Virus record (IMG/VR): IMGVR_UViG_3300045988_119718
Coordinates: 1-64,000 of that record
Source of the DNA: a virus
Reading direction: 5' to 3' (one strand)
Length of the DNA stretch: 64,000 nucleotides
Shown: positions 1 through 64,000 of the stretch, one piece after another
How the letters are laid out: each line of letters starts with the position of its first letter
How positions within the stretch are numbered: position 1 is the first letter of the stretch
Position numbers and translations under genes: made by a program
The notes under the pieces: model-generated
What the model was told of the DNA's origin: nothing
The model's database searches: none
The model's input: the letters and a program-made list of their open reading frames with translations, nothing else

Positions 1-20
1 TGATTTATACAGAAGAAGAT

Positions 21-464
21 TTGAAACAAGCATATACCATTGGTTATAATGAAGCAGTAGACGATGTAAATGCATATATCGATCAAGACTCTATGGAATT
101 TAGCTTAGATGAATCCTATGATGAAGATTATAGTGCTGTAGAAGATGCTATTATGAATGAAACTAGTTCTGCTAATAAAAGAGCACATACAATGGCTATA
201 ATTAGAAGAAAGCGTGAAATTGATAATAAGTATAAGGATGATCGATATGCTCCTACAGAAAAAGAGATGAATGACAAAGCACATATTAATAATGCAATAA
301 AACGTAGAGAAGATACTAATTCACGACCAAGATATTCGCAATCTAATCTGCATGTTAAAGATACTTTTGACTATCACCCAACTGCAAGGCAAATGGAAAT
401 AAAAAGAAAAATTGATGAAATGAAAGCACGTAAAGCTGGATTAGCAAATAGAGGAAGAAGATAA
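21..464 (+). CDS. hypothetical protein. The frame is open back to the window start, so this may be the C-terminal part of a longer protein.
   Basis: ORF track; no in-frame stop between position 3 and 21; Lys/Arg/Glu-rich C-terminus. Confidence 0.4.
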   Translation: MKQAYTIGYNEAVDDVNAYIDQDSMEFSLDESYDEDYSAVEDAIMNETSSANKRAHTMAIIRRKREIDNKYKDDRYAPTEKEMNDKAHINNAIKRREDTNSRPRYSQSNLHVKDTFDYHPTARQMEIKRKIDEMKARKAGLANRGRR

Positions 465-613
465 TATATTTTTAATTATCTAAACTAGAATAAAAGGAAC
501 TATATAGACTGATTCTTCTAGATAGTTCATACTATGATACAACTTTATCAATATATTCTGGTGATTATATTGAGAATGCTTTAATATTTAAATAAAGATA
601 AAAAAAAATAAAA

Positions 614-644
614 GGTAGGGAATAAATATTCCCTACCTTTTATT
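614..644. terminator. bidirectional intrinsic terminator between convergent genes
   Basis: perfect 10-bp stem GGTAGGGAAT/ATTCCCTACC with a 4-nt loop, A-run upstream and TTTTATT downstream. Confidence 0.7.
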
Positions 645-684
645 ATACTACAAAGTTTAATACTTTATCGGTATTTTTATTTTC

Positions 685-1185
685 TTAATCGAATTTTATA
701 CGCTGGATACATTCATCTAATACATCAATAATGGATGAATACTCAACTAAATCTAGATAATATAATACTTTAGAGAAACAAACTGACGGATTAATACTAT
801 TACTAAATAATAATTGTACCCCTGTCTGTAGGGTTTTACCTCCTTTTAATTCATACCATGGTATAGTATAAACTAAATAATTTGTTAAGTAGAATTTATT
901 ATTGGTAAGAAAGATAACATTAAATGGATTAGAGCATAATCTATTAGCTATATTTGGTAAACTATTATCCCTATAATCAATGGTCATAGATGATAGAATA
1001 GCTTTTTCATTTCCTTCATTTCCTACAATAATGAAATTACCGTCTATTTCTTTTTTATCTAAATAGTCTCTTACAATTAATGCATTCTTAAGCTTCTCAG
1101 CATCTTCCACTGTATAAGTAGTAGATGATTTAAGCTTAGCTATAAGCTCTTCAATAACTACTTTAATATCATCTTTACTAATCAA
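685..1185 (-). CDS. hypothetical protein
   Basis: ORF track, 166 aa; 8-nt overlap with the upstream gene. Confidence 0.5.
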   Translation of the reverse strand: MISKDDIKVVIEELIAKLKSSTTYTVEDAEKLKNALIVRDYLDKKEIDGNFIIVGNEGNEKAILSSMTIDYRDNSLPNIANRLCSNPFNVIFLTNNKFYLTNYLVYTIPWYELKGGKTLQTGVQLLFSNSINPSVCFSKVLYYLDLVEYSSIIDVLDECIQRIKFD

Positions 1186-1654
1186 TTTTTATTCCTCCTG
1201 TTTTCTTTAATAAAAGCATATTAACTATTTCTTTATAATCAGCGGAATCATACCTAGAATCTTTTATTGTATTATAGTGGAACTGCGTTTGTTTACAGTG
1301 TATCATCGCTTGGAACGTAGATAAATAAACTGTGGATAGATATAATAAGCTATTTTTATCTATGCAAATATAAGGACAATAACCCGTTCTTCTTCCATTG
1401 AAGAATACCTCATTTCGATCTATTTTAGCAAGTAAATCATCTGCAATATCAATACTACCATCTTTACCAAATCTATCAATATAATAAATTAGATAATAGG
1501 CATTATCGCATTTTATAACCATATCTTTTATAGCTTTTGTAATTTCTATAGCTTTATTATCATTTGTAATATCCTTATTTAAATAAATATGTATATCGAT
1601 ATGGGTTGATAATTCTTTAGCAACTTTCTCAAGTTCTTTTCTAGTAATAATCAT
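1178..1654 (-). CDS. hypothetical protein
   Basis: ORF track, 158 aa; SD AGGAGG upstream of the start. Confidence 0.5.
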   Translation of the reverse strand: MIITRKELEKVAKELSTHIDIHIYLNKDITNDNKAIEITKAIKDMVIKCDNAYYLIYYIDRFGKDGSIDIADDLLAKIDRNEVFFNGRRTGYCPYICIDKNSLLYLSTVYLSTFQAMIHCKQTQFHYNTIKDSRYDSADYKEIVNMLLLKKTGGIKID

Positions 1655-1682
1655 TTTATATTCCTCCTTATAAAAATAAAAA

Positions 1683-1724
1683 GATGCAATGCTATAGGGC
1701 TTTTACCCTATAGCGATAGCATCT
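1683..1724 (-). terminator. intrinsic terminator for the minus-strand gene 1756..2298 (coordinates approximate)
   Basis: imperfect hairpin CTATAGGGC-TTTT-ACCCTATAG with outer GATGC/GCATC pairing; A-rich run on plus, which is a T-run on the minus transcript. Confidence 0.55.
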
Positions 1725-1755
1725 TATTTACTAGTATTAGAAATTACTCATACTC

Positions 1756-2298
1756 TTAAAAAGAAGGTCTATTTAATACACCTTCAGTATCTTTAATTGT
1801 ATCTTCAATAAATCTGCGAATAGCAGTATCATAAGACCCAAGTTTACCTTCTTTGTCTTTATCTGCATACAAACTGAAGAAAAATGGAAGACCCATATTA
1901 TCCATATTAGAAAAAATTACTTCAACGCTATCAGTAGAATGCAATGCTAAATGTATATCTATATTTACTTTAGTCATGTATAATGGAGACCTTTCGTCTA
2001 ATATGATAAATGGATAATAGTTATGCTGGTATAAATACGGCTTACCTTCAATAGTATCCGCATAATCAGTCATAATGAATTCTTTATCTATCATATGGTT
2101 AATGTAATACGGTTCTTCGATTCTATCAACCTTATTTACTACCATATATTTGTAAATTTCCATTGCAGTTGCAAACTGTTTAGCTTTAAAAGATACATAT
2201 GCAATATGGTCTAGATCTTTGTTAAGATAATGAAAAACTTCATTAGGATCCAGTTTAAAACCTGTAATAAAATCCCTAACTTCTTCAATAGTAGTCAT
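1756..2298 (-). CDS. hypothetical protein. Start moved to the internal Met (MTTIEEV) that has a strong SD.
   Basis: AAGGAGGAAATTATT-ATG immediately upstream of 2298; the ORF track start at 2337 has no RBS. Confidence 0.5.
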   Translation of the reverse strand: MTTIEEVRDFITGFKLDPNEVFHYLNKDLDHIAYVSFKAKQFATAMEIYKYMVVNKVDRIEEPYYINHMIDKEFIMTDYADTIEGKPYLYQHNYYPFIILDERSPLYMTKVNIDIHLALHSTDSVEVIFSNMDNMGLPFFFSLYADKDKEGKLGSYDTAIRRFIEDTIKDTEGVLNRPSF

Positions 2299-2326
2299 AA
2301 TAATTTCCTCCTTATAAAAATAAAAA

Positions 2327-2350
2327 TGGGTAAGCAATATTGCTTACCCA
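2327..2350 (-). terminator. intrinsic terminator
   Basis: hairpin TGGGTAAGCAATATTGCTTACCCA preceded on plus by AAAAATAAAAA. Confidence 0.6.
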
Positions 2351-2356
2351 TCATAA

Positions 2357-2827
2357 CTAGCCCATTGCTTCTTTAAATTCTAAGGCCTGCTTTTTTAAAG
2401 CCTTCGTAATCATATACTGGAAGATATATTTGATATACATTCTGTAAATACAAAGTGGTACAAACTTCCAATTACTATTTGCATAATGCAAATCCAATTC
2501 TGATTTAAGACTCTTATCATAAAGATATTGTGTATATGAAACAAATTTTTCATACACATCTTTATCCATAATGAGCTTTTTGTATGCCGAAGAGTACAGT
2601 TCATTCATTTTCGTATATACGAATGCTCTATAAGAAATTCGCTTTGCGAGTGGCATTCTCGTCAATTTAGTATTGATAAGAAAATTATTTAATTTCCCTA
2701 ATTCAATAGCGAAATCACTATTCGCATTGAAAGCATTAATACTCTCTTTGCAGTGGAGAACATTGATGCTATGGAGCCTATAAAGTTCTAATACATCCGT
2801 TACAATTTTTTTGTTACAATTACTCAT
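2357..2827 (-). CDS. hypothetical protein
   Basis: ORF track, 156 aa. Confidence 0.5.
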   Translation of the reverse strand: MSNCNKKIVTDVLELYRLHSINVLHCKESINAFNANSDFAIELGKLNNFLINTKLTRMPLAKRISYRAFVYTKMNELYSSAYKKLIMDKDVYEKFVSYTQYLYDKSLKSELDLHYANSNWKFVPLCIYRMYIKYIFQYMITKALKKQALEFKEAMG

Positions 2828-2949
2828 AATATTTCCTCCTTAAATATAATCTGCATATAGCAGGATAACTTGCTATCCATTATAATAGTATATAATTGAA
2901 ATTCTTGATAAAAAACAATATTATAAGTTTACAAGAAAGGAGAGTAATT

Positions 2950-3690
2950 ATGGATAATAATACTATGCCTCCTTTTCTAAAAAGAAAAGGAGATGTTATT
3001 CTCTATAATGGTGAAGGAGAGTTTATTTTCTATATTCCTGAAATATTTTTCGATCAACAGATTGCATATTTTGAAGGGGAATATATCTCTACTTTAGGCA
3101 TTATGGATTATACTACTAAGATTAATAATAAGCTATCAGGACTTCATACTTTTAATTACCCTACTAGGTTTAGTACTAAACCATATAAAGTAGAAAAGAT
3201 AACTGATGTTAAACTTATTAAAGAATCAGAACCTGATGATTATAGAGTATTATATTATAAGAAAGATGACCCTATTATAGTAGATATTAAAGTACCACAA
3301 GATATTGATAACTCTGAAGCATTGATTAAGTTATTTATAAAGAATGGTCATATACCTAATACTATTCCATATGATAAGATACAAGAATATTTTGTATCAA
3401 ATTATTTGTATAATGGTAATAAGTATTCATTCTCTTTACAGCTATTTGGTATTATTATATCAGAACTTTGTAGATCTAAGAAAGATATTAAAGTTCCATT
3501 TAGATTATCTAAAGATAATGATATGAAAAACTATAAACCTATTTCGGTTAAATACATTCCTAAGCTTATTAGTGCTTATACATCTCTTACATCTGAAAAT
3601 ATTGATGAGTCTATTGTGTTTGCATCATTAAATAATAATAAGGTTCAGATTCCTCTTGAAAGAGTTTTGACAGGAGAGAATATTGTTTAA
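2950..3690 (+). CDS. hypothetical protein. Start at the ATG that has an SD.
   Basis: AAAGGAGAGTAATT-ATG at 2936-2952; 246 aa. Confidence 0.5.
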   Translation: MDNNTMPPFLKRKGDVILYNGEGEFIFYIPEIFFDQQIAYFEGEYISTLGIMDYTTKINNKLSGLHTFNYPTRFSTKPYKVEKITDVKLIKESEPDDYRVLYYKKDDPIIVDIKVPQDIDNSEALIKLFIKNGHIPNTIPYDKIQEYFVSNYLYNGNKYSFSLQLFGIIISELCRSKKDIKVPFRLSKDNDMKNYKPISVKYIPKLISAYTSLTSENIDESIVFASLNNNKVQIPLERVLTGENIV

Positions 3691-3782
3691 GAGGTGCTGG
3701 GCTTAACATATGATTAAAAGTTGCCTTAACTAATGAAGGTAGTTTTTAATAAAGACAGTAATATATAAAAGGAGGATATATA

Positions 3783-5954
3783 ATGGCAGCTCCAGATACT
3801 AAATTTATCTTTGATGACCAAACAGATATCAATCCTAATATAGGATTTGATAGTGATAATACCAATAGAGCAACATTCATGACTGTTTTTTCATCTGATA
3901 AAGGTCCAGAAACTTTACAAAAGAATTTATCTGGTAATGATTTTTTCGCCCTTTATGGTGACAACCCTAATTTCTTTAAACATGGTCAGCCTTTACTTCA
4001 GGCAGCTAAAATTGCTAATGCTGGCGGTTTACAATACTGCAAACGTGTTGTAGCTAAAGACTCTAAATTAGCTAATCTTGGTTTATTCGCTGTTGTTAGT
4101 GAAGATACTGTACAACAGACCGATTCTAAAGGTAGACCATTGTATTACACTACTAAAGAAGTAGAAGGCTATTGGAAGAAAGTTACTACTTCTTCTGATG
4201 TAAACTACACTCAAGGTAATAAATATTCTAAAGGTTCTATAGTAAAATACAATTCTCAGTATTATCAGGCATTAGTAGATGTAGATACTTCTAAAGAAGA
4301 ACAGAGAATTGATGCTACCTATAAAGATGTAACTACTATTAAACCGTCTACTGGTTCTGATCTTAATGATTTCCCAACAGTAAAAGCAGCTAAGATTAAG
4401 TATAAATTAGTTCCTCTTACTGATAGCCTTCAGACTAATAATACTAGTGATATTGGTTCTGTCATTGCTAAAGTTGAAAACTTTATGTATCTGAATAAGG
4501 ATAGCATTGTTCCCGTATCTAAAGGTGAAACAAGTTATTTGCTTTTAACCTTTACTGATACAGGTCGTGGTGTTTCTACTAAGAAGCTTAGATTCACTGC
4601 TGATACTACCACTAGAAGACCAGTATCTTATGTAAAGTATAAAGTAGAAGTTATGGAAAATAATTCTACTATTGAAACTCATTATGCTACATTTAATCCA
4701 TACATTGTAGAATCTTCTGATGGTACTATCGGTAACGCAAAAAATAAATCTTTTGATCAGGTAATTAATGGTAATTCTTCATACATTCGTTGTAAGTTCT
4801 ATGAAAGTGAATATAATGCTTTTGTAGATAAGGTTTCTTCTATTTCTTCTATTTCTAAAGATGAAATCTCGCATTGCGATATTCTCTTTAGCTATGATAG
4901 ATTTGGTAAGCCGATTAATACCATTGAAATTGATAAAAACTCTGATTCGTTAGATGCTATTAATGGCAATATTCTTCAGAATGGTTCTAATGGATCATTT
5001 GGTGAATACCCAATCACTTTACAGCCAAGAGTAGATGATGATGGTGCTACAACTGGGTTATCTCTCTATTATGAAGAAGTATTAGAAATATTCAATGGTA
5101 CATATTCTGATGACATCTATGATTTAGATAATACCAGAATTGATGTAATCTTTGATGCTAATTATCCTAAAGAAATTAAAGATGCTATTGCAAACTTAGT
5201 AAACTTTAGAGAAGACTGCTTCTATTTCAGAGATCTTGGGTTAAATCTTAATTCTATTCAAGAAATTGAATTAGCAGCAGAACAGTATTCCGATCATAAG
5301 TCTAAATTTATCGCAGACTATGCTAATAGTTTCTATGTTGAAGAACCTTACTATCGTAAACAAGTACAAGTTACTGTACCGTATTTACTTGTAGATAAGT
5401 TCGCTAAGCATTATATCAATGGTGTAAGTCGTCCATTCTGCGGTCAGAGATTTGGTATTACCTTTACTAATGAAATTATCGATGGTACTATTAACTTTAC
5501 TCCAAAGAGAACACCAAAGACTGATTCTAACATTCTTACCTATGACCAGAAGCAGTGGTTTGATGATAATAGAATCAACTATATCGCTTATTATGATGGT
5601 ATTCCGACCATGGATATTGAATATACCTCTCAGGAAAGATATACTCAGTTATCATGGCTTCATAATGTACTTCTTATCCAAGCTATGATGCATGATATTC
5701 GTAGGCAGTGTCCAAAGAGTAGATATGCATTTATTTATGATCAGGATTATGAATCATATAAAGCTGATATTGAAAAAGTAATTAATAATTATAATGGGTA
5801 CTTTAAGTCCATTAGTATCGAATTTGTAAAAGACGATCAGTATGAACTTAATAAGATCTTCTATGCAGTTATCAAAGTTAGCTTCAAAGACTTCATTCAG
5901 TCTGAAATCTTCAAGCTTACAATGATTAATTCGACTAGTAATGTAAGTAAGTAA
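3783..5954 (+). CDS. large virion-type protein (723 aa). Tail sheath or another major structural protein is possible from its size and the ~280-aa gene that follows, but this is not proven.
   Basis: strong SD AAAGGAGGATATATA-ATG; size and gene order (~720 aa followed by 283 aa) resemble sheath plus tube of large myoviruses; no diagnostic motif recognised. Confidence 0.3.
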   Translation: MAAPDTKFIFDDQTDINPNIGFDSDNTNRATFMTVFSSDKGPETLQKNLSGNDFFALYGDNPNFFKHGQPLLQAAKIANAGGLQYCKRVVAKDSKLANLGLFAVVSEDTVQQTDSKGRPLYYTTKEVEGYWKKVTTSSDVNYTQGNKYSKGSIVKYNSQYYQALVDVDTSKEEQRIDATYKDVTTIKPSTGSDLNDFPTVKAAKIKYKLVPLTDSLQTNNTSDIGSVIAKVENFMYLNKDSIVPVSKGETSYLLLTFTDTGRGVSTKKLRFTADTTTRRPVSYVKYKVEVMENNSTIETHYATFNPYIVESSDGTIGNAKNKSFDQVINGNSSYIRCKFYESEYNAFVDKVSSISSISKDEISHCDILFSYDRFGKPINTIEIDKNSDSLDAINGNILQNGSNGSFGEYPITLQPRVDDDGATTGLSLYYEEVLEIFNGTYSDDIYDLDNTRIDVIFDANYPKEIKDAIANLVNFREDCFYFRDLGLNLNSIQEIELAAEQYSDHKSKFIADYANSFYVEEPYYRKQVQVTVPYLLVDKFAKHYINGVSRPFCGQRFGITFTNEIIDGTINFTPKRTPKTDSNILTYDQKQWFDDNRINYIAYYDGIPTMDIEYTSQERYTQLSWLHNVLLIQAMMHDIRRQCPKSRYAFIYDQDYESYKADIEKVINNYNGYFKSISIEFVKDDQYELNKIFYAVIKVSFKDFIQSEIFKLTMINSTSNVSK

Positions 5955-5976
5955 TTAGAAAGGAGAAATAAATAGT

Positions 5977-6828
5977 ATGGCAGTTCATAATATTTATGAA
6001 GGTATGAAAGCTCCTAAAGACATTACTAGATATATGTTATCTAGAGGTGTTGTAGACTATTCTGACCTTTATCAGTTTGATAACTATGAAACAGGCTACA
6101 GTTTCTTAATTGTATTAAAGATTCCTGAATTTTTATCCAAACTTAAAGATTCTAACGATACATATAAAACTTTAATCAACGACTATACTCATATTCTTGA
6201 ATATGATTTCAAAGGATTAGATGGTCTTGATGATTTAACTATCGATACTAACTCTCTTAGTGATGGTATTAATGAAATTAATATTATTACTAAGACCAAT
6301 GAACAATCAGCTGGTTCATTTACTATGAGATTCTATGAACGTTCTGGTTCTATTATCACTAAAGTAAATGAATTATTTATTCGTGGTATTAAAGACCCAC
6401 GTACACAAGTTAAGAGATACAATGGATTAATTGATCCAATTAATAAATCTACTAGTGTAATTCAAGCTGGTTATGAAAACGAAACATTTGAATTCCTTTA
6501 TGGCGTATGTGATAATACTATGTCTAACATTGAAAAGGCATATCTTCTTGTTGCATGTCAGCCAACTTCTGCTGAAATGTCTATGTACAATTCTCAGAAG
6601 GGTGAAATTCAGTGGAGAGAACTTAACTATGCATTCAATGGTTATCCAATTACTGGTTCAGCTGTAACCAAGAGAGCACAAGAGTTCTTGGATTGGATTA
6701 ATAGTAGAACTGTATTTGAAGAATCTAGATTCGGTTATAAGTCTCTTAATAATATTCAATCCCCAAGTGAAAAGTCTACCAATCAGCCGACTTCTGCACT
6801 TGCTGATGGATATAACACTTTCTATTAA
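5977..6828 (+). CDS. hypothetical protein (283 aa); possible tail tube, from position only
   Basis: tightly follows the 723-aa gene; SD GAAAGGAGAAATAAATAGT-ATG. Confidence 0.25.
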   Translation: MAVHNIYEGMKAPKDITRYMLSRGVVDYSDLYQFDNYETGYSFLIVLKIPEFLSKLKDSNDTYKTLINDYTHILEYDFKGLDGLDDLTIDTNSLSDGINEINIITKTNEQSAGSFTMRFYERSGSIITKVNELFIRGIKDPRTQVKRYNGLIDPINKSTSVIQAGYENETFEFLYGVCDNTMSNIEKAYLLVACQPTSAEMSMYNSQKGEIQWRELNYAFNGYPITGSAVTKRAQEFLDWINSRTVFEESRFGYKSLNNIQSPSEKSTNQPTSALADGYNTFY

Positions 6829-6830
6829 TC

Positions 6831-6880
6831 AAAAAAAAAATAAATATATCAGTGTGGTATATACCACACTGATATATTTT
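6831..6880. repeat. conserved terminator/repeat element, copy A; homologous to the element at 9426-9482
   Basis: A10 run, then a perfect 30-bp palindrome ATATCAGTGTGGTATATACCACACTGATAT (6846-6875), then ATTTTATTCTCAT. Confidence 0.8.
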
Positions 6881-6891
6881 ATTCTCATGTA

Positions 6892-7547
6892 TTACTCATT
6901 AACTACTGTGTACTGAGAAGAAGACAATCCAGTCTTACTTTCAAAGTCAGCAGGAGGATTCTTAATCTTAACACCAGAAAGTTTAGTGCAATTATTAAAC
7001 ATATCCTTGAAATCATTGCAGGACTTCATATCGATTACACCTTTAATAGTAGTAAGATTAGAGCAGTTATTGAACATCCTCCACATCGTAATTACATTAG
7101 AGGTATCAAAATTGGATAAATCTAATGAAGTAAGTTTAGAGCATTCATTGAACATTACAAGCATTTCAGTTACATTAGAAGTATTGAAACTAGATAAATC
7201 TAGTGAAGTAAGAGAAGAGCATCCATAGAACATAAGAGACATATCTCTTACATTAGAAGTATTAAGGTTAGATACATCGAGTGAAGTAAGATTATGACAG
7301 TCCTGAAACATAGAATGCATATCGGTTGCTTTAGAAGTATCAAAGGTGGATAAATCTAATGAAATAAGATCAGAGCAGTCTTCAAACATCCATCTCATAT
7401 CAGTTACGTCTTTACATGTAACCTGATCAATTACAAATTTATCTGCTTTAGCGACTTTATCTTTTCTTTCCAGATATTATTATACCATGGGTTAGAAAGC
7501 TTATCACTTTTAGCTACAAATACCTGAGATTTAGACATAATTACTTC
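6892..7547 (-). pseudogene. decayed BspA-type LRR family paralog. The conserved N-terminal module (MSKSQVFVAKS..) sits in a short ORF at 7440-7547, out of frame with the LRR body (6892-7398, 168 aa).
   Basis: GGAGGAAGTAATT-ATG at 7547 gives MSKSQVFVAKSDKLSNPWYNN.., which stops after 35 codons; the LRR body is in another frame and lacks the ES-SGQATVT segment; the C-terminal module IKGVIDMKSC..GVKIKNPP..SQYTVV is intact. Confidence 0.55.
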
Positions 7548-7565
7548 CTCCTTTTTTAATATACT

Positions 7566-8651
7566 TTAAGATACCACTGTGTACTGAGATTTAGATAATC
7601 CGCTGATAGCTTCAAAATCCGATGGTGGATTCTTGATCTTAACACCAGAAAGATTAGAGCAATTCTTAAACATATTGAAGCAATCTTCACAAGATTTCAT
7701 ATCAATTACACCTTTAATAGTAGTAAGTTTCTCGCAATCACAGAACATCAAAGCCATACCAACTGCATTAGAAGTATCAAAGCTGGATAAATCTAACGTA
7801 GTAAGACTACGGCAACCAGCAAACATCCAATCTATAAAAATCGCATTAGAAGTATTAAAGCTAGATAAGTCTACTGAAGTGAGATTAGAGCAACCATTGA
7901 ACATAGAGTTCATACCAGTTACATTAGAAGTATCAAAGGTTGATAAATCTAATGTAGTAAGACAATAGCAGTCATGGAACATGGCGTTCATATTAGTTAC
8001 ATTGGACGTATCGAAACTGGATAAATCCAATCTAACAAGACGATCACAATTACCGAACATGCTACACATAGTCTCTACTTTAGAAGTATCAAAGTTGGAC
8101 ACATCTAATGAAGCAAGTCCATAACAATTATTGAACATACCACTCATATCCTGTACATTAGATGTATTAAACTCAGATAAATCTAATGTAATAAGACTAA
8201 AACAACTATCAAACATAAAACTCATATTCTTTACTTTAGATGTATTAAAACTGGATAAATCTAATTTAGCAAGACTAATGCAGTAATAGAACATTTTGCT
8301 CATATTAATTACATTAGAAGTAATAAAACTAGCAGGTATGTTCAATGTAGTAAGTTTATCACAATTAGCAAACATTTCACCCATATCTTCTACATTAGGT
8401 GTATAAAAACTGGATAAATCTAATTCAGTAAGATTATTGCACCATAAGAACATACCGTTCATATCTTTTACTTTAGATGTATCGAAATTCGATGATACAT
8501 CCAGTGAAGTAAGTTCATGACAATTATTGAACATCTGCCTCATACTAGTCATACCTTTATGATATTCTGGGATAAACCCTTTATGAAGAATCATCTGAGG
8601 TTTAGACATAATATAATTAACATCGAAATCATAATTGAGATTTTTAGGCAT
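7566..8651 (-). CDS. BspA-type leucine-rich-repeat protein, about 15 tandem repeats of 22-23 aa (LxSLDLSxFDTSNVxxMxxMF)
   Basis: AAGGAGAAGTAATT-ATG at 8651 (MPKNLNY..); repeat consensus visible along the whole protein; shared C-terminal module. Confidence 0.8.
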   Translation of the reverse strand: MPKNLNYDFDVNYIMSKPQMILHKGFIPEYHKGMTSMRQMFNNCHELTSLDVSSNFDTSKVKDMNGMFLWCNNLTELDLSSFYTPNVEDMGEMFANCDKLTTLNIPASFITSNVINMSKMFYYCISLAKLDLSSFNTSKVKNMSFMFDSCFSLITLDLSEFNTSNVQDMSGMFNNCYGLASLDVSNFDTSKVETMCSMFGNCDRLVRLDLSSFDTSNVTNMNAMFHDCYCLTTLDLSTFDTSNVTGMNSMFNGCSNLTSVDLSSFNTSNAIFIDWMFAGCRSLTTLDLSSFDTSNAVGMALMFCDCEKLTTIKGVIDMKSCEDCFNMFKNCSNLSGVKIKNPPSDFEAISGLSKSQYTVVS

Positions 8652-8681
8652 AATTACTTCTCCTTTTACCAAAAATATACT

Positions 8682-9323
8682 TTAAGATACTACTGTATAT
8701 TGCGATTTAGAAAGCCCACTAGCACTTTCAAAGTTAGTAGGAGGGTTCTTAATCTTAACACCTTTAAGGCTAGAGCAATCCCTGAACATATTCGTACAAT
8801 ATGTACAAGACTTCATATCGATAATACCTTTAATAGTAGCGAGGTTAGAACAGTTATAGAACATAGAATCCATATCAGTTACATTAGAAGTATCAAAGTT
8901 TGATAAGTCTAATTCTGCAAGATTCGTGCAATAAAAGAACATATGGCTCATATCAGTTACATTAGATGTATCAAAATCAGATAGATCCAGTGTAGTAAGG
9001 TTTCCACAATTAGCAAACATAGAGTCCATATCCTCTACTTCAGAAGTATCAAAATTCGATACATTCAATTCGGTAAGAGAGCAACAATAATAGAACAAAG
9101 CAGTCATATCTTCTACATTAGATGTATCAAAATTGGATAAATCTAATGTAGTGAGTTTATGGCAGCTATAGAACATAAAAGGCATATCAGTTAGAGCTTT
9201 ATTATAGGTAACTGTAGCTTGACCTGATACTGATTCATCTATATTAGCATGGTGCATATATATCCATGATGGATAAAACCATGGACTAAAACCTTTAGCT
9301 ACAAATACTTATTTTTTAGACAT
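8682..9323 (-). pseudogene. BspA-type LRR paralog whose conserved N-terminal module is interrupted by an in-frame TAA (MSKK*VFVAKGFSPWFY..). Alternatively expressed from Met at 9257 as an N-truncated 191-aa protein.
   Basis: ATG at 9323 and TAA at 9309-9311 are in the same frame as ORF 8682..9257; the paralogs read MSKSQVF / MSKEQVY / MSKPQM at the equivalent position. Confidence 0.55.
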
Positions 9324-9425
9324 AATAATTTCCCCTTTCTATAAATAAAAACTATTAATACGAGTATGTATATTACTCATATTAATAATATATAAGTAAT
9401 ATCGTATTTACTTATAATCCCTTCT

Positions 9426-9482
9426 ATTAAGTAAAAAAAAATAAAATATGTTAGTGTGGTATATACCACACTAACATATTTT
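9426..9482. repeat. conserved terminator/repeat element, copy B (30-bp perfect palindrome ATGTTAGTGTGGTATATACCACACTAACAT at 9448-9477)
   Basis: same A-run, 20-bp core AGTGTGGTATATACCACACT and ATTTTATCTCAT flank as copy A. Confidence 0.8.
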
Positions 9483-9688
9483 ATCTCATACATCCCATAA
9501 ATTGAATTAAATCTCGCTATCATATTGTCGTCTTAAACTTAAATGCTTAGCACCAGAATTGTATCCTCCATTGGAATCATCCTCCTTCCCCAGTAATAAC
9601 TGTAATAGATTATTATTAATTAAGATTATACAAGTATAAATATATATTTATACTCATACTAATAATATACAACTATTATTTTAAATAA

Positions 9689-12061
9689 TTACATTTCTTG
9701 ATTATCATTAGCACTAGCAGATTGGGTTAAAGCTAACTTAGCATCATCTAAGCACTTATCAATGAAACCTTCAGGAAATAATGATTCTACCATCTTTAAT
9801 CTTACCTGTCTAGCAAATTCATTCATTAAATCAGCATCATTATTTTCATTAACTACTGAAGCTGCTATACCCTGAGAGAGATCAGTTACGGATGACAGTA
9901 TCTGTGCAGTATTGGTAGCGTTTAAGTAAATAGGAGGTGGTAATACTACTACAATTTCATCAGACCTATTGTTATCCATATTGTATTCATAATTATAAAT
10001 CTTAGTTAATATCTTACTAAAGATCTTTTGGGTTTTACCTTGTCTATTATAGATCTTCTGTAGGAACTTAGTATTAGTCATGGTTAAGTGAGTAGCATAG
10101 TCTACCTGTTGTCTGGACTGAATAACTTCAAATGGTACATCAGTAGCATTTACTGCCATTTCTTCCAGCATATTCATTAAGTCATTCTTAATTTCTACCT
10201 GTTGCCCAGGTATTACTTCAAAGTCAATAGGAGAATCACCACTAGCAGATCTAGGGATAACTAAGTCATTAAATCTACCAAGCATATTAAGTACGTTAGA
10301 CATAGATTCAATCTGTCGTAATCCATAATTAGATTTTTGAATCTGGTTGATTACATTCATTAATACACCAGAAATATTAGTATCAACCGTTTGTCTTACA
10401 TAATATACTCTCTTATCAAAACCTCTAGTAAGGAATTGAATTACATTAGAGATATATAATGCAGAGAATAATTTAGCTGGGAATAATGATCTCATTAACC
10501 CAGATACACCACGTTTAGTCACAGGGTCTAAATCAAAGTATGAATGAACTATATCTTCTGGTGGAATAAATGTAACTGTAATCTTACTAATCTTACCACT
10601 AGCGTCTACAGTAGAATTATATTTAAGAATAGAATAGATTTCTTTAGTTAAGCCTTGATTAGCATTAACGAACTTAGCATCTATTTGCATGGAAATATTT
10701 CTAGCTATAGATTTAATAGCACCAAACTCATTGGAAGCATTACTATAATAATCGAATGTACTTCTAAATACTCCTCCTGGTCTAATACCACCAGTAGTAG
10801 ATGAGAAAGTATTTTTTTCAAAAGTCATTTTTTTATCACATTCTATATAGAAATATCCTAAGCAGATATCGTCAATATATAATGGTTTAACCATTTCATG
10901 GTCTAATGCTTTTACTACACATCCTGGTATTTTAAGCTTGCCAGTTACATTATCGGTACCATTCATTTGATTTAAATCATTAACCAATGTAACACCATTG
11001 GCAGCCATAGAATTAGCATCTTTTGCAGAATTGGCAAACGTATTAGTACTAGAACTCATTGAGTTAGAAATGCCTGTATCAGTTTTTTCATTAAAAAATA
11101 AAGATCCATTCTCTCTATAAGCTTTATACACATTAAATCTATCTCTTAATGCTGATTCAATAATTCTGGATTTATTAATCTCAATTCTTAATCCATCGCA
11201 GGAATCTGAAACCATATTATTAATAGATTTCATTTCATCGGTAGAATAATCTTTATCTTTAGAATATTCACTTACAGATTCTTGAATAATGGAGTTAAGA
11301 TTATCTAATTCTTCTGTATTAGCTTGAATTACATCGTGTACTGTAGATTCAATAAAACTGTCTACAGCTTCACTAGTCATTTGAGGAATATTATCCATAT
11401 TAGATATAGCCGTATTTCCTCTAGTTTTAAGTAATTGCTCTATAGCTTTTCTATATGGTACAATATAGATAAATGCTTCACCATACTTATCAGTAGGTCT
11501 ATATACTTTGTTCTCTAAGAAATCATCAATATTATATTTTTCTTTAAGAGTATTGATATTAGTAGCTATATGAGCGTCTGTTTCTTTATTAAACTCTTTA
11601 GCAGCTTTAATTACAATAGAATCTTTTGTAAAATGATCGGCTGATAATACATGTTCTCTTCTAGTGTCTAATGCATCATCAAGTTTAGGCATATATTTAC
11701 ATACCATATCAATTTCTCTGTCAATATCTCTTACTAATGTATTTTGAGTATAGATAGAGATAATATTATTCATAGTATTTCTATCAGATAAAGTATCATT
11801 AAGTTTAGATACTAAATCAGATGTTTTACCAGGTTTATTATTATTAATAATGGTTTTTTGATAAAGCATAGACATATTAGAATTACCAGTATTAGTCATA
11901 TTATTATTACTAATCTTCTGGATTATACCCTGAATATTATCTCTATTCTGCTTTAGTATATGATTTGTATCTCTAGGGTTAAGATATATATCGGCATATT
12001 GAGTATCAATAAGCTCGTTTATCTTATCCTTTAATTTAGAAAAATCTGAATTATTTGGCAT
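9689..12061 (-). CDS. hypothetical large protein (790 aa), possibly a virion or morphogenesis protein
   Basis: ORF track; no NTP-binding or polymerase motifs seen. Confidence 0.45.
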   Translation of the reverse strand: MPNNSDFSKLKDKINELIDTQYADIYLNPRDTNHILKQNRDNIQGIIQKISNNNMTNTGNSNMSMLYQKTIINNNKPGKTSDLVSKLNDTLSDRNTMNNIISIYTQNTLVRDIDREIDMVCKYMPKLDDALDTRREHVLSADHFTKDSIVIKAAKEFNKETDAHIATNINTLKEKYNIDDFLENKVYRPTDKYGEAFIYIVPYRKAIEQLLKTRGNTAISNMDNIPQMTSEAVDSFIESTVHDVIQANTEELDNLNSIIQESVSEYSKDKDYSTDEMKSINNMVSDSCDGLRIEINKSRIIESALRDRFNVYKAYRENGSLFFNEKTDTGISNSMSSSTNTFANSAKDANSMAANGVTLVNDLNQMNGTDNVTGKLKIPGCVVKALDHEMVKPLYIDDICLGYFYIECDKKMTFEKNTFSSTTGGIRPGGVFRSTFDYYSNASNEFGAIKSIARNISMQIDAKFVNANQGLTKEIYSILKYNSTVDASGKISKITVTFIPPEDIVHSYFDLDPVTKRGVSGLMRSLFPAKLFSALYISNVIQFLTRGFDKRVYYVRQTVDTNISGVLMNVINQIQKSNYGLRQIESMSNVLNMLGRFNDLVIPRSASGDSPIDFEVIPGQQVEIKNDLMNMLEEMAVNATDVPFEVIQSRQQVDYATHLTMTNTKFLQKIYNRQGKTQKIFSKILTKIYNYEYNMDNNRSDEIVVVLPPPIYLNATNTAQILSSVTDLSQGIAASVVNENNDADLMNEFARQVRLKMVESLFPEGFIDKCLDDAKLALTQSASANDNQEM

Positions 12062-12128
12062 TTATTATTCTCCTTTACAAAAAATAATTATTACCTTGAT
12101 GTCAAGGTAATAATTATGTAAGGTTTTA

Positions 12129-12836
12129 TTATAAAATATGAGTACGATATATAACTTTTATTTCTCCTATTTTCTTACGCTTAATAATAAACTCTAATAG
12201 TGCTGTATCATTAGTGCCAGAGAATAACTTGTAAACATTAAGATCTATAATATCAGACTTAACTGATTTTATAAATGTAGGAGGAATAAAATAAATAAAC
12301 CCATTATAGCCAAACTTCTTTATACCATCATCAGCTTTAGCAGATAATGCTCTATTAAATTCTTCTATTGTATTTTTAATATCTTCGTAGTGATACAATA
12401 ATTGGCTATTAGGAATTTCTTTATTGATTATCTTTTCATATCTTTTTTCGTATTTAAAATAATCAAAGCATAGTTTTAATTCTTTATCACACTTCATAGT
12501 CAATGCTATATCATTCTTACCCATAAAATTAGTAGTCTCTACTATAATATTATGCTTAGAAGATTCATTAGCGTTTAGTATAGCATTTAAATCTTTAGCA
12601 TAACATGCTATATTTGGGAAAGCTAAAGATAAATGCTTTACTTCATATTTACTATCAGGAATTAATACTTTTAATACATTGGCATCTTGATACTCTTGTG
12701 ATAACCCAAAGAATACACTTTTAGCTTTAGAATGAACTATGATATTAGATTTAAGCAATTTAGCTCTATCTAATAAAATTTCTAAATCACTTCTATTAGC
12801 TATTCGATTTATAACAGATGGTTGTTCTATTAGCAT
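12129..12836 (-). CDS. hypothetical protein (235 aa) directly downstream of the DNA polymerase; a sliding-clamp-sized accessory protein is speculative
   Basis: 4-nt overlap with the polymerase ORF; size similar to phage clamps; no motif evidence. Confidence 0.35.
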   Translation of the reverse strand: MLIEQPSVINRIANRSDLEILLDRAKLLKSNIIVHSKAKSVFFGLSQEYQDANVLKVLIPDSKYEVKHLSLAFPNIACYAKDLNAILNANESSKHNIIVETTNFMGKNDIALTMKCDKELKLCFDYFKYEKRYEKIINKEIPNSQLLYHYEDIKNTIEEFNRALSAKADDGIKKFGYNGFIYFIPPTFIKSVKSDIIDLNVYKLFSGTNDTALLEFIIKRKKIGEIKVIYRTHIL

Positions 12837-12838
12837 TT

Positions 12839-14836
12839 TTAGCCCCTATTAAAATGATTATTAATTTCAACTCTATTAGATTCTGGAATACTATACTTAA
12901 TATCTCTTCTGCTAAATAGCTTTTCATCGTAGTCTTTACACGAAGCTATTACCTTTCTACGAGAAGGATGTTTATTATAAACTTGCTTTGGTATTAAATC
13001 ATCATTAACTAATCTATAGAACGGAGACTCCTCTGTATTGAAGTACTCGATAATATCAGCATATGCTTCTTTAAAGCTAGCCAAATTAAACCATCTATGA
13101 GCAAACTCAATATCACATTCAGAAGTCATATCTTCTACGAATTGTCCAGACCTAGTATACTTTTCATTATGTGTAGCATTCTCAGCTTCATAGATTTTAT
13201 CAGGAATCTTAATATAACCAATTTCTGTATTTGGTGCCATATTATATTCCTGTGTAATACTTGGATACAGTCTTGTAAAGTCAAAGTCAATAGCATTGGA
13301 TGCTCTCATAATAGGAATACCATTAACTTTATCTTTATACTTATCCCCGAATTTACATGGGTCAGCTACATATGCACCTTCATACTTTACTGTAGGTTTA
13401 GGTTTAAACTTATTAAGATTATTTCCTAACACATAATCACCAAAGTTTTTAAACATAATGGTTGCTCGGTTGGATAGATAAATAGTCTGTCTATGAACTT
13501 TTTTATATTCAGTACAGTTAAGCAATGCTTTATCGAATACATATAGAATATCATCGGCTTTAAACTCAATACAATACTGAACCAGTACATCCATCATATT
13601 GTATTTTACAAAAGTTCGATAATCATTATATGGTAAATCCATTACATTAGCTGCAATATTTTCATAATGTAATTTCTGTACTCCAGCCATTTCATTACCA
13701 ATATAATCAAGAGAATAAGATCTATACTGAGCACCACCTCTGCGTCTAGATGCAAACTGAATTAATTGATCTAGATATACAGTATAAGAAGTGATATCAG
13801 CATAATCACCTTTAGTAGCGAAGTCTTCATGATCAGAATCTACTATATAACTACAATTTTCATATAATGGGTTAATATCATGAATACACATAATCTCTTT
13901 AGGATTACCGCCTAATGCTATAATTCTATTAATGATAAATGGAATATCAAAGCTCATATTCCAAACCATAAGAAAATCTGGTTTAGTATAATTGATATAT
14001 CCAAATAAATCTTTAAGAAGAGTTAATTCATCATTATATACTAATACTTTAGTTTGGATATTCTCCAGTTTAAAGTCTTTTACTTTTTCACTACCTAATG
14101 TTTCATTTAAGAAATCTTTAAATTCTTCATTAAATGCATGATTATCTACTGTAGTACAGAATTCATTAGATTTAGGATTTACATCCTTTTGATTTAATAA
14201 GAAAGTAAATAATCTTTTTGTATCATGCTCAAAATATGAGATTGCATTAATAGGGCAATTACCATTAGTAGGGAAATCAGTAGGTGATAATTTAACATCG
14301 ACTTCGATATCTAGATAAGCTCTAGATACAGGAGTTTCTGTATTCTTATACTGCTCTGCAAATCTCATTCTATAGAAATCATTAATAGGAATATCAGAAC
14401 CAAATACTCTTCGTGACTTTTGGAATTCCATATTGGCTCTATAATTCCCATCTCTAATATTTTTCTTAAATAAATCTGTGTACTTAGTAGTACCTTCATA
14501 CTGATCTAGTTTTTCTGCTATAGCTTTATTTACATCTCTATATTTACATTTGATTTCATCTAAGTTTTTCATATCTGTGAAAAACATGTCATAGTTTGGT
14601 GTAGGGATATTATTTTTTAGCATATAGAATACGTAATTAGGTTTCTCTATAACTTCAATTCCTTTTTTACCTGTAGTATTATCTTTATACACAATAGTCA
14701 TTGTATCTGGTGTATAAACTGTTTTAACTCCATTATAACTTTCTACTTGCTGTTTATTTGGAAAATGATAAGTTGCATCCAAAATGACTAAATCAGAACC
14801 TAACGGATAACTTGGAATAAGTTGATCAAAATTCAT
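12839..14836 (-). CDS. family B DNA polymerase, T4/RB69-like, containing the 3'-5' exonuclease domain and palm motif A only (N-terminal part of a split polymerase)
   Basis: Exo I YLDIEVD; FDIPFIINRI; motif A DFDFTRLYPSITQEYNMAPNTEI (compare RB69 DLTSLYPSIIRQVNISPETI); no KxxxNSxYG or YGDTDS before the stop. Confidence 0.8.
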   Translation of the reverse strand: MNFDQLIPSYPLGSDLVILDATYHFPNKQQVESYNGVKTVYTPDTMTIVYKDNTTGKKGIEVIEKPNYVFYMLKNNIPTPNYDMFFTDMKNLDEIKCKYRDVNKAIAEKLDQYEGTTKYTDLFKKNIRDGNYRANMEFQKSRRVFGSDIPINDFYRMRFAEQYKNTETPVSRAYLDIEVDVKLSPTDFPTNGNCPINAISYFEHDTKRLFTFLLNQKDVNPKSNEFCTTVDNHAFNEEFKDFLNETLGSEKVKDFKLENIQTKVLVYNDELTLLKDLFGYINYTKPDFLMVWNMSFDIPFIINRIIALGGNPKEIMCIHDINPLYENCSYIVDSDHEDFATKGDYADITSYTVYLDQLIQFASRRRGGAQYRSYSLDYIGNEMAGVQKLHYENIAANVMDLPYNDYRTFVKYNMMDVLVQYCIEFKADDILYVFDKALLNCTEYKKVHRQTIYLSNRATIMFKNFGDYVLGNNLNKFKPKPTVKYEGAYVADPCKFGDKYKDKVNGIPIMRASNAIDFDFTRLYPSITQEYNMAPNTEIGYIKIPDKIYEAENATHNEKYTRSGQFVEDMTSECDIEFAHRWFNLASFKEAYADIIEYFNTEESPFYRLVNDDLIPKQVYNKHPSRRKVIASCKDYDEKLFSRRDIKYSIPESNRVEINNHFNRG

Positions 14837-14939
14837 ATTATCTCCTCCTTTTTATTATATAACTGTAAATTTGGATATTGAATGCTATGCCTTTAACAAA
14901 CGATTAATTTATACGGCTTTAGAAAGGACTGATAGAAAA

Positions 14940-15890
14940 ATGGATAACAAACAGTTTACCTGTGATTTTAGTAAATTATCTTCTGTTACTATTGATGCTG
15001 CTACAAATAAAGTGGTAGATGACCCTACGTCTATAGTTAATATGGAAGATGCTAATAGTAAGCCTAAACGTGGTAGACCTAAGAAAGAGCAAAAAGAATC
15101 TGCTCCTTCTAATAGAAGAGTTCCTACACCATTGAACTCTGATATGTCTTATATAGAAACATATTCACAACCTATTGGATTACTTAGAGAATCTATAGGT
15201 CAATTAACTACTATGGAGCAACGAGTATTAGAAGATATTAATACTATTAGAGCTTCTAAAACTCTTAAAAGTAAATATGTATACTTAGCTAATCTTACCG
15301 GTGCATATACAGGATTAGTATCAACTAAGATTTCAGCTGCTAGAGAATTAAAGTCTATTTACTCTGATGCTAATAACTTTGAACTTAAGAAACAGCAGCA
15401 GCTTAAGATAGATGAAAGAGACTCTGATGATAAGATTATTTCTGATATGTATACTAAGATGCTTAATACCCCAGTAGGAACAGTTGGTAATGGTACGATT
15501 AATATGTCTATACCTTCTTCTTATATAAATAGCAATATAGGAACACCTATTATTACCGCTGCTAATGGTCAGAATTATGCTGATAATAGTTCTGAAGATA
15601 CTGGGTTTAAAAACTATATGAATAATCTTACTCCAGAACAAAACTCTATGATGCAAGAATCTAATCCATATATAGAAACGGTACTAGTATACAATCAATC
15701 AGACCAGAATAAATGGTTTGAAGTGATAGATACTAGAACTGGTCAGCCTGTACCTAATATGCCTATACCTAATGATTTCGTTAAAGATGGTTGTAATGTA
15801 GATATTAGACATGGTATTGCTAGAAATGCTTCTCTTAACCAAACCTATAAACTTAAATTGGTTGGTGTTAGAGGAGACGACGAATTTTAA
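14940..15890 (+). CDS. AT-hook-containing hypothetical protein
   Basis: KPKRGRPKK AT-hook motif; the track start at 14871 is a TTG with no RBS, and the ATG at 14940 has AAAGGA upstream. Confidence 0.45.
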   Translation: MDNKQFTCDFSKLSSVTIDAATNKVVDDPTSIVNMEDANSKPKRGRPKKEQKESAPSNRRVPTPLNSDMSYIETYSQPIGLLRESIGQLTTMEQRVLEDINTIRASKTLKSKYVYLANLTGAYTGLVSTKISAARELKSIYSDANNFELKKQQQLKIDERDSDDKIISDMYTKMLNTPVGTVGNGTINMSIPSSYINSNIGTPIITAANGQNYADNSSEDTGFKNYMNNLTPEQNSMMQESNPYIETVLVYNQSDQNKWFEVIDTRTGQPVPNMPIPNDFVKDGCNVDIRHGIARNASLNQTYKLKLVGVRGDDEF

Positions 15891-15898
15891 ATAAAAAA

Positions 15899-15927
15899 TA
15901 TAAGCGTGCTACTATTAGCACGCTTAT
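15899..15927. terminator. bidirectional intrinsic terminator
   Basis: hairpin ATAAGCGTGCTACTATTAGCACGCTTAT with A-run upstream and T-rich sequence downstream. Confidence 0.65.
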
Positions 15928-15933
15928 ATACTT

Positions 15934-16056
15934 TTAACTAAACAGTATCTTTATTAATACAAAGAGTGCTGCTACTCCTACTAAAGTCCAAATATTAGGA
16001 ATAACTACAAAGAAAAATAATAATAAGAAAAATATTAATAAGCATCCATCTTCCAT
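15934..16056 (-). CDS. small hydrophobic peptide (40 aa, MEDGCLLIFFLLLFFFVVIPNIWTLVGVAALFVLIKILFS), a putative membrane peptide. It is absent from the ORF track because it is below the 60-aa cutoff.
   Basis: GAGAGG SD 7 nt upstream; almost entirely hydrophobic; lies in a 370-bp apparent gap. Confidence 0.4.
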   Translation of the reverse strand: MEDGCLLIFFLLLFFFVVIPNIWTLVGVAALFVLIKILFS

Positions 16057-16067
16057 TTAATACCTCT

Positions 16068-16247
16068 CTAATTTCCAATAGCGTATAATACCAATTCAAT
16101 AAACATTAATGATATTAAAACTGGTATCAGAATAAGAAATTTTAAAATAACTGATATACTACAATCTATCTTAGTAACTATCATGGTTCTAGCAAGTAAA
16201 ATTAGCTCTATAAATATAGCAGCTATAACAATACCAATTAGTATCAT
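16068..16247 (-). CDS. small two-TM hydrophobic protein (59 aa, MILIGIVIAAIFIELILLARTMIVTKIDCSISVILKFLILIPVLISLMFIELVLYAIGN)
   Basis: AGGAG SD overlapping the stop of the upstream gene, an arrangement that suggests coupled translation; two hydrophobic helices. Confidence 0.45.
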   Translation of the reverse strand: MILIGIVIAAIFIELILLARTMIVTKIDCSISVILKFLILIPVLISLMFIELVLYAIGN

Positions 16248-16258
16248 ATTTTTATCTC

Positions 16259-16735
16259 CTATTCTTTTTTCTTTTTAGTTACTTTTACTGCAAAACCACC
16301 AGTATCATCTAAGGACAGCATGTAATCTCCATTTGTATCCTCACTGAAATATCTCTTATGATAAATAACAGTTTTAAAAATATCACTGATAATTCCTGCA
16401 ATAGAACCAGCAATATCGTCAGCACTACGTTTCATAGTGGAACTATGCTGGAGAGAGATCAAAGTATTACCTTTATACATGATTTCAATATTATAATCAA
16501 TATCATCCGGCTTGCTATAATACTTGTAATTGGTTTCACAATAACTAGCGGTATAGTTCAATAACTTCTTATAAACTTCAATAGTTCTTTCGTCGTACAT
16601 ATTATTTTCTCCTTTATACTCTTTTAACTGCTGTAATAACTTCTTATAATCTTCAACAATATCGTCAGCATTTTTTCCGCCATACTTTAACTGCTGCCAT
16701 AACATCTTATAATAACCTTTATCATCATAATACAT
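16259..16735 (-). CDS. hypothetical protein with internal YKKLLQQLKEY-type repeats
   Basis: AAAGGAGAAATTATT-ATG at the internal Met; internal nucleotide repeat ttaactgctg..aacatcttataata at 16610-16740. Confidence 0.45.
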   Translation of the reverse strand: MYYDDKGYYKMLWQQLKYGGKNADDIVEDYKKLLQQLKEYKGENNMYDERTIEVYKKLLNYTASYCETNYKYYSKPDDIDYNIEIMYKGNTLISLQHSSTMKRSADDIAGSIAGIISDIFKTVIYHKRYFSEDTNGDYMLSLDDTGGFAVKVTKKKKE

Positions 16736-16748
16736 AATAATTTCTCCT

Positions 16749-17603
16749 TTATACATTTTTATCAGATAAATAATCACTCAAAAACTCAGTAGCGGTATCT
16801 TTTCTTCCAGAATATAAAGGTGCATCGAATTTACCTGCTAATAAATCTCGTATTAGTAAATATGAATCAGAACCTACTTTATATTCCCAAGAATGGCATA
16901 ACATTTCATCTAATTTTTTATAATAATTATAAATATAATAATTATCATTAGTGCATAGGCCAATTTCATCTTTATAATACCCATCTTTATAAATCGCTAT
17001 ATTTATTTTTCCGAAAGATTTGTCTAAATAAACTTTTGAGTTGTTTGATAATACTTCCGCCCAATATCTATTTGTATTAATACACCATAAATACCTATTA
17101 TTTTCTGTACAATGTCGTTGTTTAAAATAAGAGCCAGCAAAAACATTGCTTTGGTTGGGTATGAGAATTTTATTATTAAAAGGAATAGTATCACAACCAT
17201 GTAACGAAACGCATAAATTGATACTTATCAAAATATTTTTATAAAGTAATATTTCTGTATGAAGAGTGCTTCTAGCGTAATAATTAGTACTTTTTTCATC
17301 AGATTTATCGTTTTCATACCTTTCTGTATGTATTAGTTTATTATTATAAAATTTATTATATAAAAATATTTTTCTCATCATTTTATCAAATAGTATCGTA
17401 TTATGCATATAAGTATCATTAGTTGGTTTATATGGAATTATTTTTGTATAAATTAGGCTTTTATCATACCTAATAGCATAATTATAAGCATCTTCATAAT
17501 TAGTAAATCTGCATGGATTAATATTTAAAAGTTCTTTTTTAGTAAAATATACATAAAATAGTACATCTGGTATTGGTTTTTTCATAGTTTCATTATCACA
17601 CAT
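16749..17603 (-). CDS. hypothetical protein (284 aa)
   Basis: ORF track. Confidence 0.45.
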   Translation of the reverse strand: MCDNETMKKPIPDVLFYVYFTKKELLNINPCRFTNYEDAYNYAIRYDKSLIYTKIIPYKPTNDTYMHNTILFDKMMRKIFLYNKFYNNKLIHTERYENDKSDEKSTNYYARSTLHTEILLYKNILISINLCVSLHGCDTIPFNNKILIPNQSNVFAGSYFKQRHCTENNRYLWCINTNRYWAEVLSNNSKVYLDKSFGKINIAIYKDGYYKDEIGLCTNDNYYIYNYYKKLDEMLCHSWEYKVGSDSYLLIRDLLAGKFDAPLYSGRKDTATEFLSDYLSDKNV

Positions 17604-17672
17604 ATTAACTTCTCCTTTACTGAATAAATATAGAGAGCTAGATAACTAGCTCTCATTAAATATATGTCAAAA

Positions 17673-18317
17673 TTATAATATATTTTTAAATTTTGCTTTT
17701 CTTATTGAAATTCTATTTGCTATCATAGCTCTATGATTTTCATATAAACCTAAATCTACTTTCCAACCCATGTACCAATTAAATTCAAGTTTATTGTTAA
17801 AGAATACTAAATCATTTTTAATTTTGAATGGAGCTAATAATACATTAGTATCTTTCTTAACCCATTTTTCTAAGCTCCTATGTTCACCCTTAACTTGTTG
17901 GTACTTACCATATACTTTTTTCATATCTTTAGCATTTATATTTATACCAAATAAATAATAAGCAAATCCATAACCACAATTTCTAGTAAGCCATAATACT
18001 CTACATATATATCTAAGTATACGTTCTTTAATAGTAAAATTAGGATTTATTAATTCTACACATCTTTTTTCATGATTACCATAAACTGGTTTTCTGTATG
18101 GCTTATAATGTTTATAGAAATCATATCTACACCATTTAGGGCAATCTTCAGTTAAGTATCCTTCATCATCTATACTACCATCCCATGTTTGCCATAGTTT
18201 AAATATCTTAGGTAATTCACCTACTTCATTAGCAAATAATACTACAAATGGATTGGTAATATAGCATAATACCATACAGATTAGATTTAATGGTAAAAAA
18301 ATAAAATATTTTAGCAT
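17673..18317 (-). CDS. membrane protein with an N-terminal TM helix
   Basis: MLKYFIFLPLNLICMVLCYITNPFVVLF hydrophobic N-terminus; SD GGAGGAAAAAGAA-ATG. Confidence 0.5.
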   Translation of the reverse strand: MLKYFIFLPLNLICMVLCYITNPFVVLFANEVGELPKIFKLWQTWDGSIDDEGYLTEDCPKWCRYDFYKHYKPYRKPVYGNHEKRCVELINPNFTIKERILRYICRVLWLTRNCGYGFAYYLFGININAKDMKKVYGKYQQVKGEHRSLEKWVKKDTNVLLAPFKIKNDLVFFNNKLEFNWYMGWKVDLGLYENHRAMIANRISIRKAKFKNIL

Positions 18318-18359
18318 TTCTTTTTCCTCCTTATAAAAAATATATTTAATAAAATGTTA

Positions 18360-18388
18360 TAGTCTAGTCCTATATAGGACTAGACTAT
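18360..18388. terminator. intrinsic terminator hairpin
   Basis: TAGTCTAGTCCTATATAGGACTAGACTA palindrome between two minus-strand genes. Confidence 0.6.
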
Positions 18389-18400
18389 ACACTTCTATTA

Positions 18401-18724
18401 TTATCTCTTTAATGTAGCTGCAATAACGTTACCGTCATCCCCATACAAGAAGCTGGTTTTTATTCCATAACCAGAGCAATATTTTTTAATCTCATTATCG
18501 TAATCTTTATGATTACCACCGATAATACCACAAACTATTCTTTTAGATTTACCTTCAAATAAATAGTTGATAGAACTATCTAAGTTACTTTTATCTTTAT
18601 AACAGAGTGATGATGTTTCTGTAGGGTGATTATGGTTATTAGTAAAAACTTTATACCCAGCTATAATAGAAACTGCAAGTACGAATGAACCAATCAAACA
18701 AGTATATTTAAGTTTATTAGTCAT
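18401..18724 (-). CDS. small signal-anchored or secreted protein (107 aa)
   Basis: N-terminal hydrophobic segment LIGSFVLAVSIIAGY; conserved Cys residues. Confidence 0.45.
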   Translation of the reverse strand: MTNKLKYTCLIGSFVLAVSIIAGYKVFTNNHNHPTETSSLCYKDKSNLDSSINYLFEGKSKRIVCGIIGGNHKDYDNEIKKYCSGYGIKTSFLYGDDGNVIAATLKR

Positions 18725-18730
18725 CTGTCT

Positions 18731-19108
18731 CTAACCCTTTTGCATCAAAGTAAAAATTACATAGAAGCAATTAAGCAAAATCAAAGAAAATGAAATTATG
18801 AAAACTTTCTCTACCCATTTTATACGAGCAAATAATTCCTCAATATTGTCTTTATTAGTTTTAACTTCAGTGCATAAATCTGTAACTCTATTATCTACTG
18901 TATTAATTCTAGATTCATCCGCATTGACTCTATTAGATAAGTCTGTAACTCTATCATCTACTGTAATAATTTTAGATTTATTTTCATCAACTTTATTAGA
19001 TACATCTGTTAATTGTTTTTTAGTAATAGCAGAAGTTGAAACCACAAGATTGTTATTATCAGTATCATATTTCAAAGTAATATCTTTATTTATCGTTCCT
19101 TGTTCCAT
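18731..19108 (-). CDS. tail-anchored coiled-coil membrane protein with repeated (D/N)(D/N)RVTDL motifs
   Basis: repeats VDDRVTDLSNRV / VDNRVTDLCTEV; C-terminal TM FIISFSLILLNCFYVIFTL. Confidence 0.45.
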   Translation of the reverse strand: MEQGTINKDITLKYDTDNNNLVVSTSAITKKQLTDVSNKVDENKSKIITVDDRVTDLSNRVNADESRINTVDNRVTDLCTEVKTNKDNIEELFARIKWVEKVFIISFSLILLNCFYVIFTLMQKG

Positions 19109-19122
19109 GTTCTTTGTCTCCT

Positions 19123-21819
19123 TTATTCAGACATGTCTTCTTCATAATTGTAAATAATGTTTCCATCTAATTGGATATTAGGGTCACTATTCTTAAGCAA
19201 TACAATATCCATATTAGCTAGATTCAATTCACTATTATGAGAAATCATAATACACTGACTACAATTCAAATAATTCATAAGAATGGATAATACATTGAAG
19301 AATGCTAATCTATTATTAGTATCTAGACCACCATCAATTTCATCCATCTTAATGATATTATATACACTACTAGATCTACTCATAAGAGCAAAACTAATAA
19401 TCATACTAATCATGCAGATTTGGCTTGTACTCATACTAGAAATATCATCATTAAGTATTCCATCACCTTTAACTGGGATTTTAAATTCTTTCTCATTGAT
19501 TACAAATGGCTGTAATACAAATGAACCACCAAAGAATTTAGACAGTAAGTTATTACTGATATCAATGATATCATTCATATACTTACCCATAAATACTGTT
19601 TGAATACCAGTTGTAGGAGAACAATAATACTTTATGGTTTCATATTTTTCGTATTCATCCTTATACTGATTATACTCATTTACATAGTTATTGTACAGCC
19701 TTATCTTAAAATTAGCATCATTAATAACGCTTGTTAATTTAGGAATTTGATTGCTAACTAAATCATCTAAAACATCTTTTTCGTTATTAAATTCTTTAGC
19801 TAATTCTTTAAACTCTTTATACTTACTATCATACTCTTTAATTTGTTTCATTTTAGGCTCAATTTCTTCTTTAATGAGTCTTTCGTATAAATCTTTCATC
19901 TCAATATTATGATTGATAATATCTAAAGTATCTTTAGCATTAGTAAATTTATTATTAAGCTCATCTAGTTTAATATTGATATTGTAAACTTCATCCTCAT
20001 GCTCTGATTTTTCTTTTTTAAGCTCTTCTATTTCTTTCGATAAATATTCTATCAAGTCTTTATTCGTAACCATAGAAGAATACTTTTCATTAAGAGAAGA
20101 TAAATTAGAATCGATATTATTCATTTCTATAATTATATTTTTGATTTCTTTAAGAACCGTTAAATCAATATTCATCCATTGAAGAATATCTCCATTACGA
20201 TAAACCATAATTATGAAACTATCTATATCTTCTTCAGGTAGCATAGCATTGAACTTCTTCAATATTGGAAGATAATTTTTGATATTATTGATAGCCTGAA
20301 TATAATCATCAGCACATTCAAATCCAAGTTTATCAATTCTAAGTTCTTTAGTATAATCACTAATATCTTTAGACATATCATCAATCTGTTTTACTAATTT
20401 ATCATAATCTTCATCCGATAATAAACTATTATACGCTTCAACCATAGCTTTTACAAATACACAATCAGATTTATGTGTACAATCTTTAGGAATATTTTCT
20501 ATACCTTTAGATTGTTTTCTATAAATATTTTGATTGTTTAATAAAAGCTTCATATTATTTAAAGCTTGTTTCATTTCATCAAGCTCTTCAGTTGTTTTGC
20601 TCTCTACCACAATATCATTGTAATATGCTTTAGTTATTTCCATAGCACGTTCAATAGCATTAGAATCATTATAAATCGTTTTAAGATTATCGAATGATTG
20701 AACTATTTGATTGCTAATATTTATGAATGTATCTATATCATAAATCTGATAATCAGTGCTATATCCTTTAACCTTGCATAAATTTTCTAATGCTTTTTTT
20801 CTTTTATCATAAGTGCTTATACGTTCTTTATATTGATTGATAAGATTAATATCACCATAGCTATTTAGTTTGATAGTATTATCATCTATCTTGCTATTGC
20901 ACTTAGCAATGCTTTTTCTTTCTCCTGCTATATTACAACGCAATGCAGTAATGTTTGTCTCTAATTCAGATACTTCTCTTTTCAAAAACTCTCGTTTTAC
21001 AGTATCGACCATTTTTTTATCATATTTATAATTCTCTAGCTTAGAATGCAATTTAGTAAGTTCACTAGTAGCTTTACCATATACTTCTTCTGGGTTTTCT
21101 TCACCAATCAGCATATTCATTTTAGTTTGCATACTAGATAAATCAGCGGTTAGTTTAATCTTCTGAACTTCTAAATCTCCTAATTGAGTATTCCATAATT
21201 TTATATTGGTGCTCAATGTTTTTATATCGCCAATATCTTTTATCTTTAGAGAAATAGAATTGACTAACGATTTCATTTGTGTAGATTTCTTAGATAACTT
21301 CTTATAGATTTCATTATACACATTTAACTCATTAATCTTTTTATTAATAAAATTCTTTCTTTGAGAAGGGGTCTTGTCTGCTAATCCTCTATCATCAGAA
21401 GATAATTGAGTTAATGGCAAAAAAGTAATATCAATATCAAGAATGTTACAGATGATATCTCTACCATCTGTAACATTATGATTTTGATTCATGAGATTAC
21501 CATTAACATAGACATAGCATTGTGTAGACTTTCGATTTCCCCTATCATCAACTGGGTAGATATATTTTACTTCTAGCGTTTCTCCATTATCTAGCTGATA
21601 CACTATATCCTTCATAGCTTCTAACCCATCTATCAGAAAATAGCTAGGGTCACTAAAAGGATGAATAGCTTTAAACAAACTAGATTTGCCAGAGCCATTA
21701 TCACCTTTGATTACGGTGATACTATTTCTGCATTTAGTAAAATCGATATGAATGGTATGCTTGTGCATACCATTATAAATACCTACATAGTTTTGTAGTG
21801 CTACACTATTTAATCTCAT
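19123..21819 (-). CDS. sbcC: SbcC/Rad50-family ATPase (SMC-like, long coiled coil)
   Basis: N-terminal Walker A GDNGSGKSSLFKAI; long Lys/Glu-rich coiled coil; C-terminal signature/D-loop (DEIDGGLD) and H-loop (ISHNSE). Confidence 0.8.
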   Translation of the reverse strand: MRLNSVALQNYVGIYNGMHKHTIHIDFTKCRNSITVIKGDNGSGKSSLFKAIHPFSDPSYFLIDGLEAMKDIVYQLDNGETLEVKYIYPVDDRGNRKSTQCYVYVNGNLMNQNHNVTDGRDIICNILDIDITFLPLTQLSSDDRGLADKTPSQRKNFINKKINELNVYNEIYKKLSKKSTQMKSLVNSISLKIKDIGDIKTLSTNIKLWNTQLGDLEVQKIKLTADLSSMQTKMNMLIGEENPEEVYGKATSELTKLHSKLENYKYDKKMVDTVKREFLKREVSELETNITALRCNIAGERKSIAKCNSKIDDNTIKLNSYGDINLINQYKERISTYDKRKKALENLCKVKGYSTDYQIYDIDTFINISNQIVQSFDNLKTIYNDSNAIERAMEITKAYYNDIVVESKTTEELDEMKQALNNMKLLLNNQNIYRKQSKGIENIPKDCTHKSDCVFVKAMVEAYNSLLSDEDYDKLVKQIDDMSKDISDYTKELRIDKLGFECADDYIQAINNIKNYLPILKKFNAMLPEEDIDSFIIMVYRNGDILQWMNIDLTVLKEIKNIIIEMNNIDSNLSSLNEKYSSMVTNKDLIEYLSKEIEELKKEKSEHEDEVYNINIKLDELNNKFTNAKDTLDIINHNIEMKDLYERLIKEEIEPKMKQIKEYDSKYKEFKELAKEFNNEKDVLDDLVSNQIPKLTSVINDANFKIRLYNNYVNEYNQYKDEYEKYETIKYYCSPTTGIQTVFMGKYMNDIIDISNNLLSKFFGGSFVLQPFVINEKEFKIPVKGDGILNDDISSMSTSQICMISMIISFALMSRSSSVYNIIKMDEIDGGLDTNNRLAFFNVLSILMNYLNCSQCIMISHNSELNLANMDIVLLKNSDPNIQLDGNIIYNYEEDMSE

Positions 21820-21842
21820 GATAACTCTCCTATAACTAAAAC

Positions 21843-22070
21843 TTATTTTTTATTACTATTAAGTTTCTCCTCCATTTCTTTTTTACATACTCTGCATCTA
21901 TCAAAAAGATGGTGCTTCAATACTACGCTCTTATTCACTGCGATTACATTTCCACAGTCACACATAAAGAATGCTTTTGGGTAGTCTTTACGACTATTCC
22001 TAAAGGACTTAGTGATTTGGGTAAGATGCCCATATCGACGTCCTACAATTTCTTTTTCCATAATTAGCAT
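21843..22070 (-). CDS. small zinc-ribbon protein (CxC..CxxC)
   Basis: FMCDCG..CRVCKKE; paralogous to the next ORF. Confidence 0.45.
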   Translation of the reverse strand: MLIMEKEIVGRRYGHLTQITKSFRNSRKDYPKAFFMCDCGNVIAVNKSVVLKHHLFDRCRVCKKEMEEKLNSNKK

Positions 22071-22312
22071 TCTCCCTTCTTAAGTTTTTCTTCACAATAT
22101 GGGCATAAATGTTTGTGGTCAGTAATAGTTCCTTTTACAGTACCATAGGTTCTTGCTACATAGCCATACCCACATTTACAAACTACCAAATAACCAGCAT
22201 GGCGTGTTTGTTTATGCTCTTTTTCATCAAACTCTCTGCCAAAGTTAGCAACGATAACTTTGTCATTATATCTTTCTCCAGCATGTAAAAATTGATTGAA
22301 TGGGCGTGCCAT
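22064..22312 (-). CDS. small zinc-ribbon protein (paralog of the previous one)
   Basis: VVCKCGYG..CPYCEEKL. Confidence 0.45.
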   Translation of the reverse strand: MARPFNQFLHAGERYNDKVIVANFGREFDEKEHKQTRHAGYLVVCKCGYGYVARTYGTVKGTITDHKHLCPYCEEKLKKGEC

Positions 22313-22318
22313 AATACT

Positions 22319-23374
22319 TTACCTCACTTTGTAAACAACTTCATTAATAGACTCTTTACAAACACCAAAATCTTTTTCACCGTTACACATATTACGATGA
22401 AAGTAAACAGGAATAGATAATTTGTATAACCTCCTTAAATAAAAATGCAATGAGTTATCAGAAACATCATTGTCTGGATATACATTCACTATTATATTAT
22501 ATAATCCAAATTTTTCTATCAATGCTCGTAATACGCTATAATATCCTTTGCCATTACTACAGATATAGATATTATTATAGCTATCTTTATCACGAAGATT
22601 ATAGTAAATGCTTAGTATATCAAAACAACCTTCTGCTATATGTATATTTATAGGGTCTTTAGATAGTTTATCTATCTTTGTAGGAATACAATAATATCTA
22701 AGGTGGTTATTATCTTTTTCATTATATATAGAGTAATTAATGTATCTAGCATCTTTTAAGAAACCATCAGTATCATTAATATTTCTCATAGTAAGAAATC
22801 CATTATCTATAGATAAGAACCCAATGAAATGTTTATCTAATTCATCAGTAATACTTTGACTTCTATTAGATTTTAGATTATTCGCAGATAATAAATTTTT
22901 AATACTAAATACTATTTTAAGATTTTGAGCTTCCTGAATAGACAGTTTTAGACCTAATCTGGAATTAATATAATCTAATTTCTCTTTTAAAAAAGATACG
23001 TTATCAGTAGGTAAGACCCATGTTGTATTTCGTATTAATTTGTTATATCCTGAACGTAATCTAGATAAATTAACTTTAGCAGATATAGATTTAGACATCT
23101 CAGTTAAATCAATTATATCTTCTTTAGTTATGTTAGAATCACCTATTAACTCTCTTAATATAGCTGGGGTTAGTATTCCACTACGTTCACATTTAAAGCA
23201 ATGATATAATGGTATAGTATTCTCATCTCCGATATTAATATAGAAATGAGCAGAAGCTTTATTTTTACTATCGCCACAGAATCTACATCTTACTACATAT
23301 TCACTCCCAGATCTTTTTAGCTCTGGGAAATTACGTTTTAGTATTTTTAATACAGACATAGAATCATTATCCAT
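22319..23374 (-). CDS. DnaG-type DNA primase (CHC2 zinc finger plus Toprim)
   Basis: CRFCGDSKNKASAHFYIN..YHCFKCERSG resembles the DnaG zinc finger; acidic Toprim-like YPDNDVSDNS. Confidence 0.65.
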   Translation of the reverse strand: MDNDSMSVLKILKRNFPELKRSGSEYVVRCRFCGDSKNKASAHFYINIGDENTIPLYHCFKCERSGILTPAILRELIGDSNITKEDIIDLTEMSKSISAKVNLSRLRSGYNKLIRNTTWVLPTDNVSFLKEKLDYINSRLGLKLSIQEAQNLKIVFSIKNLLSANNLKSNRSQSITDELDKHFIGFLSIDNGFLTMRNINDTDGFLKDARYINYSIYNEKDNNHLRYYCIPTKIDKLSKDPINIHIAEGCFDILSIYYNLRDKDSYNNIYICSNGKGYYSVLRALIEKFGLYNIIVNVYPDNDVSDNSLHFYLRRLYKLSIPVYFHRNMCNGEKDFGVCKESINEVVYKVR

Positions 23375-23433
23375 AATAATTCACTCCTAAATAAAAAAAG
23401 ATAGATGGTAGTCATATGACTACCATCTACTAC

Positions 23434-25023
23434 TTAAATTAAAAGTATATACTGAAAATATTCTTCAGCAATTCTTTCAGGAACTACAGTAGTATTGATT
23501 ATTATTCCATTGTATTCTTTATTGTAGTAATCAATATTAATAAAAGTAGAAGATAATATTTGAGAAATAGTCTTAAAGATTACATCTTCAAGTTTCTTAT
23601 TATTATACTTCTCAGATACTTTAGTATACCCTTCAGAATCTTTGATTCTTTCCATAAGTCTTTTATTTACTGATTTTCTGCTAACTAGTTTATCAACTCT
23701 ACCACCAATGATATATGGTAAGAACGTTTGACCATTGCTAAGCAAACAATTCTTACACGCAATCATTAAAGTAATATAATCAATAATACCAATCATCTTT
23801 ACTGTTTGTAAATCTTTAAACCATTTCATGAAAGGGTATGTAACTAAGTTGAACTGGAAAGAATTCTTAATTGATTTACCTCCGTACTGAAGCATCCAAA
23901 TATAATAATTTATTTCAGCTTCACTAGGAGTACCGAACTCTTTTCTAATTCTATTCATAGTTTCTTCACAATTAACTTTAGTTTGAATAACAAGTGATTC
24001 ATCAATCTTATCCATATGTGCTTCAAACTTATCTGCTTGTGAATTACTATCCTCATCTCTATCAGAAGATGAAATAGAACTTAATTTATACCCATAATCA
24101 ATCAGTCTAACTTTATGGTCTAATTCACTTTCAATCATAATATAATTAAAATTGATTATATTCTTATCAAAAGTATACTTAGGAATAATCTGTAAAATAA
24201 TATTCTCAATAGTCTGAATAGTCTGTGTAGTATTATCTCTACTTCTAATATTTTGCATTTCCCAAAGCTTACTATTAGAAAGTACATTCTTATTTACGTT
24301 AGTAAGAACGGTTTCATATAATTTACTAACAATATCTATCCCATAATGCTGATTAACTACATTAAAGATTCTAGAGAATATAGATAAAAAGAACTTATTT
24401 ACATTTACAGTCTTTGGATATCTACGCTTCCAATAGAAATGAGAAATTAATGGAATAAGCATTAATTGAATAATACTAACTTCCATTAAAACTTTTACGT
24501 GTTCATCAGTATAAGCTAAACATGGGTTTTTAATATTCGTATAAGTTTGTGTAATATAATAATTATCATCAACCATTTTACGAATGTTATTTCTAAATTT
24601 AAAAACTTCTTCTTTAGGATTATCATATCTAATGATATATCTTTCCAAATCATTTACAAAGTTTTCTTCGGTATAACCATATTGGTCATCACTATCAATC
24701 ATTACTTTAAGATAACTATAAATACCAACTAATATCTGCTCAGTATCATAGAATTTTTCAAAATAATTTAGATAATGGATACAGTGATCTTTAAATCCAA
24801 GTTTAACTGTATCACCTTTTACTCTAGTGCTACTAGCATAACCTTTCTTAGGCTTCATTACAAAAAACGGAAATTGTTTATTAGCCATATCAGGACTAAT
24901 TAACTTATTACAAATAATTACTTCGCCAGCAGAAGAGAACACCATATCTTCTGGTGCTGGTTTCCATTCATCTACTCTAATAAATGGTTGTTTCACATTC
25001 CCAATCTCATTATTAGTGCTCAT
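23434..25023 (-). CDS. hypothetical protein (529 aa)
   Basis: ORF track; no NTPase motif. Confidence 0.45.
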   Translation of the reverse strand: MSTNNEIGNVKQPFIRVDEWKPAPEDMVFSSAGEVIICNKLISPDMANKQFPFFVMKPKKGYASSTRVKGDTVKLGFKDHCIHYLNYFEKFYDTEQILVGIYSYLKVMIDSDDQYGYTEENFVNDLERYIIRYDNPKEEVFKFRNNIRKMVDDNYYITQTYTNIKNPCLAYTDEHVKVLMEVSIIQLMLIPLISHFYWKRRYPKTVNVNKFFLSIFSRIFNVVNQHYGIDIVSKLYETVLTNVNKNVLSNSKLWEMQNIRSRDNTTQTIQTIENIILQIIPKYTFDKNIINFNYIMIESELDHKVRLIDYGYKLSSISSSDRDEDSNSQADKFEAHMDKIDESLVIQTKVNCEETMNRIRKEFGTPSEAEINYYIWMLQYGGKSIKNSFQFNLVTYPFMKWFKDLQTVKMIGIIDYITLMIACKNCLLSNGQTFLPYIIGGRVDKLVSRKSVNKRLMERIKDSEGYTKVSEKYNNKKLEDVIFKTISQILSSTFINIDYYNKEYNGIIINTTVVPERIAEEYFQYILLI

Positions 25024-25102
25024 TTCTCCTCCTAAACTATTACTATAATTGGCATAAATTCGCCAATCTAAATATTAATCATAATTATAATATATAACGT
25101 AT

Positions 25103-25909
25103 TTAGCGTTTACGTGGTTTTATAACTTTTGATCTTCTTACTAGTTTTGAAGTAACAGTCTTAGGTTTTAATATACTAGCTTTAGCTGCATATGCAGCAG
25201 TAGGTGCAACTTTCATTCTATTGCTAGTATATCTAGACATATCTCTAGTTTCTGGTGGATGAAGTTTAGCTTCTTGCTCTTGTTGTTTTAGACGTTTTTG
25301 TATATCTCTAAGTCGTTGATTATCAATCAGCTTATCATCTGAATTCATTATAGATTTTAAGAATTTAGATTTATTTAATGGCTGTGCTTTTTCCCATTTA
25401 GCTGTATTAAATAAACGATTGAGTTTCATATAATAATATGCAAAGTAAATAGACTTTACATATCCCGTTTGCATATTAGGGTTTCTAATAACAGGCTTAT
25501 CAGTTAAACATTTTTTATTGAGCTTAGGTTTTAACCAATCTATAATCAAATCTTTTCTATTAAATGCATATGCCCATGTAAATACAAATGCAGGGTCGTT
25601 AGCATAAAATCTGGTAGTATAATTACTCATATCAGATACTAACTGTTCTGGGTTTTCTAACGTCAATTCTATTACTACATCATAATATAATTTATCAGTT
25701 TTTTCAGACGGTATCATTAAATGAGCATAGTATCTATTCTCAACTTTAGTATCTTTAAATAAAAAATAAGCCACTGTACCAGCTTCTCTAACTAATATAG
25801 CATCAAATCTTTTTTCATAATCTTGACGTATTAGTTTTCTCTGAGAATTAGTAGCTGTTCCTTTAACAATCTCAGGGTTATTGATGTACCGATTAAAAGA
25901 TATTTTCAT
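25103..25909 (-). CDS. hypothetical protein with a highly basic C-terminal tail
   Basis: C-terminus KPKTVTSKLVRRSKVIKPRKR. Confidence 0.45.
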   Translation of the reverse strand: MKISFNRYINNPEIVKGTATNSQRKLIRQDYEKRFDAILVREAGTVAYFLFKDTKVENRYYAHLMIPSEKTDKLYYDVVIELTLENPEQLVSDMSNYTTRFYANDPAFVFTWAYAFNRKDLIIDWLKPKLNKKCLTDKPVIRNPNMQTGYVKSIYFAYYYMKLNRLFNTAKWEKAQPLNKSKFLKSIMNSDDKLIDNQRLRDIQKRLKQQEQEAKLHPPETRDMSRYTSNRMKVAPTAAYAAKASILKPKTVTSKLVRRSKVIKPRKR

Positions 25910-26011
25910 AATTTACCCCTAATTATTTAAATAAAAAAAGAGTGCTATGGGTATTTATTACCCATAGCAGTTAATTAGGATTTATTATATAGTTATCTTT
26001 AGATTTAAATA

Positions 26012-27790
26012 TTACATTTCGTATGTATTATACGATGGATCTGGTAAAAGATACTGATTCGTAGCAAACATAAGCCCTACAATCTTAGAAATAGCATCAA
26101 GAATTACAATATCAGCTTTAATAGAAGTCAATACAGTTCCATCGAACTTATTATTTCTAATATTTAATGGGCAATTATTAATAATAGCATCTTTTACAAT
26201 AAGATCTTTTTTATCTTTAGTAATATCATTCTCAGCATAAATAAGTTCAAACAGTGTTACATATGCTTTAGCTACTGCTACAGTAATATCGTTTCCAATA
26301 AATGCAGACCAAACAATATTATCTCCAAGATCTTTATCAGCAAATGAAGCCCCATAGTTTTCTCTAATAATAAAATGAATAGCTCTCATTGCTTCAAAGT
26401 TAGCACCAAATCCAACCCCATCAGTAGCAGCAGATCTACAGTTCAGTACAGCATCTTCTACTAAATCCTTCTTAGCATCTCTATCAGCATAAGAAATACC
26501 ACCGATAAAGTAATCTACCATATTAGCTTTAAGAGATTGAATTCTTCTTTTAAGCATATAGATTTTCTTTACATCAATATTCTGTTCTTTATAAGAAGCC
26601 AATTCAGCTTCCAGAGTTTTAAGAAGATTAATCATTACAAAAGTTGGAGAACCATCTGCATTATACATAAGCTTTGGATTAATAATCTTAGTAGTCTTAG
26701 CATCAGCTACAACTAAATCTGCACTACCAGCAAAATTAGTAATTGTATCTACAGTAGGGGCTAATCCCTTCTCAATATCCTTCTTCTGATTTTCTGGATC
26801 AATATACTTCTTAATGGTCTTAGCACCAGACAATGCAGCTAAATCATACAGATTATCCAGTCTTGTCAATCCAGTATTTACAATCAGTAATTGTTTAAAT
26901 TCTGGCGGAACTTGAGAGAATGTATTAAATACAGCATTGATTTCAGACTGTGCATCAGCAGAAATAGATGGTGTAAAGATAGCAGTTGGAACCGGTGGTT
27001 TATTAGACTTAATTACACTATAGAAATTATTAGTTACAATAGTAGAGAGGAACTTAAGCATCTCTGGCGTATCAATAGGATCTTCAAAAATATAAATCTT
27101 TGGGTCTCTAATAGTACAAGAATTATTAGTGGAATCATTAATCAAATTAGGATTCAAATACCCAGAATCAAATGTAAGACCTTCATAAGATTTAACCATA
27201 CTTTCTTCATTATTAGTAACTCCTACATCGATATATACTTCCATACCAAAATCTTTATAAATCTTTTTAATATCACTAGCAATTTCTTCATTACCGTCGG
27301 TAGATGTATATGCAATATTATAGATATCATCCAGTGTAGCTTTATGACCATCTTCCTTGATAATAGAAGTAATCTTTTTTACCAATTTATTAAATTCGTT
27401 AAGAATAGTCTTTTCACTCTTACCAGTCTCATCTGCAAGATTCTTCAATTCTTTAAAAATAAGATAAGAAAGAATAACAGCAGATGTAGTACCATCGCCT
27501 ACAGTTTTAACGGTGTTCGTAGTAATGGCTTTTAAATCATCTACAATAGAATATTCAATAGGCTTATTGAATTTAATATTAGAAAGAATCTTATGACCAT
27601 CTTTAGTATATTCTGTAGTTCCTGCATCTTTAGCAGTAGTCATAGTTCTAATCTGAGTAGTAGAGCCATCTGGCCCATAAGAATTTGCAAGTGCGGATGC
27701 AATAGTTTCCATTGTTTCTAACTGAATAGCTCTAAGAGTCTTTTTGTTTACAATGTTAGAAATAGCTCTAGTCCAAGATTCATTTACCAT
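26012..27790 (-). CDS. GroEL/Cpn60-family chaperonin
   Basis: GPDGSTTQI..TKDGHKIL..TVGDGTTSAVIL matches the GroEL ATP-binding region (GPKGRNVV..TKDGVSVA..AGDGTTTATVL); size 592 aa. Confidence 0.75.
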   Translation of the reverse strand: MVNESWTRAISNIVNKKTLRAIQLETMETIASALANSYGPDGSTTQIRTMTTAKDAGTTEYTKDGHKILSNIKFNKPIEYSIVDDLKAITTNTVKTVGDGTTSAVILSYLIFKELKNLADETGKSEKTILNEFNKLVKKITSIIKEDGHKATLDDIYNIAYTSTDGNEEIASDIKKIYKDFGMEVYIDVGVTNNEESMVKSYEGLTFDSGYLNPNLINDSTNNSCTIRDPKIYIFEDPIDTPEMLKFLSTIVTNNFYSVIKSNKPPVPTAIFTPSISADAQSEINAVFNTFSQVPPEFKQLLIVNTGLTRLDNLYDLAALSGAKTIKKYIDPENQKKDIEKGLAPTVDTITNFAGSADLVVADAKTTKIINPKLMYNADGSPTFVMINLLKTLEAELASYKEQNIDVKKIYMLKRRIQSLKANMVDYFIGGISYADRDAKKDLVEDAVLNCRSAATDGVGFGANFEAMRAIHFIIRENYGASFADKDLGDNIVWSAFIGNDITVAVAKAYVTLFELIYAENDITKDKKDLIVKDAIINNCPLNIRNNKFDGTVLTSIKADIVILDAISKIVGLMFATNQYLLPDPSYNTYEM

Positions 27791-27791
27791 G

Positions 27792-28457
27792 TTATAGTCC
27801 TCCTATAGACGGAATTGTAAGATTTTTATATGGATCAATAACACACATAGTGTTACTGGTGCTAACAGCCATAGCTTCTGGTTTATAAATTAGAAAATCT
27901 TTCATCATATTGTATCTAGCATTAATAATAAATATTTTCTTATTAACTAGATTCTTATATTTGAATAGATTATCTACAGTTTTAGCATATAACGTATTAT
28001 AACTAGATAAATCATATTCATCAATCTTAGTAATTACTTTACCAGGAAAACTATGAATATATTCTTCTTCTAGTTTATCTTTACAGTTTACATGATTATT
28101 TATAACCCCAGATATGGTTGATCCTAAATTGCAGAATGATAGAATATCAGTTGGTAATGCTTTATCTAAGATTTCTTGTTTATGATATTCCATAATTTCA
28201 TTATAAATATCATCAATAGAATCTTCATATTCTTTCTTGATAATTATAGATAAAGGATTATAGCTCTCTCTAAATAATAATCTATTTTCTATCCCATTAA
28301 TAGTATTAGTATTCTTTAATAGACTAGTATCTATATATTTAGAGTTACCCATATTATCAATAATATACATTACTACTGATAAATCTACATCTACTAATGT
28401 CTCAAATTCAAACAAATTGTAAACTATCTGTACATCTGAAGATATACCTGTATTCAT
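27792..28457 (-). CDS. hypothetical protein
   Basis: ORF track, 221 aa. Confidence 0.45.
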   Translation of the reverse strand: MNTGISSDVQIVYNLFEFETLVDVDLSVVMYIIDNMGNSKYIDTSLLKNTNTINGIENRLLFRESYNPLSIIIKKEYEDSIDDIYNEIMEYHKQEILDKALPTDILSFCNLGSTISGVINNHVNCKDKLEEEYIHSFPGKVITKIDEYDLSSYNTLYAKTVDNLFKYKNLVNKKIFIINARYNMMKDFLIYKPEAMAVSTSNTMCVIDPYKNLTIPSIGGL

Positions 28458-28461
28458 TACC

Positions 28462-29133
28462 TCACCTACTTAACAATTCATTTAAATTATCCTGTACTGT
28501 TCTAAAATTATATTCAACAGCTTGCGAAGTTGCAAATGCATAAGCATTGGTAGTGGCTTTAACAAATTCATCTAACTGATTAATGATTAAATCTAATTCA
28601 GCATTTTTTAATTCTGGTGAATTAACTTTACTAAAATTAATAGCATTCTTTTCAGTGACTACATTATTGATATAATTGTAGTAATCTGTTTTAAGCTGAT
28701 AAGCTCCTTCATTATCTACAATAGTCTCTTCATTAAACTTTACAATTCTAATAGCAGCTTCATCAATAGATTTATTAAATGTAGTACCATTATTAATAGT
28801 AATAATAGATTTACCGGCATTAATACCATAACCATTATATTTTTCTCTATCTTCTTTAAATTTCTTTAAGATATTAGAGAAAAGAAAAGCTTTAGTCTGG
28901 TTTAAGAAAATACAAGCATTATTACCTAAGCTATTAAAAACAAATCTACCTTCACCTTCATTAAATGGAATAATATAAATTTTCAATAATCCATTCCACA
29001 TAGTAAATCCTAATCCAGATTTATAACTATCATCAGAATTATTAAACAAAGCAATACCATTTACATTTACTGTGTACTTGTTCTTATTAAACTGCATATT
29101 TCTGTTATTAGTACTCACTTCGGACAAACTCAT
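28462..29133 (-). CDS. hypothetical protein
   Basis: ORF track, 223 aa. Confidence 0.45.
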   Translation of the reverse strand: MSLSEVSTNNRNMQFNKNKYTVNVNGIALFNNSDDSYKSGLGFTMWNGLLKIYIIPFNEGEGRFVFNSLGNNACIFLNQTKAFLFSNILKKFKEDREKYNGYGINAGKSIITINNGTTFNKSIDEAAIRIVKFNEETIVDNEGAYQLKTDYYNYINNVVTEKNAINFSKVNSPELKNAELDLIINQLDEFVKATTNAYAFATSQAVEYNFRTVQDNLNELLSR

Positions 29134-29195
29134 TTTAACTTCTCCTTTACTTTTATAATACTAAAAATATATTATAATAAAGTTCGTAAACCCAT

Positions 29196-29226
29196 TAAAA
29201 TCAATACCATGGAGAATATTCTCCAT
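29196..29226. terminator. intrinsic terminator hairpin
   Basis: AATACCATGGAGAATATTCTCCATGGTATT perfect palindrome. Confidence 0.6.
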
Positions 29227-29249
29227 GGTATTTTAGTATATGAATAACT

Positions 29250-29645
29250 TTATTTTTTACCAGTATTTTGCTCTTCTGTATAAGGCCTAACTTGTAAATT
29301 ATTATCTTTAAGATATTTATTCATTATAGAGGAATTGCCAGCTATTTTATTAGTAATCATTTTTTCACCATTGGTAACTAAGCCAAGTATAAATAAAACA
29401 AATCCTGTAGCAGAATCACTTATAATAGTAGATCCTAACTTAATCAGTCTATCTATATCGTACATATCATGATAGAAAAACTCAAATATCAAGAATATAT
29501 ATGCGGTGATAAATGGTAATAATGCTAATAGAATATATACAATAGCTACTACTTTAATAGTCTTGCTAGAAGAAACAAATATAGAGCCTAAAGAATCTTT
29601 ATAACTAGATAATTTAGCTAAATACTTTTTTATTATAGATTCCAT
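29250..29645 (-). CDS. small multi-pass membrane protein (131 aa)
   Basis: two or three hydrophobic helices (VVAIVYILLALLPFITAYIFLIF..; GFVLFILGLV). Confidence 0.45.
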   Translation of the reverse strand: MESIIKKYLAKLSSYKDSLGSIFVSSSKTIKVVAIVYILLALLPFITAYIFLIFEFFYHDMYDIDRLIKLGSTIISDSATGFVLFILGLVTNGEKMITNKIAGNSSIMNKYLKDNNLQVRPYTEEQNTGKK

Positions 29646-29658
29646 TTAAGTAATTCTC

Positions 29659-30816
29659 TCAATCAATATTAATTAATAAAGTCTGAGGTGATTTTAATTT
29701 CTGAGATGCTATAGTACCACGTAATTCATCATATTTGTAGTATAAATCAGCTAATCTTTTTTTAGTTTGAAGATTCAATTCTGGCTCTGTAGAAATATAG
29801 TCATCTATTACACTCATTCTAGAATTAATCTTATGTAATAATCCGACAGCAGTTCCTCTATCATTATCCATATTATTTACTTCAAACTGTATTTCATAAA
29901 AATCATCATAATAGTTTTTTATGCCATTAGCTTTAAATCTATCCAATGCACTAAGATTAGCTTTTTTTGAATCATTAAAGAAATTGATAATACTAGAAGC
30001 TTCTTGCATTAAAGAATAATCATCGATTCTATGAAGTTTTTTAACCATATTCTTCATTTCATTTACTACTAAAACAGAACCAGTTAATTCAATCCCTTTT
30101 TCTAAAGTATGTAATGACATGATTCTATATTTGAGAATATTAGTATATACCCTAACTACCCATTTAATAATAATAGATTTATTATCAATTTCAGTATCCC
30201 AAAGATTACCTTTATTCTCTAATTTAGTTATAGCTCTTCTTAAAGAATCAGTAAGTTCATAAGTTTCATCTAAATAGTATGGAACTAAATAGTTATTTTC
30301 AAATATACTTACAGATCTTCTAGCAGCTTCTTTAATACCATATCCAATAATTTCAATATATGGTACATATTCACTCATCTTTAAAGTGATACCATAATCT
30401 AATACAGTTTTATCTATAAGATATCTAGCATTGTTTATTGGATAGTAGTCATTTACCAATCTAGCTACTTCATGGACTATTAAAGCAGTAATTTCATCTA
30501 AAGATAAATCTATCATATCAGAGAATAACTTAGAATCCAATTCTACTTTATAAGTAGTTATTTTACTATCTTCATCAGAAGTCATAATGTTTAAAATTTC
30601 ATTAGGAGATAATATAGGTAAAGTTACAATACCAAAAAACATTTTATCTGTATTTACAGTATAAATTACATCTACACATTTGGAATCGGGAAATATTTTA
30701 TTTAAGCATTCTTTAATTTTATTAAGTTCAATCTTATCTCCAGGTTTAGCCTTAAGATTAACTACGCTTAAATTTATTTCACCAATTTTAGCGAGAATAT
30801 CATTTGTATCTAACAA
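29659..30816 (-). CDS. hypothetical protein (385 aa)
   Basis: ORF track. Confidence 0.45.
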   Translation of the reverse strand: MLDTNDILAKIGEINLSVVNLKAKPGDKIELNKIKECLNKIFPDSKCVDVIYTVNTDKMFFGIVTLPILSPNEILNIMTSDEDSKITTYKVELDSKLFSDMIDLSLDEITALIVHEVARLVNDYYPINNARYLIDKTVLDYGITLKMSEYVPYIEIIGYGIKEAARRSVSIFENNYLVPYYLDETYELTDSLRRAITKLENKGNLWDTEIDNKSIIIKWVVRVYTNILKYRIMSLHTLEKGIELTGSVLVVNEMKNMVKKLHRIDDYSLMQEASSIINFFNDSKKANLSALDRFKANGIKNYYDDFYEIQFEVNNMDNDRGTAVGLLHKINSRMSVIDDYISTEPELNLQTKKRLADLYYKYDELRGTIASQKLKSPQTLLINID

Positions 30817-30902
30817 AATTAATCCTCCTTTCTAGTAAATTAAAAGTAAGGGATAGAGGAAACCTCTATCCCTTAACACCTATAACTTATTTTTATTATT
30901 CA

Positions 30903-32954
30903 TTAAGGATTGGTAGTAGTTACAGGCGGGAGTTTCATATGACCATCTTCCGGATCAATAACTCCATTTACTTCAGATGCATACTGTTCAGTATTAGCAG
31001 TATCATCATTCATAGCACCCTTAATGAGATAGTCTTCTTCGTTCTTCATATAAACATTCTCTCTGAGACCAGAAGCATTGAGGATACGGATACGACCCTG
31101 AACAGGCTGATACTTGAGGAAGTACCAACGTTCAAAGCAGGTCATTGCCGGAACCTGATAATGTGCGGTATCACGAATTTCGTTGGATACGTACATCTGA
31201 TAATCAATTACCTTATAGGTAATACGCATTGAGTTTCTCGGAATGAGTAATACAATAAGGTTGTTGGAGTTTCTCATCTTCTGGGAAGAAATGAAGTTGT
31301 AAACTCTCTTTTCAGAAGTTACAACGGTTCTCTTGAAATCAAGTTCAACCGGTCCGATGTTGGACGGTGACTGATAGGTGTACTGCTGCGGAGCAATACG
31401 ACGAATAATATCTGGATGACCGAATACTGCTATAGTCATGTTTTCATCATTGAGAACCTGGAGCATACGGGTTACGTACTGGTCAAGGTTATCCATGAAC
31501 ATAACTTTACGCCATTCAACTGGGTTGTTGTTATAGTTAAGCGGCGGAGCAAAGTCGAATGCACCAGAAACCTTCTGGTTAGCTGGCATTGAGAGGAAAT
31601 CATCATCGAGATCTTTAAGAATCGAATCATCCTTCCAATGGAGAAGTGCAAGTCTCATCATAGACATGAGCTTGGTAACCTGATTTACATCATAGGTTGC
31701 CTGAAGATCCTTAACTTCTTCTGGAGTGATTTCGGTAGTAAGATGCGGAGCTTCTGGAATTTCATAGAAGTCCGTCTTAGCAGACCATTTGAATTTAACA
31801 GTCGGGAATACTGCGTTAGAAACATCAACTACAGCATGGATAACTGCACCTTGGAGGGAACCAGTTTCGCCATCGGCAATAGCTTTCCAACCACCTGCTG
31901 GCTGGATAGTAGAATCAAAGGATTCCGGCTTGAATGCTCTAAGGCTAATCTTGTTCTTTTCCATAGTACCCATTACATTGAGGCGAACAGTAGTCTTAGT
32001 TACTTTATTGGTAACAGCATTTCTTTCAACCGGAACTTCAAGCATGAAGCGTCTGTTGAAAATACGGTCATTGGAGCCATAGCCAGGGGTGAACTTACCT
32101 TCTACGTCGAAAATAAGGGTAGCATCTTTGACATCCTTGTCAGCTACCTTAATATGACCAGCAAGGTCAGTCTTAGCAGCTTCTACATCATCGATGTATT
32201 TAGAACCAGCAACAGCAAGACCCTTAATGAGAATCTTAGATACGAATGTCTTCATAGAAAGAGCAGTCAGCGGCATGTTCATTGCCGAAACCTGCTGTTC
32301 AGTGAAAGCATCATGAATAAGATCACCAGTAGCAGCACCACGACCACCGATTTCAGTGGTTACATAGTTAGAAGTTCCATCATCAACCCAAACAAAGTCA
32401 GCGGTCGGGATGGATTCATCTACTGCGTCTTTAATCTTATTCTGTTCATAGAACATATCGTATTCATTGCCCTTGGTATCAACAAGAGTACGAGTTTCCA
32501 TGGTAAGGGTGAACTTCGGTGAACGAGCTACATCCTTCGGCATAACCTGATCAAATACAGCATTCATAAGAATGTTTTTGTGCATCGGAAGAGTCATACC
32601 TACAACTGGGTTATATACACCAAGCGGAGAGGATTCGTTCATGATATGGTTGGTATCGTTATCAAAGATAGCGTCCATGTTGCTGAGATGGTTTTCGAGT
32701 ACAGCAGTGTTCTTGTACTGCGGATCAGAAGCATCATAAGATCCTTCTCTAAACGCAGCCTTAAGTTCTTCTCTATACATGCTATCTTTAAGAACAGCAG
32801 AAGGATCTCTTACCATATCGTAAGCACCTTGAGATTCCTGTTTAATAGCATTGATAGTATCAACATAGTCCTGAGCTACACTATGCATTTCATTAGTTGC
32901 ATAGCTGCTAAGATCTACTTTGGTATCTTCATTAATTGGTTTAATTGCAGCCAT
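30903..32954 (-). CDS. GC-rich (~45% GC), highly expressed-type gene (683 aa); candidate major virion protein (major capsid) or nucleus-shell (chimallin-like) protein
   Basis: strong SD AAGGAGGAAAGCTAATA-ATG; GC ~45-48% against ~25% in flanking genes; frequent CCG/GGC/CGT codons. Confidence 0.35.
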   Translation of the reverse strand: MAAIKPINEDTKVDLSSYATNEMHSVAQDYVDTINAIKQESQGAYDMVRDPSAVLKDSMYREELKAAFREGSYDASDPQYKNTAVLENHLSNMDAIFDNDTNHIMNESSPLGVYNPVVGMTLPMHKNILMNAVFDQVMPKDVARSPKFTLTMETRTLVDTKGNEYDMFYEQNKIKDAVDESIPTADFVWVDDGTSNYVTTEIGGRGAATGDLIHDAFTEQQVSAMNMPLTALSMKTFVSKILIKGLAVAGSKYIDDVEAAKTDLAGHIKVADKDVKDATLIFDVEGKFTPGYGSNDRIFNRRFMLEVPVERNAVTNKVTKTTVRLNVMGTMEKNKISLRAFKPESFDSTIQPAGGWKAIADGETGSLQGAVIHAVVDVSNAVFPTVKFKWSAKTDFYEIPEAPHLTTEITPEEVKDLQATYDVNQVTKLMSMMRLALLHWKDDSILKDLDDDFLSMPANQKVSGAFDFAPPLNYNNNPVEWRKVMFMDNLDQYVTRMLQVLNDENMTIAVFGHPDIIRRIAPQQYTYQSPSNIGPVELDFKRTVVTSEKRVYNFISSQKMRNSNNLIVLLIPRNSMRITYKVIDYQMYVSNEIRDTAHYQVPAMTCFERWYFLKYQPVQGRIRILNASGLRENVYMKNEEDYLIKGAMNDDTANTEQYASEVNGVIDPEDGHMKLPPVTTTNP

Positions 32955-33056
32955 TATTAGCTTTCCTCCTTAAATCGATTATATTTTGGAAATCAATTTT
33001 ATGGGTTATATATTATCTTATAAAATTGATTATAAGTTTACAGTCTATTTTAATTT

Positions 33057-34589
33057 TTATTCTCTCTTATTTTTATTATTGCTATTATTCTCTAATTGTT
33101 TCTTGTTGCTTATCTTTTCTAATATCTTGATAAGCATTGTGTATATAGTAATGAACCGTTCAAGAATTATTTGATTCTCCACAAAACTTCTTGTATTAAA
33201 GGAATCTGTTAAAGAATCCTTTATCATCTCTCTTAGATCGGAAAGAGAATCATTTACATAGTTAAGTGTATCAACTATATTAGAATCTTTATTTACTACT
33301 GATAATCTCTCTAGTATACCAGTAATATCATTGAAAAGATCAATAAATTGTTGTTTTTGATTATTGGTTTTTATTCTTAATTGATCTTGTGTCAAATTAG
33401 AAAAGACATCTTGTTGTAATCCCTGAATTTCAGAATTAGCTTGAGAATCTCTAGAACCACCATCGTTCATTGTAGAATCATCAGTTGAATTTGCATCGTC
33501 TTGACCATCTGTTCCATCTTCTGAGCCATCCCCTGCATCATTATCTGTATCAGTATAGTCTTCACTAGCATCATCACCATCAGAACTACTGGTGTCGGCT
33601 GGTTGGTTTGGATTTCCTGTAGCTGCATCATTTTGTTCAGTATCATCATTAGGAGTATCCGACCTTACAGTATTGTTATTATCATCTATATTTGAATCTT
33701 GAGAATTATCAGTATCAGTATAATCTGCGGAATTATCATCATCTGATGAGGTATCTTGAACGTTTGTATCAGCCGCTGTATTACCATTACCATCATCATA
33801 ATCTTGCGTATAATCAGTACCTGTATCATCTGGTGTAGAAGTATCTACAGCATTTGCTGGTTCTTCAGTATCATTAGTATAATCCTCAGTATCATCTGAA
33901 GTAGAAGTATCTGCTACATCACTATTATCTGTATCCGCAGTATAATCTTCTTCTGACCCAGAATCATCACCGTTATCAGCAGTATCTACGACCTCTTCTG
34001 GTTCTTCAGTATCGCCAGTATAATCATCTTCTGTATTATCATCTGATGAAGTATCCTGTACTTCTGTATCGGTTTCTTCAGGTTCATCATCAGTAGGAGT
34101 ATCATCTGTATCATTAGTATAGTCTTCTTCTGTATCCGTATCATCATCAGATTCAGAAGCATCACTATCTACTTCTTCTGGCTCATTATCTTCTTCAGGT
34201 TCATCTTCATATTCAGTATAATCATCAGTATCATTATCGTCAGCAGTATCTACTACTTCAGTTGGTTCTTCATCTTTCTTTTTATCAGCCTCTAAGATTA
34301 CATTCATATTATTAGTAAAATCGCCATAGTAAGATTCATTTAAGGTTTTATATACTTCAGAATCTTCACTTACTTCAACATTAAATTTCTTAGCAGCTTT
34401 CATTATATTTCTAGCTAATTCTTTTTTCTTATTTTTATCACAATGATTAAAATAAGCCATAGCAGAACGTACATGGTTAGCATCGTTTAATGGATATTTC
34501 TTTTCAGATGGTAATCCGTAAATAGATGCTGGCAATTCTTTTCTATCTTTAGTAGATAATTTTTCTTCATTATAAATATTAATCATCAT
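33057..34589 (-). CDS. polyacidic tandem-repeat protein (510 aa) with about 7 copies of (E/D)DYT-DT(D/E) embedded in D/E/T/S-rich low complexity
   Basis: central ~330 aa such as DDTDTEEDYTNDTDDTPTDDEPEETDTEVQDTSSDDNTEDDYTGDTEEPEE..; N- and C-terminal ordered segments. Confidence 0.6.
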   Translation of the reverse strand: MMINIYNEEKLSTKDRKELPASIYGLPSEKKYPLNDANHVRSAMAYFNHCDKNKKKELARNIMKAAKKFNVEVSEDSEVYKTLNESYYGDFTNNMNVILEADKKKDEEPTEVVDTADDNDTDDYTEYEDEPEEDNEPEEVDSDASESDDDTDTEEDYTNDTDDTPTDDEPEETDTEVQDTSSDDNTEDDYTGDTEEPEEVVDTADNGDDSGSEEDYTADTDNSDVADTSTSDDTEDYTNDTEEPANAVDTSTPDDTGTDYTQDYDDGNGNTAADTNVQDTSSDDDNSADYTDTDNSQDSNIDDNNNTVRSDTPNDDTEQNDAATGNPNQPADTSSSDGDDASEDYTDTDNDAGDGSEDGTDGQDDANSTDDSTMNDGGSRDSQANSEIQGLQQDVFSNLTQDQLRIKTNNQKQQFIDLFNDITGILERLSVVNKDSNIVDTLNYVNDSLSDLREMIKDSLTDSFNTRSFVENQIILERFITIYTMLIKILEKISNKKQLENNSNNKNKRE

Positions 34590-36837
34590 GTCTCAACCCC
34601 AATTCTGATCCAGCATCATCAATATCTTTCTTAAACATAATTTCATCATTCCACTTAGTCTTGCTATTTACAGCTACTTTGGCCAAATAAGTAATTAGCT
34701 TTCTCTTTAATAATCTTAACTTTCTTTCTTTCTTATAATCTTTACTATCTTCAGCATCTCTGATTCTTCTATCAATCATTTCTAATTCTACTTCTAATTC
34801 ATCAGCAACAGCTTGTCTTTCTTCTTTAGCAGCTCTCTTTGAATTTACAAATCTAACCACTAAAGACAATAACCCTACAAAAGGATGAACTAATACTGAT
34901 AACCCACCAGCTATTATAATAGATTTAATGCATCTAGACATTGATGGTAAGAAACTATTCTTAACTACTTGCATTCTAGCTTCTCTTTTATCTTCTTCTG
35001 TATTAATCTTCTCTATAGTATCAGCGAATCTATCAATGTTGTTCCAAGCTGTTTTTTGAGCATCCATTAATGTAGAAGCAGTTTTCTTTAGTCTATCTAA
35101 ACCTAAAGTTACATAAGATGAAAGTTTCATTTCATGCATAGCTTCTTTAGCTATATTATTAGCTAAAATAGTATCTTCATTATAATACTTAGCTATTTTA
35201 TCAATAGTGTAAGTTCTCATTTTATCTTGATTATAATCTTTGATAGGGATAATATTAGCAGATAGTACTTTTTCATCTGTCTCATCATCATCTTTCATAC
35301 TATCTTGATTTTCATCATGATAATTTTTTACTTTATTTATAATTTCTTTTAAATTAGAAATTTTAGATACATTATCTGGAGTAGTTGTATCTTTTCTAAT
35401 TTCTTTAACCGCTTCATTTAAAGACAATAATAATTTAGATTTATCTATAAGAGGATAATGCTTTTCATAAGACTCTTCAATGTACTCCAATAAGTCTCTA
35501 TCTGCTTTTATTAATAACTCTTTATCAGTAAATGCAGATATAGTGGATTCTTCTAATACATTAGATTGGAATATAGAGCATGCTTCTTCTATATCATCTA
35601 ATAAAGCATTATCATAATCAGTAAATATACCAGTAGGGTTATCATTTACATCATACGGTTCACCTTTTAGATTATAAACTTTTTTAGCATCATAATATTC
35701 AATACTTTTGCTAAGCATTTCTTTAATTTCTTTTATAGCTTCAATCATAACTTGATAAGATTCGCTATTTTGCGGAATCATTGAAGCTTTAGCCAAGAAA
35801 TCATCAACCATATCATATATTTTTTTGATATAACCATTATGGAATTCATCAGCAAATTTTTTATAAATAGTATCTATATATGTATATAATACTCTTATCA
35901 TATCATCTTTATTATTAGAATAATTTGATACTGCAAAATACTGATAATAAAGTGGTAATACTATTTTAGTCATATCAGATAACTCTTGTAAATTAGAAAT
36001 TGAATCAGCAATATCAGAGAATAGGTCTACTACTTTATCTATACATGTAGAATCACCAGTATTAGAAGGTGATACTTCAAACTCTGCTATTTTATCAAAC
36101 ACATCTGATTGCTTTATACGATTACTAATCTGATTATTACCAATAATATCATTAAGCTTTTGTATGAATACAGAATTATATACTCTTTGTGCAATAGAAT
36201 CTAATACTTTAGCAACTATATCTTCAGTTGTATGAGACGGAGGATAAGTACTAAATAAGTATGAATGCACAGTAGGAATTATATATACTAGCTCTTTATC
36301 TTCTAAACAAGTATATGTATTATAATCATATGCTAATTCTTCTACCATTAATGCAAATTTATCTTGTATAGATAATGAATATGTATCTAATAACTTACAA
36401 ATCTCAATCATACCAAGTTGAGGGAATTCACTACCTATTAATATACGTATAGGATTTATATCAGTATTATTTGTTACATTCATTGAAAATATAGATTTTA
36501 TATTAAATCTCTTATTAATAATCTCATGATTAGCTCTAACTCTATTTAAATCTATTTCATCATGAGAAACTTTAGTTAAATCTTCTTTAGCTTTTTCATC
36601 CGTAACATTATCGTAAATACATTTTTTTAATTTATCAAAAGAAATATTATCAGTAGCTATAATAGCTACTATCATTTGCTCTAATAAACTTTTAGGTTGT
36701 TGTAAATACTCAGATTCAGTAACAGGAATAGCATTAGAATATAATTCTAATGCTTTGCTTAACCTACCAATATTATCTGTTCCTAACTCTTTCCAATTTT
36801 GCAATGACTCTACTAATTGTGAAGAATATGGTTTCAT
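34579..36837 (-). CDS. hypothetical large protein (752 aa) with a C-terminal hydrophobic segment and coiled coil
   Basis: C-terminal IIAGGLSVLVHPFVGLLSLVV; ERQAVADELEVELEMIDRRIRDAED. Confidence 0.45.
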   Translation of the reverse strand: MKPYSSQLVESLQNWKELGTDNIGRLSKALELYSNAIPVTESEYLQQPKSLLEQMIVAIIATDNISFDKLKKCIYDNVTDEKAKEDLTKVSHDEIDLNRVRANHEIINKRFNIKSIFSMNVTNNTDINPIRILIGSEFPQLGMIEICKLLDTYSLSIQDKFALMVEELAYDYNTYTCLEDKELVYIIPTVHSYLFSTYPPSHTTEDIVAKVLDSIAQRVYNSVFIQKLNDIIGNNQISNRIKQSDVFDKIAEFEVSPSNTGDSTCIDKVVDLFSDIADSISNLQELSDMTKIVLPLYYQYFAVSNYSNNKDDMIRVLYTYIDTIYKKFADEFHNGYIKKIYDMVDDFLAKASMIPQNSESYQVMIEAIKEIKEMLSKSIEYYDAKKVYNLKGEPYDVNDNPTGIFTDYDNALLDDIEEACSIFQSNVLEESTISAFTDKELLIKADRDLLEYIEESYEKHYPLIDKSKLLLSLNEAVKEIRKDTTTPDNVSKISNLKEIINKVKNYHDENQDSMKDDDETDEKVLSANIIPIKDYNQDKMRTYTIDKIAKYYNEDTILANNIAKEAMHEMKLSSYVTLGLDRLKKTASTLMDAQKTAWNNIDRFADTIEKINTEEDKREARMQVVKNSFLPSMSRCIKSIIIAGGLSVLVHPFVGLLSLVVRFVNSKRAAKEERQAVADELEVELEMIDRRIRDAEDSKDYKKERKLRLLKRKLITYLAKVAVNSKTKWNDEIMFKKDIDDAGSELGLRHDD

Positions 36838-36912
36838 TTATAAAATATTCTCCTTTCTTTAAAACCGATTAAAAATTACTATAAAGTTCTAAAAAATAAA
36901 TAGCAAAAAATA

Positions 36913-36942
36913 ATAGAGTAGCACATATGTGCTACTCTATTA
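36913..36942. terminator. intrinsic terminator hairpin
   Basis: AATAGAGTAGCACATATGTGCTACTCTATT palindrome with flanking A/T runs. Confidence 0.6.
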
Positions 36943-36953
36943 TTACTTTTTTT

Positions 36954-39221
36954 TTAGAAGTCTTTACCAAAGCATACCTTTTCAAGAGTCTTTACATATA
37001 CCTCAGTAAAAGTGCGTTTCATAACACTTGATGTACCAGTAGGTGCATAATCAGAATAGGGATCACCAAAATTTTCAAGATAATATTTAAGGTTAAGTAC
37101 GTATGGTACAGTATTGCTTGCAATAATGTATTTTGCTAAAAGCTTAGCTGCTTTTCTCTGTCTATTATAGTTGTAGTCATTAAGGGATCTATTAGACCCA
37201 TCTAAAACAAAATAGCAATGCTCGTTATTGGATTCGCTAATATTGCATTTACCAATAAGATTTCCACCCTTAACGATTTCTTTATAAATCTTATAAGAGC
37301 GTCTCTTATGCTGATGAGCAATTAATACATTATTGTATGCATGTTCCATAAACCAAAGGAAAGCAGGGATAAAGTCTCTTTGATAAATAAATTCCGTAAG
37401 AATATAATACATCTTATTGTATTTATTACTATTTGGTCTTTGTTTATTAATAGTTTCCTGTACCTTTTCTTCATTAGTATGTTTATGATCTTCTGCTTTA
37501 GTTTCTTTTGAAACTTCTTCTTCTTTTGGTGAAGATCCTTCAGTATTTTTACCTACAATCTCATCCAGTTTATTAGATAACTCTTTTACAGCTTTGTTGA
37601 AGTCATTCATTGCTTCTTTATTATCTTTTTCTTTTTCTCCATCAAATTCCTGTGTAGCTTTATCATACTTAGGTGCATCATTTTGCATAGATGATGGAAT
37701 ATAATTAATGCTAATTTTCTCCGTAGAAAAACCAGGTGCTCTATAAATATTGATAGGTGCATCAATACCATCAATCGGTTCAATGCCAGTAGTTTTAAAC
37801 ATAATATTTCTCCTTTTCAAAGAATCAGACTCATCATCTACTACGGTATACTGTGAAGAAGATAATCCGACCCAATGCTCATTAAAGCTAGTAGGCGGAT
37901 TTTTAATCTTAACATCCTTAAGTTTAGGACAATTCTTAAACATATCGGTACACCATTTGCAAGATTTCATATCAATGATACCTTTAATAGTAGTAAGATT
38001 GTAGCAGTTTTTAAACATATAAGACATATTTTTTACTTTAGAAGTATCAAAGTTAGATAAATCCAATGTAGTAAGACTAGTACAATCACCGAACATACAC
38101 TCCATATCATCTACATTAGACGTATTAAAACTAGATAAATCTAATGACGTAAGACCATGGCAATTAAAGAACATAAAGCTCATATTGGTTACTTTAGATG
38201 TATTAAAGCCAGATAAATCTAATGTAGTAAGACTACGGCAACTATTAAACATACTACTCATATTAGTTACTTTAGACGTATTAAAGTAAGTAAATAAATC
38301 TAATGAAGTAAGACCACTACAATGATGGAACATATACTCCATATTTGTTATTTTATCATCGATTATAACATTAGCTTGACCTGAAAATTCCAGTATATCA
38401 ATTACATGAGATTCATCAGCCCAAATCTTACTGTACCATGGAGCACTACCTGTAGATAAAAATGCCAATTTGTGATCATACTCATCATCTACTATGGTAT
38501 ACTGAGATTTAGAAAGCCTACTATACTTTTCAAATTTGTCAGGTGGATTCTTAATCTTAACACCTTTAAGCTTAGTACAATTCATAAACATATCACTATA
38601 CCGTTTACATGACTTCATATCGATTACACCTTTAATAGTAGTAAGGTTAGAGCAACCATCAAATATGCTAAGCATATTTTCTACATTAGAAGTATCAAAG
38701 TTAGTTACATCCAATGAAGTAAGACTAGTACACTTACTAAACATAAGACCCATATCTCTTACATTAGAAGTATTGAAGTTGGATAAATCTAATGAAGTAA
38801 GTTTAGAACAGCCACTGAGCATAAAGCTCATATCAGTTACATTAGAAGTATCAAAACTAGATAAATCTAATGAAGTAAGAGAAGAACACTGATGAAACAT
38901 ATTAAACATATCTTTTACTTTAGAAGTATCAAAGTTAGATAAGTCTAATGATGCAAGATTGTAGCAATAGGCAAACATATTCCTCATATTAGTTACTTCG
39001 GATGTATTAAAATTAGACAAATCCAATGAAGTAATACAATGGCATTCATTAAACATACTGCCCATATTAGTTACACCTTTGCATGTAACTGTAGCTTGAC
39101 CAGATATAGATTCATCCATGTTAATAAATTTATCCTCATCAACCCACGGCATCCAATAATAATTACTATCAGTAAACCATGGAGCATTACCTTTGGCTAT
39201 ATATACCTGCTCTTTAGACAT
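36954..39221 (-). CDS. BspA-type LRR protein with two complete family modules (N-module + LRRs + C-module, twice) fused to a ~290-aa non-LRR C-terminal domain
   Basis: MSKEQVYIAKGNAPWF..ESISGQATVT..LRRs..IKGVIDMKSC..VKIKNPP..SQYTIV, then again ..GSAPWY..FSGQANVI..LRRs..IKGIIDMKSC..VKIKNPP..SQYTVV; SD AAAGGAGAAGTATT-ATG. Confidence 0.8.
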   Translation of the reverse strand: MSKEQVYIAKGNAPWFTDSNYYWMPWVDEDKFINMDESISGQATVTCKGVTNMGSMFNECHCITSLDLSNFNTSEVTNMRNMFAYCYNLASLDLSNFDTSKVKDMFNMFHQCSSLTSLDLSSFDTSNVTDMSFMLSGCSKLTSLDLSNFNTSNVRDMGLMFSKCTSLTSLDVTNFDTSNVENMLSIFDGCSNLTTIKGVIDMKSCKRYSDMFMNCTKLKGVKIKNPPDKFEKYSRLSKSQYTIVDDEYDHKLAFLSTGSAPWYSKIWADESHVIDILEFSGQANVIIDDKITNMEYMFHHCSGLTSLDLFTYFNTSKVTNMSSMFNSCRSLTTLDLSGFNTSKVTNMSFMFFNCHGLTSLDLSSFNTSNVDDMECMFGDCTSLTTLDLSNFDTSKVKNMSYMFKNCYNLTTIKGIIDMKSCKWCTDMFKNCPKLKDVKIKNPPTSFNEHWVGLSSSQYTVVDDESDSLKRRNIMFKTTGIEPIDGIDAPINIYRAPGFSTEKISINYIPSSMQNDAPKYDKATQEFDGEKEKDNKEAMNDFNKAVKELSNKLDEIVGKNTEGSSPKEEEVSKETKAEDHKHTNEEKVQETINKQRPNSNKYNKMYYILTEFIYQRDFIPAFLWFMEHAYNNVLIAHQHKRRSYKIYKEIVKGGNLIGKCNISESNNEHCYFVLDGSNRSLNDYNYNRQRKAAKLLAKYIIASNTVPYVLNLKYYLENFGDPYSDYAPTGTSSVMKRTFTEVYVKTLEKVCFGKDF

Positions 39222-39233
39222 AATACTTCTCCT

Positions 39234-39536
39234 TTAGAATTTATCACTAATAGGATTATTTTCATCAGATAACAGTTTAGGCCTATTATCTTCTTCTTCA
39301 TTGAATCCAATAGGTAATAGACCTTTAACCGTAATCTTCATATCTTCTGTGTGACCACAATTCTGGCATACACAAGTGTATTTAGATTGTTTATCCAGTA
39401 CAGCTTGAATCCATCCCCTAGGGGAGATTTTACAAGCTTTGTATTGAGCAATCAATAGAGCCATTGTAGACCCGCATTTAGGACAAATACCAGGTTGAAT
39501 GACTCTAGTAATCACTTTACGAAGTTTCTGTTCCAT
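39234..39536 (-). CDS. zinc-ribbon protein (two CxxC pairs), possibly a transcription-associated Zn-ribbon
   Basis: CPKCGST..(x39)..CVCQNCGH; lies just downstream of the RpoB N-terminal gene; start uncertain (Met at 39536 or 39581). Confidence 0.4.
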   Translation of the reverse strand: MEQKLRKVITRVIQPGICPKCGSTMALLIAQYKACKISPRGWIQAVLDKQSKYTCVCQNCGHTEDMKITVKGLLPIGFNEEEDNRPKLLSDENNPISDKF

Positions 39537-39537
39537 A

Positions 39538-39783
39538 TTAAATACCAAGACTTCCTTTAGTAAATTTAATATTACGGACATCCCCTTCTATAAGAACTTT
39601 AGAATCAGGATATCTAATATTATCTCTACTTACTAAAATAGCAGTATATACTTTAGGAGATCCACGTACTATTACAGTACCGAATCTAGGTTCTACGGTT
39701 CCTCTTGATTTCTCAATCTCAATGATTTTATCATGTTGGGTTTGAGAGAAGATGAAAACTCTATAATATATATTATTCGTCAT
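39538..39783 (-). CDS. small hypothetical protein (81 aa) whose reading frame overlaps the 3' end of the RpoB N-terminal gene
   Basis: ORF track; 11-nt overlap with the upstream gene. Confidence 0.35.
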   Translation of the reverse strand: MTNNIYYRVFIFSQTQHDKIIEIEKSRGTVEPRFGTVIVRGSPKVYTAILVSRDNIRYPDSKVLIEGDVRNIKFTKGSLGI

Positions 39784-41563
39784 ATTTCAATATGTCACTT
39801 CCTTTCGCTATTGGTAAACCAGTTAATGAATCCAGATGTTTTTTAATAATCTGATCATTGGTTTCCATAATACCACCGAGTGCTTCTGTAACATGATTTG
39901 CTACCAATTCAGTTTGGTTAGCAATATCTACATCCTCCGTGGTTACATTATTGTCATCTAATACATTATGTTTAAACTCTATTACCTCTCTAAGTCCTTT
40001 GATTTTTTTATATTCATCACACAGTTCTTTTAGTTCTTGCTCATAAGTAATAGGTTCTTTATTATCAGATAAATAACCATTAGTGTTTAACTTAAGAAAT
40101 GGAATAATAGAACCATTTACACCTGGGTCAGATGGTGAAGATGCATCTGGGTCAAGAATACCCATATTGGAAATATCCAACAGTCTAAACTGGTTTGGAA
40201 TAGATCTAGAACCATTAGAACCATTAGTATCACCTACGCCAGAAATACCTTTATATGTAAATTTAGTTGCTAAAAATGCATCCATATCATTTACGATATT
40301 TCTAAATCCTACTAATTGTGATTTAGTAATTTCTACAATTAACCAATCTGGTTTGATATTGATAGTTCTTTCAATTTCTTTCAGATTAATTTTCTTGCCT
40401 TTATTACTAAGTCTATGAATATTAGTAGTAAGTTTCTTTGCATAAATAGCTGCAATATATTCAGCACATCTTACTTTCTTAGTAGTGATATTCATTGTAT
40501 CTTTCATTTTAAGATTATTGAATTCACATAATAACCATTGAAGTAGAACAAACATATCTTTCTTATATTTCCATGGAAGATAAATCTGTTCTTGGATATT
40601 AATATCCAAGGTAGATTCAAAAGATTTAAGAATAGTAAGACCTTTTTGCAGTTTATTTTGAGTTACAAATCCTCCACCTAATCTTTCAATCCAAATATCT
40701 GTATTATACAGATCATTGAAATTCATAGATGAAGTAATCATATTTAATAAAGTAACTACAGCATGCTGCATAATAGGATTATTCATAAAATATCTATCTA
40801 CATTAATAAAGATTTTATCATTCTTGCTACTGCAAAATGAACAAATATCTTCATTAGACTGATTGTCTGGAGATATAAATAGATAATTAGCCAATCCCAA
40901 GTTCTGTAATGCTTTAACTACACCATACTTAGCAAATAGATATACTATAGCTGGTACAGATTTATTAAATGCAAAACAAGAAAAACTAGTGAATGAATAC
41001 TTATTCCCATCAGTATCACCAACAGGAACTTCAAATCTAGTAATTCTAATTGGCTGGAAATTAGTTTTAAGAGTAATAGTAGCTTTCTTACTATTCTTTT
41101 TAGAAGAAGAATTATTATAAGTAGACGCATCCACAATCTGATACATTGGAGAATAATAATTTCCTTTTAAGAAGAAATAGAACTTATTTACTACTCTTGG
41201 TACTTCGATGATTACATCTAAGTTTTCTCTTTCATTCTTATATGAAGTTTCATAATGAACGATTAAAAGTTTAATCTTAGATTCTTGCAGATCAATATAA
41301 TTAAACCTGTTATCATCAGCAGCTTTCTTACTACCTTTAAGTACTCTTTCATAATGCTTTCTTAAGATAATCTGAATATCATCATAATTATCTGCTACAG
41401 TAAACCCTTTAACTCTTATCGTAAATAAACCATGAGTTTGAATAGAAATAATAATTTTTTCTAATTGATCAATAATTGCTTCATCGGATCTTAGAAATAA
41501 TTGGTCATTAAAATCATCTACATGATTTTGTACATAGTCATGTATAAATCTTTTAATACTCAT
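39773..41563 (-). CDS. multisubunit RNA polymerase beta-subunit-like protein, N-terminal and middle portion (highly diverged)
   Basis: ISGVGDTNGSNGSRSIPNQFRLLDISNMGILDPDASSPSDPGVNGSIIPFLKLNTNGYL aligns to E. coli RpoB [76 protein letters not shown]. Confidence 0.5.
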   Translation of the reverse strand: MSIKRFIHDYVQNHVDDFNDQLFLRSDEAIIDQLEKIIISIQTHGLFTIRVKGFTVADNYDDIQIILRKHYERVLKGSKKAADDNRFNYIDLQESKIKLLIVHYETSYKNERENLDVIIEVPRVVNKFYFFLKGNYYSPMYQIVDASTYNNSSSKKNSKKATITLKTNFQPIRITRFEVPVGDTDGNKYSFTSFSCFAFNKSVPAIVYLFAKYGVVKALQNLGLANYLFISPDNQSNEDICSFCSSKNDKIFINVDRYFMNNPIMQHAVVTLLNMITSSMNFNDLYNTDIWIERLGGGFVTQNKLQKGLTILKSFESTLDINIQEQIYLPWKYKKDMFVLLQWLLCEFNNLKMKDTMNITTKKVRCAEYIAAIYAKKLTTNIHRLSNKGKKINLKEIERTINIKPDWLIVEITKSQLVGFRNIVNDMDAFLATKFTYKGISGVGDTNGSNGSRSIPNQFRLLDISNMGILDPDASSPSDPGVNGSIIPFLKLNTNGYLSDNKEPITYEQELKELCDEYKKIKGLREVIEFKHNVLDDNNVTTEDVDIANQTELVANHVTEALGGIMETNDQIIKKHLDSLTGLPIAKGSDILKYDE

Positions 41564-41564
41564 A

Positions 41565-42209
41565 TTATTCCTCCTCAGTGAGTTTAATACTATATTCTTT
41601 ACCTATTGGATTAACTGCATCTTTCTTATCTCTAATAATAAATTCTCCATCAATATCAAAGCTATTAAGAATCCTTTTTGCTTTAAAGAAACTAATGCTA
41701 TGATTACTAGAAGACTTCAATGCTCTCATATCATTATTGAAGTCAGAAAATGATGGGAACTTATTCTTATAAGAATCTGGATCAATATGTTTATCATTAA
41801 TAGCTTGCTTAATAATTCTAAGCTCAGGGGTATCTTCTTCATAGATATCCAGATGAAGGCAATCATTAACGATAGTTAATCCAGCATTCTTCTCTTCTTT
41901 GATCTTATATACATTATTCAAAACATCTTTAAACGAACTAGAAGAACTAAAATTTACAACTCGTTTAGTAGAGTATTTTTCTTTATCTTCTTCTGTAGTT
42001 GGTAGAACTCCTCTAACAAACAAATCCCCAGGTATAGCACATGGGGTTGCTTTAATATGCTTTGAATATGGTAATACATAATCATCATTAAATTCAACTG
42101 CAATATCAGTATCTAAAGATTTGTTCTTATACATTCTATTGAATTCATCCATAGACACTACACTCATATTCTTGCCGTCAATTACAATCTTTTTAAAATC
42201 TAGATTCAT
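41565..42209 (-). CDS. hypothetical protein (214 aa)
   Basis: ORF track; stop overlaps the start of the following gene. Confidence 0.45.
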   Translation of the reverse strand: MNLDFKKIVIDGKNMSVVSMDEFNRMYKNKSLDTDIAVEFNDDYVLPYSKHIKATPCAIPGDLFVRGVLPTTEEDKEKYSTKRVVNFSSSSSFKDVLNNVYKIKEEKNAGLTIVNDCLHLDIYEEDTPELRIIKQAINDKHIDPDSYKNKFPSFSDFNNDMRALKSSSNHSISFFKAKRILNSFDIDGEFIIRDKKDAVNPIGKEYSIKLTEEE

Positions 42210-42294
42210 AATAATACACCCTTTGCATATTTAGATAAAAAATTAAAAGGGATACGATGACGTATCCCTTTTAAAATTTAAATTATTTTAAAAC

Positions 42295-42960
42295 TTATGC
42301 TACAAATGCAACTGGTTTTTCGTCTACTTTTTTATCTTTATCTTCAATTCCAGAGTCTTCTTTGATAATCTGTTTAAGCAGTTCAGATGGAGTAAATTTA
42401 AGAGTTACTTTACCATCATCGGATACTGATGCAGTGAGAATGAAATAATCTTTAAATTCGATATCATGATCATCACTGCTACTTACCAAAGCATCTCTGC
42501 CAAATTCTTTTAGAGTAATTACCATACCTCTAATAACAGAAAACATATTATAAGCTCCGCCAGACTGTACGTTAAAATTATAGGCATGATGCTTATTAGT
42601 ATTCATTGCATTATCAATATATTCAAAAGATTCTTCATCCACAATATCGGTAATTTTAGAATCTTTCGGAATATCATTAGGGTCAAAGCTGAACTGCAAT
42701 GCATATGCATTACCATCTTTACCTTCACTCTTCAACAAAGATGCTGAAAAGATAATAGCAGAATCTTTGTCTTTAAAATCATTTCTAAGTACAAGAGTAT
42801 GATTTTCTTTATCCCCATCCTTAAGGCTCTTAAGGTACTGAGTAATAGATTCAAACAGACTTGTTGTTACAGGGATACTATCAAAAGAATCCCATTCACA
42901 AGCCATATCACGCATTACTTTTACCATACGGGTTTCAAATCCAGAATTTTCAGCGAACAT
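42295..42960 (-). CDS. hypothetical acidic protein (222 aa from the Met with an SD)
   Basis: GGAGGAAGTAATT-ATG at 42960. Confidence 0.45.
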   Translation of the reverse strand: MFAENSGFETRMVKVMRDMACEWDSFDSIPVTTSLFESITQYLKSLKDGDKENHTLVLRNDFKDKDSAIIFSASLLKSEGKDGNAYALQFSFDPNDIPKDSKITDIVDEESFEYIDNAMNTNKHHAYNFNVQSGGAYNMFSVIRGMVITLKEFGRDALVSSSDDHDIEFKDYFILTASVSDDGKVTLKFTPSELLKQIIKEDSGIEDKDKKVDEKPVAFVA

Positions 42961-43079
42961 AATTACTTCCTCCTTAAAATAACTTATAAAAATGATATAA
43001 ATATAACCACGATAATAACCTTTTGTTATCATCATGATTATAATATATCATTATAATAACGTTTAAGATGTTTTAAATT

Positions 43080-45464
43080 TTAATTATTACTTAATAGCAT
43101 TGATTCGGCATCCGATATAGGGATAATACGAATATTATGCTGCATAGCCTTAGTAACTTTAGAAGATGTAAATCCAAGATATGGTACAATCAAAATATTA
43201 GTTTTATTAGTAACACCTTTTTTAGAATCACAATCATAACCTGCATTTTTAAGTTGCTCTTCTAATCTAGCATCTCTAACACCGCTAAATCTAATTTGAA
43301 TACCATTGTCTTGTTTTACTCCATAAGACCTGATTATATTTGGCATTTGCTCAATAGTATTCAAATCTACTAAAAGGTCTTTTCTTTCATCTACTATAGT
43401 ACGTGCAATCACATTACCAATACCTTTGATACATCTAATCATATTATACAGATTGCTATCAGTATCTCCTACAGGTGTTCCATGTACTATAGTTTTTAAA
43501 GGAATTTGAGTTAAAATAAGTTTCCATCTACTAGCACTAATAGAGGTAAATCCAATGGCACCAATAATCTGGTAATCATACCAATTCTTAGTTTTAATCT
43601 CATTCATTCTTTCTAATAATTTATCTGTCATTACATCACTACCAATTCTATCTAAAATATCTTTTCTAGATAAATTTAGCAGTTCAGTAAGATTGGTAAC
43701 ACCTAATTTCCTAATATAAGATTCACCAAAGTCTTTAATATTCAATTTCTTAAGCATATTAACAACTTTGTTTAAAACCCTTTCACTACAATTAGGATTA
43801 GAACACCATGCAGTATCTCCTGTATTAGAAAATACTACTGGACTTCCACAATATGGACAATATGAAGGGAATTCGATAGAAGGAACAGTTCGCTCTCTAA
43901 TTGCATTATAAGAATTCTCTGGCTTAGTTAGATAGCAAATTACATCATTCATATATGTGATATTTACAATATCACCTTTTCTTAGATCTAACTGATTAAA
44001 TCTTTTGAAACTATGAATAGTGGTTTTATCATGAATAGTACCAAAGAACTCTACTGGTGTGAAATGAGCCATAGGAGTAATTCTTCCATCTTGCCCTACC
44101 GTATAAGTATATCCTAAGAAATATGCATTTTTAGAACTAGCATTAAACTTAATAGCCATAGACCATAAGTCAATACTATTCTTTCTACCAAATATAGTCT
44201 TAAGAGCAGGATGCGTATAAGAGATTACTACACCATCATATGCAAAATTCATATAAGGTCTAGCATATTCTGCTTCATTAGTAAATCTTTGTACTTGTGA
44301 TAATATTTGATAGAAGTCACCATGCAGCATTGCATATCTCATAGTAACACCCGAAGAATAATAAGCATTCATAAAGTTAATTTCATCTGATACTTTATTG
44401 AATCGCAGACCACTGGTTTTAATAGGAACTAAAGTGATAAAATCTCTAAACATCTTAGCATTCTTAGAAGAGATAATACCAGATACTGCTACTCTAGGAT
44501 TCTTATAAGTAATCCCATATTTATCAGCTAAAATAGCTAAATCAGAATATGTAATAATAGCTTCAAATTTCATCCCAAATCTAGTGGTTTCTCTACCACC
44601 AAAGAATTTTTTATAATCTTTAGCTCTATAGAATTTCTTACCACCAAAGATTTCTGTTAAATCTGTTGCAATATTATTAGCAGTATCTCCTCTACTATTA
44701 GCAGAAATAATAGTATCATTCTCAATCTCTGCTTCTACCGACATACCATCATATTTTAATTCTGCAATCATTTCTACAGGGATATGGTCGTTAAAAGCAC
44801 ATTGCTCAGCAGTTTTAAATGTAGGTGCTAAAAAGTCTCTATCAAATACCATAACAGAGAAATCATCATCTTGTACTCCTACTGCCATAGCGTCTCTAAG
44901 AGAAACAAATTTACACTTATGAAGAGTGCCTACTAATTCTGGAAATTTAGCAGGGATATTTCTAGTAATCTTAGATACTTCAGTTGTATCAGAAGTATCT
45001 CTGTAATAATCCATTCTACTAAATGGAAGGTTATTATTCATGATATTACTAATATACTGCTTATTAGTTTTATCAATTTTAGCAATAACCACTCTATTGT
45101 TCCCAGTTACACTAACTGGATTAAAACTATTGCCACTAGCAATAGTAATCGGTTTAGTAGGAGGAGCACCTACTGGTGCTTCTCCATTAAACAAATTATT
45201 GTACTTAGCTACTACCAAATCATATACACCATCTTCTAATGGAAGTATTTCTTTAGCAGTATTATTATATAAAATATTTGAAATTACTAATGTAGTATAG
45301 ATATCTTGCTTTAATGTACCCGATACTTCATTAGCATTGATGAACTCTATAGCAAGATTATTCATATCTACTATATCATTACCATTGATAATATTACTAC
45401 CTTCAATAAGACTATCTTTGATAAGATACAATCTTTTAGATAAATCATTGTTTATAGTTTTCAT
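43080..45464 (-). CDS. ligA: NAD+-dependent DNA ligase (LigA family)
   Basis: KxDG adenylation motif ELKYDGMSV; Zn-finger CPYCGSPVVFSNTGDTAWCSNPNCSERV; HhH region and a C-terminal BRCT-like segment; 794 aa. Confidence 0.8.
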   Translation of the reverse strand: MKTINNDLSKRLYLIKDSLIEGSNIINGNDIVDMNNLAIEFINANEVSGTLKQDIYTTLVISNILYNNTAKEILPLEDGVYDLVVAKYNNLFNGEAPVGAPPTKPITIASGNSFNPVSVTGNNRVVIAKIDKTNKQYISNIMNNNLPFSRMDYYRDTSDTTEVSKITRNIPAKFPELVGTLHKCKFVSLRDAMAVGVQDDDFSVMVFDRDFLAPTFKTAEQCAFNDHIPVEMIAELKYDGMSVEAEIENDTIISANSRGDTANNIATDLTEIFGGKKFYRAKDYKKFFGGRETTRFGMKFEAIITYSDLAILADKYGITYKNPRVAVSGIISSKNAKMFRDFITLVPIKTSGLRFNKVSDEINFMNAYYSSGVTMRYAMLHGDFYQILSQVQRFTNEAEYARPYMNFAYDGVVISYTHPALKTIFGRKNSIDLWSMAIKFNASSKNAYFLGYTYTVGQDGRITPMAHFTPVEFFGTIHDKTTIHSFKRFNQLDLRKGDIVNITYMNDVICYLTKPENSYNAIRERTVPSIEFPSYCPYCGSPVVFSNTGDTAWCSNPNCSERVLNKVVNMLKKLNIKDFGESYIRKLGVTNLTELLNLSRKDILDRIGSDVMTDKLLERMNEIKTKNWYDYQIIGAIGFTSISASRWKLILTQIPLKTIVHGTPVGDTDSNLYNMIRCIKGIGNVIARTIVDERKDLLVDLNTIEQMPNIIRSYGVKQDNGIQIRFSGVRDARLEEQLKNAGYDCDSKKGVTNKTNILIVPYLGFTSSKVTKAMQHNIRIIPISDAESMLLSNN

Positions 45465-47870
45465 TTACTTTTTCTCCGTTACACTTTTAATTACTTTTCT
45501 AAGTATTGGAATACGTCTCTTTTCAAACGTCTTTACTAACTTTACGTTTTCAATGAGTTGTTCATCTGTATTTGAAATCTTAAGAAGAGAATTAATAGCA
45601 TTATTAATTTTTTCTTCTTTGGATACTTCAGAATTTCCTAATACTTTAATATCAGTACTATTATCATACATATCCACCAGCATAGCTCTAGCTTTATTAT
45701 AGCCTTCACCAGTAACTTTAACAGGTAATTTAGTAATGACCTGTCTGTATGAATCTGGTTTAACTCTAGAGATAGCTCTTCTTAAAATTGGGACTCTAAG
45801 TTTCTTAGGAACTTTCTTGAATTCCAATTTAAGACCTAAGCACTTTAAATATGCATTAGCTATTTCTACATTTCTAGATTTAGCATTTTCATCCAATACA
45901 ATATTTCTATCGAATGGATCACCAATCAATAACTGCTTCATCATTCGTCTAGCTGTTGGAGCAGTAGACAACATCATGAGAGCTTCTACAGTGAACTGGC
46001 ATTCTGGTAACTGCATTAACTCAGATGCTTCCATACCACCAATTCTAACTGGAGTTTTAGCTATTGGAGAAATATGCATTTTATTAGCTTTAGTCTTAGT
46101 ATTCTCACCTCTAATATTGGTAGATGCCAATGATACAGCAGAGAACTTTTCTTCAGCTAATTGTTTTAGACGGTAGATATATTTCTTACCAACTACTAAT
46201 GGTCTATTAGTTCTAATCTTTCTAATATTACCGTTAGAATCTTTCTGATTGACGTACAGATACTCTTCTTTAATCCATGGGAATGTATTATAGATATTCT
46301 TAAGAATCTCTAATGTCATCTCATTTTTCATTGGAGTAATTACTACAGGAATATTTCCACTTTCTATGAGATAATCCATATCTTCAACTCTTACTTCAAT
46401 AGGAGTAGACATAATGATTCTATGAAAATCTGTAGCATAATCCATATTAATCAAAGAGAGATATTTAAGTACAGTTTGCTCAGCGACATCGACAACAGTC
46501 GATCTATTAAGATAAGACATGCCCTCCATCAAATCATCATGCTTAGCAGGATACCAATACGTACCAATAGCTTCAAGAAGTTTAGAGCCAATCCAAGTCA
46601 GTTCAGTTTCAAATGACTGACCTGGATTAAGTCTGTTGATAATGGTAGAAGAGTTATAAATTGCATCTACTGGATACCAATTACCATTTCTATAAAATAA
46701 TGGCATTTGATCATCTGGTAAGATAGCGGAAATAACACCTTTACCACCATATCTATCTGTAATCTTATCACCTTTACGCAGTACTTTATTCTCTCTAGTG
46801 ATAATTCTCAGAATGATATTATTGAATACTTTGTCTTTGATATATGGAATACCATTAGCTGTATCTCTGCACTTACGATATACAGATTGCATATCATAAG
46901 TCATTTTAACCCCAGGATGACTATCTAAGAATTTATCAACTGCTTTATAGAGCTTAATACAGAAATCAATATTCTTATCATAATACTCTTTAAGCTGCTG
47001 ATAATACATATCTTCTAGTTTATCTGGGTTATTGCAATATACATCAATATCAACAATTTCCCCATCGGAAATATATGTAGTATCAGAAATCATTAGCTGT
47101 TTAAGTCTTTCTTTAGACTGACTATAAAGAGCTTCATCATCTTTTCTTTCTCTTCTAATAGCACATACAATAGAATCTTTAATCTTCTCTCCGATATTTG
47201 GGAAAGCTTTGTAATAGGTATCATCTCCATACATATTCAATGGGATATCGTTTTCATTAATTACGATTTCAATCTCGTTAAACAATGGGGATTTAAACCT
47301 ATTAGCTGCACTCTGACTAATTACAATAGGGTCTTCTGTAGTCAACCCTAATGCCATATAAACAGTAGTAAGATTAATACCATCAGTCTTATTATCTTCT
47401 TCATCAAATGAATCAGATTTAACCAATGTAGTTCCTTTAGGAATTGTATCTCCTTTATTGAAACTATCTAATCCATCATTGTTTATATTAATACCATAAA
47501 TCTCTGTACGATATTCATAAGTAACTCTTTCTACACAATGAAGCATCTTATGTTCAATATCGTACAATAATGCATAATACTTATTCGCATACTTATAAAT
47601 CTTATCAATCAGTTTATACTGAGCATCTGTTTTAACGTAGTTAGAAGACAAATATGCAAATTTATTTTCATAACCAGTCATAATAATCGGTGTTTCAGCT
47701 TTACATAATTGAATGGATTGTTCTTTCTGAATTCCTTGCATAATCTTTCTGGAACCAGAATTAGTATCATTAAACGGTTGTAATAAGCCTTTACCTAGCG
47801 TATACTCACGCGATGGTAAATTCTTTTCAATTTCATTAGCAGTACTATTTAAATCCAAATTATTTGCCAT
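45465..47870 (-). CDS. multisubunit RNA polymerase beta-subunit-like protein, C-terminal catalytic portion
   Basis: GDKITDRYGGKGVISAILPDDQMPLFYRNGNWYPVDAIYNSSTIINRLNPGQSFETEL matches RpoB [55 protein letters not shown]; downstream GGMEASELMQL resembles FGEMEVWAL. Confidence 0.8.
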   Translation of the reverse strand: MANNLDLNSTANEIEKNLPSREYTLGKGLLQPFNDTNSGSRKIMQGIQKEQSIQLCKAETPIIMTGYENKFAYLSSNYVKTDAQYKLIDKIYKYANKYYALLYDIEHKMLHCVERVTYEYRTEIYGININNDGLDSFNKGDTIPKGTTLVKSDSFDEEDNKTDGINLTTVYMALGLTTEDPIVISQSAANRFKSPLFNEIEIVINENDIPLNMYGDDTYYKAFPNIGEKIKDSIVCAIRRERKDDEALYSQSKERLKQLMISDTTYISDGEIVDIDVYCNNPDKLEDMYYQQLKEYYDKNIDFCIKLYKAVDKFLDSHPGVKMTYDMQSVYRKCRDTANGIPYIKDKVFNNIILRIITRENKVLRKGDKITDRYGGKGVISAILPDDQMPLFYRNGNWYPVDAIYNSSTIINRLNPGQSFETELTWIGSKLLEAIGTYWYPAKHDDLMEGMSYLNRSTVVDVAEQTVLKYLSLINMDYATDFHRIIMSTPIEVRVEDMDYLIESGNIPVVITPMKNEMTLEILKNIYNTFPWIKEEYLYVNQKDSNGNIRKIRTNRPLVVGKKYIYRLKQLAEEKFSAVSLASTNIRGENTKTKANKMHISPIAKTPVRIGGMEASELMQLPECQFTVEALMMLSTAPTARRMMKQLLIGDPFDRNIVLDENAKSRNVEIANAYLKCLGLKLEFKKVPKKLRVPILRRAISRVKPDSYRQVITKLPVKVTGEGYNKARAMLVDMYDNSTDIKVLGNSEVSKEEKINNAINSLLKISNTDEQLIENVKLVKTFEKRRIPILRKVIKSVTEKK

Positions 47871-47934
47871 GTTTCTTCTCCTTTTCTAATAATAAAATCT
47901 ATTAAAGTAACTTCAATACTATAATATATATTTA

Positions 47935-49167
47935 TTATACGTTTAAGAGATTCATTACTTTTTCATTGATTTTATTATTAGCGATTGTAGTTGGATTTAC
48001 ATTTGCTTCTGGAATCTTTTTAAGCTCTTCAATATATGCTGCGGTAAAAGTATTAAAGAACTCTTCATTATTCTGCATTTTTTCTTTAAAGTTACCCATA
48101 GAGAATTTCATATCTTTATGGTCATCTAAGTACAAACCAATACCTGCACCATGGATTCTATCAGTATTCTGCATAAAGATAAGAGATGACAGGATAGGGT
48201 CAAACCCAGTATCATGGTTGAAAAGTAATGTAGTTTTCTGATTGGATCTAGCAGATCTACTCTTTACCAAAGTAGCTTCTACTAATGAACCCCATACCTT
48301 ATACTTCTCATCACCTTTAAGTTTAGTTACATCATCAAGTCTAATAATAGTATTAGCAAGATAGATAATAGTTTTACCCTTAGGTAAAGTTTCACCTACT
48401 TTAAGATATGCAAGAGATGGTTTCTTTGGTCTGCCAGTAATAGATACATCATCCAAAATATGATTAACTGCAATAAGAATAATATTAGCAGCTTTAAGCA
48501 TCTGGATAATACCTCTAAATACCTGAGTGACTACTTTAGCTCCTGCTGTAGTAGACATTGTACCACCAAGTTCATCCTGCTCTAATACATTCTTAGGCAT
48601 AAGAAGTGCAACGGAGTCAAGAATATATACGGTAGGTTCAAACATCATAATCGGATTGCCAAAGCTATCCAGCTTTCCAGTATCATAGATAAAATCATCT
48701 CTATTAGCAAGCTTCATATCATGAATCATTTTAATACGTTCATAGAAGTTTTCAGCTGTAATGCCTTTATCTCTAATGATGTATCTCTGCTTAAGTTCAT
48801 CACCATAATAGCCAGTAAGCATTTCTCTTCTTTGCCATGTAGCAGATAATGATTCGGTAGAATCTTCAAAGATACAAGATGATTTAAATGGTCTAATAAT
48901 ATTAGCAGCAATCTGTTCACAGAAAGTAGATTTACCACAACCAGATCTACCAATCACCATTACAAATGAACCGTTAGCAATACCAAGAGAATAGTATTCT
49001 TCATGAAGATTTTTAGCTTCATTATTGACAGTTTGAATATATCCATTCATAAAGTCAAAATTAGCAAACCCTGTAGGATAACCTACATCGGTAGTAGCTT
49101 CTACACTCATAGACATATCTTTACTTTTGGATACTTCCTGTCTAAACATATCGGACAATAAAGTCAT
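47935..49167 (-). CDS. RecA/UvsX/RadA-family recombinase
   Basis: Walker A GRSGCGKST; Walker B VYILDSVALLMPK (compare RecA VIVVDSVAALTPK); ..TQVFRGIIQMLKAANIILIAVNHI.. resembles RecA ..LIFINQIR. Confidence 0.75.
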   Translation of the reverse strand: MTLLSDMFRQEVSKSKDMSMSVEATTDVGYPTGFANFDFMNGYIQTVNNEAKNLHEEYYSLGIANGSFVMVIGRSGCGKSTFCEQIAANIIRPFKSSCIFEDSTESLSATWQRREMLTGYYGDELKQRYIIRDKGITAENFYERIKMIHDMKLANRDDFIYDTGKLDSFGNPIMMFEPTVYILDSVALLMPKNVLEQDELGGTMSTTAGAKVVTQVFRGIIQMLKAANIILIAVNHILDDVSITGRPKKPSLAYLKVGETLPKGKTIIYLANTIIRLDDVTKLKGDEKYKVWGSLVEATLVKSRSARSNQKTTLLFNHDTGFDPILSSLIFMQNTDRIHGAGIGLYLDDHKDMKFSMGNFKEKMQNNEEFFNTFTAAYIEELKKIPEANVNPTTIANNKINEKVMNLLNV

Positions 49168-49247
49168 TTTATTTACCCCCTGTAAAAAATAAAAATGTAT
49201 TCCCATTACTATTAAAGTTAATGCGTATATCTAAATTAAAAAAAAAT

Positions 49248-49275
49248 AAACTGAGTGTGCTACCACACTCAGTTT
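49248..49275 (-). terminator. terminator hairpin, a variant of the GTGTGGTA..TACCACAC family
   Basis: AAACTGAGTGTG-CTAC-CACACTCAGTTT preceded on plus by A9. Confidence 0.6.
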
Positions 49276-49287
49276 AAATTAAATCCA

Positions 49288-50112
49288 TTAAGGAATCATT
49301 GTACCTTCTGAAGCGAATGCATTTAATACATTATGGATATTCTGATACTTTGCATCACAATTTGTAAATCCAAATCTAATAAGATCTGAGTTATAAGACC
49401 GATTTACATATTCATTATAGAATGATTGTAAGCAAGATTTAGCAGACGCAAACTCTAATGAATTTAGAATAATCATTAAAGCGGTATCCATATTCTTATC
49501 ATTTTCTTTAAGTGTATCCGTAACCCATTTTTCTTCTTTTTCAATAGCATCTTTAATTGTAGTATCAAACATACTGTTTACAAACAATACAGAGAAGTTT
49601 TTACTAAAGAAGATAGCATAGATTCTAATAATATTCTCTACAGATACAGTTTTAGTATAAGTAGCAATAGTGAAATTAAACTTTCTAATTCTATCTTTAT
49701 CGTTTAAAGATGAATATAAAGTAATAGCTAAGAAGATACACATTTCACTATCAAATGCTTCTAAAGATTCTAATTGTTTTACCACTTGTTTGTTAGCAGA
49801 TTCCCCTAACATGAAGGCAAGCTTTCTAACATAATCAGTGGTTTTAGTATTTACAATGATATAGTACAAAATAGAATCCAAATAAGTTTTATAAACTGGA
49901 TCAATAGAAATAGTACCATTAAATACTTGATTCAAAATACTTAAAAGATAACTATTTGTAATTAGATTATGGTATTTAGATTTCTTACTATAAAGAGCAT
50001 AAAGAATGGCTTTGTAGTTAGTATTCACATAATCATACATTTCATAATCATCATGAGTAGCAATTTTAGCATATAAAGCACTCATAATAGATTCTTCAGA
50101 ATTCATTTCCAT
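49288..50112 (-). CDS. hypothetical protein (274 aa) immediately downstream of the tubulin-like gene
   Basis: ORF track. Confidence 0.45.
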   Translation of the reverse strand: MEMNSEESIMSALYAKIATHDDYEMYDYVNTNYKAILYALYSKKSKYHNLITNSYLLSILNQVFNGTISIDPVYKTYLDSILYYIIVNTKTTDYVRKLAFMLGESANKQVVKQLESLEAFDSEMCIFLAITLYSSLNDKDRIRKFNFTIATYTKTVSVENIIRIYAIFFSKNFSVLFVNSMFDTTIKDAIEKEEKWVTDTLKENDKNMDTALMIILNSLEFASAKSCLQSFYNEYVNRSYNSDLIRFGFTNCDAKYQNIHNVLNAFASEGTMIP

Positions 50113-50123
50113 TGTATCACTCC

Positions 50124-51305
50124 TTAAAACTCTGAGCTAGGAACTACAATCTTTTTTACTTTCTTAAATGTACCATTTTCAGATTCTACTACAGTAGGAT
50201 TAGCACCAAGAGAATTAAAGAAATCTTCTTTAGCAGAATTAATATTCTTTTCTTTTTCTGATTTAGTAAGAGTATCAAATTCATTAGCTTCAGTAGAGAA
50301 GTTCTTACTAAAGAATTCATCCTTAGATACATCTACAGATGCTCTAGTATTAATGAAATCATTATAAACTTCTTCAATATCTTCTACCGGCATCTTAAGC
50401 CCAGAGATAATAAACTGAATGGTATTATCTTCATGAACATTCTGGATGTGAGAGAAGCTTTCATACGGCACACCATATCTATCTTTCAGTACTTTATTAG
50501 AATAATCTACAAAGTAGGATTCTTTATCACTGATATCCAAGATAGTACCAAAGCGTTTGCATGTAGGTTCGGTGGTAAGAGACTTAGAATCATCTGTAGC
50601 AGAAATAAGTCTCTTATTATAGTCATCTACATTTTTAATCTTATTCAGATTAGCAGATTCAATGACCATAAACCCTGGGGTATTAACAAGTTTAAGCAAG
50701 TCAGATTCATCAATATTCTGCTTAGACTCAGTAATAGTACCGCCTAAAAGAATTTTAATATTTTCACAGAATTTCTTATTTGCTAATTCTTCTGCTTTAA
50801 GTCTATTACCATAAGCTTCATCCAAGAATTTCTTATTAGAAATAGCTTCTACAGTATAAGACGGATCAAGTTCTTTAAACAGGTCTACTGTATTCTTCAA
50901 TCCTCTTACATCATCTTCAAATCCTGTAAAGATACAGAAATGAATATGAGTTTTATACACAGAAGAAATATATTTAGCAAGCATAATGCATGCACCAGAG
51001 CCAGTACCGCCTTCAGCACTGGTAACAATAATAGTCATAGCATCTTTATCATCGTATGGATAATCAAATTTATTTGTTTTAAGATTTTCCATCATGATAT
51101 TATTAGCTACAGAACGTTCTTTGGCACAGCCTTTATAAAGACCTTCCAGTTCTACTGCATGTTCACGATATTCCATAGGGATATCTTTCAATGTAGTATT
51201 TACAAGCATAATACTATTCTGCAATTCAGGGATTTCGTTCATAAGTTCAATAGCTGCCTTGTTACCAGCAGCACCAATTCCGATAATTTTTGCATTGAGC
51301 ATCAT
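50124..51305 (-). CDS. tubulin/FtsZ-family GTPase (PhuZ/TubZ-like phage tubulin)
   Basis: T1 loop KIIGIGAAGNKAA; tubulin signature SAEGGTGSGA (GGGTGSG-like); 393 aa; SD AAAGGAGAAAATTATT-ATG. Confidence 0.7.
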   Translation of the reverse strand: MMLNAKIIGIGAAGNKAAIELMNEIPELQNSIMLVNTTLKDIPMEYREHAVELEGLYKGCAKERSVANNIMMENLKTNKFDYPYDDKDAMTIIVTSAEGGTGSGACIMLAKYISSVYKTHIHFCIFTGFEDDVRGLKNTVDLFKELDPSYTVEAISNKKFLDEAYGNRLKAEELANKKFCENIKILLGGTITESKQNIDESDLLKLVNTPGFMVIESANLNKIKNVDDYNKRLISATDDSKSLTTEPTCKRFGTILDISDKESYFVDYSNKVLKDRYGVPYESFSHIQNVHEDNTIQFIISGLKMPVEDIEEVYNDFINTRASVDVSKDEFFSKNFSTEANEFDTLTKSEKEKNINSAKEDFFNSLGANPTVVESENGTFKKVKKIVVPSSEF

Positions 51306-51355
51306 AATAATTTTCTCCTTTACTAATAAAATTTTATAATTACATTAAGGTTATA

Positions 51356-51937
51356 TTAGTCTTTAACTTTAATCCTAATAGTGTATTTATTGATAAATTC
51401 AATGAATGCGTTTCTCACAAAATCATCTTCATAAACTCCATTAGGATCTTTAAGCTTGTATAATTCAATAAATGCTCTACTATATACAGGTCCTCTATCA
51501 TTAAAAATTTCTACTATTTTATGAATAAATTTCTTATCACACTTACTAATAGCATATTTATCATAATAGTGATCTTTTTCATAAAACTTTCGTACATCAT
51601 AATTTGTCTCATAATAATCTAATACATCGTATGAAGAAATATAAAGCGAATCATCATTTTCACTACGTTTACAGAAATCGCAAACAAATAATGAACGGTC
51701 AAATTCTGCTAAATAACAACCATAAACTATATACATGATTATGAATAGCTTCTCGGTACACAAATAATATGAGTTATTATATTTATTACCAAAACGCTTG
51801 TACTTTTTATAGTTATAATGGCAAATTTCTTTAGCTATACTAATAGCATCATAATATTTCCATGCCATAGTTATTGGTACTCCGTCTACTTTATACCTCA
51901 AGTACCAATCTAAAGTTACTACTTTAGTCTTTCCCAT
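51356..51937 (-). CDS. hypothetical Cys/Tyr-rich protein (193 aa)
   Basis: ORF track. Confidence 0.45.
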   Translation of the reverse strand: MGKTKVVTLDWYLRYKVDGVPITMAWKYYDAISIAKEICHYNYKKYKRFGNKYNNSYYLCTEKLFIIMYIVYGCYLAEFDRSLFVCDFCKRSENDDSLYISSYDVLDYYETNYDVRKFYEKDHYYDKYAISKCDKKFIHKIVEIFNDRGPVYSRAFIELYKLKDPNGVYEDDFVRNAFIEFINKYTIRIKVKD

Positions 51938-51953
51938 AATAATGCTCCTTTGT

Positions 51954-52919
51954 TTACAATGCTTGAATAGATTTATTCATAACACTAGAGATCTTGTATG
52001 CCCAATTAGGATCTGTAGCGTAATTACCATTCTTCATAGATTGCAATGTAGTATAACCATTCTTGTAGAAGTTATTACTAATCCATACGGCTCCGTTAAT
52101 AATACCCGCATCAATATCATTGCCCATTACATAACCAGCATTGGGGTTAGCATCAACACAATTAATACCAAAATAATTATGTCGGTTTCTTGCCATATAG
52201 CTTGTTCCCCAGCCAGATTCAATAGCTGCATGTGCTAAAATATAAATAGGATTTAGCCCAGATGCTTTAGATGCTTTGATAAACGCATCTCCTTTATTCT
52301 TAAACTGAGATTGAATACCCATATGCATAATCCAATAATCAATAATCTTATTCATATCTTTAGATGTGATTTTCATATTGCTATTTGATAAATCAGAGTT
52401 TACGTCATATCCAGTACTCTTAATATATGAAATATTGGTAGCATGCTCCTCCAATGTCTTTTTCATAGTTTCATCTTGTTGTTTTTGTCTTTCTTCAATA
52501 CGCTGCTGTTGCTTTTGAATTTCTACTAAAATATTATATACTTTTTGATTAGCAGTATTATCTTCAGACAACTGATCTTCAATATTAGTTACTCTAGTAT
52601 CAATAATAGATACTTTACCCCAAAGTAAAAAGTTAATGATAATAAAAGCTACAACTAAAAATACTGTAATTAACCGTTCCAGAATAAGTTTCTTCTTGGA
52701 TACATTTGTTAAGTTTTGCATAACTATTCTCTCCTTAAAGATAATAAATATTAAAGTAAATAAACTATATACGATAAAAAGAACTAGAGAGCAATCTCTA
52801 GTTCTTGTAAATAGGGAATTATAAATCTCTTGTTGGAGATTATTTGTTATCGTTCTTTTCTTCTTTTTTAGATTTACGATAAGCTTCCTGATCTTTCTCA
52901 TTAAGCTCATCCACACCAA
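51954..52919 (-). CDS. membrane-anchored peptidoglycan hydrolase (glucosaminidase/FlgJ-LytD-type domain) with an N-terminal TM helix and a coiled-coil linker
   Basis: N-terminal LVLFIVYSLFTLIFIIF and ITVFLVVAFIIINFLLW; C-terminal NPIYILAHAAIESGWGTS..NYFGI.. glucosaminidase signature. Confidence 0.65.
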   Translation of the reverse strand: MVWMSLMRKIRKLIVNLKKKKRTITNNLQQEIYNSLFTRTRDCSLVLFIVYSLFTLIFIIFKERIVMQNLTNVSKKKLILERLITVFLVVAFIIINFLLWGKVSIIDTRVTNIEDQLSEDNTANQKVYNILVEIQKQQQRIEERQKQQDETMKKTLEEHATNISYIKSTGYDVNSDLSNSNMKITSKDMNKIIDYWIMHMGIQSQFKNKGDAFIKASKASGLNPIYILAHAAIESGWGTSYMARNRHNYFGINCVDANPNAGYVMGNDIDAGIINGAVWISNNFYKNGYTTLQSMKNGNYATDPNWAYKISSVMNKSIQAL

Positions 52920-53065
52920 TACCTAAATCACCAACTTCAGTGATTACGGAAATCTTTTCATCATTTTCATTCATGATATTTCACTTCCTTTCTAAAATTA
53001 ATAACTTGTTAAACTAAATTTCTAATTTAAAACTTCATAATTATAATATATAACTTAAGCTAGTA

Positions 53066-53833
53066 TTAACTTTCTCTTCTAACTTTATTATTATTTCTAA
53101 TATCAGAAGTATAAGGTAGCATATAACTATCCTTAATAGTAATAAGATTGCTCATAACACCTGCACCTAACAGATATACATTCAATGTATTTCTAGCAGT
53201 AGAGTCTGTTTTAGAAACTTCTACATCATTTAACGAAACCATATTCTTTTCAGCAATCGTAGAATAGAACTCATCCTTAGCTTTTACTGTATCTGCTCTA
53301 TAAGTAGCTAATTCTCTCATGGTATTAGATAAACCCATTACAGCAAGACATTCCATTTCTCTATCAGATGTATTACCATTCTTATCTTTATTGATTAATC
53401 TACCACTCTTCATATTTCTTTCATCAGTATTAATAGACATAGAGTTCTTTTTAGCTAAGAACTGCTTCATCTTCTTCAATGGAGCATAGACAACTAATGC
53501 TTCATAATTAGTCTTTACTGGCTTACCATCATTACTGGTATATATAAATGGTAAATATACTTTTTCCATCAAAGGTACATTTAAAGTTTTAGCCGCTTTT
53601 TCTATTTGATACATCTTTGGTTCAATATCAAACAATTTCATTTGAAACTTCAGTGGAAATTCTTGTTTAAAATATTCATAGAACTGTTTATCAGACATAG
53701 AAGCAAACTTCTTTTTATACCAAGAACTATTTGCATTGGATGGGTCTAATATATCCATAATCTTATAAATAAGATTCTCTACTTCTTTTCTAGCTTTTTT
53801 TATATTCTGTTGTGATTCTAATACAGCTTCCAT
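53066..53833 (-). CDS. hypothetical protein (255 aa)
   Basis: ORF track. Confidence 0.45.
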   Translation of the reverse strand: MEAVLESQQNIKKARKEVENLIYKIMDILDPSNANSSWYKKKFASMSDKQFYEYFKQEFPLKFQMKLFDIEPKMYQIEKAAKTLNVPLMEKVYLPFIYTSNDGKPVKTNYEALVVYAPLKKMKQFLAKKNSMSINTDERNMKSGRLINKDKNGNTSDREMECLAVMGLSNTMRELATYRADTVKAKDEFYSTIAEKNMVSLNDVEVSKTDSTARNTLNVYLLGAGVMSNLITIKDSYMLPYTSDIRNNNKVRRES

Positions 53834-54000
53834 ATTATCACCTCATAAAACGAATACCAATTATTTTTATGTTTTTAGAATTAAGATGCTCACTATTTTT
53901 AAAAAAATAATTACGATATAACAATATAGTGAAGACAAAAATATATTTACCCCAATCTCATTCTATGTCTTCACTTTCTTACAACTTCCCATAATAATAA

Positions 54001-54040
54001 GTATATAACATCTAGCTTATATAAGCTAGATGTTATATAC
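54001..54040. promoter_or_regulatory. perfect 40-bp palindrome in a divergent promoter region; candidate operator
   Basis: GTATATAACATCTAGCTTATATAAGCTAGATGTTATATAC, ~30 bp upstream of the start at 54072; an additional inverted repeat AGTGAAGACA(28 nt)TGTCTTCACT lies at 53928-53975. Confidence 0.5.
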
Positions 54041-54071
54041 CGTTGATAACTTTTATGTAAGAGGTGATAAA

Positions 54072-55166
54072 ATGAAAACTTATAATGAAGCATATGTATT
54101 TAAAAAACCTAGAACGTTATTAACCATTGAAAATGAAATAAGAAAAATAAAAATTAAATGGGAAGATAAAATAGATCCAAAAACTGGATCTACTATAAAT
54201 AAAGAAGATAAACCAAAACTTATAAAAGATTTAAGATCATTATGTAAAATTACATATAGAGAATTAGTTAAAGAATTTAACTTTGGTAAAAAGTTTGATT
54301 TTCTTGTAGAAATAGATGATATTGTAAATGCTTGGTCTAGTGATTTTACTTATAAAAACATAGAGTTATCTAACTATAAAAATATTATAGAAATATCTCC
54401 TGATAAGAGAATGAGATTTAAAAATAGAGATATTTGTAATGCTACAGTAACTTTTACTACAGATATTATATTCAATAAAGAAATGAAAGCTGATTACTTA
54501 GTAGCTATTATGCTGCATGAAATAGGTCATATATTTAGTTTCTTATTCTTCAAATTAAATGCTGAATTAAATCTTTTGCAAAATATTTTATTTAATAAAT
54601 TGACTGATAAAGAACTTGTAGAGAAATATAATAATCTTAATAAAAAAGAACAAAGAAAAACTGATAACAAAGCAAATGCTTTAGGTGTATATTTTTTCGA
54701 TAATATGGATTCTCAAGAAGGTGAAAAGTTTGCAGATCACTTTGCGGCATATTATGGATATGGATATGAACTAGCTCAAGGCTTAGCTTTATTCTTTAAA
54801 ATTAATGGGTATATGAAACCAGAAGGGGTATTAAACACATTAACTTTCGATTTAAATTTAGTTTTAACTGATTTATTGGTAAACAACTATCCTAATACTT
54901 TTAATAGATTAAACTATATTCTTAACGCTATGAAGAGAGAATTAAAATACAACAAATCTCTTACCAAAAAACAAAAACAAGAATTATTAGAAAAAATAAA
55001 TAATATCAATAAGCTTAATGCTGAGTTGTATAATACTAAACATTCTAGAACTCCATATGGATTATTACGCAATGTAATATATTCAAATAAAGTAGGTCAA
55101 ACTAAAGACTTAGATAATAGATACAATCAGTTATTAGATGATTATGTAGATAAGAAATTGTTTTAA
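54072..55166 (+). CDS. HExxH-motif protein, a putative zinc metallopeptidase-like protein
   Basis: AIMLHEIGHIFSF; SD AGAGGTGATAAA-ATG. Confidence 0.45.
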   Translation: MKTYNEAYVFKKPRTLLTIENEIRKIKIKWEDKIDPKTGSTINKEDKPKLIKDLRSLCKITYRELVKEFNFGKKFDFLVEIDDIVNAWSSDFTYKNIELSNYKNIIEISPDKRMRFKNRDICNATVTFTTDIIFNKEMKADYLVAIMLHEIGHIFSFLFFKLNAELNLLQNILFNKLTDKELVEKYNNLNKKEQRKTDNKANALGVYFFDNMDSQEGEKFADHFAAYYGYGYELAQGLALFFKINGYMKPEGVLNTLTFDLNLVLTDLLVNNYPNTFNRLNYILNAMKRELKYNKSLTKKQKQELLEKINNINKLNAELYNTKHSRTPYGLLRNVIYSNKVGQTKDLDNRYNQLLDDYVDKKLF

Positions 55167-55200
55167 ATAAAAAAAAGAAAGGTTAGCAAATGAGACTAAC

Positions 55201-55232
55201 CGTAACTAGCTAATGAGACTAGTTTACTTTTT
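55201..55232 (+). terminator. intrinsic terminator for the plus-strand gene
   Basis: CTAGCTAATGAGACTAG hairpin followed by TTTACTTTTT; preceded by a second hairpin GGTTAGCAAATGAGACTAACC. Confidence 0.5.
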
Positions 55233-55323
55233 CTTCGGAATTTTGTGCTTACTATGTCCTTATGCATTCAGACAAAAGAATGCATTTGACTCTTCGGCAC
55301 CCGTAGTAGCTCACCATGAGTGA

Positions 55324-55539
55324 TCATACATCATGATCGTTCATGGTGTTCAGTGCAGCCACATACATGACTACATTAGCCATGTAGTCATGTGCATGTT
55401 CGAGGTCGATGAAGGAACCATCGTTAGCCTCGAGCTGAGCCAAAATGCTATTAAGGCTACTAATAGCACATTTGGTTTCGCACTTAGCTATCTTGAGATT
55501 TTTGAGTTTCAGCTTCTCAAGATCTACGGAGTTTGCCAT
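55324..55539 (-). CDS. small GC-rich (~50% GC) helical protein (71 aa from the Met with an SD)
   Basis: AAGGAGGTGACTATAAT-ATG; GC content about double the genome background. Confidence 0.5.
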   Translation of the reverse strand: MANSVDLEKLKLKNLKIAKCETKCAISSLNSILAQLEANDGSFIDLEHAHDYMANVVMYVAALNTMNDHDV

Positions 55540-55628
55540 ATTATAGTCACCTCCTTTTCTAATAAAATACAACTATGAATATGGATTCACTATAATATTA
55601 TATAAGTATAGAAATATAATATTACAAA

Positions 55629-55660
55629 ATTTAGAGACTGGTATATACCAGTCTCTAAAT
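55629..55660. terminator. terminator hairpin with a GGTATATACC core
   Basis: perfect 32-bp palindrome ATTTAGAGACTGGTATATACCAGTCTCTAAAT followed by CATTTTTATTTATT. Confidence 0.6.
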
Positions 55661-55665
55661 CATTT

Positions 55666-56844
55666 TTATTTATTAGCCTGATAGATTGACATTGCTAAGT
55701 ACATTAATAATGCTTTATTATAATTATTTCTAGTTGCTAATCTGTGTTTTCTCTTTCTGTATAATACAGAACCAGTATTAAGCCAATTATCTATGATACT
55801 CTTTAATTCTAACACATGCTCATCTTTAGTATTAGGTTTAGGTGTAATACTATAGGTAATAAAATTCATAGTAAGTATATTTTTATCTTTAGACTGTTCA
55901 AAGTATGTATATACTAAAATACTTATAGCTTTACGAACTAATATCATATTATTCTTATCATTCAGTATAGATTCTATAATAGACTTTAGTTCCTCAGTCT
56001 TTACTGTAGTATTAGATGATAATTTACATAGCTTATAATCAGCACCACTAGCTACTATGAAAGACATAGTTCTTTGTATTACTTTCTCTGCTTTAAATGA
56101 ATCTGAAGATGCTAAATGATAATCGCCACCATTATTCTTAGGATCTTCATTATCAGAGTTATAGACAATGTAGTCTTTATTCTCATATGCTTTATAATAT
56201 GCTTTAGCTATATTAATCATAAAGCTTCTAATTCTAGAGTGTAATTGCCCTATAAGATATACTACATCTTCATCTGAATAACTAATAAATCTTTTCTCAT
56301 AAGTTTTAACCCAAGTTTGGCAAATACTCATTATAGCTGCAAATAGATTACCTTTAGATTTTAATACGAATTTATTATTCAGCATATTATTGATTACATA
56401 TTCCATTACGAAGTCTTGTGGTACTACTTTAGGGAAAGACATATAATGGATACTAGGATAGAATTTACCTGAGAATGCTAAATAGATCATAGATATATCT
56501 AATGATTTATTATCTTTCTTTAATAAGAAATATCTAATTATAGTCAGCATTAATACAGTTAATTCATCTTTAGCTGCTCTAGGGTTAAAGTTAGCTTGAG
56601 GCCCATAATAGGTATTAGATATAGCATCTTTAACTACTTTCTTTTCTATATTCACAGCTTCAAACATTTTAGTTATATCTGATTCTCTATAATATAATCT
56701 GTCTAATGGAGCAGTTTTAAATAATTCTTCATGCCTATCTGTAATAAAAGTTGATAAACAGGTTTTATATTGTGATAATCGTTTAGGCAATATGCTCTCT
56801 ATTTTAGTATAAACATTATCTTTTATAGATGATTTGTTAGCCAT
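55666..56844 (-). CDS. hypothetical protein (392 aa)
   Basis: ORF track. Confidence 0.45.
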   Translation of the reverse strand: MANKSSIKDNVYTKIESILPKRLSQYKTCLSTFITDRHEELFKTAPLDRLYYRESDITKMFEAVNIEKKVVKDAISNTYYGPQANFNPRAAKDELTVLMLTIIRYFLLKKDNKSLDISMIYLAFSGKFYPSIHYMSFPKVVPQDFVMEYVINNMLNNKFVLKSKGNLFAAIMSICQTWVKTYEKRFISYSDEDVVYLIGQLHSRIRSFMINIAKAYYKAYENKDYIVYNSDNEDPKNNGGDYHLASSDSFKAEKVIQRTMSFIVASGADYKLCKLSSNTTVKTEELKSIIESILNDKNNMILVRKAISILVYTYFEQSKDKNILTMNFITYSITPKPNTKDEHVLELKSIIDNWLNTGSVLYRKRKHRLATRNNYNKALLMYLAMSIYQANK

Positions 56845-56938
56845 AGTACGCTCCTTTCTATATTATAATAAAGTTAAAAAATAACAAAAAATAAAGATGG
56901 TCATAGGGCCATCTTTATTTTGTTTTCTATGCTATTCT

Positions 56939-57232
56939 TTAGTGTCTAGCGATAGCATAGAAAAGTTCATTCACTTCCTCTGTTGGAAGTTTTTCCTCAG
57001 AGCTTCTTACGACATATTTGCCATCAGCTTCATATGCCGAATATACAATTCTCATCAAAGTGCTTTTAGAATTGTTCTTAAGCACCTTGAATCTGAAGTT
57101 ACTGCTAGAAGAATTTTTCTTCTTGCTTTCAACTTCAATTTCCGCATCAACGATGCGGACTCTGGAAGACATTTTCTTCATCTCAGAAAGAATGAAGTTT
57201 CTAATTAAAATAATTTTGCTGTTGTTAATCAT
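56939..57232 (-). CDS. small hypothetical protein (97 aa)
   Basis: ORF track; moderately elevated GC. Confidence 0.4.
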   Translation of the reverse strand: MINNSKIILIRNFILSEMKKMSSRVRIVDAEIEVESKKKNSSSSNFRFKVLKNNSKSTLMRIVYSAYEADGKYVVRSSEEKLPTEEVNELFYAIARH

Positions 57233-57334
57233 GATTGTTTCCTCCTTTAAGGAAAATAGTCTAGCAATGTGTTAGACTATATAACAGAATAAAAATAGAA
57301 GACCGAGATAACTCGGTCTTCATATTAACAAACT

Positions 57335-57694
57335 TTAGTACAAAACTGCACGAATGCCAGAGATTTCTCTAGCATATGCAAAGAGTTCGTGGACATGTTT
57401 ACGGTGCAAAGCGACATTTTTTTCTTTAGTCACTTTAACACCATTGCTCATTGTGGTGTGTTCACAATGAATCACATCCTGACCGACAAACTTATAATCG
57501 TTGCCAATCCACTGGATGCAGTATGATTGCATCCAGTCACTGATGATGATATACTGCTTATTGCAGCTTTCATCAGTGACGTACAGAGTAGCCTCATCGC
57601 TAAGGTTACCAATAAAATTCTTGAACAAGTCAAGAATCGACTGACTGTCTTTTTCAGACAATGCAGCTCTATTGCTTGCAATAATTTCAACCAT
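57335..57694 (-). CDS. small hypothetical protein (119 aa from the Met with an SD), elevated GC (~42%)
   Basis: AGAAAGGAAGATTATC-ATG at 57694; flanked by terminator hairpins at ~57300 and ~57790. Confidence 0.45.
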   Translation of the reverse strand: MVEIIASNRAALSEKDSQSILDLFKNFIGNLSDEATLYVTDESCNKQYIIISDWMQSYCIQWIGNDYKFVGQDVIHCEHTTMSNGVKVTKEKNVALHRKHVHELFAYAREISGIRAVLY

Positions 57695-57845
57695 GATAAT
57701 CTTCCTTTCTGAATACAAACAACTGGTAAAGTAATATTGCTTTACCTTCATATAAGTTTACTTTCTCACTATTACAAAAAATAAAGGATCGTGAATACCA
57801 CGATCCTTTATCATTAACCAAAGATTGGTTTCTGTAATAAAATCT

Positions 57846-58251
57846 TCTTATTTTTTAATGATGGATGCTAAACATGCAATTCTTTCAGCATGAGTAAAGA
57901 GTGCCTTAGCACAGTCACATGGCATTACACAAACTGTAGATTTCTCTGCTGTACCTGCTCCTTCTTTAGTGTGGTAATGAGTTGTAAATTTAATGTAGGC
58001 ATTATGATCTGATGATTCATCAACAAAACCATAGTTTTTCCATTCAATGATATGATATGTATCAGATTTAGCGAAAAAAGATGTTTTAGTTGCATCATCA
58101 TTATCGTAACCATCGTAGATTTTGATGAGTTTGTTGCCTGTATCATGTTTAATGACAATTTTAGCATGTTTGGTAGAAATACTATTCAGGTAATCATTGA
58201 TGATATCGAAATACTTTTCACCATTTTTTCAATACATGTTTTGTTTTTCAT
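57846..58251 (-). pseudogene. dCMP/cytidine-deaminase-like gene interrupted by a -1 frameshift at an A6 run, with the HAE zinc-ligand motif apparently missing
   Basis: SD AAAGGAAG + ATG at 58251 gives MKNKTCIEKMVKSISISSMIT*; the -1 frame continues ..STKHAKIV..HNAYIKF..EGAGTAEKSTVCVMPCDCAKALF..IIKK*, and VCVMPCDCAKAL matches the deaminase SPCxxCAKAI; no in-frame start in the long frame. Confidence 0.5.
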
Positions 58252-58447
58252 AATAAAACTTCCTTTCTGCTCTATTATAAGAGCAACTCATAATATATTA
58301 ATAAGACTAATGCCTTATCATAGATATAATATATATATGATTTTTATATTACTTTTTATCAATCTCTGGTCAATAAAAAGTAACATTAAAGTAAGCAATG
58401 TATATTTATATAACGGTGGTGGATATATATTGCTTCATAGATAACGA

Positions 58448-58513
58448 TTAAGGTGCGGATTGTCTATCTATGGCACTGTTGTTGAATTCATCTTTCGGTG
58501 CGATTTTTTTCAT
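58448..58513 (-). CDS. mini-ORF (21 aa, MKKIAPKDEFNNSAIDRQSAP) with a canonical SD; possible leader peptide
   Basis: TAGGAGAAGTAAC-ATG; GC-richer than the surroundings; lies between the gyrA-like terminator and the deaminase-like gene. Confidence 0.3.
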   Translation of the reverse strand: MKKIAPKDEFNNSAIDRQSAP

Positions 58514-58524
58514 GTTACTTCTCC

Positions 58525-58568
58525 TAAAAATAACGGTATATACCCCTAGGCGATAGGACACGCCTAGG
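58525..58568 (-). terminator. GC-rich intrinsic terminator for the topoisomerase gene
   Basis: 17-bp stem GGTATATACCCCTAGGCG / CGCCTAGGGGTATATAC with an 8-nt loop; A-rich run on plus upstream. Confidence 0.7.
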
Positions 58569-58585
58569 GGTATATACTGCCGTAA

Positions 58586-60985
58586 TTATTCCGTTACTGG
58601 AATAATACTTACAATACCTGAACTATCAATAAGCTTATCTCCACTACTAATGGATGAACTATCTTTCAATTCATTAATATTAATAATCTTACTTCCTCTG
58701 TTTGTAATGATATTAAAGCTATCATTATCCTTACAAACTAAGATATTATAAATACCATCATTCTTTCCTAACTTAATCACACTATTACCAGACTTACCTC
58801 TGGAAGATAATGGAATAATATTAAGTGGAACTTTATTTACTCTACCAGAATTTGTAATAGCTACTACATATTTAGAATCTGGAGTAATGCATGTAAACCC
58901 ATCTATTGGATATTTGCTTCTCATAGCTACATTACCCTTAGTACTTCTATTAAGTAATGGAGCTTCCATACCAGACATACGTAATACCTTATTCTTAGAA
59001 TAAATGATAAGTTCATTCATAGGATTCATAAGAATGATATCAGTAATATAGTCCCCTTCATTAAGTTTAGCATACATTAATCCAGATACAGTTACATTCA
59101 TAACTTCACTAATATCCATACGTTTAAATAAGCCATCTTTGGTTAAAATGAAAATATCACATTCAATACCATCTTTCTCAAAGATAGACTTAATATTTTG
59201 AATACCAGATTCTGGAATTAATGTAGAAATACCTTCACCTACATATTTTTTTACTACCATTCTTAAATCTAATCCATTAGAACCAGGTTTAGAGAATGGA
59301 ATCTTATGTACTGGAAGTTTATATACTTTTGCTAATCTACTAAATAGAAGAATACTATCTTTATTATCTACTACAATAGAGAAATCAATCTTATCATTCT
59401 TAATAGAAGATTTATCATTCATATCCATCTTCTTAATGAAACCTTTTTCTGTAAGAACTACTTTAAAAGTTCCTTCGGGAATATTTTCTGCTTCATTAAT
59501 AGAAATAATTCTAGATCTTCTAGGACAACCATACTTCTTCTTAGCATCAATAAGTTCTTGCTTAATGATACTATCAATCTTCTCTACATGAAGACAATAA
59601 TCATAGTATCTATTAATATCTTCTTGCAGTTGCTGGTGCTCTGCTCTATAAGAATTCAGATACCCCAAACTGAGTCTCTTAATATTGGTATTTAATAAGA
59701 ACTTAGCCTGATTTGGTTTTACACCTTTGACTGTTCTCATAATGAATTCAATAAGTTCAGATTCGTCAGAGGATTTCTGCTTTCTAATCTTCTTTACGAT
59801 TTCATCAATCTTACCAGATTCAATTACTCTAATATACAAATCCAGTACATCCATTCTAGTTCTACATTCTTTAAGTTTATTAGAGAACAATCTTCCTTTA
59901 CGTTCTCTTCTAAAGTTAATGAAGTTCAATAAGTACTGTTTGTAATTCCAGCTTACAGGCATATTCTTATATAGAACTTCAAAATTAAGAGATGTAGTTT
60001 TCTCCAAAGAAGTAGTTGCATACAGAACTTGTTTTACAAAGTTTGGATCTGCACCTTTCTTTAAAGAAATAATAACTTGGAATACTTGTTCTGGATTCTT
60101 AGATTTTAAATCTGGAATCTTAGAGTTATTTAAGATATCTACTACCTGTGGAAGCTGATTAGCTTCTTTAAGTTTTTCAATCTTATCTCTAATAGATTCA
60201 AAGAATACCATAGATGGTAAAGTATTAATAAACAACGCTGGTCTATGATGAAATTCACCAATCTCAATCTTAGCCCTAGTTTTAAATTTACCTTTACCAG
60301 TCTTAGACATAGTTACCCAATCAGTATCAATAATATCAGAACCCTGAGGGTCATCTGGAATTAATATTACATCCGAATTTGGATGGTCAATCAAATGAAG
60401 TGTTGCATCAATAACTTCATTAATATTGAACTTAGGAATTTCTGTCTTTAATCCTACCGCAATACCAAAAGTACCATTAATGAGAAGATTAGGAATAGTA
60501 GCTGGTAAAAACATTGGTTCTTTATAATTACCATCATAGTTATCTTCCCAATCAGTAGATGCATAAGTTTCTTTCATATCACCAATTACACAATCTACTG
60601 CATATTTAGATAATGCTACTTCAGTATAACGTGGAGCCGCTGGCCCATCCCCCCAGATATTACCAAATGACCCCTGAGGATTAATCAACGGAACATAGCT
60701 TTCAAACCAATTTGCCATAGGTTTAATTGCCATTGCAACAGAAGTATCACCATGTGGGTGATACTTTTCAATTACTTTACCAGTAACTGATGCAGTCTTA
60801 ACGGTTTTCCCTTTAGCAGTTTGAGGGAAATCATTATAGAGTGCAAATATAATCTTTCTTTGTACAGGTTTTAATCCATCTTCACATGCTGGCAGCATAC
60901 GTTTTCTAGCTACATATACTGCATATGCTGTTAAGTCTTCATTAGTCTGCTTAACAATATTTTCTTCAATAATTTTTTCAGACAT
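58586..60985 (-). CDS. type IIA DNA topoisomerase A subunit (GyrA/ParC/T4 gp52-like)
   Basis: DGLKPVQRKIIFA; catalytic-Tyr region AAPRYTEVALSKYA (compare GyrA AMRYTE); 799 aa; SD AAGGGAGGTTATAAA-ATG. Confidence 0.8.
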   Translation of the reverse strand: MSEKIIEENIVKQTNEDLTAYAVYVARKRMLPACEDGLKPVQRKIIFALYNDFPQTAKGKTVKTASVTGKVIEKYHPHGDTSVAMAIKPMANWFESYVPLINPQGSFGNIWGDGPAAPRYTEVALSKYAVDCVIGDMKETYASTDWEDNYDGNYKEPMFLPATIPNLLINGTFGIAVGLKTEIPKFNINEVIDATLHLIDHPNSDVILIPDDPQGSDIIDTDWVTMSKTGKGKFKTRAKIEIGEFHHRPALFINTLPSMVFFESIRDKIEKLKEANQLPQVVDILNNSKIPDLKSKNPEQVFQVIISLKKGADPNFVKQVLYATTSLEKTTSLNFEVLYKNMPVSWNYKQYLLNFINFRRERKGRLFSNKLKECRTRMDVLDLYIRVIESGKIDEIVKKIRKQKSSDESELIEFIMRTVKGVKPNQAKFLLNTNIKRLSLGYLNSYRAEHQQLQEDINRYYDYCLHVEKIDSIIKQELIDAKKKYGCPRRSRIISINEAENIPEGTFKVVLTEKGFIKKMDMNDKSSIKNDKIDFSIVVDNKDSILLFSRLAKVYKLPVHKIPFSKPGSNGLDLRMVVKKYVGEGISTLIPESGIQNIKSIFEKDGIECDIFILTKDGLFKRMDISEVMNVTVSGLMYAKLNEGDYITDIILMNPMNELIIYSKNKVLRMSGMEAPLLNRSTKGNVAMRSKYPIDGFTCITPDSKYVVAITNSGRVNKVPLNIIPLSSRGKSGNSVIKLGKNDGIYNILVCKDNDSFNIITNRGSKIININELKDSSSISSGDKLIDSSGIVSIIPVTE

Positions 60986-61132
60986 TTTATAACCTCCCTT
61001 AATAATTAATGAGATGTCGTCATATATATAATATCTAACTTATTTAATATTTATTGAAGAACTATATAGTATGGAGGTAAAAAAGAAAAGTGGTAGTTCA
61101 CCTTTCTTTATAATATAATTTATGAAATAAAC

Positions 61133-61393
61133 TTATTGTTTATAGTCACAAATTCTACATGGCATAGATATAATATCTGCTGGGGTAGCATTGACATCTA
61201 ATACCATGAATGCATAATCATTATTAGAATTTTTATTTTTATCAATAAAAATTTTTCTAATTTGATCCATACTAAGTAACTTGCTATTAATTTTAAAACT
61301 TTTAACAAGTTTATAGTATTTCTCTTTAGCATTATATTTAAATTCGGCAAGACGCTTATCGCAATCCTGCTCAAAAATAATATTATTAAGCAT
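61133..61393 (-). CDS. small Cys-containing protein, paralog 3 of a tandem family (..DYAFMVLDV..CRICDYKQ)
   Basis: shared motifs with 61733..62008 and 62190..62465. Confidence 0.5.
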   Translation of the reverse strand: MLNNIIFEQDCDKRLAEFKYNAKEKYYKLVKSFKINSKLLSMDQIRKIFIDKNKNSNNDYAFMVLDVNATPADIISMPCRICDYKQ

Positions 61394-61545
61394 GCATATT
61401 CACCTCCATTATGATAGTCTTATCTAAATCTACTAGATAGGGCTAGATTAAATATAAACCTAAAGATTCATATTCATAGGTATAATATACAATTTAAAAA
61501 ATACTCCATACCAATATTGGTATGGAGTATAATAAAAAAAAATAA

Positions 61546-61699
61546 AAGCTTAAGAAGCAAAAGACTAAACTCGACTTGTTTAATCTATACTTCTTAAGCA
61601 ATAGCAAATGAATAGGTATTAATGTTTAGCAATTAAAGTAGCACAAAAATATTTTGATTGATTAAGAAAATAACTGTAAAGCTAAACTACCTATTCATA
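61546..61699. ncRNA. candidate structured RNA or regulatory element in a 340-bp intergenic region
   Basis: 10-bp perfect inverted repeat GCTTAAGAAG..CTTCTTAAGC (61546-61600); nested stems ATGAATAGGTA..TACCTATTCAT (11 bp) and GTTTAGC..GCTAAAC (61601-61699); terminator hairpin TACTCCATACCAATATTGGTATGGAGTA at 61501-61528. Confidence 0.3.
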
Positions 61700-61732
61700 T
61701 AAATAATATATAATTATTAATTTTATTATCCA

Positions 61733-62008
61733 TCAACACAATAGTGAGGGATTTAGATTATACTGCTTTCGTTTTGCACGATCACATATTCGCATGCCTG
61801 TATAAATTTCTTGGCATGGCTTATCCGTCACATTGAGTATAGAATATGCAAAGTCATTATTAAATGATTTATTCATTCTAATAAAGCTGTCTTTTATGGA
61901 TTTCATATTCTCTTTTGACGGATTAATGATATACTCGTCAATAAAATGATAGCACTCGTCTTTATCATTGTAAACAAATCTAACGAGTTTTTTAAGATGA
62001 TTATTCAT
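61733..62008 (-). CDS. small Cys-containing protein, paralog 2 (..NDFAYSILNV..RICDRAK)
   Basis: paralog family; conserved upstream palindrome. Confidence 0.5.
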   Translation of the reverse strand: MNNHLKKLVRFVYNDKDECYHFIDEYIINPSKENMKSIKDSFIRMNKSFNNDFAYSILNVTDKPCQEIYTGMRICDRAKRKQYNLNPSLLC

Positions 62009-62122
62009 AATTGAATTCCTCCTATCATCCTTCCAATAGTTGCCTCTATTGGAAGGATAAATAAAAATATTTTAATGGATTAATTATCCATAGTTATAAT
62101 ATATAATTTAAACAATATTTAT

Positions 62123-62146
62123 CTAGTACCTCATATAAGGTACTAG
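62123..62146. promoter_or_regulatory. 24-bp palindrome (1 mismatch) upstream of paralog 2; candidate operator or terminator
   Basis: CTAGTACCTCATATAAGGTACTAG followed by the conserved ATAAACTTTTGATTTA(A/G)G(T/G)AGGTGTATGAA(T/C)AACTAA. Confidence 0.45.
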
Positions 62147-62189
62147 ATAAACTTTTGATTTAAGTAGGTGTATGAATAACTAATATTAT

Positions 62190-62465
62190 TTATTTCTTTG
62201 ATATAAAATGTTTATCTTTACGATCACAAATTCTAGTTTTAGTATAGATTCTATTCTTAGGAATATCATGTATACCTATTAAACTAAATGCAAAATCATT
62301 ATTATTTTTATTTAATCTAATGAATTCATCACGTATCGATTGTATTGGAGTTAGATTTAAATCAACTATAAAGTTTTCTACTAAATGATAGCACTTATTG
62401 TCATCATCATAATGATATTTTGCTAACCGTTTTAAATTAGAAAAATTTGTTAAATTATTTGTCAT
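62190..62465 (-). CDS. small Cys-containing protein, paralog 1 (..NDFAFSLIGI..RICDRKD)
   Basis: paralog family; SD AAAGGAGGAATTTATT-ATG. Confidence 0.5.
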   Translation of the reverse strand: MTNNLTNFSNLKRLAKYHYDDDNKCYHLVENFIVDLNLTPIQSIRDEFIRLNKNNNDFAFSLIGIHDIPKNRIYTKTRICDRKDKHFISKK

Positions 62466-62557
62466 AATAAATTCCTCCTTTTATCTTTTCAAATATAGAG
62501 ATAATAAAATATTTGATTTACTCATAAATATATTATATAACTGAAAAAGTGTATTAT

Positions 62558-62581
62558 CCAGTACCTCATATGAGGTACTGG
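62558..62581. promoter_or_regulatory. perfect 24-bp palindrome CCAGTACCTCATATGAGGTACTGG upstream of paralog 1 and just downstream of the dUTPase gene
   Basis: second copy of the ~60-bp conserved element. Confidence 0.5.
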
Positions 62582-62623
62582 ATAAACTTTTGATTTAGGA
62601 GGTGTATGAACAACTAAATATAT

Positions 62624-63175
62624 TTATTTACCAGTAGAACCAAATCCACCAGTTCTAATACCATTAGAGGTATCATCATCTACTGTATAGAATGGTAGAA
62701 TAATACCTTGTGCTATTTTTTCATTTTTATCTATAATAAGAGATGAATCTGTAATATCTAAATTTTTTAATGCTATAATAATATCTCCTTCATTATCAGC
62801 ATTTACATAATCTGAATCGATGATACCGATAGTGTTAGCCAGCATCATTCCTAACCCTTTTTTAGATGCACTAGATCTAGGAGATATTTGAAGAATTTTA
62901 TCTTTATCCAAGAAAATTCTAATACCGGTTGGAATAAATACTCTATCTGTAAAAGTAAGAGTAGTAAATGGATTTTTAAAATCGTACCCTGCTGACCCAG
63001 ATGTAGATCTTGCAGGAACACTAATATTTTCATATGCTTGTTCAAAATAATCCATTAATTTATCGTCTTGAACTTTTAATGAATCATCTTTAATATAATC
63101 ATAAATAATTAAAGTACTTAACCATTTTTTGCAGTCTTTAATAAAAGTTTCTTTAGATACTTTTTCAAATCTCAT
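62624..63175 (-). CDS. dut: dUTP pyrophosphatase (trimeric dUTPase)
   Basis: ARSTSGSAGYDF, GIIDSDY and C-terminal RTGGFGSTG motifs. Confidence 0.9.
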   Translation of the reverse strand: MRFEKVSKETFIKDCKKWLSTLIIYDYIKDDSLKVQDDKLMDYFEQAYENISVPARSTSGSAGYDFKNPFTTLTFTDRVFIPTGIRIFLDKDKILQISPRSSASKKGLGMMLANTIGIIDSDYVNADNEGDIIIALKNLDITDSSLIIDKNEKIAQGIILPFYTVDDDTSNGIRTGGFGSTGK

Positions 63176-63186
63176 AACGGTGTCTC

Positions 63187-63705
63187 CTATTCATCATAAT
63201 AATTATCTTGTTCTATTTCAACTACTTCACCTTTTTCAAGGCTAGTCTTAACATCTATAAACCTTTGATTGAAAGAACCTCTAAATGACTGGCTATAGTC
63301 TTTTCTTTCCATTAGAAATGGGCCATCTACGACTACATCGCACAGAGATGCTAACTCTTTTCTAGAACTATCTTTAATTAAGTCTTCCCAAGTAAACCCA
63401 GTATAAGCCCAAATATCTTTATCGGGAAATCTAGACTTAAATTCTTTTACAAAGGGAATTAATTCTTTAGAAGAATAGAAGGGATCACCTCCTGTTAAAG
63501 TAATCCCATCTAATAAATCATTACTCTCAATCTGATCAAATATCTCTAATTGTTTTCCTTCGTCAAATACTTTACCATATTTAAAATTCCATGTTTGAGG
63601 ATTATGGCAGTGCTTACAACGATGATTACAACCAGAGATAAATATTGCCATTCTAATTCCAGGGCCATCTACGATACTATTATCTTCAATACCAGCTAAT
63701 CTCAT
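63187..63705 (-). CDS. nrdG: anaerobic ribonucleotide reductase activating protein (radical SAM)
   Basis: [22 protein letters not shown] (CxxxCxxC radical-SAM cluster typical of NrdG); 172 aa; SD TAGGAGAAGTAAAA-ATG. Confidence 0.85.
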
Positions 63706-63728
63706 TTTTACTTCTCCTAGTTTATAAC

Positions 63729-64000
63729 TTACAGTGTATGTTTTACCCTATCATTAGTTTCAGAAATTTTACCTTTATTAAACTTACGATAATCAGTGGT
63801 GATATAACCAGTAACTCTACGGAGTCTCTTAATATCATCAGAACCACATGCAGGGCAATGCTCTTCAATTTCTCCACTGAATCCACAATGATTGCATGTA
63901 TCAATAGGGAAATTAATAGCAAAGTATGGAATACGCTCATTATTCATAGCATAGTTAATAATCTTTTCTACAGCTCTAGGATTATTAATTACACCAGAAT
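63729..64000 (-). CDS. nrdD: anaerobic ribonucleotide reductase catalytic subunit, C-terminal end. The ORF continues beyond the window; the track start at 63947 is internal.
   Basis: C-terminal Zn ribbon CNHCG..CPACG and glycyl-radical motif RRVTGY; the frame is open to position 64000. Confidence 0.75.

Follow-up and report, generated by a model that had tools for sequence, protein, structure and literature searches.

A probable moron-like cassette array of DUF285-type LRR genes between the tail-tube and portal genes of an AR9-related jumbo phage

In an AR9-related jumbo phage, the stretch which separates the tail-tube gene from the portal gene probably carries a hyperplastic, moron-like cassette array which works in a PeSL-like manner. 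As a recombination hot spot, the array belongs to a type described before for T4-like phages, since PeSL (promoter-early stem-loop) cassettes were reported from hyperplastic regions of T4-type genomes (Arbiol et al. 2010, PMC2839356; Comeau et al. 2014, PMC4122927). The array was analyzed in a DNA stretch of 64,000 nucleotides (hereafter the window) from an uncultured gut-metagenome phage, which by its sequence is of the AR9-related jumbo type with about 250 kb. It has the look of a virulent jumbo phage, carries a gene for an RNA polymerase beta-like subunit and presumably relies on RNA polymerases of its own. On the minus strand of the window, DUF285/BspA-type LRR genes stand in a tandem row of three (6892-9323), with the tail-tube gene to their left and the portal gene to their right.

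5977-6828, plus strand: tail-tube gene, left flank of the array (283 aa; Pfam PF23806 Phage_TTP_14, E = 1.9e-10)
6892-7538, minus strand: LRR1, DUF285 paralog (about 215 aa) whose frame is broken by a 1-nt deletion near 7457-7462
7566-8651, minus strand: LRR2, intact, 361-aa DUF285 LRR protein with about twelve 26-residue repeats
8682-9323, minus strand: LRR3, DUF285 paralog (about 213 aa) in which codon 5 is an in-frame TAA
9689-12061, minus strand: portal gene, right flank of the array (790 aa; phrog_3004)

Profile scans covered about 30 ORFs of the window. The portal protein showed its best matches with AR9/PBS1, Staphylococcus and Fusobacterium jumbo phages, and shares 27% identity with the AR9/PBS1 portal proteins (tblastn, E = 2e-50). 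A megablast search with positions 5000-12500 gave zero matches in the GenBank phage collection. The G+C content of the LRR block is 0.317, compared to 0.30-0.32 in the flanking genes, and its GC3 is moderately higher (0.27-0.30 vs 0.19-0.22). The presence of three tandem BspA-type LRR paralogs between direct repeats, noticed in an earlier sequence-only reading, was confirmed; apart from these genes the block holds about 115 nt of non-coding DNA, located upstream of them (9324-9439).

Membership in PF03382 was defined as a score of the 26-residue repeat profile above the Pfam gathering score (cut-off 25), and LRR1 (E = 3e-34, 117.8 bits), LRR2 (E = 8e-76, 252 bits) and LRR3 (E = 3e-31, 108.3 bits) all exceed it. 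LRR2 is predicted to fold as an LRR solenoid. Its AlphaFold2 model (pLDDT 89.2) possesses a regular short strand every ~26 residues, and its Foldseek matches in the PDB were LRR proteins throughout, with 4FS7 (BACOVA_04585) as the best. The family is marked by a specific N-terminal segment (MSKxQVFVAKG..PWY) and by a cap at the C-terminus (IKGVIDMKSC...GVKIKNPP...SQYTVV). Reading of the LRR termini by eye revealed neither a signal peptide nor a lipobox or wall anchor; the N-termini (MSKSQVFVAKS..., MPKNLNYDFD... and MSKK...) are without a hydrophobic h-region or lipobox, and the C-termini finish in ...SQYTVVS. With LRR2 as query, long bacterial BspA proteins in their thousands dominated the homolog search, which gave no information on the phage-specific family. 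A further member of the family was found elsewhere in the window.

36954-39221, minus strand: second LRR locus, encoding a 755-aa protein (PF03382, 211 bits)

The first two parts of this protein (aa 1-244 and 251-463) are each a complete LRR paralog unit, joined in one reading frame; after them comes a domain of ~290 aa for which the homology search found no relatives.

Of the three LRR genes, two have a disrupted 5' end, namely LRR1 and LRR3. LRR1 reads GAAAAGATAAAG at the frameshift site and its paralog LRR350, found in the relative L024, reads GAAAAGAATAAAG; the frameshift splits LRR1 into an ORF of 35 aa (7431-7538) and one of 168 aa (6892-7398), and is common to five independent assemblies. 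The 3' tail of LRR1, from 6892 to ~6955, is derived from LRR350. In LRR3, the longest ORF starting with ATG spans 8682-9257 (191 aa). Programmed -1 frameshifting at A_AAG was considered for LRR1 and rejected as the main reading, as the comparison with LRR350 shows a plain 1-nt loss outside any slippery heptamer. Recoding of TAA was rejected for LRR3, as the large ORFs of the window read well under the standard code. A search of IMG/VR with DNA patterns spanning the defects retrieved no intact alleles of LRR1 or LRR3.

The LRR genes are framed by direct repeats with palindromic hairpins, and promoter-like motifs are placed next to the right copy.

6811-6882, no strand assigned: left copy of the direct repeat, 72 nt (tail-tube 3' end, A10 run and hairpin)
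6842-6879, minus strand: hairpin T-left, perfect palindrome of 38 bp (terminator scan; covariation)
9374-9392, minus strand: promoter-like motif P', TATATTATTAATATGAGTA, in the LRR3 upstream region (51-69 nt before the start codon)
9413-9484, no strand assigned: right copy of the direct repeat, 72 nt, in which 18 nt of the tail-tube 3' end survive as a remnant, TATAATCCCTTCTATTAA
9441-9484, minus strand: hairpin T-right, perfect palindrome of 44 bp (terminator scan; RNA fold)
9539-9571, minus strand: conserved micro-ORF MEDTILVLSI, 10 codons, with a GGAGG ribosome-binding site, between P and T-right
9651-9669, minus strand: resident promoter-like motif P, TATATTATTAGTATGAGTA, a paralog of P', just 3' of the portal stop codon

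The repeats had been described as ~60 bp long with an identical 20-bp core. The core, AGTGTGGTATATACCACACT, occurs in exactly two copies in the window (6851 and 9453), even when 3 mismatches are allowed, with 0 expected by chance, but the repeats proved longer, with 72 nt at 85% identity (6811-6882 vs 9413-9484), and the left copy starts within the final 18 nt of the tail-tube CDS. Similarly, the palindromes are perfect and share the core as claimed, but measure 38 and 44 bp instead of 30. The A-run and the ATTTTAT(T/C)CTCAT flank were found in both repeats. The tail-tube 3' end, over 18-40 nt, is repeated in every terminator-promoter module, including the internal copies in relatives (junction alignment).

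T-left folds as RNA with -25.8 kcal/mol (z = -8.5) and T-right with -29.2 kcal/mol (z = -9.2), and fold energies across the copies range from -23 to -29 kcal/mol. Pairing is kept at 98% over 11 copies with compensatory double changes at 8 of the 19 pairs; no shuffle equals this covariation and slid controls collapse. From its sequence, T-left resembles an intrinsic terminator placed to serve the LRR operon, with the U-tract on the minus strand, and it probably also terminates the convergent sheath/tube transcript. T-right reads as a terminator-like element for the transcript of portal and micro-ORF. A terminator role fits with the position, U-tracts, stability and covariation of the hairpins, of which the covariation is no proof of a role in RNA, since palindrome symmetry can also be maintained at the DNA level, for example by template switching. 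Terminator hairpins are a common class in this genome, with ~25 long perfect palindromes in 64 kb. Unlike this general class, the sequence of the 72-nt repeat is confined to the LRR locus, so the occurrence at many unrelated loci which would have spoken against the earlier reading was not seen. A degenerate hairpin pattern retrieved nothing from IMG/VR beyond two contigs already known, and an Rfam scan gave only sub-threshold matches to generic hairpins.

Alignment of upstream regions showed that a P'-type motif is kept upstream of all LRR units in the relatives and of the micro-ORF, which is retained at the empty site as well. The extended motif is enriched, with 9 sites against 2.0 expected, a number which no shuffle reached; of these sites, 7 lie between genes on the coding strand. 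The plain TATATTAT-N6-[GA] pattern is not above chance in AT-rich DNA (22 found vs 19 expected). The early promoters of Bacillus phage AR9 follow the consensus AAATATATATTAT-N6-G (Lavysh et al. 2017, PMC5312081). The motif of the LRR operon, CTTATATATTAT-TAATAT-G, agrees with AAATATATATTAT-(6N)-G in 11 of the 13 consensus positions and has the same distance to the G. By this comparison it resembles an early (virion RNA polymerase) promoter and not a late structural one, the class being assigned by resemblance to a phage with which the portal shares only 27% identity. A motif similar to that of the LRR operon is located 58 nt upstream of the start codon of the RNA polymerase beta-like gene. Upstream of the structural genes, AACA-N6-TA, the late consensus of AR9, was not clearly present. 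A sigma-70 scan of 5000-12500 found 34 sites vs 51 expected, with 0 in 9330-9440.

A hairpin followed by the TATATTAT-N6-G motif was found at 9485-9374, 62585-62519 and 62151-62085 and in the internal modules of relatives. Elsewhere in the window this punctuation uses unrelated hairpin sequences. Three small paralogs at 61133-62465 are likewise punctuated by a hairpin plus the motif.

Comparison of related genomes for presence, absence and copy number, as the sequence-only reading had suggested, revealed a highly variable block, the LRR gene number among close relatives being 0, 2, 3 (in two layouts) or 5; the invariance which would have refuted the earlier reading was thus not observed. The site is empty with one hairpin in L002/L016. 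Two LRR genes are present in L011, L012 and L013, in which the tail tube has 100% and the portal ~99% amino-acid identity. L001 has three genes and an extra internal hairpin, and L024/L026/L027 have five. The more distant relatives L004 and L009 have no LRR genes at the site. Every non-empty relative retains at least two intact LRR genes. Compared with L013, the window is 97-100% identical and drops to 70-75% inside the block only.

Two recombination events were mapped, both known as end states in which gain and loss are not distinguishable by direction. Between L014 and L001 exactly one unit of 1,174 bp is missing in the former, with breakpoints in the hairpin repeat. The window differs from L024 by a single indel of 1.93 kb, with flanks 99.9-100% identical on both sides and the junction in the conserved C-terminal module of two paralogs.

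6956-6972, minus strand: crossover interval of the 1.93-kb indel, a 17-nt identity GTTAAGATTAAGAATCC encoding (G)VKIKNP (three-way junction alignment)

Cassette gain and loss, as proposed earlier, is thus borne out by the variability of the block among relatives, one unit-sized indel having its breakpoints in the hairpin repeat. The 1.93-kb indel of the window used the homology of the C-terminal modules and not the bracketing repeats. An origin of the window as a recombinant of L013-like and L024-like genomes was rejected; with 99.9-100% identity to L024 on either side, the window needs no more than a simple intragenomic indel. The empty site may be the ancestral state rather than a deletion. 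Mosaic LRR alleles were seen between L012 and L013. Within the window, the ~80% nucleotide identity reported for the N- and C-terminal modules of the paralogs holds approximately for the C-terminal modules at the coordinates given there (74-80%), but the N-terminal ones are alike over the first ~35 nt only. Of the gene conversion which the architecture was suggested to allow, no recent tract was detected among the three window paralogs (longest exact match 23-25 nt, ~72% identity).

According to the proposed mechanism, each transcription unit would start with a promoter-like motif (TATATTAT-N6-G), contain between one and four LRR genes and close with a long hairpin, a perfect palindrome followed by a U-tract. 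The hairpin and motif of a unit would be paralogous copies of the resident pair which frames the micro-ORF downstream of the portal. The extra hairpin copies retain 18-40 nt of the tail-tube 3' end, suggesting that new units arose by duplications ending inside the tail-tube gene. Three substrates of recombination are envisaged, namely the terminator-promoter modules, the conserved C-terminal LRR module and the 78-bp LRR repeats. Exchange between hairpin copies leads to gain or loss of whole units, as shown by L001 vs L014, and would account for the empty site of L002 as well. Exchange between the C-terminal modules of paralogs deletes or inserts genes and produces chimeras, as shown for the window, which corresponds to the five-gene haplotype minus 1.93 kb. 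Exchange within the LRR repeats would give mosaic alleles of the kind seen in L012 vs L013. The hairpins are most likely transcription terminators which insulate the units from the convergent late tail operon. The intact LRR proteins are presumably functional yet fast-evolving.

A more far-reaching possibility, which we regard as unlikely, is that the locus takes part in an arms race, with the LRR proteins acting as early intracellular effectors (binders or decoys for host defence or takeover targets) that are diversified by the in-built expandable architecture of the array. Under such a scheme, the palindrome terminators would serve as insulators and, being prone to breakage, also as sites of recombination, perhaps with processing by the SbcC-like nuclease of the phage. 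The conserved C-terminal module would be a universal splice point for the exchange of LRR bodies, and the 5'-disrupted copies would be retained as a sequence reservoir.

Plain decay is a rather improbable explanation. It would treat the LRR genes as dispensable passengers lost by random deletion and the repeats as duplicated ordinary terminators with no role in turnover. The 5' disruption of two of the three window genes, the descent of the window by deletion from a five-gene haplotype, the existence of an empty site and the abundance of terminator hairpins are all in line with it, and given the two disrupted genes part of the array may simply be decaying. Against decay, intact alleles are under purifying selection, with dN/dS of 0.23-0.46 for LRR alleles compared to 0-0.09 for the tail-tube and portal genes (0.19 in one tail-tube pair), and at least two intact genes persist in every non-empty relative. 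Moreover, both mapped breakpoints fall in repeated sequence and not at random, and deletion alone is insufficient for haplotypes which carry different, diverged genes and extra units.

Programmed variation, in which LRR2 is expressed and LRR1 and LRR3 serve as silent conversion donors or are activated by frameshifting or read-through, is very improbable. One intact gene accompanied by two 5'-disrupted paralogs with otherwise open frames would suit this scheme, as would the identical disruptions in several independent assemblies and the mosaic alleles of relatives. However, the assemblies sharing the disruptions are nearly clonal (flanks 99.9-100% identical), so these are shared by descent, and the genes of the relatives are all intact. 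The disrupted copies also retain ribosome-binding sites and start codons and share an operon with LRR2, and the window paralogs show no conversion tracts. The frameshift is a 1-nt loss from GAAAAGAATAAAG to GAAAAGATAAAG outside a simple-sequence tract. In a simple-sequence contingency locus, the length of a homopolymer or short tandem repeat in the promoter or 5' coding region would set the reading frame, and no long tract was found at the frameshift site. The defect of LRR3 is a stop codon, and by direct reading a change of one A in either direction in its A6 run yields other stops. A diversity-generating retroelement (DGR) would be recognized by a template/variable repeat pair of ~100 nt or more differing at adenines, together with a reverse transcriptase. 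No DGR-like repeat pair was found; the only direct repeats of >80% identity in the window are the 72-nt terminator repeat and a 44-nt hairpin repeat (62119-62162/62554-62597, 93%), and the divergence of the LRR genes extends over their whole length. The earlier analogy with contingency or host-range loci is unsupported, there being no simple-sequence switch and the upstream motif resembling an early promoter.

An integron-type system, in which a dedicated recombinase would recognize the palindromes as attC-like folded single strands and move the LRR cassettes, can hardly be credited: hairpin-forming repeats of 40-70 nt do bracket cassettes, unit-sized indels do break in the hairpin and an excised unit would form a circle, but attC sites are imperfect palindromes serving promoterless cassettes beside an integrase, whereas by direct reading the palindromes here are perfect and lack attC extrahelical bases and R/L core boxes, each unit is provided with a promoter-like motif, the block and its direct neighbours (tail-tube and portal) include no recombinase gene, the window indel relied on coding-sequence homology, and the hairpin-plus-motif punctuation recurs elsewhere with unrelated hairpin sequences.

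An array with PeSL-like working, which we favor, shares several features with the T4-type cassettes. In both, short composite terminator-plus-promoter modules recur between non-essential genes and bound indels or replacements between close relatives (here L014 vs L001 and L002/L016), recombination of neighbouring modules adds or removes whole gene units, and the modules are occasionally located inside conserved virion modules beside unusually plastic genes. The differences are that the phage here is AR9-like with a multisubunit RNA polymerase and not a T4-type myovirus, that an AR9 virion-polymerase-like motif replaces the strong sigma-70-like early promoter, and that the stems are long perfect AT-rich palindromes instead of G/C-tract stems. 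In addition, the extra modules here bear a remnant of the neighbouring tail-tube gene, and the cargo is one paralogous LRR family whose own conserved modules recombine too.

Morons, which occur in lambdoid and other tailed phages, usually consist of one gene with expression from the prophage, and often have a distinct base composition. The units described here share with them an autonomous promoter/terminator organization, as judged from sequence, between two structural genes, and the absence from some relatives. They differ in that the G+C of the LRR block equals that of its flanks, and the units are tandemly amplified paralogs in a phage which looks virulent and jumbo-type. With bacterial BspA/DUF285 proteins the phage proteins share the 26-residue repeat (PF03382, up to E = 8e-76) and a predicted solenoid nearest to 4FS7. 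The bacterial proteins are long surface adhesins, whereas the phage proteins are short (~190-360 aa), show no surface signals by eye and possess the family-specific N-terminal segment and C-terminal cap. The BspA/DUF285 family further includes multi-copy groups of large phages and giant viruses. LRR proteins annotated as BspA are also found in many Myoviridae metagenome genomes, in Aeromonas phage D3, Klebsiella phage N1M2 and Vibrio phage pir03, and in Aureococcus virus.

The locus carries the concept of mobile regulatory cassettes from T4-like phages over to an AR9-like jumbo phage of the gut. It offers an unusually clean record of the growth and shrinkage of an array, with haplotypes of identical flanks and a single recombination event mapped to 17 nt, and in each added unit the remnant of the tail-tube 3' end is a molecular fossil. 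A fast-evolving LRR family emerges as the main variable cargo of this phage clade. Its proteins are probably protein-binding modules made early in infection, and as they are without export signals and probably early, they are a concrete candidate for studies of phage-host interaction.

The LRR region of this phage lies between the tail-tube and portal genes, and its features, together with two further loci with paralogous sequences, are as follows.

3783-5954, plus strand: tail-sheath gene, flanking the LRR region before the tail tube
5977-6828, plus strand: tail-tube gene (PF23806), left flank
6811-6882 and 9413-9484: 72-nt direct repeat, the two copies 85% identical
6892-7538, minus strand: LRR1 (PF03382, E = 3e-34)
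7566-8651, minus strand: LRR2 (PF03382, E = 8e-76)
8682-9323, minus strand: LRR3 (PF03382, E = 3e-31)
9539-9571, minus strand: micro-ORF of 10 codons (MEDTILVLSI; ribosome-binding site GGAGG), which follows the portal gene and ends at the right hairpin
9689-12061, minus strand: portal gene (790 aa), right flank
36954-39221, minus strand: second LRR locus, a 755-aa protein
61133-61393, 61733-62008 and 62190-62465, minus strand: second tandem paralog array (86, 91 and 91 aa)

The portal protein showed 27% identity to the portals of Bacillus phages AR9 and PBS1. Among the other products of the window (G+C 29.5%) are a family-B DNA polymerase, an RNA polymerase beta-like subunit, a GroEL-like protein, a major head protein and an SbcC-like nuclease, and a 252,690-bp ENA metagenome contig is 99.99% identical to the window. 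The phage is therefore a jumbo myophage, uncultured and a distant relation of the AR9 group. The tail sheath was found to be 1026 aa in 67%-identity relatives (L004 6880-9960) and 723 aa in the window; a block of repeated ~45-aa segments (…KFYKAKVAHKPLMKEVPD…) inside the protein accounts for the added length and forms a variable insertion domain of the sheath.

LRR1, LRR2 and LRR3 are of the DUF285/BspA type, and each is made of 78-bp (26-residue) repeats between an N-terminal segment specific to the family and a C-terminal cap that is conserved (IKGVIDMKSC...GVKIKNPP...SQYTVV). Of the three, LRR2 alone is intact. In LRR1, 1 nt is missing (GAAAAGATAAAG against GAAAAGAATAAAG in LRR350, the 350-aa paralog of a five-gene haplotype), which splits the gene into two ORFs of 35 and 168 aa, while codon 5 of LRR3 is TAA. 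LRR2 was modelled as a regular LRR solenoid (AlphaFold2, pLDDT 89); its nearest solved structure is 4FS7, and it is also similar to many viral proteins that carry a BspA-family annotation. Recent gene conversion, a process that the architecture had been suggested to allow, has left no sign in this genome, since paralogs within the window are ~72-74% identical and their exact matches reach 35 nt at most. In the 755-aa protein, two complete LRR units lie in frame (aa 1-244 and 251-463) before a ~290-aa C-terminal domain, which gave no Pfam or PHROG match and no relatives in IMG/VR.

The sequence-only reading of a tandem LRR block bracketed by repeats was borne out by the three PF03382 genes and the 72-nt repeats, whose 20-bp core AGTGTGGTATATACCACACT is confined to 6851 and 9453 (window searched with three mismatches allowed; chance expectation 0). 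Each copy contains a perfect palindrome, of 38 bp on the left and 44 bp on the right, preceded on the plus strand by an A-run that becomes a U-tract in minus-strand transcripts. Both scored as intrinsic-terminator-like on the minus strand in a terminator scan, with fold energies of -26 and -29 kcal/mol (left, right; z about -9). On its left side the repeat starts with the final 18 nt of the tail-tube coding sequence, so the right copy holds a fossil of the tail-tube gene end; matching copies in relatives retain up to ~40 nt of it. About 25 further long perfect palindromes in the window are intergenic and have their own cores (for example 607-644, 12084-12117, 18358-18389, 36909-36944 and 54001-54040; stems 11-22 bp, many without spacer). 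As a class, hairpin terminators are thus nothing unusual in this window, but the left and right hairpins are true paralogs. An SbcC-like palindrome-nuclease subunit is encoded at 19123-21819 in the same window as these palindromes.

Among 11 distinct hairpin copies, 98% of cells pair and both sides have changed in 8 of 19 pairs. These values were reached by 0 of 500 shuffles, and pairing fell to 25-57% when the partner was slid by 1-3 columns; the structure is therefore maintained. Selection for an RNA terminator or upkeep of symmetry at the DNA level could be the cause, and the data fit either. A link of the palindromes to breakage and recombination is a speculation.

Occupancy of the site was compared at 13 informative loci, obtained by tail-tube protein search (IMG/VR and metagenome contigs) and by retrieving contigs that code for an identical LRR2 protein.

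Occupancy of the tube-portal site in relatives (tail-tube identity in brackets)
L002, L016 (95% aa): empty site, with tube, one hairpin (core AGTGCAG...CTGCACT), micro-ORF, motif and portal
L011, L013 (100% aa): two genes, 192 and 317 aa
L012 (100% aa): two genes, 192 and 265 aa, the second a mosaic whose central repeat block differs
Window, L025 (identical): three genes
L001 (96% aa): three different genes, the first of 340 aa, followed by an internal hairpin plus motif and by genes of 215 and 270 aa
L024, L026, L027 (DNA 100% identical over 5901-6828): five genes, in the order LRR3, LRR2, LRR1, 213-aa gene, internal hairpin (core AGTACAG...CTGTACT) and motif, LRR350
L004 (67% aa) and L009 (59% aa): LRR genes absent from this site

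The block is thus variable among relatives, with empty, two-, three- and five-gene states. Between the window and L013, identity is 97-100% up to ~6940 and from ~9561 and 70-75% across the block. The window and the five-gene haplotype have flanks 99.9-100% identical on both sides and are separated by one 1.93-kb indel; the window lacks the 213-aa gene, the module of internal hairpin and motif, and most of LRR350. Three-way alignment mapped the junction to 17 identical nt, GTTAAGATTAAGAATCC (window 6956-6972), coding (G)VKIKNP of the C-terminal cap, and window LRR1 is hence a chimera in which an LRR1 body ends in the final 17 codons of LRR350. In L011-L013, the first gene joins the same LRR350-type tail to a body nearest to the 213-aa gene (88% over 414 nt), which suggests repeated use of the same splice point. 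L014 and L001 are collinear up to the end of the tail-tube gene, beyond which the hairpin of L014 is followed directly by the 215-type gene (95% to L001 12025-12781); L014 thus lacks the 1,174-bp unit between two L001 hairpin copies. This difference is an indel of unit size whose breakpoints lie in the hairpin repeat. If the two hairpin copies of the window underwent exchange, the outcome would be exactly the empty-site layout of L002, which fits as either ancestral or derived. The suggested cassette architecture, in which units can be gained or lost and the hairpins serve also as terminators, therefore holds against the comparison of relatives, but the event mapped in the window used paralog homology and not the bracketing repeats.

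A promoter-like motif kept in all relatives, TTATATATTAT-TAATAT-G-AGTA, lies in the window at 9392-9374 (minus strand), 51-69 nt ahead of the operon's first gene, and a paralogous copy directly after the portal stop codon (9669-9651, minus strand) precedes the micro-ORF. The extended motif, TTATATATTAT-N4-(T/A)ATG(A/G), which is specific to this phage, was found 9 times against 2.0 expected (9392, 9669, 25094, 43047, 47928, 53050, 61489, 61710 and 62103), always on the minus strand and 7 times intergenic, with one copy preceding the RNA polymerase beta-like gene (45465-47870). Besides its likeness to AR9 early promoters, it includes the TATG of phiKZ late promoters. Sigma-70-type sites showed no enrichment in a scan of 5000-12500. 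The block motif fits the experimentally defined consensus of AR9 virion RNA polymerase early promoters, AAATATATATTAT-(6N)-G(+1) (PMC5312081), a likeness by sequence to a distant phage. We infer that each unit comprises promoter, gene(s) and terminator, and LRR units are probably expressed early. The micro-ORF, with its own promoter-like motif, is kept in L001 (MEDTILVLGA), L002 (MEDTILVFNI) and L011-L013, and could represent either a genuine micro-gene or a leader peptide.

In the second array (61133-62597), all three small paralogs are preceded by a TATATTAT-N6-G motif, and two of them by near-identical hairpins (62119-62162 and 62554-62597; 93%, with compensatory changes). Elsewhere, a 47-nt repeat (1636-1682 and 2280-2326, 79% identical) spans the 5' ends and ribosome-binding sites of adjacent minus-strand genes 1178-1654 and 1756-2337, which may be another tandem paralog pair. 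Degenerate direct repeats of ~51 nt lie at 33690-34300 within the minus-strand ORF 33057-34589.

Integron-like, DGR-like, simple-sequence contingency and silent-cassette readings of the LRR array were tested and unsupported, and the earlier analogy to host-range or contingency loci likewise gained no support. The locus agrees with the definition of a moron except in base composition. The nearest described mechanism is the PeSL system of T4-type phages, composite stem-loop-plus-promoter cassettes repeated in hyperplastic regions, whose recombination yields indels and replacements that tell near-identical phages apart (PMC2839356, PMC4122927). The LRR locus works in the same way without being a family member. 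Unlike a PeSL region, it has a promoter part that does not resemble sigma-70 promoters, sits in a phage outside the T4 type, has long and perfect AT-rich palindromes as its stem-loops, and carries as cargo a single paralogous family with its own conserved module as a second recombination substrate.

The G+C of the block equals that of its flanks, with GC3 moderately higher in the block. The LRR family is a long-time resident of this phage clade. For allelic LRR pairs dN/dS came to 0.23-0.46, whereas tail tube and portal in the same genome pairs gave 0-0.09, with one pair at 0.19; intact LRR genes are therefore functional, yet evolve several-fold faster than the tail-tube and portal genes. Since the promoter motif is AR9-early-like and the LRR proteins are without export signals, our preferred but tentative guess is that these proteins may act as early intracellular protein-binding effectors.

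What the first reader, a model, noticed from the sequence alone, without database searches (positions are those of the whole stretch)
26012..27790. Phage-encoded GroEL-family chaperonin with no adjacent GroES
Clear Cpn60 motifs (GDGTTSAVIL and others). Phage chaperonins are rare, with phage EL gp146 the classic example, and can work without a co-chaperonin. Its neighbours are unknown genes and the GC-rich major protein, which suggests a dedicated folding role for a large structural or shell protein.
Basis: partly seen in the sequence, partly recalled or inferred. Interest (0 to 1): 0.55.

Follow-up and report, generated by a model that had tools for sequence, protein, structure and literature searches.

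The report
Jumbo-phage GroEL chaperonin without GroES
This gene is a real but very divergent GroEL-type protein-folding machine, carried by an uncultured AR9-like giant phage with no GroES partner in sight; that kind of phage chaperonin is already known, so the gene is a solid but fairly ordinary new member.

Summary
Window 26012-27790 (minus strand) is a 592-aa ORF with its own AGGAGG ribosome-binding site, and it belongs to the Cpn60/GroEL family by Pfam, PHROG, PDB sequence search, profile alignment and an AlphaFold model. The catalytic residues (GroEL D52, D87, D398) are invariant in 121 relatives.

No GroES-like gene was found in the 64-kb window, nor within 10 kb of the gene in 76 related viral contigs.

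The closest studied relative is Bacillus phage AR9 gp228, a single-ring chaperonin that needs no co-chaperonin. Identity is only 26%, but the downstream gene order is shared (g227-like, RNA-polymerase gp226-like, primase). The exact protein is already in public databases, labelled GroEL.

The suggested role in folding the capsid or a 'shell' protein is not supported by gene context:
- The 683-aa GC-rich neighbour is the major capsid protein, but two terminator-like hairpins separate it from GroEL.
- It lies within 10 kb of GroEL in only 44 of 76 relatives.
- No capsid protein is annotated within 12 kb of GroEL in AR9 or a Staphylococcus jumbo phage.

The tightest conserved neighbour is an upstream HAD-fold protein, probably translationally coupled to GroEL (75 of 76 loci). 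It is not GroES-like.

Verdict: new member of a known kind; modest interest.

The parts
26012..27790 (-). Phage chaperonin gene, 592 aa, Cpn60/GroEL family. By alignment to GroEL, the equatorial domain is about residues 13-145 and 457-582, the intermediate domain about 146-202 and 425-456, and the apical domain about 203-424.
   Evidence: ORF; Pfam and PHROG hits; PDB sequence hits; hhalign to GroEL; AF2 model and Foldseek; residue mapping.
26519..27184 (-). Apical-domain coding part (residues about 203-424). The hydrophobic faces of helices H (242-261) and I (278-293) are kept. The segment after helix H varies in length across the clade (18-41 residues).
   Evidence: Secondary structure of the model; alignment and conservation counts.
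27799..27804 (-). AGGAGG ribosome-binding site of the chaperonin gene. It lies inside the last codons of the upstream gene (stop TAA at 27794-27792, one spacer base, ATG at 27790), an arrangement that suggests translational coupling.
   Evidence: Read directly from the sequence.
25943..25969 (-). Terminator-like hairpin (11 bp stem followed by a T run) just downstream of the chaperonin stop codon.
   Evidence: Pattern scan and folding. Comparable hairpins follow GroEL in L001, L008, L009, AR9 and Madawaska (annotated as a terminator there), but not in L007.
27792..28457 (-). 221-aa HAD-fold protein directly upstream of GroEL, probably translationally coupled to it. It is not GroES-like.
   Evidence: AF2 model with pLDDT 80.8. 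The 50 best PDB Foldseek matches are almost all HAD-fold hydrolases or proteins built on that fold. BFVD matches include jumbo-phage proteins and 5'-nucleotidases. Found immediately upstream of GroEL in 75 of 76 related loci.
28462..29133 (-). 223-aa protein of unknown function, the first gene of the putative 223 / HAD-like / GroEL transcription unit.
   Evidence: No Pfam, PHROG or PDB relative. Conserved upstream in 74 of 76 loci. Bounded upstream by the hairpin at 29203-29232.
29203..29232 (-). Terminator-like hairpin (13 bp stem) upstream of the 223-aa gene. It separates the GroEL unit from the capsid-side genes.
30847..30875 (-). Terminator-like hairpin (13 bp stem) directly after the major capsid gene.
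   Evidence: An equivalent hairpin is present in L001, L007 and L008.
30903..32954 (-). A candidate client only by speculation.
   Evidence: phrog_20655 major head protein, E 4e-20; GC content.
25103..25909 (-). 268-aa protein homologous to AR9 g227 and Madawaska gp179; the conserved downstream neighbour of phage GroEL.
   Evidence: phrog_20045, E 9e-41; BLAST and jackhmmer hits to AR9 and Madawaska.
23434..25023 (-). 529-aa homologue of AR9 gp226 / Madawaska gp180, annotated there as a non-virion RNA-polymerase (specificity) subunit.
   Evidence: jackhmmer E 1e-84.
22319..23374 (-). DNA primase. It completes the gene block shared with AR9 (GroEL, g227, gp226, primase).
   Evidence: phrog_19847, E 2e-39; 28% identity to AR9 g225.
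51954..52919 (-). Glucosaminidase-domain protein, a probable endolysin. It is a candidate client only by analogy with the in-vitro substrates of the EL, OBP and AR9 chaperonins.
   Evidence: Pfam PF01832, 67 bits; literature in PMC9598537.

Best explanation
The gene encodes the chaperonin of an uncultured, low-GC jumbo phage of about 250 kb that is distantly related to Bacillus phage AR9/PBS1 and the Staphylococcus jumbo phages. It is the positional and sequence counterpart of AR9 gp228.

Shown here: it has the three-domain GroEL fold, an intact ATP-hydrolysis core and a hydrophobic apical groove. It is under purifying selection and is conserved across this phage lineage. No GroES-like gene lies near it.

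Inferred by homology to AR9 gp228, OBP gp246 and EL gp146: the protein assembles into heptameric rings (single ring, or a double ring that can dissociate). It binds non-native phage proteins on the open apical ring and uses ATP binding and hydrolysis to release them. It needs no lid, so it works without closed-cage encapsulation. It is probably made late in infection, when virion and lysis proteins are produced in bulk.

Its natural clients are unknown. The endolysin, capsid protein and tail sheath are candidates but nothing more.
For: Family and fold.

Catalytic core: T62-K63-D64-G65 (GroEL T50-G53), D99-G100-T101-T102 (GroEL D87-T90) and D446 (GroEL D398) are invariant in 121 of 121 clade members and conserved in AR9 and Madawaska, apart from a conservative T-to-S at the T89 position in the two phages.

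Apical groove: hydrophobic positions on helix H (245, 247, 248, 251, 252) and helix I (280, 284, 287, 288, 291) are conserved as hydrophobic.

Selection: dN/dS is 0.20 against an 85%-identical relative.

Closest relatives: AR9/PBS1 and Staphylococcus jumbo-phage GroELs match at 26-28% identity over 96-98% of the length, E about 1e-41. Bacterial GroEL gives 7e-16.

Shared gene order with AR9 and Madawaska: GroEL, g227-like, gp226-like, primase.

No GroES:
- None in the window.
- None within 10 kb in 76 related IMG/VR loci.
- A tblastn of GroES over 50,697 phage records returned 121 records. None of the 60 listed rows, nor the ten commonest organism groups, is an AR9/PBS1-type or Staphylococcus jumbo phage.

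Literature:
- AR9 gp228 is a single-ring heptamer that refolds endolysin with ATP and no co-chaperonin (PMC9598537).
- EL gp146 does not bind GroES, has no built-in lid and does not encapsulate (PMC7185714).
- AR9 g228 is a late gene (PMC5312081).

Lineage conservation: 206 IMG/VR stretches encode relatives, on contigs of up to 333 kb.
Against: - Nothing about oligomeric state, ATPase activity, independence from a co-chaperonin or clients was measured for this protein. All of that is transferred across 26% identity.
- Only 64 kb of a genome of about 250-270 kb was available, so a GroES-like or unrelated cofactor elsewhere in the genome cannot be excluded.
- Some nucleotide-pocket residues differ from GroEL: G415 to A, G416 to N, D495 to T, K34 to D.
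- The allosteric salt-bridge residues of GroEL (R197/E386, D83/K327) and its inter-ring contact residues are not conserved. The reaction cycle could therefore differ from every studied case.
- Late expression is inferred from AR9 only. No promoter could be assigned here.
Confidence: 0.7

Rival explanations
1. Dedicated capsid-folding factor. On this reading the chaperonin exists mainly to fold the 683-aa major capsid protein, or another large structural protein, as host GroEL with gp31 does for T4 gp23.
For: - The capsid gene lies 3.1 kb upstream on the same strand and stays within 10 kb in 44 of 76 related loci.
- AR9 GroEL is expressed late, together with virion proteins.
- GroEL peptides were found in a purified Staphylococcus phage DC4 virion preparation (PMC10638138).
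- A 77-kDa capsid protein would be too large for a closed GroEL-GroES cage, which would fit a lidless chaperonin. This last point rests on general knowledge of cage capacity, not on a test here.
Against: - Two terminator-like hairpins separate the capsid gene from the GroEL unit.
- 32 of 76 related loci have no capsid gene within 10 kb, although the HAD-like/GroEL pair persists in them.
- No capsid protein is annotated within 12 kb of GroEL in AR9 or Madawaska, where it follows baseplate and unknown genes.
- The only demonstrated in-vitro substrates of phage chaperonins are endolysins.
Confidence: 0.15
2. Conventional group I mechanism using the host's GroES. The phage ring would be capped by host Cpn10 and would encapsulate clients.
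For: - The model superposes best on GroES-bound GroEL/Hsp60 subunits (4v4o, 9es0; TM 0.69/0.77).
- The hydrophobic H/I groove, which is also the GroES docking site in GroEL, is retained.
- A study of marine viral GroELs considered use of the host co-chaperonin possible for GroEL-only viruses (PMC5649160).
Against: [quoted passage not shown]
- The AR9 and OBP chaperonins work without any co-chaperonin.
- The conformation AlphaFold chooses says nothing about partners.
- The allosteric salt-bridge residues that couple GroES binding to ATP in GroEL are not conserved.
- The host is unknown.
Confidence: 0.08
3. Chaperonin with an unrecognised phage-encoded partner. The partner could be the probably translationally coupled HAD-fold protein and/or the 223-aa protein, or a cryptic GroES analogue elsewhere in the genome.
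For: - The HAD-like gene ends 1 nt before the GroEL ATG and carries the GroEL ribosome-binding site.
- It is immediately upstream in 75 of 76 loci and the 223-aa gene is upstream in 74 of 76, a tighter linkage than any other neighbour.
- The canonical HAD DxD pair is broken in about 10-15% of unique sequences, while other residues (F18, N67, P68, C125, K173, N183, Y210) are nearly invariant. This hints at a role that is not purely catalytic.
- The authors of the EL study state that an unrelated cofactor cannot be ruled out.
- Only a quarter of the genome could be searched.
Against: - The HAD fold is an enzyme fold, with no resemblance to GroES or to a lid.
- Similar HAD-like proteins occur in other jumbo phages (Noxifer, Simmy50, RP12). 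Whether those phages encode a chaperonin was not checked.
- AR9 and Madawaska lack both genes next to GroEL, yet the AR9 chaperonin is active alone.
- Gene coupling in densely packed phage genomes often reflects only co-expression.
Confidence: 0.07

Closest known systems
Bacillus phage AR9 gp228 (and PBS1 and Staphylococcus jumbo-phage GroELs)
   Same: - Phage-encoded Cpn60 with full-length homology (26-28% identity, E about 1e-41).
- Same downstream gene block: g227-like, gp226-like RNA-polymerase subunit, primase.
- Shared pocket substitutions G416 to N and loss of D495.
- No GGM tail and no GroES nearby.
- gp228 is a single-ring heptamer, active without a co-chaperonin and expressed late.
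   Different: - Only about a quarter of residues are identical, and this protein is about 30 aa longer, with apical and equatorial insertions.
- G415 is changed to A only in this clade.
- The upstream genes differ: AR9 has baseplate wedge, g231, g230 and g229. Here they are capsid protein, 385-aa, 131-aa, 223-aa and HAD-like genes.
- The host phage has a true dUTPase and anaerobic NrdD/NrdG, so it probably does not share AR9's uracil-DNA biology (inference).
- Oligomeric state and activity are untested.
Pseudomonas phage EL gp146 and phage OBP gp246
   Same: - GroEL-like phage chaperonins with a conserved nucleotide pocket and many insertions and deletions elsewhere.
- They act without GroES and have no built-in lid.
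- Detectable sequence similarity: 6tmt 7e-13, 6hdd 2e-7.
   Different: - They are much more distant than AR9 gp228, and in phmmer E-value no closer to this protein than bacterial GroELs and Hsp60s are.
- They come from phiKZ-related Pseudomonas phages.
- EL switches between double and single rings. Nothing comparable can be read from this sequence.
Bacterial GroEL-GroES (group I chaperonin)
   Same: - Same three-domain fold (Foldseek E 3e-29).
- Same catalytic residues D52, D87 and D398, and the GDGTT motif.
- Hydrophobic helix H/I groove.
   Different: - 22-24% identity.
- No groES gene upstream or anywhere in the window.
- No C-terminal GGM repeats; the protein ends in a conserved ...N-T-Y-x-x.
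- The R197/E386 and D83/K327 salt-bridge residues and the R452/E461 inter-ring residues are not conserved.
T4 gp31 / RB49 CocO with host GroEL (capsid protein folding)
   Different: There the phage supplies the small GroES-like lid and uses host GroEL. Here the phage supplies the large subunit, and no lid gene was found.
Group II chaperonins (thermosome / CCT)
   Same: They are independent of a separate co-chaperonin. There is weak sequence similarity in the equatorial domain (thermosome 3e-5, CCT-beta 4e-5).
   Different: - Sequence and fold are clearly closer to group I (1e-19; all top structural matches).
- Helix H is only modestly extended (242-261) and carries no lid-sized helical protrusion in the model.

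Membership tests
Cpn60/GroEL family (Pfam PF00118; group I chaperonin fold) | Significant match to the family profile, above the curated threshold | tested here: met
   PF00118 scores 67.4 bits against a cut-off of 34.3. PHROG 5725 'chaperonin groEL' gives E 1.4e-56 over the full length. hhalign to GroEL gives probability 99%.
Cpn60/GroEL family (Pfam PF00118; group I chaperonin fold) | Three-domain subunit (equatorial, intermediate, apical) with GroEL topology | tested here: met
   The AF2 model has pLDDT 83.9. All 50 best PDB matches are group I chaperonins aligned over about 590 columns, with TM up to 0.70/0.78.
Cpn60/GroEL family (Pfam PF00118; group I chaperonin fold) | ATP-binding GDGTT motif and the catalytic aspartates (GroEL D52, D87, D398) | tested here: met
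   D64, D99 and D446 plus TKDG and GDGTT are invariant in 121 of 121 clade members. Peripheral pocket residues differ (G415A, G416N, D495T).
Cpn60/GroEL family (Pfam PF00118; group I chaperonin fold) | Hydrophobic substrate- and GroES-binding groove on apical helices H and I | tested here: inconclusive
   Hydrophobic faces are conserved on both helices. However, MAFFT and hhalign disagree by 2-3 residues on the register of helix I, so a one-to-one mapping of L259/V263/V264 is not secure.
Canonical bacterial GroEL-GroES system | A cognate Cpn10/GroES gene, normally directly upstream in an operon | tested here: not met
   The upstream gene is a HAD-fold protein. There is no Cpn10 hit anywhere in the window or within 10 kb in 76 related loci. 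The rest of the genome could not be read.
Canonical bacterial GroEL-GroES system | C-terminal Gly-Gly-Met repeat tail | tested here: not met
   The protein ends ...LLPDPSYNTYEM. N588 and Y590 are invariant in the clade.
Canonical bacterial GroEL-GroES system | Back-to-back double heptameric ring with the staggered R452/E461/S463/V464 and K105/A109/E434 contacts | tested here: inconclusive
   The contact residues are not conserved, but ring number cannot be derived from sequence. No multimer prediction was available.
Phage co-chaperonin-independent chaperonins (AR9 gp228, OBP gp246, EL gp146) | Encoded in a (jumbo) phage genome | tested here: met
   The window carries capsid, sheath, tail tube, primase, split RNA-polymerase, UvsX and DNA-polymerase genes. 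The same protein occurs on contigs of up to 252,690 bp, and relatives on contigs of up to 333 kb.
Phage co-chaperonin-independent chaperonins (AR9 gp228, OBP gp246, EL gp146) | Closer to a characterised member than to cellular GroEL, with shared gene order | tested here: met
   AR9 gp228 gives E 2e-42 against 7e-16 for Salmonella GroEL. The GroEL, g227, gp226, primase block is shared.
Phage co-chaperonin-independent chaperonins (AR9 gp228, OBP gp246, EL gp146) | ATP-dependent chaperone activity without any co-chaperonin | not testable with these tools
   This needs purified protein. It is known for AR9, OBP and EL from PMC9598537 and PMC7185714.
Phage co-chaperonin-independent chaperonins (AR9 gp228, OBP gp246, EL gp146) | Single-ring heptamer, or a double ring that dissociates on ATP binding | not testable with these tools
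   No multimer modelling or experiment was possible.
Group II chaperonins (thermosome/CCT) | Built-in lid: a long helical protrusion of the apical domain, and closer similarity to thermosome/CCT than to GroEL | tested here: not met
   Thermosome and CCT hits are at 3e-5 or weaker, against 1e-19 for GroEL. In the model helix H is only 20 residues long, with no protrusion. All top structural matches are group I.

The most novel reading that the evidence does not exclude
In this phage lineage the chaperonin may not act alone. It may form a fixed module with the HAD-fold protein probably translationally coupled to it, and perhaps with the 223-aa protein as well. The catalytic DxD pair of the HAD-fold protein is dispensable in part of the family. 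Such a protein could be an obligate client, or a new non-GroES cofactor or regulator of a lidless chaperonin. That would be the 'unrelated cofactor' that the EL gp146 study could not exclude.
Probability: 0.08. Interest if true: 0.7.

Novelty: new member of a known kind. Interest (0 to 1): 0.3.

Why it matters
Phage-encoded GroEL homologues that work without GroES have been proposed as a possible third group of chaperonins, and only three have been studied (EL, OBP, AR9). This gene belongs to a large lineage of giant phages known only from metagenome assemblies: 206 IMG/VR stretches encode relatives, and the 90%-identity cluster has 355 members. The chaperonin is conserved across that lineage.

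The lineage offers many natural sequence variants, at 40-98% identity, for asking which features make a GroEL ring independent of a lid and what its real clients are.

For this window the practical result is corrective. The gene is what it looks like, but its position does not point to the capsid protein. The only strictly conserved linkage is to a HAD-fold protein and a 223-aa protein of unknown function.

Tried and rejected
1. Cryptic GroES in the upstream gene. GroES normally sits directly upstream of groEL, so I modelled the 221-aa upstream protein. It has a HAD (Rossmann-like core plus cap) fold, not a GroES barrel. Rejected.

2. AR9 g229/g230 and Madawaska gp176/gp177, the small genes upstream of GroEL in those phages, as GroES-like. 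tblastn with GroES found nothing there.

3. A weak GroES phmmer hit at 2896-3690 (10 bits, E 0.009 in a 213-sequence set). It has no Pfam support. Treated as chance.

4. Loss of helix I hydrophobic residues as an explanation for GroES independence. The MAFFT mapping suggested it, but hhalign shifts the register, and the helix keeps a conserved hydrophobic face. Claim withdrawn.

5. Promoters. Sigma-70-like sites are not enriched (88 found, 98 expected). The AR9 late motif AACA-N6-TA/G is not matched exactly upstream of the 223-aa gene. No promoter was assigned.

6. Near-identical DNA in the INPHARED phage collection: none.

7. Profile searches of PDB for the 223-aa, HAD-like and g227-like families: nothing significant. 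Pfam on 16 HAD-like members: only noise.

8. The 385-aa protein (with an HEVAR sequence) as a paralogue of the HExxH protein at 54030-55166: no similarity.

9. The 683-aa protein as a phage-nucleus shell protein. It matches a major-head-protein PHROG and no other family.

10. A whole-genome GroES search was not possible. Only the window and 10-kb flanks of relatives can be read.
Full report
**Observation.** The window has an uninterrupted 592-codon ORF at 26012-27790 on the minus strand. An AGGAGG ribosome-binding site lies 8 nt upstream of its ATG, inside the last codons of the preceding gene. The motif VGDGTTSAVIL is at residues 97-107. Every family test is positive:
- Pfam Cpn60_TCP1 scores 67.4 bits against a gathering score of 34.3.
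- PHROG 5725 'chaperonin groEL' gives E 1.4e-56 over residues 11-582.
- phmmer against PDB returns GroEL and mitochondrial Hsp60 chains down to 1e-19, phage EL gp146 (6tmt) at 7e-13, phage OBP (6hdd) at 2e-7, and thermosome/CCT only at 1e-5 or weaker.
- A profile of 121 relatives aligns to Salmonella GroEL residues 19-522 with 99% probability.
- An AlphaFold2 model built on that alignment has mean pLDDT 83.9 and pTM 0.73. Its 50 best PDB matches are all group I chaperonins aligned over the whole chain (E 3e-29, TM 0.69/0.77).

**What genome this is.** The window is 29.5% GC, is transcribed almost entirely from the minus strand and has no tRNA genes. It encodes:
- a major head protein (683 aa), tail sheath (723 aa), tail tube and a virion structural protein;
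- a DNA primase, a family-B-type DNA polymerase, an NAD-dependent ligase, a UvsX-like recombinase, a gyrase/topoisomerase-IV A subunit and an SMC/Rad50-like ATPase;
- pieces of a split multisubunit RNA polymerase;
- a glucosaminidase-type lysin, a dUTPase and anaerobic ribonucleotide reductase components.

There is no near-identical DNA in the INPHARED collection. The exact protein is nevertheless public. JGI/IMG and ENA hold it on contigs of up to 252,690 bp under the name 'chaperonin GroEL (HSP60 family)'. Its 90%-identity cluster has 355 members, including GenBank DAK04308.1 'MAG TPA: Heat shock protein 60 [Caudoviricetes sp.]'. A scan of IMG/VR found 206 stretches encoding relatives at 40-93% identity, on contigs of up to 333 kb. 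The gene is therefore a conserved component of a large lineage of jumbo phages known only from metagenome assemblies.

**Closest relatives and gene order.** By tblastn the best phage matches are the Staphylococcus jumbo phages (AH12, MarsHill, Madawaska, S6 and others; 28% identity) and Bacillus phages AR9/PBS1 (26%), each over 96-98% of the length. Local BLAST gives E 2e-42 to AR9 gp228 and 1e-41 to Madawaska, against 7e-16 to Salmonella GroEL.

The downstream genes are shared with AR9 and Madawaska:
- a 268-aa protein homologous to AR9 g227;
- a 529-aa protein homologous to AR9 gp226 / Madawaska gp180, the non-virion RNA-polymerase subunit;
- a primase homologous to AR9 g225.

The gene is thus the positional counterpart of AR9 g228. 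The upstream side differs. AR9 has baseplate wedge, g231, g230 and g229. This clade has capsid protein, 385-aa, (131-aa), 223-aa and 221-aa genes.

**No GroES.**
- I scanned the other 64 predicted proteins of the window against Pfam, concatenated into chimeric sequences. No Cpn10 hit appeared.
- PHROG scans of the neighbours and about 20 small proteins of 75-193 aa found no GroES or gp31-type family.
- phmmer with Salmonella GroES against all 213 ORFs of 40 aa or more gave only noise.
- In 76 related IMG/VR loci with 10 kb on each side, an iterated search found no GroES.
- A tblastn of GroES over all 50,697 phage records found 121 records. None of the listed rows or commonest organism groups is an AR9/PBS1-type or Staphylococcus jumbo phage.

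The limit is that only about a quarter of this genome could be read.

**Functional anatomy.** Mapping GroEL's key residues through the alignment gives this picture:
- The hydrolysis core is invariant in all 121 clade members, and conserved in AR9 and Madawaska apart from a T-to-S change at the T89 position. It comprises T50-K51-D52-G53 (here T62-G65), D87-G88-T89-T90 (D99-T102) and D398 (D446).
- Peripheral pocket residues differ: K34 to D, G415 to A, G416 to N and D495 to T. The G416N change and the loss of D495 are shared with AR9.
- GroEL's allosteric salt-bridge residues (R197/E386, D83/K327) and its inter-ring contact residues (R452, E461, S463, K105, A109, E434) are not conserved.
- The Gly-Gly-Met tail is replaced by a short tail with invariant N588 and Y590.
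- Apical helices H (242-261) and I (278-293) keep conserved hydrophobic faces, so a client-binding groove is likely.

An earlier impression that helix I had lost its hydrophobic residues came from an alignment-register difference between MAFFT and hhalign, and I withdrew it.

Two segments vary strongly in length within the clade: 18-41 residues after helix H, and 7-45 residues in the equatorial domain near the ring-ring face. dN/dS against an 85%-identical relative is 0.20, compared with 0.11 for the capsid protein, so the gene is under purifying selection.

**Transcription context.** Terminator-like hairpins on the coding strand lie in four places:
- right after the capsid gene (30875-30847);
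- between the 131-aa and 223-aa genes (29232-29203);
- right after GroEL (25969-25943);
- after the gp226-like gene (23430-23401).

The likely unit is therefore 223-aa, 221-aa, GroEL. Gaps within it are 4 nt and 1 nt, and the GroEL ribosome-binding site sits inside the 221-aa gene. Hairpins at equivalent positions occur in relatives and after GroEL in AR9 and Madawaska, though one relative (L007) lacks the one after GroEL. Sigma-70-type promoter matches are not enriched, as expected for a phage with its own polymerases. The AR9 late-promoter motif is not matched exactly. No promoter was assigned.

**The capsid hypothesis.** The 683-aa protein is the major capsid protein (phrog_20655, E 4e-20) and is indeed GC-rich (41.5% against 29.5%). 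It is separated from GroEL by four genes and two hairpins. Among 76 related loci the neighbours are conserved as follows:

| Neighbour of GroEL | Loci (of 76) |
|---|---|
| HAD-like gene, immediately upstream | 75 |
| 223-aa gene | 74 |
| g227-like gene | 60 |
| gp226-like gene | 58 |
| 385-aa-like gene | 57 |
| primase | 55 |
| capsid gene within 10 kb | 44 |
| GroES | 0 |

The one locus without the HAD-like gene is truncated upstream of GroEL. No capsid protein is annotated within 12 kb of GroEL in AR9 or Madawaska. Gene position therefore gives no specific support for a capsid-dedicated role.

Some indirect points remain in its favour. AR9 g228 is a late gene, like the virion genes (PMC5312081). 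GroEL peptides were detected in a purified Staphylococcus phage DC4 preparation, although the authors caution about co-purification (PMC10638138). The only substrates shown in vitro for phage chaperonins are endolysins (PMC9598537, PMC7185714). This window has a glucosaminidase-type lysin at 51954-52919.

**The upstream partner.** Because groES normally precedes groEL, I modelled the 221-aa upstream protein (pLDDT 80.8, pTM 0.81).
- It has a HAD-type fold. Almost all of the 50 best PDB matches are HAD-fold proteins, including 5'(3')-deoxyribonucleotidases, though with modest scores (best E 9.5e-4, TM 0.4-0.5).
- BFVD matches include three uncultured Myoviridae proteins at TM 0.8, proteins of several jumbo phages, and annotated 5'-nucleotidases. 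It is not a co-chaperonin by fold.
- The canonical DxD pair (D23, D25) is present in this protein but is replaced in about 10-15% of 66 unique family members. F18, N67, P68, C125, K173, N183 and Y210 are nearly invariant. The meaning of this is unknown.
- Neither this family nor the 223-aa family is found next to GroEL in AR9 or Madawaska. Neither has sequence relatives in PDB or Pfam.

**Most likely mechanism.** The protein is an ATP-driven, GroEL-fold ring chaperone of the AR9 gp228 type. It most likely forms heptameric rings that capture non-native phage proteins on an open hydrophobic apical ring and release them on ATP binding and hydrolysis. It would need no lid and would not use closed-cage encapsulation. 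It is probably produced late.
- Shown here: fold, intact catalytic core, hydrophobic groove, purifying selection, conservation across the lineage, and absence of GroES nearby.
- Inferred by homology: ring assembly, ring number, independence from a co-chaperonin, timing, and client class.

I put about 0.97 on 'phage Cpn60-family chaperonin orthologous to AR9 gp228' and about 0.7 on the full mechanistic statement. The rivals are a capsid-dedicated role, use of host GroES, and an unrecognised phage partner. None is excluded and each is individually less likely.

**Novelty and score.** Phage GroELs that work without GroES are an established, if small, class (EL, OBP, AR9). Viral GroELs lacking GroES have been noted in viromes (PMC5649160). 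This very protein is already labelled GroEL in public databases. It is a new, uncharacterised and divergent member of a known kind.

The one thing a specialist might not expect is the near-invariant, probably translationally coupled pairing with a HAD-fold protein and a 223-aa unknown. It deserves a test, but for now it is only an association. Interest 0.3.

Noticed in passing
window 27792-28457 (-): A 221-aa HAD-fold protein ends 1 nt before the GroEL start codon and is found immediately upstream of GroEL in 75 of 76 related viral loci. Its canonical DxD pair is lost in about 10-15% of family members, while other residues (F18, N67, P68, C125, K173, N183, Y210) are nearly invariant.
   Followed up: yes
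window 28462-29133 (-): A 223-aa protein with no detectable relatives in Pfam, PHROGs or PDB is conserved two genes upstream of GroEL in 74 of 76 related loci. It probably heads the same transcription unit.
   Followed up: partly
window 50124-51305 (-): A 393-aa tubulin/FtsZ-like protein with a GGTGSG signature (phrog_4733 'tubulin PhuZ' E 7e-6; Pfam Tubulin 23.9 bits, below the cut-off). PhuZ is best known from nucleus-forming phiKZ-like phages. No chimallin-like gene was recognised in the window.
   Followed up: partly
window 6892-7398, 7566-8672, 8682-9257 and 36954-39221 (all -): A family of paralogous DUF285 / BspA-like leucine-rich-repeat proteins, 45-65% identical to one another. Each module ends in the same C-terminal segment (...IKGVIDMKSC...VKIKNPP...SQYTVV). 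They look like exchangeable receptor-binding modules near the tail genes.
   Followed up: partly
window 45465-47870, 53066-53833, 39773-41563 and 23434-25023 (all -): Split multisubunit RNA-polymerase genes: an Rpb2 domain-6 piece, a PHROG RNA-polymerase beta piece, a PHROG 'polymerase' piece and an AR9 gp226-like subunit. This places the phage with the AR9/phiKZ-type phages that carry their own RNA polymerases.
   Followed up: partly
window 62624-63175, 63187-63705 and 63729-63947 (all -): A dUTPase with the GGFGSTG motif, an NrdG-type radical-SAM activase and the C-terminal end of an anaerobic NrdD. These suggest an anaerobic host and, unlike AR9/PBS1, probably thymine rather than uracil DNA. 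This is inference only.
   Followed up: no
window 61133-61393, 61733-62008 and 62190-62465 (all -): Three tandem paralogous small genes (86-91 aa, 38-45% identical to one another) sharing an 'RICD' motif. Function unknown.
   Followed up: partly
window 33057-34589 (-): A 510-aa protein directly upstream of the capsid gene has an N-terminal DUF6582 match and a long acidic, low-complexity D/T/N/S-rich middle region. It may be a scaffold-like or internal head protein.
   Followed up: no
window 54030-55166 (+): One of the few plus-strand genes: a 378-aa protein with an HEIGH (HExxH) zinc-metalloprotease-like motif (phrog_2767, unknown function). It is not related to the 385-aa protein next to the capsid gene.
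   Followed up: partly
window 30903-32954 (-): The major capsid gene has 41.5% GC in a 29.5% GC window. That is a strong compositional outlier, presumably reflecting codon usage of a very highly expressed gene.
   Followed up: partly

Follow-up and report, generated by a model that had tools for sequence, protein, structure and literature searches.

Two long open reading frames in the 64,000-nucleotide stretch of viral DNA analysed here (the window) raise the question of whether they encode the two halves of one RNA polymerase beta subunit and, if so, to which polymerase that subunit belongs. The source is an uncultivated jumbo phage represented by a 252,690-bp metagenome contig of 29% GC (ENA ERZ27229725, k119_143398), for which no near-identical isolate was found in GenBank. 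Both frames lie on the minus strand, as do the features given with coordinates below, and encode 801 aa (betaC, 45465-47870) and 596 aa (betaN, 39773-41563), which is very long given this GC content. Judging from sequence comparisons, the two very probably make up one beta subunit of a non-virion multisubunit RNA polymerase (nvRNAP), with betaC supplying its C-terminal half and betaN its N-terminal half.

The C-terminal half carries the catalytic motifs of beta

Profile searches with betaC returned the Pfam family RNA_pol_Rpb2_6 (PF00562; E = 1.2e-11, exceeding the gathering score) and PHROG 3295, named 'RNA polymerase beta subunit' (1.2e-98). Among solved structures, the nvRNAP of Bacillus phage AR9 (PDB 7s00_C) was matched over residues 25-683 with E = 7.3e-89, as compared to 5e-16 for the phiKZ subunit (7ogp_C) and ~6e-15 for the best cellular beta, where the alignment spans only ~90 residues. 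The protein contains the catalytic motifs TTEDPIVIS (aa 177-185), GDKITDRYGGKGVIS (aa 367-381), NRLNPGQSFETEL (aa 412-424) and TPVRIGGMEASEL (aa 606-618). The RpoB catalytic block described in a first-pass annotation of this DNA is thus present, and DDQMP and PVD can also be read in it, although the sequence has DRYGGKGVIS where GRYGGKGVIS had been reported. When the betaC family profile is placed on E. coli beta, the two are colinear at residues 666-839, 1049-1138 and 1220-1256. A basic C-terminal tail of ~115 aa is absent from the AR9 protein.

The N-terminal half is recognizable through its AR9 counterpart

For betaN, no match was found in Pfam or NCBIfam, and the PDB search gave no detectable match to a phiKZ subunit. 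It does match PHROG 2943 (3.6e-21) and the AR9 beta N-terminal subunit (PDB 7s00_c; 1.5e-45, residues 90-504), is found by tblastn at AR9 g105 (29% identity, 7.6e-49), and scores 2.7e-168 with a family profile that includes the AR9 sequence. The same family profile detected nothing in E. coli beta with hmmsearch, and hhalign produced a colinear alignment with E = 0.1. The first-pass annotation, which noted a weaker alignment to RpoB, is right about the identity of the N-terminal half, but the statistics do not support a direct similarity to bacterial RpoB; the identification rests on the match to AR9 gp105, for which a structure has been solved. AR9 R363, the arginine stacking on the promoter base, corresponds to betaN R384, which is invariant across the clade; AR9 K375, which belongs to the pocket for the -10 uracil, is not conserved. 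An acidic C-terminal extension of ~90 aa has no equivalent in AR9.

That betaN lacks Pfam and NCBIfam matches and does not match E. coli beta directly at a significant level would be expected if betaC were a fragment of host rpoB, captured or in decay and without polymerase partners, and betaN an unrelated protein. We regard this reading as refuted, with a vanishingly small residual probability. Similarity of betaC to cellular beta is limited to short motif blocks, whereas that to AR9 gp089 covers ~660 residues (7e-89), and betaN has its own match to gp105. In addition, the two genes remain intact, conserved under selection and in fixed synteny even in relatives whose identity falls to 44-48%, and the window harbors a third polymerase gene (see below).

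Assignment to the non-virion polymerase

By sequence, both ORFs are orthologous to AR9 nvRNAP subunits, betaC to gp089 and betaN to gp105, which bears out the first-pass claim of a diverged beta subunit split over two genes, an arrangement shared with jumbo phages of the AR9 and phiKZ types. In the genomes of AR9, PBS1 and Goe21, tblastn with betaC (34% identity over residues 25-683) finds a single matching place per genome, and this is always the gene annotated as the non-virion beta C-terminus. The alignments to AR9 stop at betaN residue 504 (AR9 479) and begin at betaC residue 25 (AR9 19); since these ends coincide, the split site is the same as in AR9.

Jumbo phages of the AR9/phiKZ group encode two sets of beta genes (PMC7598289), and solved structures exist for the non-virion enzymes only, so that a PDB search can return no others. 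The two ORFs could on these grounds be read as beta of the virion-packaged polymerase (vRNAP) that transcribes the early genes. We consider this highly improbable, as tblastn reaches only AR9 g089 and g105, both annotated as non-virion, and never the virion beta gene g189. Virion beta is moreover split elsewhere, yielding a small C-terminal piece (PMC7598289), and a piece of this type is separately encoded in the window at 53066-53833. This gene, the third polymerase gene, was overlooked in the first-pass annotation; its 255-aa product matches PHROG 3233 ('RNA polymerase beta subunit', 6.9e-39) and AR9 g078 (tblastn, 38.5% identity, 1.5e-23), which is annotated as a virion RNAP subunit. It is homologous to the polymerase domain of g078 and lacks the N-terminal HD domain present in AR9; a review describes this small C-terminal virion beta subunit, which in Bacillus phages is fused to an HD domain (PMC7598289). 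Early-type promoter motifs upstream of the betaC and betaN operons likewise suit early-expressed non-virion genes. Consistent with the earlier remark that the window holds no beta-prime piece, neither beta-prime halves nor a gp226-like subunit were located in the window and its ~10-kb flanks (~84 kb of the 252-kb contig), a result that counts against the nvRNAP reading.

The order of genes around the two halves is ancestral

The first-pass annotation described the halves as interrupted by ligA and two unknown genes, with the C-terminal half transcribed first. The arrangement is correct, yet it is not peculiar to this locus, as AR9 has the same order. The module UvsX-betaC-ligase-p221-p214-betaN-p81-zn100 is kept in 10 related metagenomic contigs (betaC identity 48-95%), in one of which p221 was not detected. 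Given that the order is conserved in these contigs and in AR9, the apparent interruption represents ancestral synteny, and insertion into a formerly continuous beta gene was rejected. The beta genes share a conserved replication/transcription block with the ligase and the four small or unknown genes, which are their neighbors there.

Upstream, the module is anchored by a UvsX/RecA-like recombinase (47935-49167; 410 aa in metagenome annotations; PHROG 97, 1.2e-36), the counterpart of AR9 g086 (tblastn, 33% identity, 4e-59). The NAD-dependent DNA ligase (43080-45464, 794 aa) contains Pfam adenylation, OB and zinc-binding domains, matches PHROG 3869 (2.9e-79) and is the syntenic counterpart of AR9 g095 (tblastn, 1e-52); it is not part of the polymerase. 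Its start codon abuts the betaC stop codon (junction GTAAATG). The two genes that follow are clade-specific, with no match for either product in Pfam, PHROG, NCBIfam or PDB. Homologs of p221 (42295-42960) occupy the same position in nine of the 10 related contigs (23-93% identity). Its length is 221 aa in the metagenome gene calls, with a ribosome-binding site before 42960; a 246-aa reading starting at 43035 is probably too long because its ATG falls inside a promoter-like motif. p214 (41565-42209) is found in all 10 contigs (29-94% identity), displays the conserved motif A-x-N-P-[IM]-G in its C-terminal part, and its stop codon lies 1 nt from the betaN start.

Two small genes co-oriented with betaN follow it. 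The first encodes p81 (39538-39783, 81 aa), whose reading frame opens within betaN and has 11 nt in common with the end of that gene; the second encodes the 100-aa zinc-ribbon protein zn100 (39234-39536), with four cysteines (CPxC ... CxxC) and a C-terminal NPIG-like motif. Both had been noted in the first-pass annotation and are real genes, conserved in the 10 related contigs, where p81 (51-99% identity) is better conserved than betaN (44-97%) among the more distant relatives. The accompanying suggestion that p81 and zn100 are RNAP subunits, here widened to additional clade-specific nvRNAP subunits or factors that perhaps include p214, appears doubtful to us. Their position in the operon is weak evidence, because the DNA ligase occupies the same block, and the AR9 holoenzyme, made up of five subunits, is complete without such proteins (PMC9209446). 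No counterpart exists in the syntenic block of AR9, and isolated phages give no match; the only p81 homologs found are the 10 from metagenomes, with none among GenBank phages. Fold matches did not reach significance and were those expected of zinc ribbons in general, and the AlphaFold model of p81 (pLDDT 45) is unusable.

Early-type promoter motifs precede both operons

An early-type promoter motif, ATATATTATAGTATTG, lies at 47914-47929, 44 nt ahead of the start codon (ATG) of betaC, and resembles the core AAATATATATTAT of the early (virion-polymerase) promoters annotated in AR9. The pattern ATATATTAT-N4-ATG is found 19 times where 6.9 occurrences would be expected, a count reached in none of 100 shuffles. 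Sigma-70-like promoters show no enrichment (87, against an expectation of 110). Relatives with a betaC of 48-78% identity keep the motif upstream of betaC in the corresponding intergenic location, and it is degenerate in L006 and L007. A second early-type motif, ATATATTATAATCATG, lies between the ligase and p221 (43033-43048), upstream of the betaN operon, followed by an imperfect hairpin at 43002-43042; in relatives, the motif and then a hairpin of differing sequence recur at this place. Between p221 and p214, a GC-containing hairpin with a T-run (42243-42274) resembles a terminator, and the relatives L006, L008, L010, L013 and L015 carry hairpins of differing sequence in this gap. The terminator-like hairpin separates the promoter-proximal p221 from p214 and betaN and as such counts against our preferred explanation.

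These features can be accommodated in the two-polymerase strategy described for AR9 and phiKZ (PMC7598289, PMC9209446). By analogy with AR9, a virion-packaged phage polymerase would enter with the DNA and transcribe early genes from AT-rich promoters, amongst them betaC with the ligase and the genes from p221 through p214, betaN and p81 to zn100. The two beta halves may then join two beta-prime halves and a fifth, sigma-like subunit, all presumably encoded elsewhere in the 252-kb genome, to form a polymerase lacking alpha and omega that would transcribe the late genes independently of the host.

Comparison with known polymerases

In relation to E. coli beta, the blocks of betaC are colinear, including the region of the ED pair and the GDK...GNKGV lysine motif, but the break between the two phage halves falls near E. 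coli residue 650-665. The N-terminal half is not recognizable as bacterial RpoB by sequence statistics, and betaC scores 68-77 bits with the NCBIfam rpoB models, far under their cut-offs of 800-900. Pseudomonas phiKZ nvRNAP (7OGP/7OGR) and that of other Chimalliviridae are likewise split, alpha-less multisubunit phage polymerases, and a tubulin is encoded in the window as well (PHROG 'tubulin PhuZ', 7e-6); the similarity is nevertheless far below that to AR9, and searches of general scope recognized no chimallin in the window. The homologous non-virion beta C-terminal halves of the Staphylococcus jumbo phages S6, PALS_2, vB_SauM-UFV_DC4 and MarsHill, Yersinia phage phiR1-37 and Listeria phage LPJP1 (28-32% identity over ~83% of the length) are also more distant than AR9, with more numerous intervening genes, although PALS_2 shows a putative recombinase-sized gene, betaC and a downstream DNA ligase in the same order.

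The closest system is the nvRNAP of Bacillus phages AR9 and PBS1 (PDB 7S00, 7S01, 7UM0, 7UM1), in which both halves have homologs along their full length (34% and 29% identity), with the same split site and the same catalytic motifs. AR9 shares the order UvsX (g086), betaC (g089), ligase (g095) and betaN (g105) on a single strand with the C-terminal half first, an AT-rich core, ATATATTAT, of early-type promoters (annotated as early in AR9) ahead of each of the two beta genes, a low GC content (~28-29%) and a virion beta fragment nearby upstream. In contrast to AR9, the block is far more compact, with two genes instead of nine between ligase and betaN and no Ugi, Ku or HU genes between the halves; p221, p214, p81 and zn100 have no AR9 counterpart in the block, and the gene complement includes a Dut-type dUTPase and the tubulin, the latter with no match found in AR9-like phages. 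The split beta genes are therefore not a new kind of polymerase but a distant new member of the known AR9-type system.

An AR9-like pair of beta subunit genes

The GC content of the window lies between 28 and 31% nearly throughout, with extremes of 25 and 36%, and all sizeable ORFs from about 34.5 kb to 53.8 kb are encoded on the minus strand. The first-pass annotation had interpreted two genes in this stretch as the halves of a split, diverged phage RNA polymerase beta subunit, and both ORFs are present: 45465-47870 (-), encoding 801 aa and referred to here as betaC, and 39773-41563 (-), encoding 596 aa and referred to as betaN. The catalytic motifs of betaC read TTEDPIVIS, GDKITDRYGGKGVIS, DDQMP, NRLNPGQSFETEL and TPVRIGGMEASEL; the motif string had been read correctly overall, with small slips such as GRYGGKGVIS for what is DRYGGKGVIS in the sequence. 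BetaC matches the Pfam family RNA_pol_Rpb2_6 at 1.2e-11, past the Pfam gathering score, PHROG 3295 (RNA polymerase beta subunit) at 1.2e-98 and 7s00_C of the non-virion polymerase of the Bacillus jumbo phage AR9 at 7.3e-89 (betaC 25-683 against AR9 19-647). In the PDB search phiKZ reached only 5e-16, and cellular beta subunits scored about 6e-15 or worse over spans of roughly 70-120 residues. The best matches in GenBank phages are AR9, PBS1 and vB_BsuM-Goe21 at 34% identity, followed by Staphylococcus, Yersinia phiR1-37 and Listeria jumbo phages. BetaC matches one place per genome, and the AR9 gene found there is annotated as 'non-virion RNAP subunit, beta C-terminus'. The betaC family profile is colinear with residues 666-839, 1049-1138 and 1220-1256 of E. 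coli beta, so that betaC covers about the final half of the bacterial subunit; its homology to AR9 gp089 extends over the full length, with the catalytic motifs kept.

For betaN, neither Pfam nor NCBIfam returned a match. PHROG 2943 matches it at 3.6e-21, its match to 7s00_c, which is AR9 gp105, the N-terminal beta subunit, has an E-value of 1.5e-45 (betaN 90-504 against AR9 70-479), and the betaN family profile covers gp105 almost end to end (3-502 against 2-480), as expected of a separate N-half homologous to gp105. Against E. coli beta the profile gave no match with hmmsearch and a non-significant one with hhalign (E = 0.1), which is colinear and pairs the F-x-I-N-G and R-R-I-R blocks. A direct profile link from betaN to cellular or phiKZ beta was dropped, as the PDB profile search matched AR9 only. 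The identity of betaN thus rests on AR9 gp105, for which the structure has been solved.

Virion and non-virion beta subunits differ in their split sites (PMC7598289). The alignments of betaN and betaC to the AR9 halves end where the AR9 proteins end, and the betaC match to E. coli beta begins at residue 666; the split site is therefore that of the AR9 non-virion enzyme. The C-terminal beta fragment of about 250 aa typical of the virion enzyme (AR9 g078) is not found in betaC or betaN, but in a separate ORF at 53066-53833. The main interpretation of the first-pass annotation thus holds, and can be narrowed to an AR9-type non-virion beta pair.

Conservation of gene order around the two halves

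In AR9, the UvsX-like recombinase g086, betaC (g089), the NAD-dependent ligase g095 and betaN (g105) follow each other on one strand, with annotated early promoters upstream of g087-g089 and of g104-g105. The window shows the same order in compact form, all on the minus strand: UvsX (47935-49167), betaC, ligase (43080-45464), the small genes p221 (42295-42960) and p214 (41565-42209), betaN, and the small genes p81 (39538-39783) and zn100 (39234-39536). The AR9 counterparts of UvsX, betaC, ligase and betaN were recovered by local tblastn. The junctions are tight: the stop codon of betaC directly meets the start of the ligase, 1 nt lies between p214 and betaN, betaN and p81 share 11 nt, and zn100 starts 1 nt past p81. 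This eight-gene module is kept in 10 related contigs, metagenomic or from IMG/VR, with betaC proteins 48-95% identical to that of the window; p221 went undetected in one of the 10 and the rest of the module is present in all. In Staphylococcus phage PALS_2 the ligase likewise lies downstream of betaC. The arrangement described earlier, with the C-half first and the ligase between the halves, is thus correct, but the reading that the halves are interrupted is not, the order being shared with AR9 and the 10 contigs. Judged from these comparisons, it is an ancient conserved gene order rather than a recent disruption.

A virion-type beta fragment and the search for beta-prime

The ORF at 53066-53833 (-), which the first-pass annotation did not list, encodes 255 aa and matches PHROG 3233 (RNA polymerase beta subunit) at 6.9e-39. 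It aligns to the polymerase domain of AR9 g078 with 38.5% identity (tblastn, 1.5e-23), and the AR9 annotation assigns g078 as a virion polymerase subunit. In the virion enzyme this protein forms the small C-terminal piece of beta, and Bacillus phages have it joined to an HD domain (PMC7598289); in contrast to the AR9 and Bacillus phage fragments, the window ORF lacks the HD phosphohydrolase domain. Its presence indicates that the phage has a second, virion polymerase set. It also bears on the possibility that betaC is an isolated rpoB fragment captured from a host, which a virion-type beta gene in the same genome rules out.

In agreement with the earlier note, no beta-prime gene was found in the window: PHROG scans of the other large ORFs and tblastn against the AR9 g145/g154 region revealed none. 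What the PHROG scans did identify were a tail sheath (3783-5954), a capsid protein (30903-32954), one part of a family B DNA polymerase (12839-14836), an SbcC-like ATPase (19123-21819), a primase (22319-23374), a GroEL-like chaperonin (26012-27790) and a type II topoisomerase subunit (58586-60985), of which the chaperonin, polymerase part, ATPase, primase and topoisomerase subunit are jumbo-phage core genes. Neither the beta-prime halves nor a fifth subunit resembling gp226 or gp68 were found in the window or its flanks of about 10 kb, and the 10 kb past each window end showed no polymerase genes. A locus search starting from AR9 g154 (beta-prime C) returned AR9 itself only, an alignment-based beta-prime scan listed 80 contigs with no known carrier of a window-type betaC amongst them, and the listed matches of a DNA-pattern scan for NADFDGD were mostly giant viruses. 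The g154 homologue P0225 was considered as the beta-prime of the window phage and rejected: the genes around it are arranged differently, with a virion beta-fragment 7 kb off, and it is therefore assigned to another phage.

A different phage lineage of about 257 kb, also of 29% GC, is represented by two ENA contigs (L020 and L021; NODE_50, 173 kb, and WUHA17-1 scaffold_41, 257 kb). It encodes a beta-prime C homologue of 704 aa with 29% identity to AR9 g154, and 7 kb off lies a gene for a virion beta-fragment; on this account AR9-like two-polymerase phages appear diverse in public metagenomes.

Early-type promoter motifs and hairpins

The early promoters of AR9 share the common core AAATATATATTAT, and in this phage group AT-rich motifs of about 10 nt mark the early promoters that the virion polymerase uses (PMC7598289). 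In the window, the extended motif ATATATTAT-N4-ATG occurs 19 times against 6.9 expected, a count reached in none of 100 shuffles; the bare 9-mer ATATATTAT is not enriched (16 against about 14 expected), nor are Sigma-70-type promoters (87 against 110 expected in the window). The extended sites lie almost all on the minus strand, and all seven exact matches fall into intergenic gaps upstream of minus-strand genes. One is located at 47914-47929 (-), 44 nt upstream of the betaC ATG, and another at 43033-43048 (-), between ligase and p221. Both positions carry the motif in relatives with proteins down to about 50% identical, amid spacer sequence that differs, and such retention is, at the level of sequence, the signature of a functional element. 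By analogy with the early promoters, the non-virion beta genes of the window would be early genes. The consensus of AR9 late promoters, AACA-N6-TA, has too little specificity for a statistical test in 64 kb.

Between p221 and p214 lies a hairpin followed by a T-run (42243-42274), and five relatives have counterparts of it in structure. BetaN may be transcribed either by read-through past this hairpin or from a promoter that went unrecognised. A further hairpin at 43002-43042 (-) directly follows the motif upstream of p221; six relatives (L006, L007, L008, L010, L013 and L014) carry one at the same position, of different sequence and similar shape, so that a conserved 5' stem-loop would form on the transcript.

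Additional copies of ATATATTAT-N4-ATG, the majority of them on the minus strand, were found at 58319-58334, 53036-53051, 25080-25095, 17668-17683, 9378-9393 and 9655-9670, and a dense cluster at 61021-62543, in a stretch without an ORF of at least 110 aa; this cluster, from 61.0 to 62.5 kb, looks like an early-gene region. Many genes share a start layout in which a strong hairpin is followed by a T-rich run (for example TTTTTATTTTTATAAGGAGG) ending in the ribosome-binding site, namely 1178-1654, 1756-2298, 17673-18317, 22319-23374, 25103-25909, 29659-30816 and 55666-56844. These elements may act as terminators, or as terminators and late promoters at once.

Small neighbours of betaN

For p221 and p214, Pfam, PHROGs and NCBIfam returned no match, nor did a profile search of the PDB; p214 matches AR9 g162 weakly (E of 1.8e-4 in a tiny database). 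The p81 protein is 51-99% identical across relatives, exceeding the conservation of betaN in the distant ones, has only 10 close homologues and none amongst isolated phages; its AlphaFold model is unusable (pLDDT 45). The zn100 protein is a four-cysteine zinc ribbon with a confident model (pLDDT 80), of a type found only in small metagenomic proteins of 72-121 aa, apart from two matches inside much larger proteins. Neither hmmsearch nor hhalign found AR9 counterparts of p221, p214, p81 or zn100 in the syntenic block, and five subunits suffice for the AR9 holoenzyme (PMC9209446). The suggestion of the first-pass annotation that p81 and zn100 may be polymerase subunits is therefore, in our view, unlikely to hold.

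Alignments of p214 and the zinc-ribbon protein with their relatives (A3, A4) show a conserved NP[IM]G near the C-terminus of both, which reads NPIS in zn100 of the window; no other ORF in three related loci scanned carries it. It may be a short docking motif common to the two proteins.

Terminal tails, promoter pocket and DNA chemistry

Both beta halves carry C-terminal tails absent in AR9, which are present across the clade, though variable. That of betaC comprises about 115 aa and is basic (28 K/R, 13 D/E), that of betaN about 90 aa and acidic (20 D/E, 10 K/R). The former (45465-45818) is flanked by two similar peptides, RVPILRRAISRV and RRIPILRKVIKSV; the latter is encoded at 39773-40051. 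The opposite charges suggest that the tails might touch each other or nucleic acid. In AR9 gp105, R363 and K375 lie in the pocket for the uracil at promoter position -10 (PMC9209446). R363 aligns to R384, an arginine invariant in the clade, whereas K375 aligns to E, S, A or D.

PBS1/AR9-type phages with deoxyuridine DNA (Takahashivirus and relatives) possess a toolkit of Ugi, dCTP deaminase, dTMP phosphatase and dUTPase inhibition, without a phage dUTPase. In contrast to AR9 with its g104, no Ugi homologue lies beside betaN, and the gene at 62624-63175 (-) specifies a dUTP diphosphatase of the Dut type (1.5e-30 in NCBIfam, under the cut-off). Phages with deoxyuridine DNA raise dUTP and block dUTPase (PMC12697855); a phage dUTPase would counter dUTP accumulation and argues against an AR9-like deoxyuridine genome. 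Together, the dUTPase and the lack of Ugi beside betaN, in the quarter of the genome covered, hint at ordinary thymine DNA. The dUTPase gene adjoins that of the anaerobic ribonucleotide reductase activase NrdG (63187-63705, -), with NrdD just past the window end; an HNH endonuclease gene divides NrdD in one variant contig (L025), and NrdD is intact in another (L026).

These observations can be combined into a joint reading, quite improbable as a whole, in which an AR9-type non-virion polymerase that reads the template strand would, in this gut-associated clade, act on thymine DNA with accessory proteins of its own. Thymine DNA would fit the encoded dUTPase, the lack of Ugi beside betaN and the K375 contact not being conserved. 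p81 and the zinc-ribbon protein would dock to the enzyme, possibly via the NP[IM]G peptide that they have in common with p214, and the oppositely charged tails would join them as additions specific to the clade. If this were true, dependence of promoter recognition on uracil would be no more than a special case in the AR9 family, and the enzyme would differ from that of AR9 in its subunit composition.

Lineage and comparison with known systems

The window sequence recurs without a difference in ENA contig ERZ27229725 k119_143398 (252,690 bp), at positions 86,728-150,727, and many further contigs of 230-265 kb in public metagenome assemblies encode near-identical proteins; one IMG/VR genome has a betaC 95% identical to that of the window. 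No GenBank phage shows DNA-level similarity to the window. The clade is uncultivated, and one relative's protein is labelled as originating from a Bacilli metagenome-assembled genome. Three paralogous genes on the minus strand (36954-39221, 7566-8672 and 8682-9257) encode DUF285/BspA-type leucine-rich repeats, the largest matching PF03382 at 3.6e-63, and segments of the copies share about 77% DNA identity. The proteins may serve in host adhesion or receptor binding, and may give a hint of the host.

The nucleus-forming, phiKZ-like Chimalliviridae combine the chimallin shell protein with PhuZ tubulin and phiKZ-type polymerase subunits. The window encodes a divergent tubulin/FtsZ-family GTPase at 50124-51305 (-) (Pfam Tubulin 5.6e-5, below cut-off; PHROG 'tubulin PhuZ' 7e-6), which is kept in several relatives and has a single, weak GenBank phage match, in Bacillus phage G. 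AR9-type phages are, to our knowledge, described as forming no phage nucleus, which makes a tubulin unexpected here. General PHROG scans recognised no chimallin amongst the large ORFs of the window, and its polymerase is much closer to that of AR9 than to that of phiKZ.

From sequence comparison, the system is best described as the beta pair of the AR9-type non-virion polymerase, a known and characterised enzyme, in conserved genomic context and in a distant uncultivated lineage. The window data leave the current picture of jumbo-phage transcription unchanged and add to the AR9-type two-polymerase jumbo phages a lineage with about 30-34% identity, recurrent in metagenome assemblies, of about 250 kb and 29% GC. 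For polymerase specialists, the compact conserved operon with four uncharacterised proteins beside betaN provides comparative data, as do the gp105 promoter-pocket residues, of which R363 is conserved and K375 is not, and the new terminal extensions on both beta halves.

Follow-up and report, generated by a model that had tools for sequence, protein, structure and literature searches.

The DNA analysed here is a stretch of 64,000 nucleotides from a viral genome (IMG/VR record IMGVR_UViG_3300045988_119718, positions 1 to 64,000), referred to below as the window. Its minus strand carries an ATG-to-stop open reading frame of 393 amino acids (50124..51305) that was assigned, from profiles, an alignment and the predicted fold, to the TubZ-type GTPases of the tubulin/FtsZ superfamily. 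Both of the loops expected of a member of this superfamily are present, as a preliminary description of the locus had claimed. These are the T1 nucleotide-binding loop GIGAAGNKA (aa 9-17, 51255..51281, minus strand), in which G11, N15 and K16 are invariant in an alignment of 24 sequences, and the T4 tubulin signature EGGTGSG (aa 98-104, 50994..51014, minus strand), in which G99, G100, T101, G102 and G104 are invariant. Additionally, a T7-type synergy loop that had been missed, NIDESD, lies at aa 197-202 (50700..50717, minus strand) with N197, D199 and D202 invariant. T7 is the catalytic loop and is inserted into the neighbouring subunit within filaments. The predicted model consists of a globular core (aa 1-335) followed by a disordered tail (aa 336-393), and it has the two-domain tubulin/FtsZ fold, with a Rossmann-like GTPase domain, helix H7, a C-terminal activation domain and the acidic T7 loop.

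As a single sequence the protein is weakly recognised by profile libraries. Pfam Tubulin (PF00091) matched at E=5.6e-5 and 23.9 bits, which is under the gathering score of 33, and the best PHROG label, PHROG 4733 'tubulin PhuZ', matched at E=7e-6, also a weak single-sequence result. An NCBIfam scan of the tubulin, both of its neighbours and four large unknown ORFs returned nothing relevant. The assignment is not a matter of chance, since more than 800 homologs with invariant motif residues were found, on contigs of 130-340 kb, and the family profile matched FtsZ in the PDB at E=2.8e-12. These results demonstrate that the gene encodes a real phage tubulin/FtsZ-family GTPase. The family is abundant in public metagenomes, where it forms hundreds of clusters, some of them on more than 100 contigs. 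A tblastn search of 50,697 phage records with the tubulin returned no match at E<=1e-5 and a single match at E<=10, gp138 of phage G (23% identity, E=3e-4).

The family was compared by hhalign with the known tubulin classes. Among annotated records the best match was the TubZ-like 'FtsZ' of the Bacillus velezensis plasmid plaBV1 (NZ_CP097468; probability 98.9%, E=3.5e-17, 292 columns, 27% identity). Lower probabilities were obtained for c-st TubZ (96.3%), phage G gp138 (94.8%) and E. coli FtsZ (79%, limited to the N-terminal 104 columns). PhuZ of phiKZ received 0.8%; PhuZ is the most distant of the tubulin classes compared, and the family does not fall within the PhuZ clade. The comparison with PhuZ, TubZ and FtsZ that the preliminary description had suggested, with a PhuZ-like spindle in mind, therefore came out in favour of TubZ. 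The T3 region carries a G-x-G/A-K-E-R motif that is common to the family and to the TubZ-type proteins compared, c-st TubZ and plaBV1, and the form G-C-(A/G)-K-E-R is shared with c-st TubZ. Residue T101 aligns with T100 of c-st TubZ and D202 with E200, which are the residues mutated in the T100A and E200A variants of c-st TubZ described previously (PMC5322520). In the model, a helix after S10 (aa 307-323) lies where helix H11 of TubZ is expected, and the disordered tail follows it. Both by sequence profile and by structure the family is nearer to TubZ than to FtsZ or PhuZ. A plain hmmsearch of the PDB with the family profile at E<=1 listed FtsZ and CetZ only, so the TubZ placement rests on hhalign and structure. 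The tubulin thus resembles the TubZ branch, whose members come from Gram-positive plasmids and phages and move DNA, and not the spindle that PhuZ builds in phages that form a nucleus.

Family members are annotated in databases as 'cell division GTPase FtsZ', and one public member is entered as 'Cell division protein [Myoviridae sp. ctcyQ27]'. These labels, the first place of FtsZ in the plain PDB profile search and the TM-anchored glucosaminidase that is the usual upstream neighbour would all suit a takeover of host division, in which an FtsZ-like protein co-polymerises or competes with host FtsZ and blocks or redirects septation, possibly with the help of the adjacent membrane-anchored peptidoglycan hydrolase. 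We consider such a role very unlikely. The hhalign similarity to FtsZ is confined to the N-terminal GTPase half, whereas over its full length the fold is closer to TubZ, as is the C-terminal domain, which includes H11. At the syntenic slot AR9 has a holin, and a lysis gene is thus the simpler explanation of the glucosaminidase. The tail motifs described below are also probably unlike the FtsZ C-terminal peptide. Neither the full-length similarity nor the division-cluster context of a cellular FtsZ was found, as phage genes flank the tubulin in 90 of 90 loci. The family is clearly not host FtsZ, and the grouping with host FtsZ and with no phage tubulin, which the preliminary description had named as the result that would speak against it, was not observed.

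The C-terminal tail of about 60 aa (50127..50300, minus strand) is predicted to be disordered, with pLDDT <50 for aa 338-353 and 362-393. A first motif, KDEFF (aa 328-332), is encoded just 5' of this span, a second, EDFF, lies at aa about 360-363, and the protein ends in the acidic-aromatic SSEF. The arrangement is kept over 74 unique family members as K-D-x-F-F, x-x-F-F roughly 30 residues on, and an acidic-aromatic C-terminus. The tail of c-st TubZ ends in NDFFSKYM, and in sequence the two DxFF motifs of the family resemble this partner-binding tip. For c-st TubZ, this tip is reported to bind both TubR/tubC and TubY and to adjust the dynamics of the filament (PMC5322520). Relatives showed no clean correlation between loss of the partner gene, described next, and loss of the tail motifs. 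A divergent sub-lineage (L015-L018, 36-44% identity, from MAGs binned as Acidaminococcales/Phascolarctobacterium) has no partner gene, and its shorter tubulin tail has a single FF-type motif at the extreme C-terminus, comparable to that of c-st TubZ.

The conserved partner gene (49288..50112, minus strand) starts 11 nt past the tubulin stop codon and encodes a 274-aa acidic protein with a predicted all-alpha HEAT/ARM-like helical-repeat fold. In 70 of 88 loci a member of this family is the gene immediately after the tubulin (+1), and the family is detectable by HMM at 79 of 90 related loci. A sequence-profile search of the PDB with the partner gave marginal matches to PP2A-B56 HEAT repeats (E>0.1). 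Since the partner is acidic, DNA binding is unlikely, and no HTH was found in the genes neighbouring the tubulin. AR9 gp079 and gp080 were considered as homologs of the partner, and the HMM rejected both. The preliminary description had put forward both unknown neighbours of the tubulin as candidate partners. This holds for the 274-aa gene but not for the 193-aa gene between lysin and tubulin (51356..51937, minus strand), which is a singleton cluster among the 90 loci, has no Pfam, PHROG or NCBIfam match, is lineage-specific and probably lies outside the conserved module.

The tubulin and its partner sit in a terminator-bounded transcription unit, and the order of features along the minus strand is promoter-like motif, 44-aa ORF, hairpin, glucosaminidase, 193-aa gene, tubulin, 274-aa gene and strong terminator. 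The promoter-like motif ATATATTAT (53043..53051, minus strand; extended context ATATATTATaattATGa) is of the AR9 early type, ATATATTAT being common to the annotated AR9 early promoters. Between it and a terminator-like hairpin upstream of the lysin gene (52779..52806, minus strand) lies the 44-aa ORF (52840-52974, minus strand). The unit is opened by the membrane-anchored glucosaminidase (51954..52721, minus strand; 255 aa from the ATG at 52721; Pfam Glucosaminidase E=1.3e-19, PHROG endolysin), whose start codon and RBS were read and which occupies the -1 position of the tubulin in 56 of 90 loci. A strong RBS precedes the tubulin gene, and the unit is closed by a terminator-like hairpin with a T-run (49247..49276, minus strand), consisting of a 13-bp stem and then TTTTTTTTTA.

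The motif ATATATTAT recurs on the minus strand with the extended context ATATATTATaatNATGa, with 5' ends at 62104, 58334, 53051, 47929, 43048, 25095, 17683 and 9393, and several minus-strand genes, that of RNAP beta among them, have a motif in this context 50-130 nt upstream of them. The bare AR9 early-promoter 9-mer is not enriched in the window (16 found vs 13.7 expected); it is the extended context and the placement of the motif that suggest a virion-RNAP promoter type conserved with AR9. A scan for sigma-70 promoters gave fewer hits than the shuffle expectation and was uninformative. A perfect 20+20 bp palindrome, GTATATAACATCTAGCTTAT / ATAAGCTAGATGTTATATAC (54001-54040), lies between the divergently oriented RNAP fragment gene (minus strand) and a 378-aa gene (plus strand); it overlaps the ORF start at 54030 and was flagged as terminator-like as well. 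The 1.6 kb from 61000 to 62600 contain two promoter-like motifs and no ORF as long as 120 aa; the only ORFs are three of about 90 aa.

A TubZ-type protein could belong to a type III (TubZRC-like) partition system that segregates the phage genome as an episome in a pseudolysogenic or carrier state, as with Clostridium phage c-st, the DNA-binding adaptor being encoded elsewhere or replaced by an unrecognised protein. Several observations make this doubtful. Searches of the window and of 20-kb neighbourhoods in relatives detected no TubR, TubY or wHTH gene, and phmmer runs with c-st TubR and with the 94-aa protein of plaBV1 returned nothing in the window or in the relatives' loci. TubY is a modulator made up of a MerR-like HTH plus a coiled coil; hhalign of the partner family against c-st TubY gave a probability of 0.7%, and phmmer found nothing. 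No iteron or direct-repeat array of the tubC kind is present within 49100-56000. The repeat and phmmer searches therefore agree with the earlier statement that neither a TubR-like gene nor an iteron array is adjacent to the tubulin. The conserved partner is acidic and HEAT-like rather than a DNA binder, and the tubulin lies within a lytic replication, transcription and lysis cluster that is syntenic with that of the virulent phage AR9. A search of PLSDB plasmids found no family member, and among isolate genomes and MAGs only seven MAG contigs carry one.

Some accessory features of relatives should be mentioned here. An HTH_17 gene about 5 kb from the tubulin in relatives was evaluated as a TubR candidate and rejected, as it is absent from this window, non-adjacent and unconserved. 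In close relatives it encodes 122-145 aa (L001 5368-5742, L103 18181-18549), the window lacks it at 55166-55666, and it is a variable accessory gene. A relative with 46% identity has an RVT_1 reverse transcriptase about 5 kb upstream of the tubulin (L006 3686-5038). In another, 47% identical (L005 9620-9760), a 488-bp non-coding region ahead of the tubulin contains at least three copies of AAATCTATT-N10-(A/C)TGTG. The AAATCTATT-N10-AATGTG repeat is seen in this one distant relative only, in a lineage that lacks the 274-aa partner, and the copies may represent promoters or an array resembling a centromere.

The gene content of the window is that of a jumbo phage with a multisubunit RNA polymerase (msRNAP). 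A metagenomic contig of 252,690 bp matches the left end of the window at 99.99% identity, and a tubulin with 98% identity is found on an IMG/VR contig of 231 kb. As reported in the preliminary description, the DNA is AT-rich (GC about 0.29), a UvsX/RecA-like gene (47935-49206) adjoins the tubulin unit, and the msRNAP is split. PHROG identified the C-terminal part of RNAP beta at 45465-47870 and a piece resembling the nvRNAP beta N-terminus at 39773-41563, and a further RNAP fragment lies at 53066-53833 (minus strand). The GC-rich 683-aa gene (30903-32954) that had been suggested as a spindle or shell partner encodes instead the major capsid (head) protein (PHROG 20655, E=4e-20; 27% identity to the phiR1-37 MCP) and corresponds in relative position to AR9 gp116. 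A GroEL-like chaperonin is encoded at 26012-27790 (PHROG 5725, E=1e-56), and the other genes identified by PHROG include tail sheath, virion proteins, DNA polymerase, primase, an SbcC-like protein, NAD-ligase and topoisomerase II. Four paralogs (6892-7398, 7566-8672, 8682-9257 and 36954-39221) have one domain in common and match the uncharacterised PHROGs 17273, 22899, 9915 and 3649; three of the four cluster by the tail sheath region.

The segment 62624-63705 encodes a dUTPase and NrdG, the activase of the anaerobic RNR (63187-63705), and in relatives NrdD lies just beyond the window, split by an HNH gene in L102 and intact in L103. The presence of NrdG in the window and of NrdD just outside it fits an anaerobic host, in line with the earlier proposal, and the phage probably infects an anaerobe. 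The seven MAG contigs with family members were binned as Tenericutes, Bacilli, Spirochaetaceae, Acidaminococcales and Phascolarctobacterium, and these bins are weak host evidence.

RNAP beta places this phage nearest, among cultured phages, to AR9/PBS1/Goe21 (34% identity) and Staphylococcus S6/PALS_2 (32%), with a range of 31-34% over AR9/PBS1 and the Staphylococcus jumbo phages; Listeria LPJP1 and Yersinia phiR1-37 (28%) are also among the nearest, and Chimalliviridae stand at about 21%. The MCP matches phiR1-37 only. The order of vRNAP piece, lysis gene, UvsX, nvRNAP beta, ligase, nvRNAP beta N-terminal piece and MCP is the same as in AR9, and the syntenic region of AR9 contains neither the tubulin nor the partner. 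In a large clade of uncultured jumbo phages, about 230-340 kb in size, the tubulin is a core gene with conserved synteny, and on the basis of these sequence comparisons the clade is a distant relative of the AR9/PBS1/PALS_2/phiR1-37 group, which has an msRNAP and no chimallin.

The preliminary description had read the combination of tubulin and split RNAP as pointing to a PhuZ-like spindle that centres a proteinaceous phage nucleus. If this were so, the shell protein would have to be encoded beyond the sequence analysed here or have diverged past recognition. The presence of msRNAP genes and a GroEL-like chaperonin alongside the tubulin speaks for a spindle of this kind, as the co-occurrence of HSP60 with tubulin and msRNAP in jumbo phages was noted by Iyer et al. 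2021, and so does the 'tubulin PhuZ' label of the best PHROG. The dUTPase argues against AR9-style uracil DNA, and Sokolova et al. noted in 2020 that a pseudo-nucleus is formed by most msRNAP phages with thymine DNA (PMC7598289). A chimallin HMM was built from five sequences and scored 888 bits on its positive control. It detected nothing in the 64-kb window or in about 20 kb that flanks it in relatives, which is about 84 of about 253 kb or about a third of the genome, and nothing in the ±10-kb tubulin neighbourhoods of 90 relatives. A tblastn search with phiKZ chimallin matched 102 phage records, all from Gram-negative hosts and none of them AR9-like. In five Chimalliviridae the chimallin gene is directly upstream of the nvRNAP beta gene, a position that is filled by UvsX here.

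The phage backbone (RNAP beta, MCP and AR9 synteny) is also not that of the chimallin-encoding clade. RNAP beta and MCP are nearest to AR9, PALS_2 and phiR1-37, with 28-34% identity vs 21% for Chimalliviridae. PBS1, PALS_2 and phiR1-37 are the representatives in the literature of phages with an msRNAP but no chimallin (PMC10299810), and AR9 is placed outside Chimalliviridae in a 2026 review (PMC13282480). Together with the distance between the family and PhuZ, these results leave the nucleus reading unsupported, and we regard a PhuZ-like spindle as improbable. Of the earlier interpretation, the phage tubulin, the AT-rich msRNAP jumbo phage and the lack of TubR and iterons stand, whereas the assignment to PhuZ and to a nucleus-forming lifestyle is not supported. 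The occurrence of a tubulin with a split RNAP should not be used as a marker of that lifestyle.

We propose that the locus encodes a TubR-less, TubZ-type, filament-forming GTPase together with a helical-repeat adaptor or regulator, and that the tubulin is a core gene of the clade distantly related to AR9. We put the probability of this reading at roughly one half. By analogy with c-st and Bacillus TubZ, the tubulin would polymerise head-to-tail in a GTP-dependent manner into dynamic (treadmilling or unstable) filaments within the infected cell. The tail motifs may modulate filament dynamics and recruit the helical-repeat partner, much as the tip of c-st TubZ does with TubR and TubY. The 274-aa partner would take the place of TubR and TubY as an adaptor or regulator that couples the filaments to cargo. 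Candidate cargoes, in place of a TubR-coated centromere, are phage DNA undergoing replication, capsids or a membrane site. Expression in the early or middle phase of lytic growth is suggested by the promoter motif and by the genes for replication and transcription nearby. More tentatively, and with odds well short of even, this could be a third phage tubulin system: a TubZ-derived cytomotive filament with no TubR/centromere adaptor, whose DxFF tail motifs are read by a dedicated HEAT/TOG-like protein. Such a system would act when AR9-related jumbo phages infect anaerobic low-GC gut bacteria lytically, and it would organise replication or virion assembly, perhaps around a compartment not made of chimallin.

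That huge phages can encode tubulin homologs has been noted before (PMC7162821, PMC7824862). In a literature search we found no description of the TubZ affinity of this family, of its position within an uncultured clade related to AR9, or of its conserved HEAT-like partner together with the duplicated tail motif. Study of the family could show how jumbo phages organise the cell without a chimallin shell, and it could show tubulin-tail adaptor recruitment outside eukaryotes.

The literature consulted describes two phage tubulin systems: PhuZ positions the chimallin nucleus, mostly in Gram-negative hosts, and c-st TubZ partitions a plasmid-prophage through TubR/tubC. PhuZ of Chimalliviridae (phiKZ gp039, 201phi2-1, Goslar) is similar to the present tubulin in being a phage tubulin of msRNAP jumbo phages and in having a C-terminal tail that is likely to be important for assembly. 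Cellular FtsZ and archaeal CetZ are similar to the family in the N-terminal domain only; the family differs from them in its TubZ-type T3 (GxxKER), its H11 helix, its tail and its status as a phage core gene rather than a host gene. The 'putative FtsZ-like' gp138 of Bacillus phage G aligns over 292 columns by hhalign, reaching the region of the first tail motif, but it is uncharacterised, belongs to a different phage backbone and has no adjacent homolog of the 274-aa partner. The plaBV1 'FtsZ' (L101 5567-6963, on a 122-kb plasmid) is the nearest annotated relative and is TubZ-like; a 94-aa winged-helix TubR-like gene lies directly upstream of this 370-aa protein and a HEAT-like partner is absent, which looks like an undescribed type III partition pair. 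TubZ of the Clostridium botulinum phage c-st, part of the type III TubZ-TubR-TubY partition system, has about 18-22% identity to the family. In contrast to c-st, the family has an acidic HEAT-like protein as its partner in place of tubR, tubY and tubC, its tail combines two DxFF motifs with an acidic-aromatic tip that is distinct from them, and it resides in a lytic-type jumbo-phage replication cluster rather than in a plasmid-prophage maintenance region. Among bacterial tubulin systems no counterpart of the conserved 274-aa partner is known, and the family fits neither the PhuZ system nor that of c-st TubZ.
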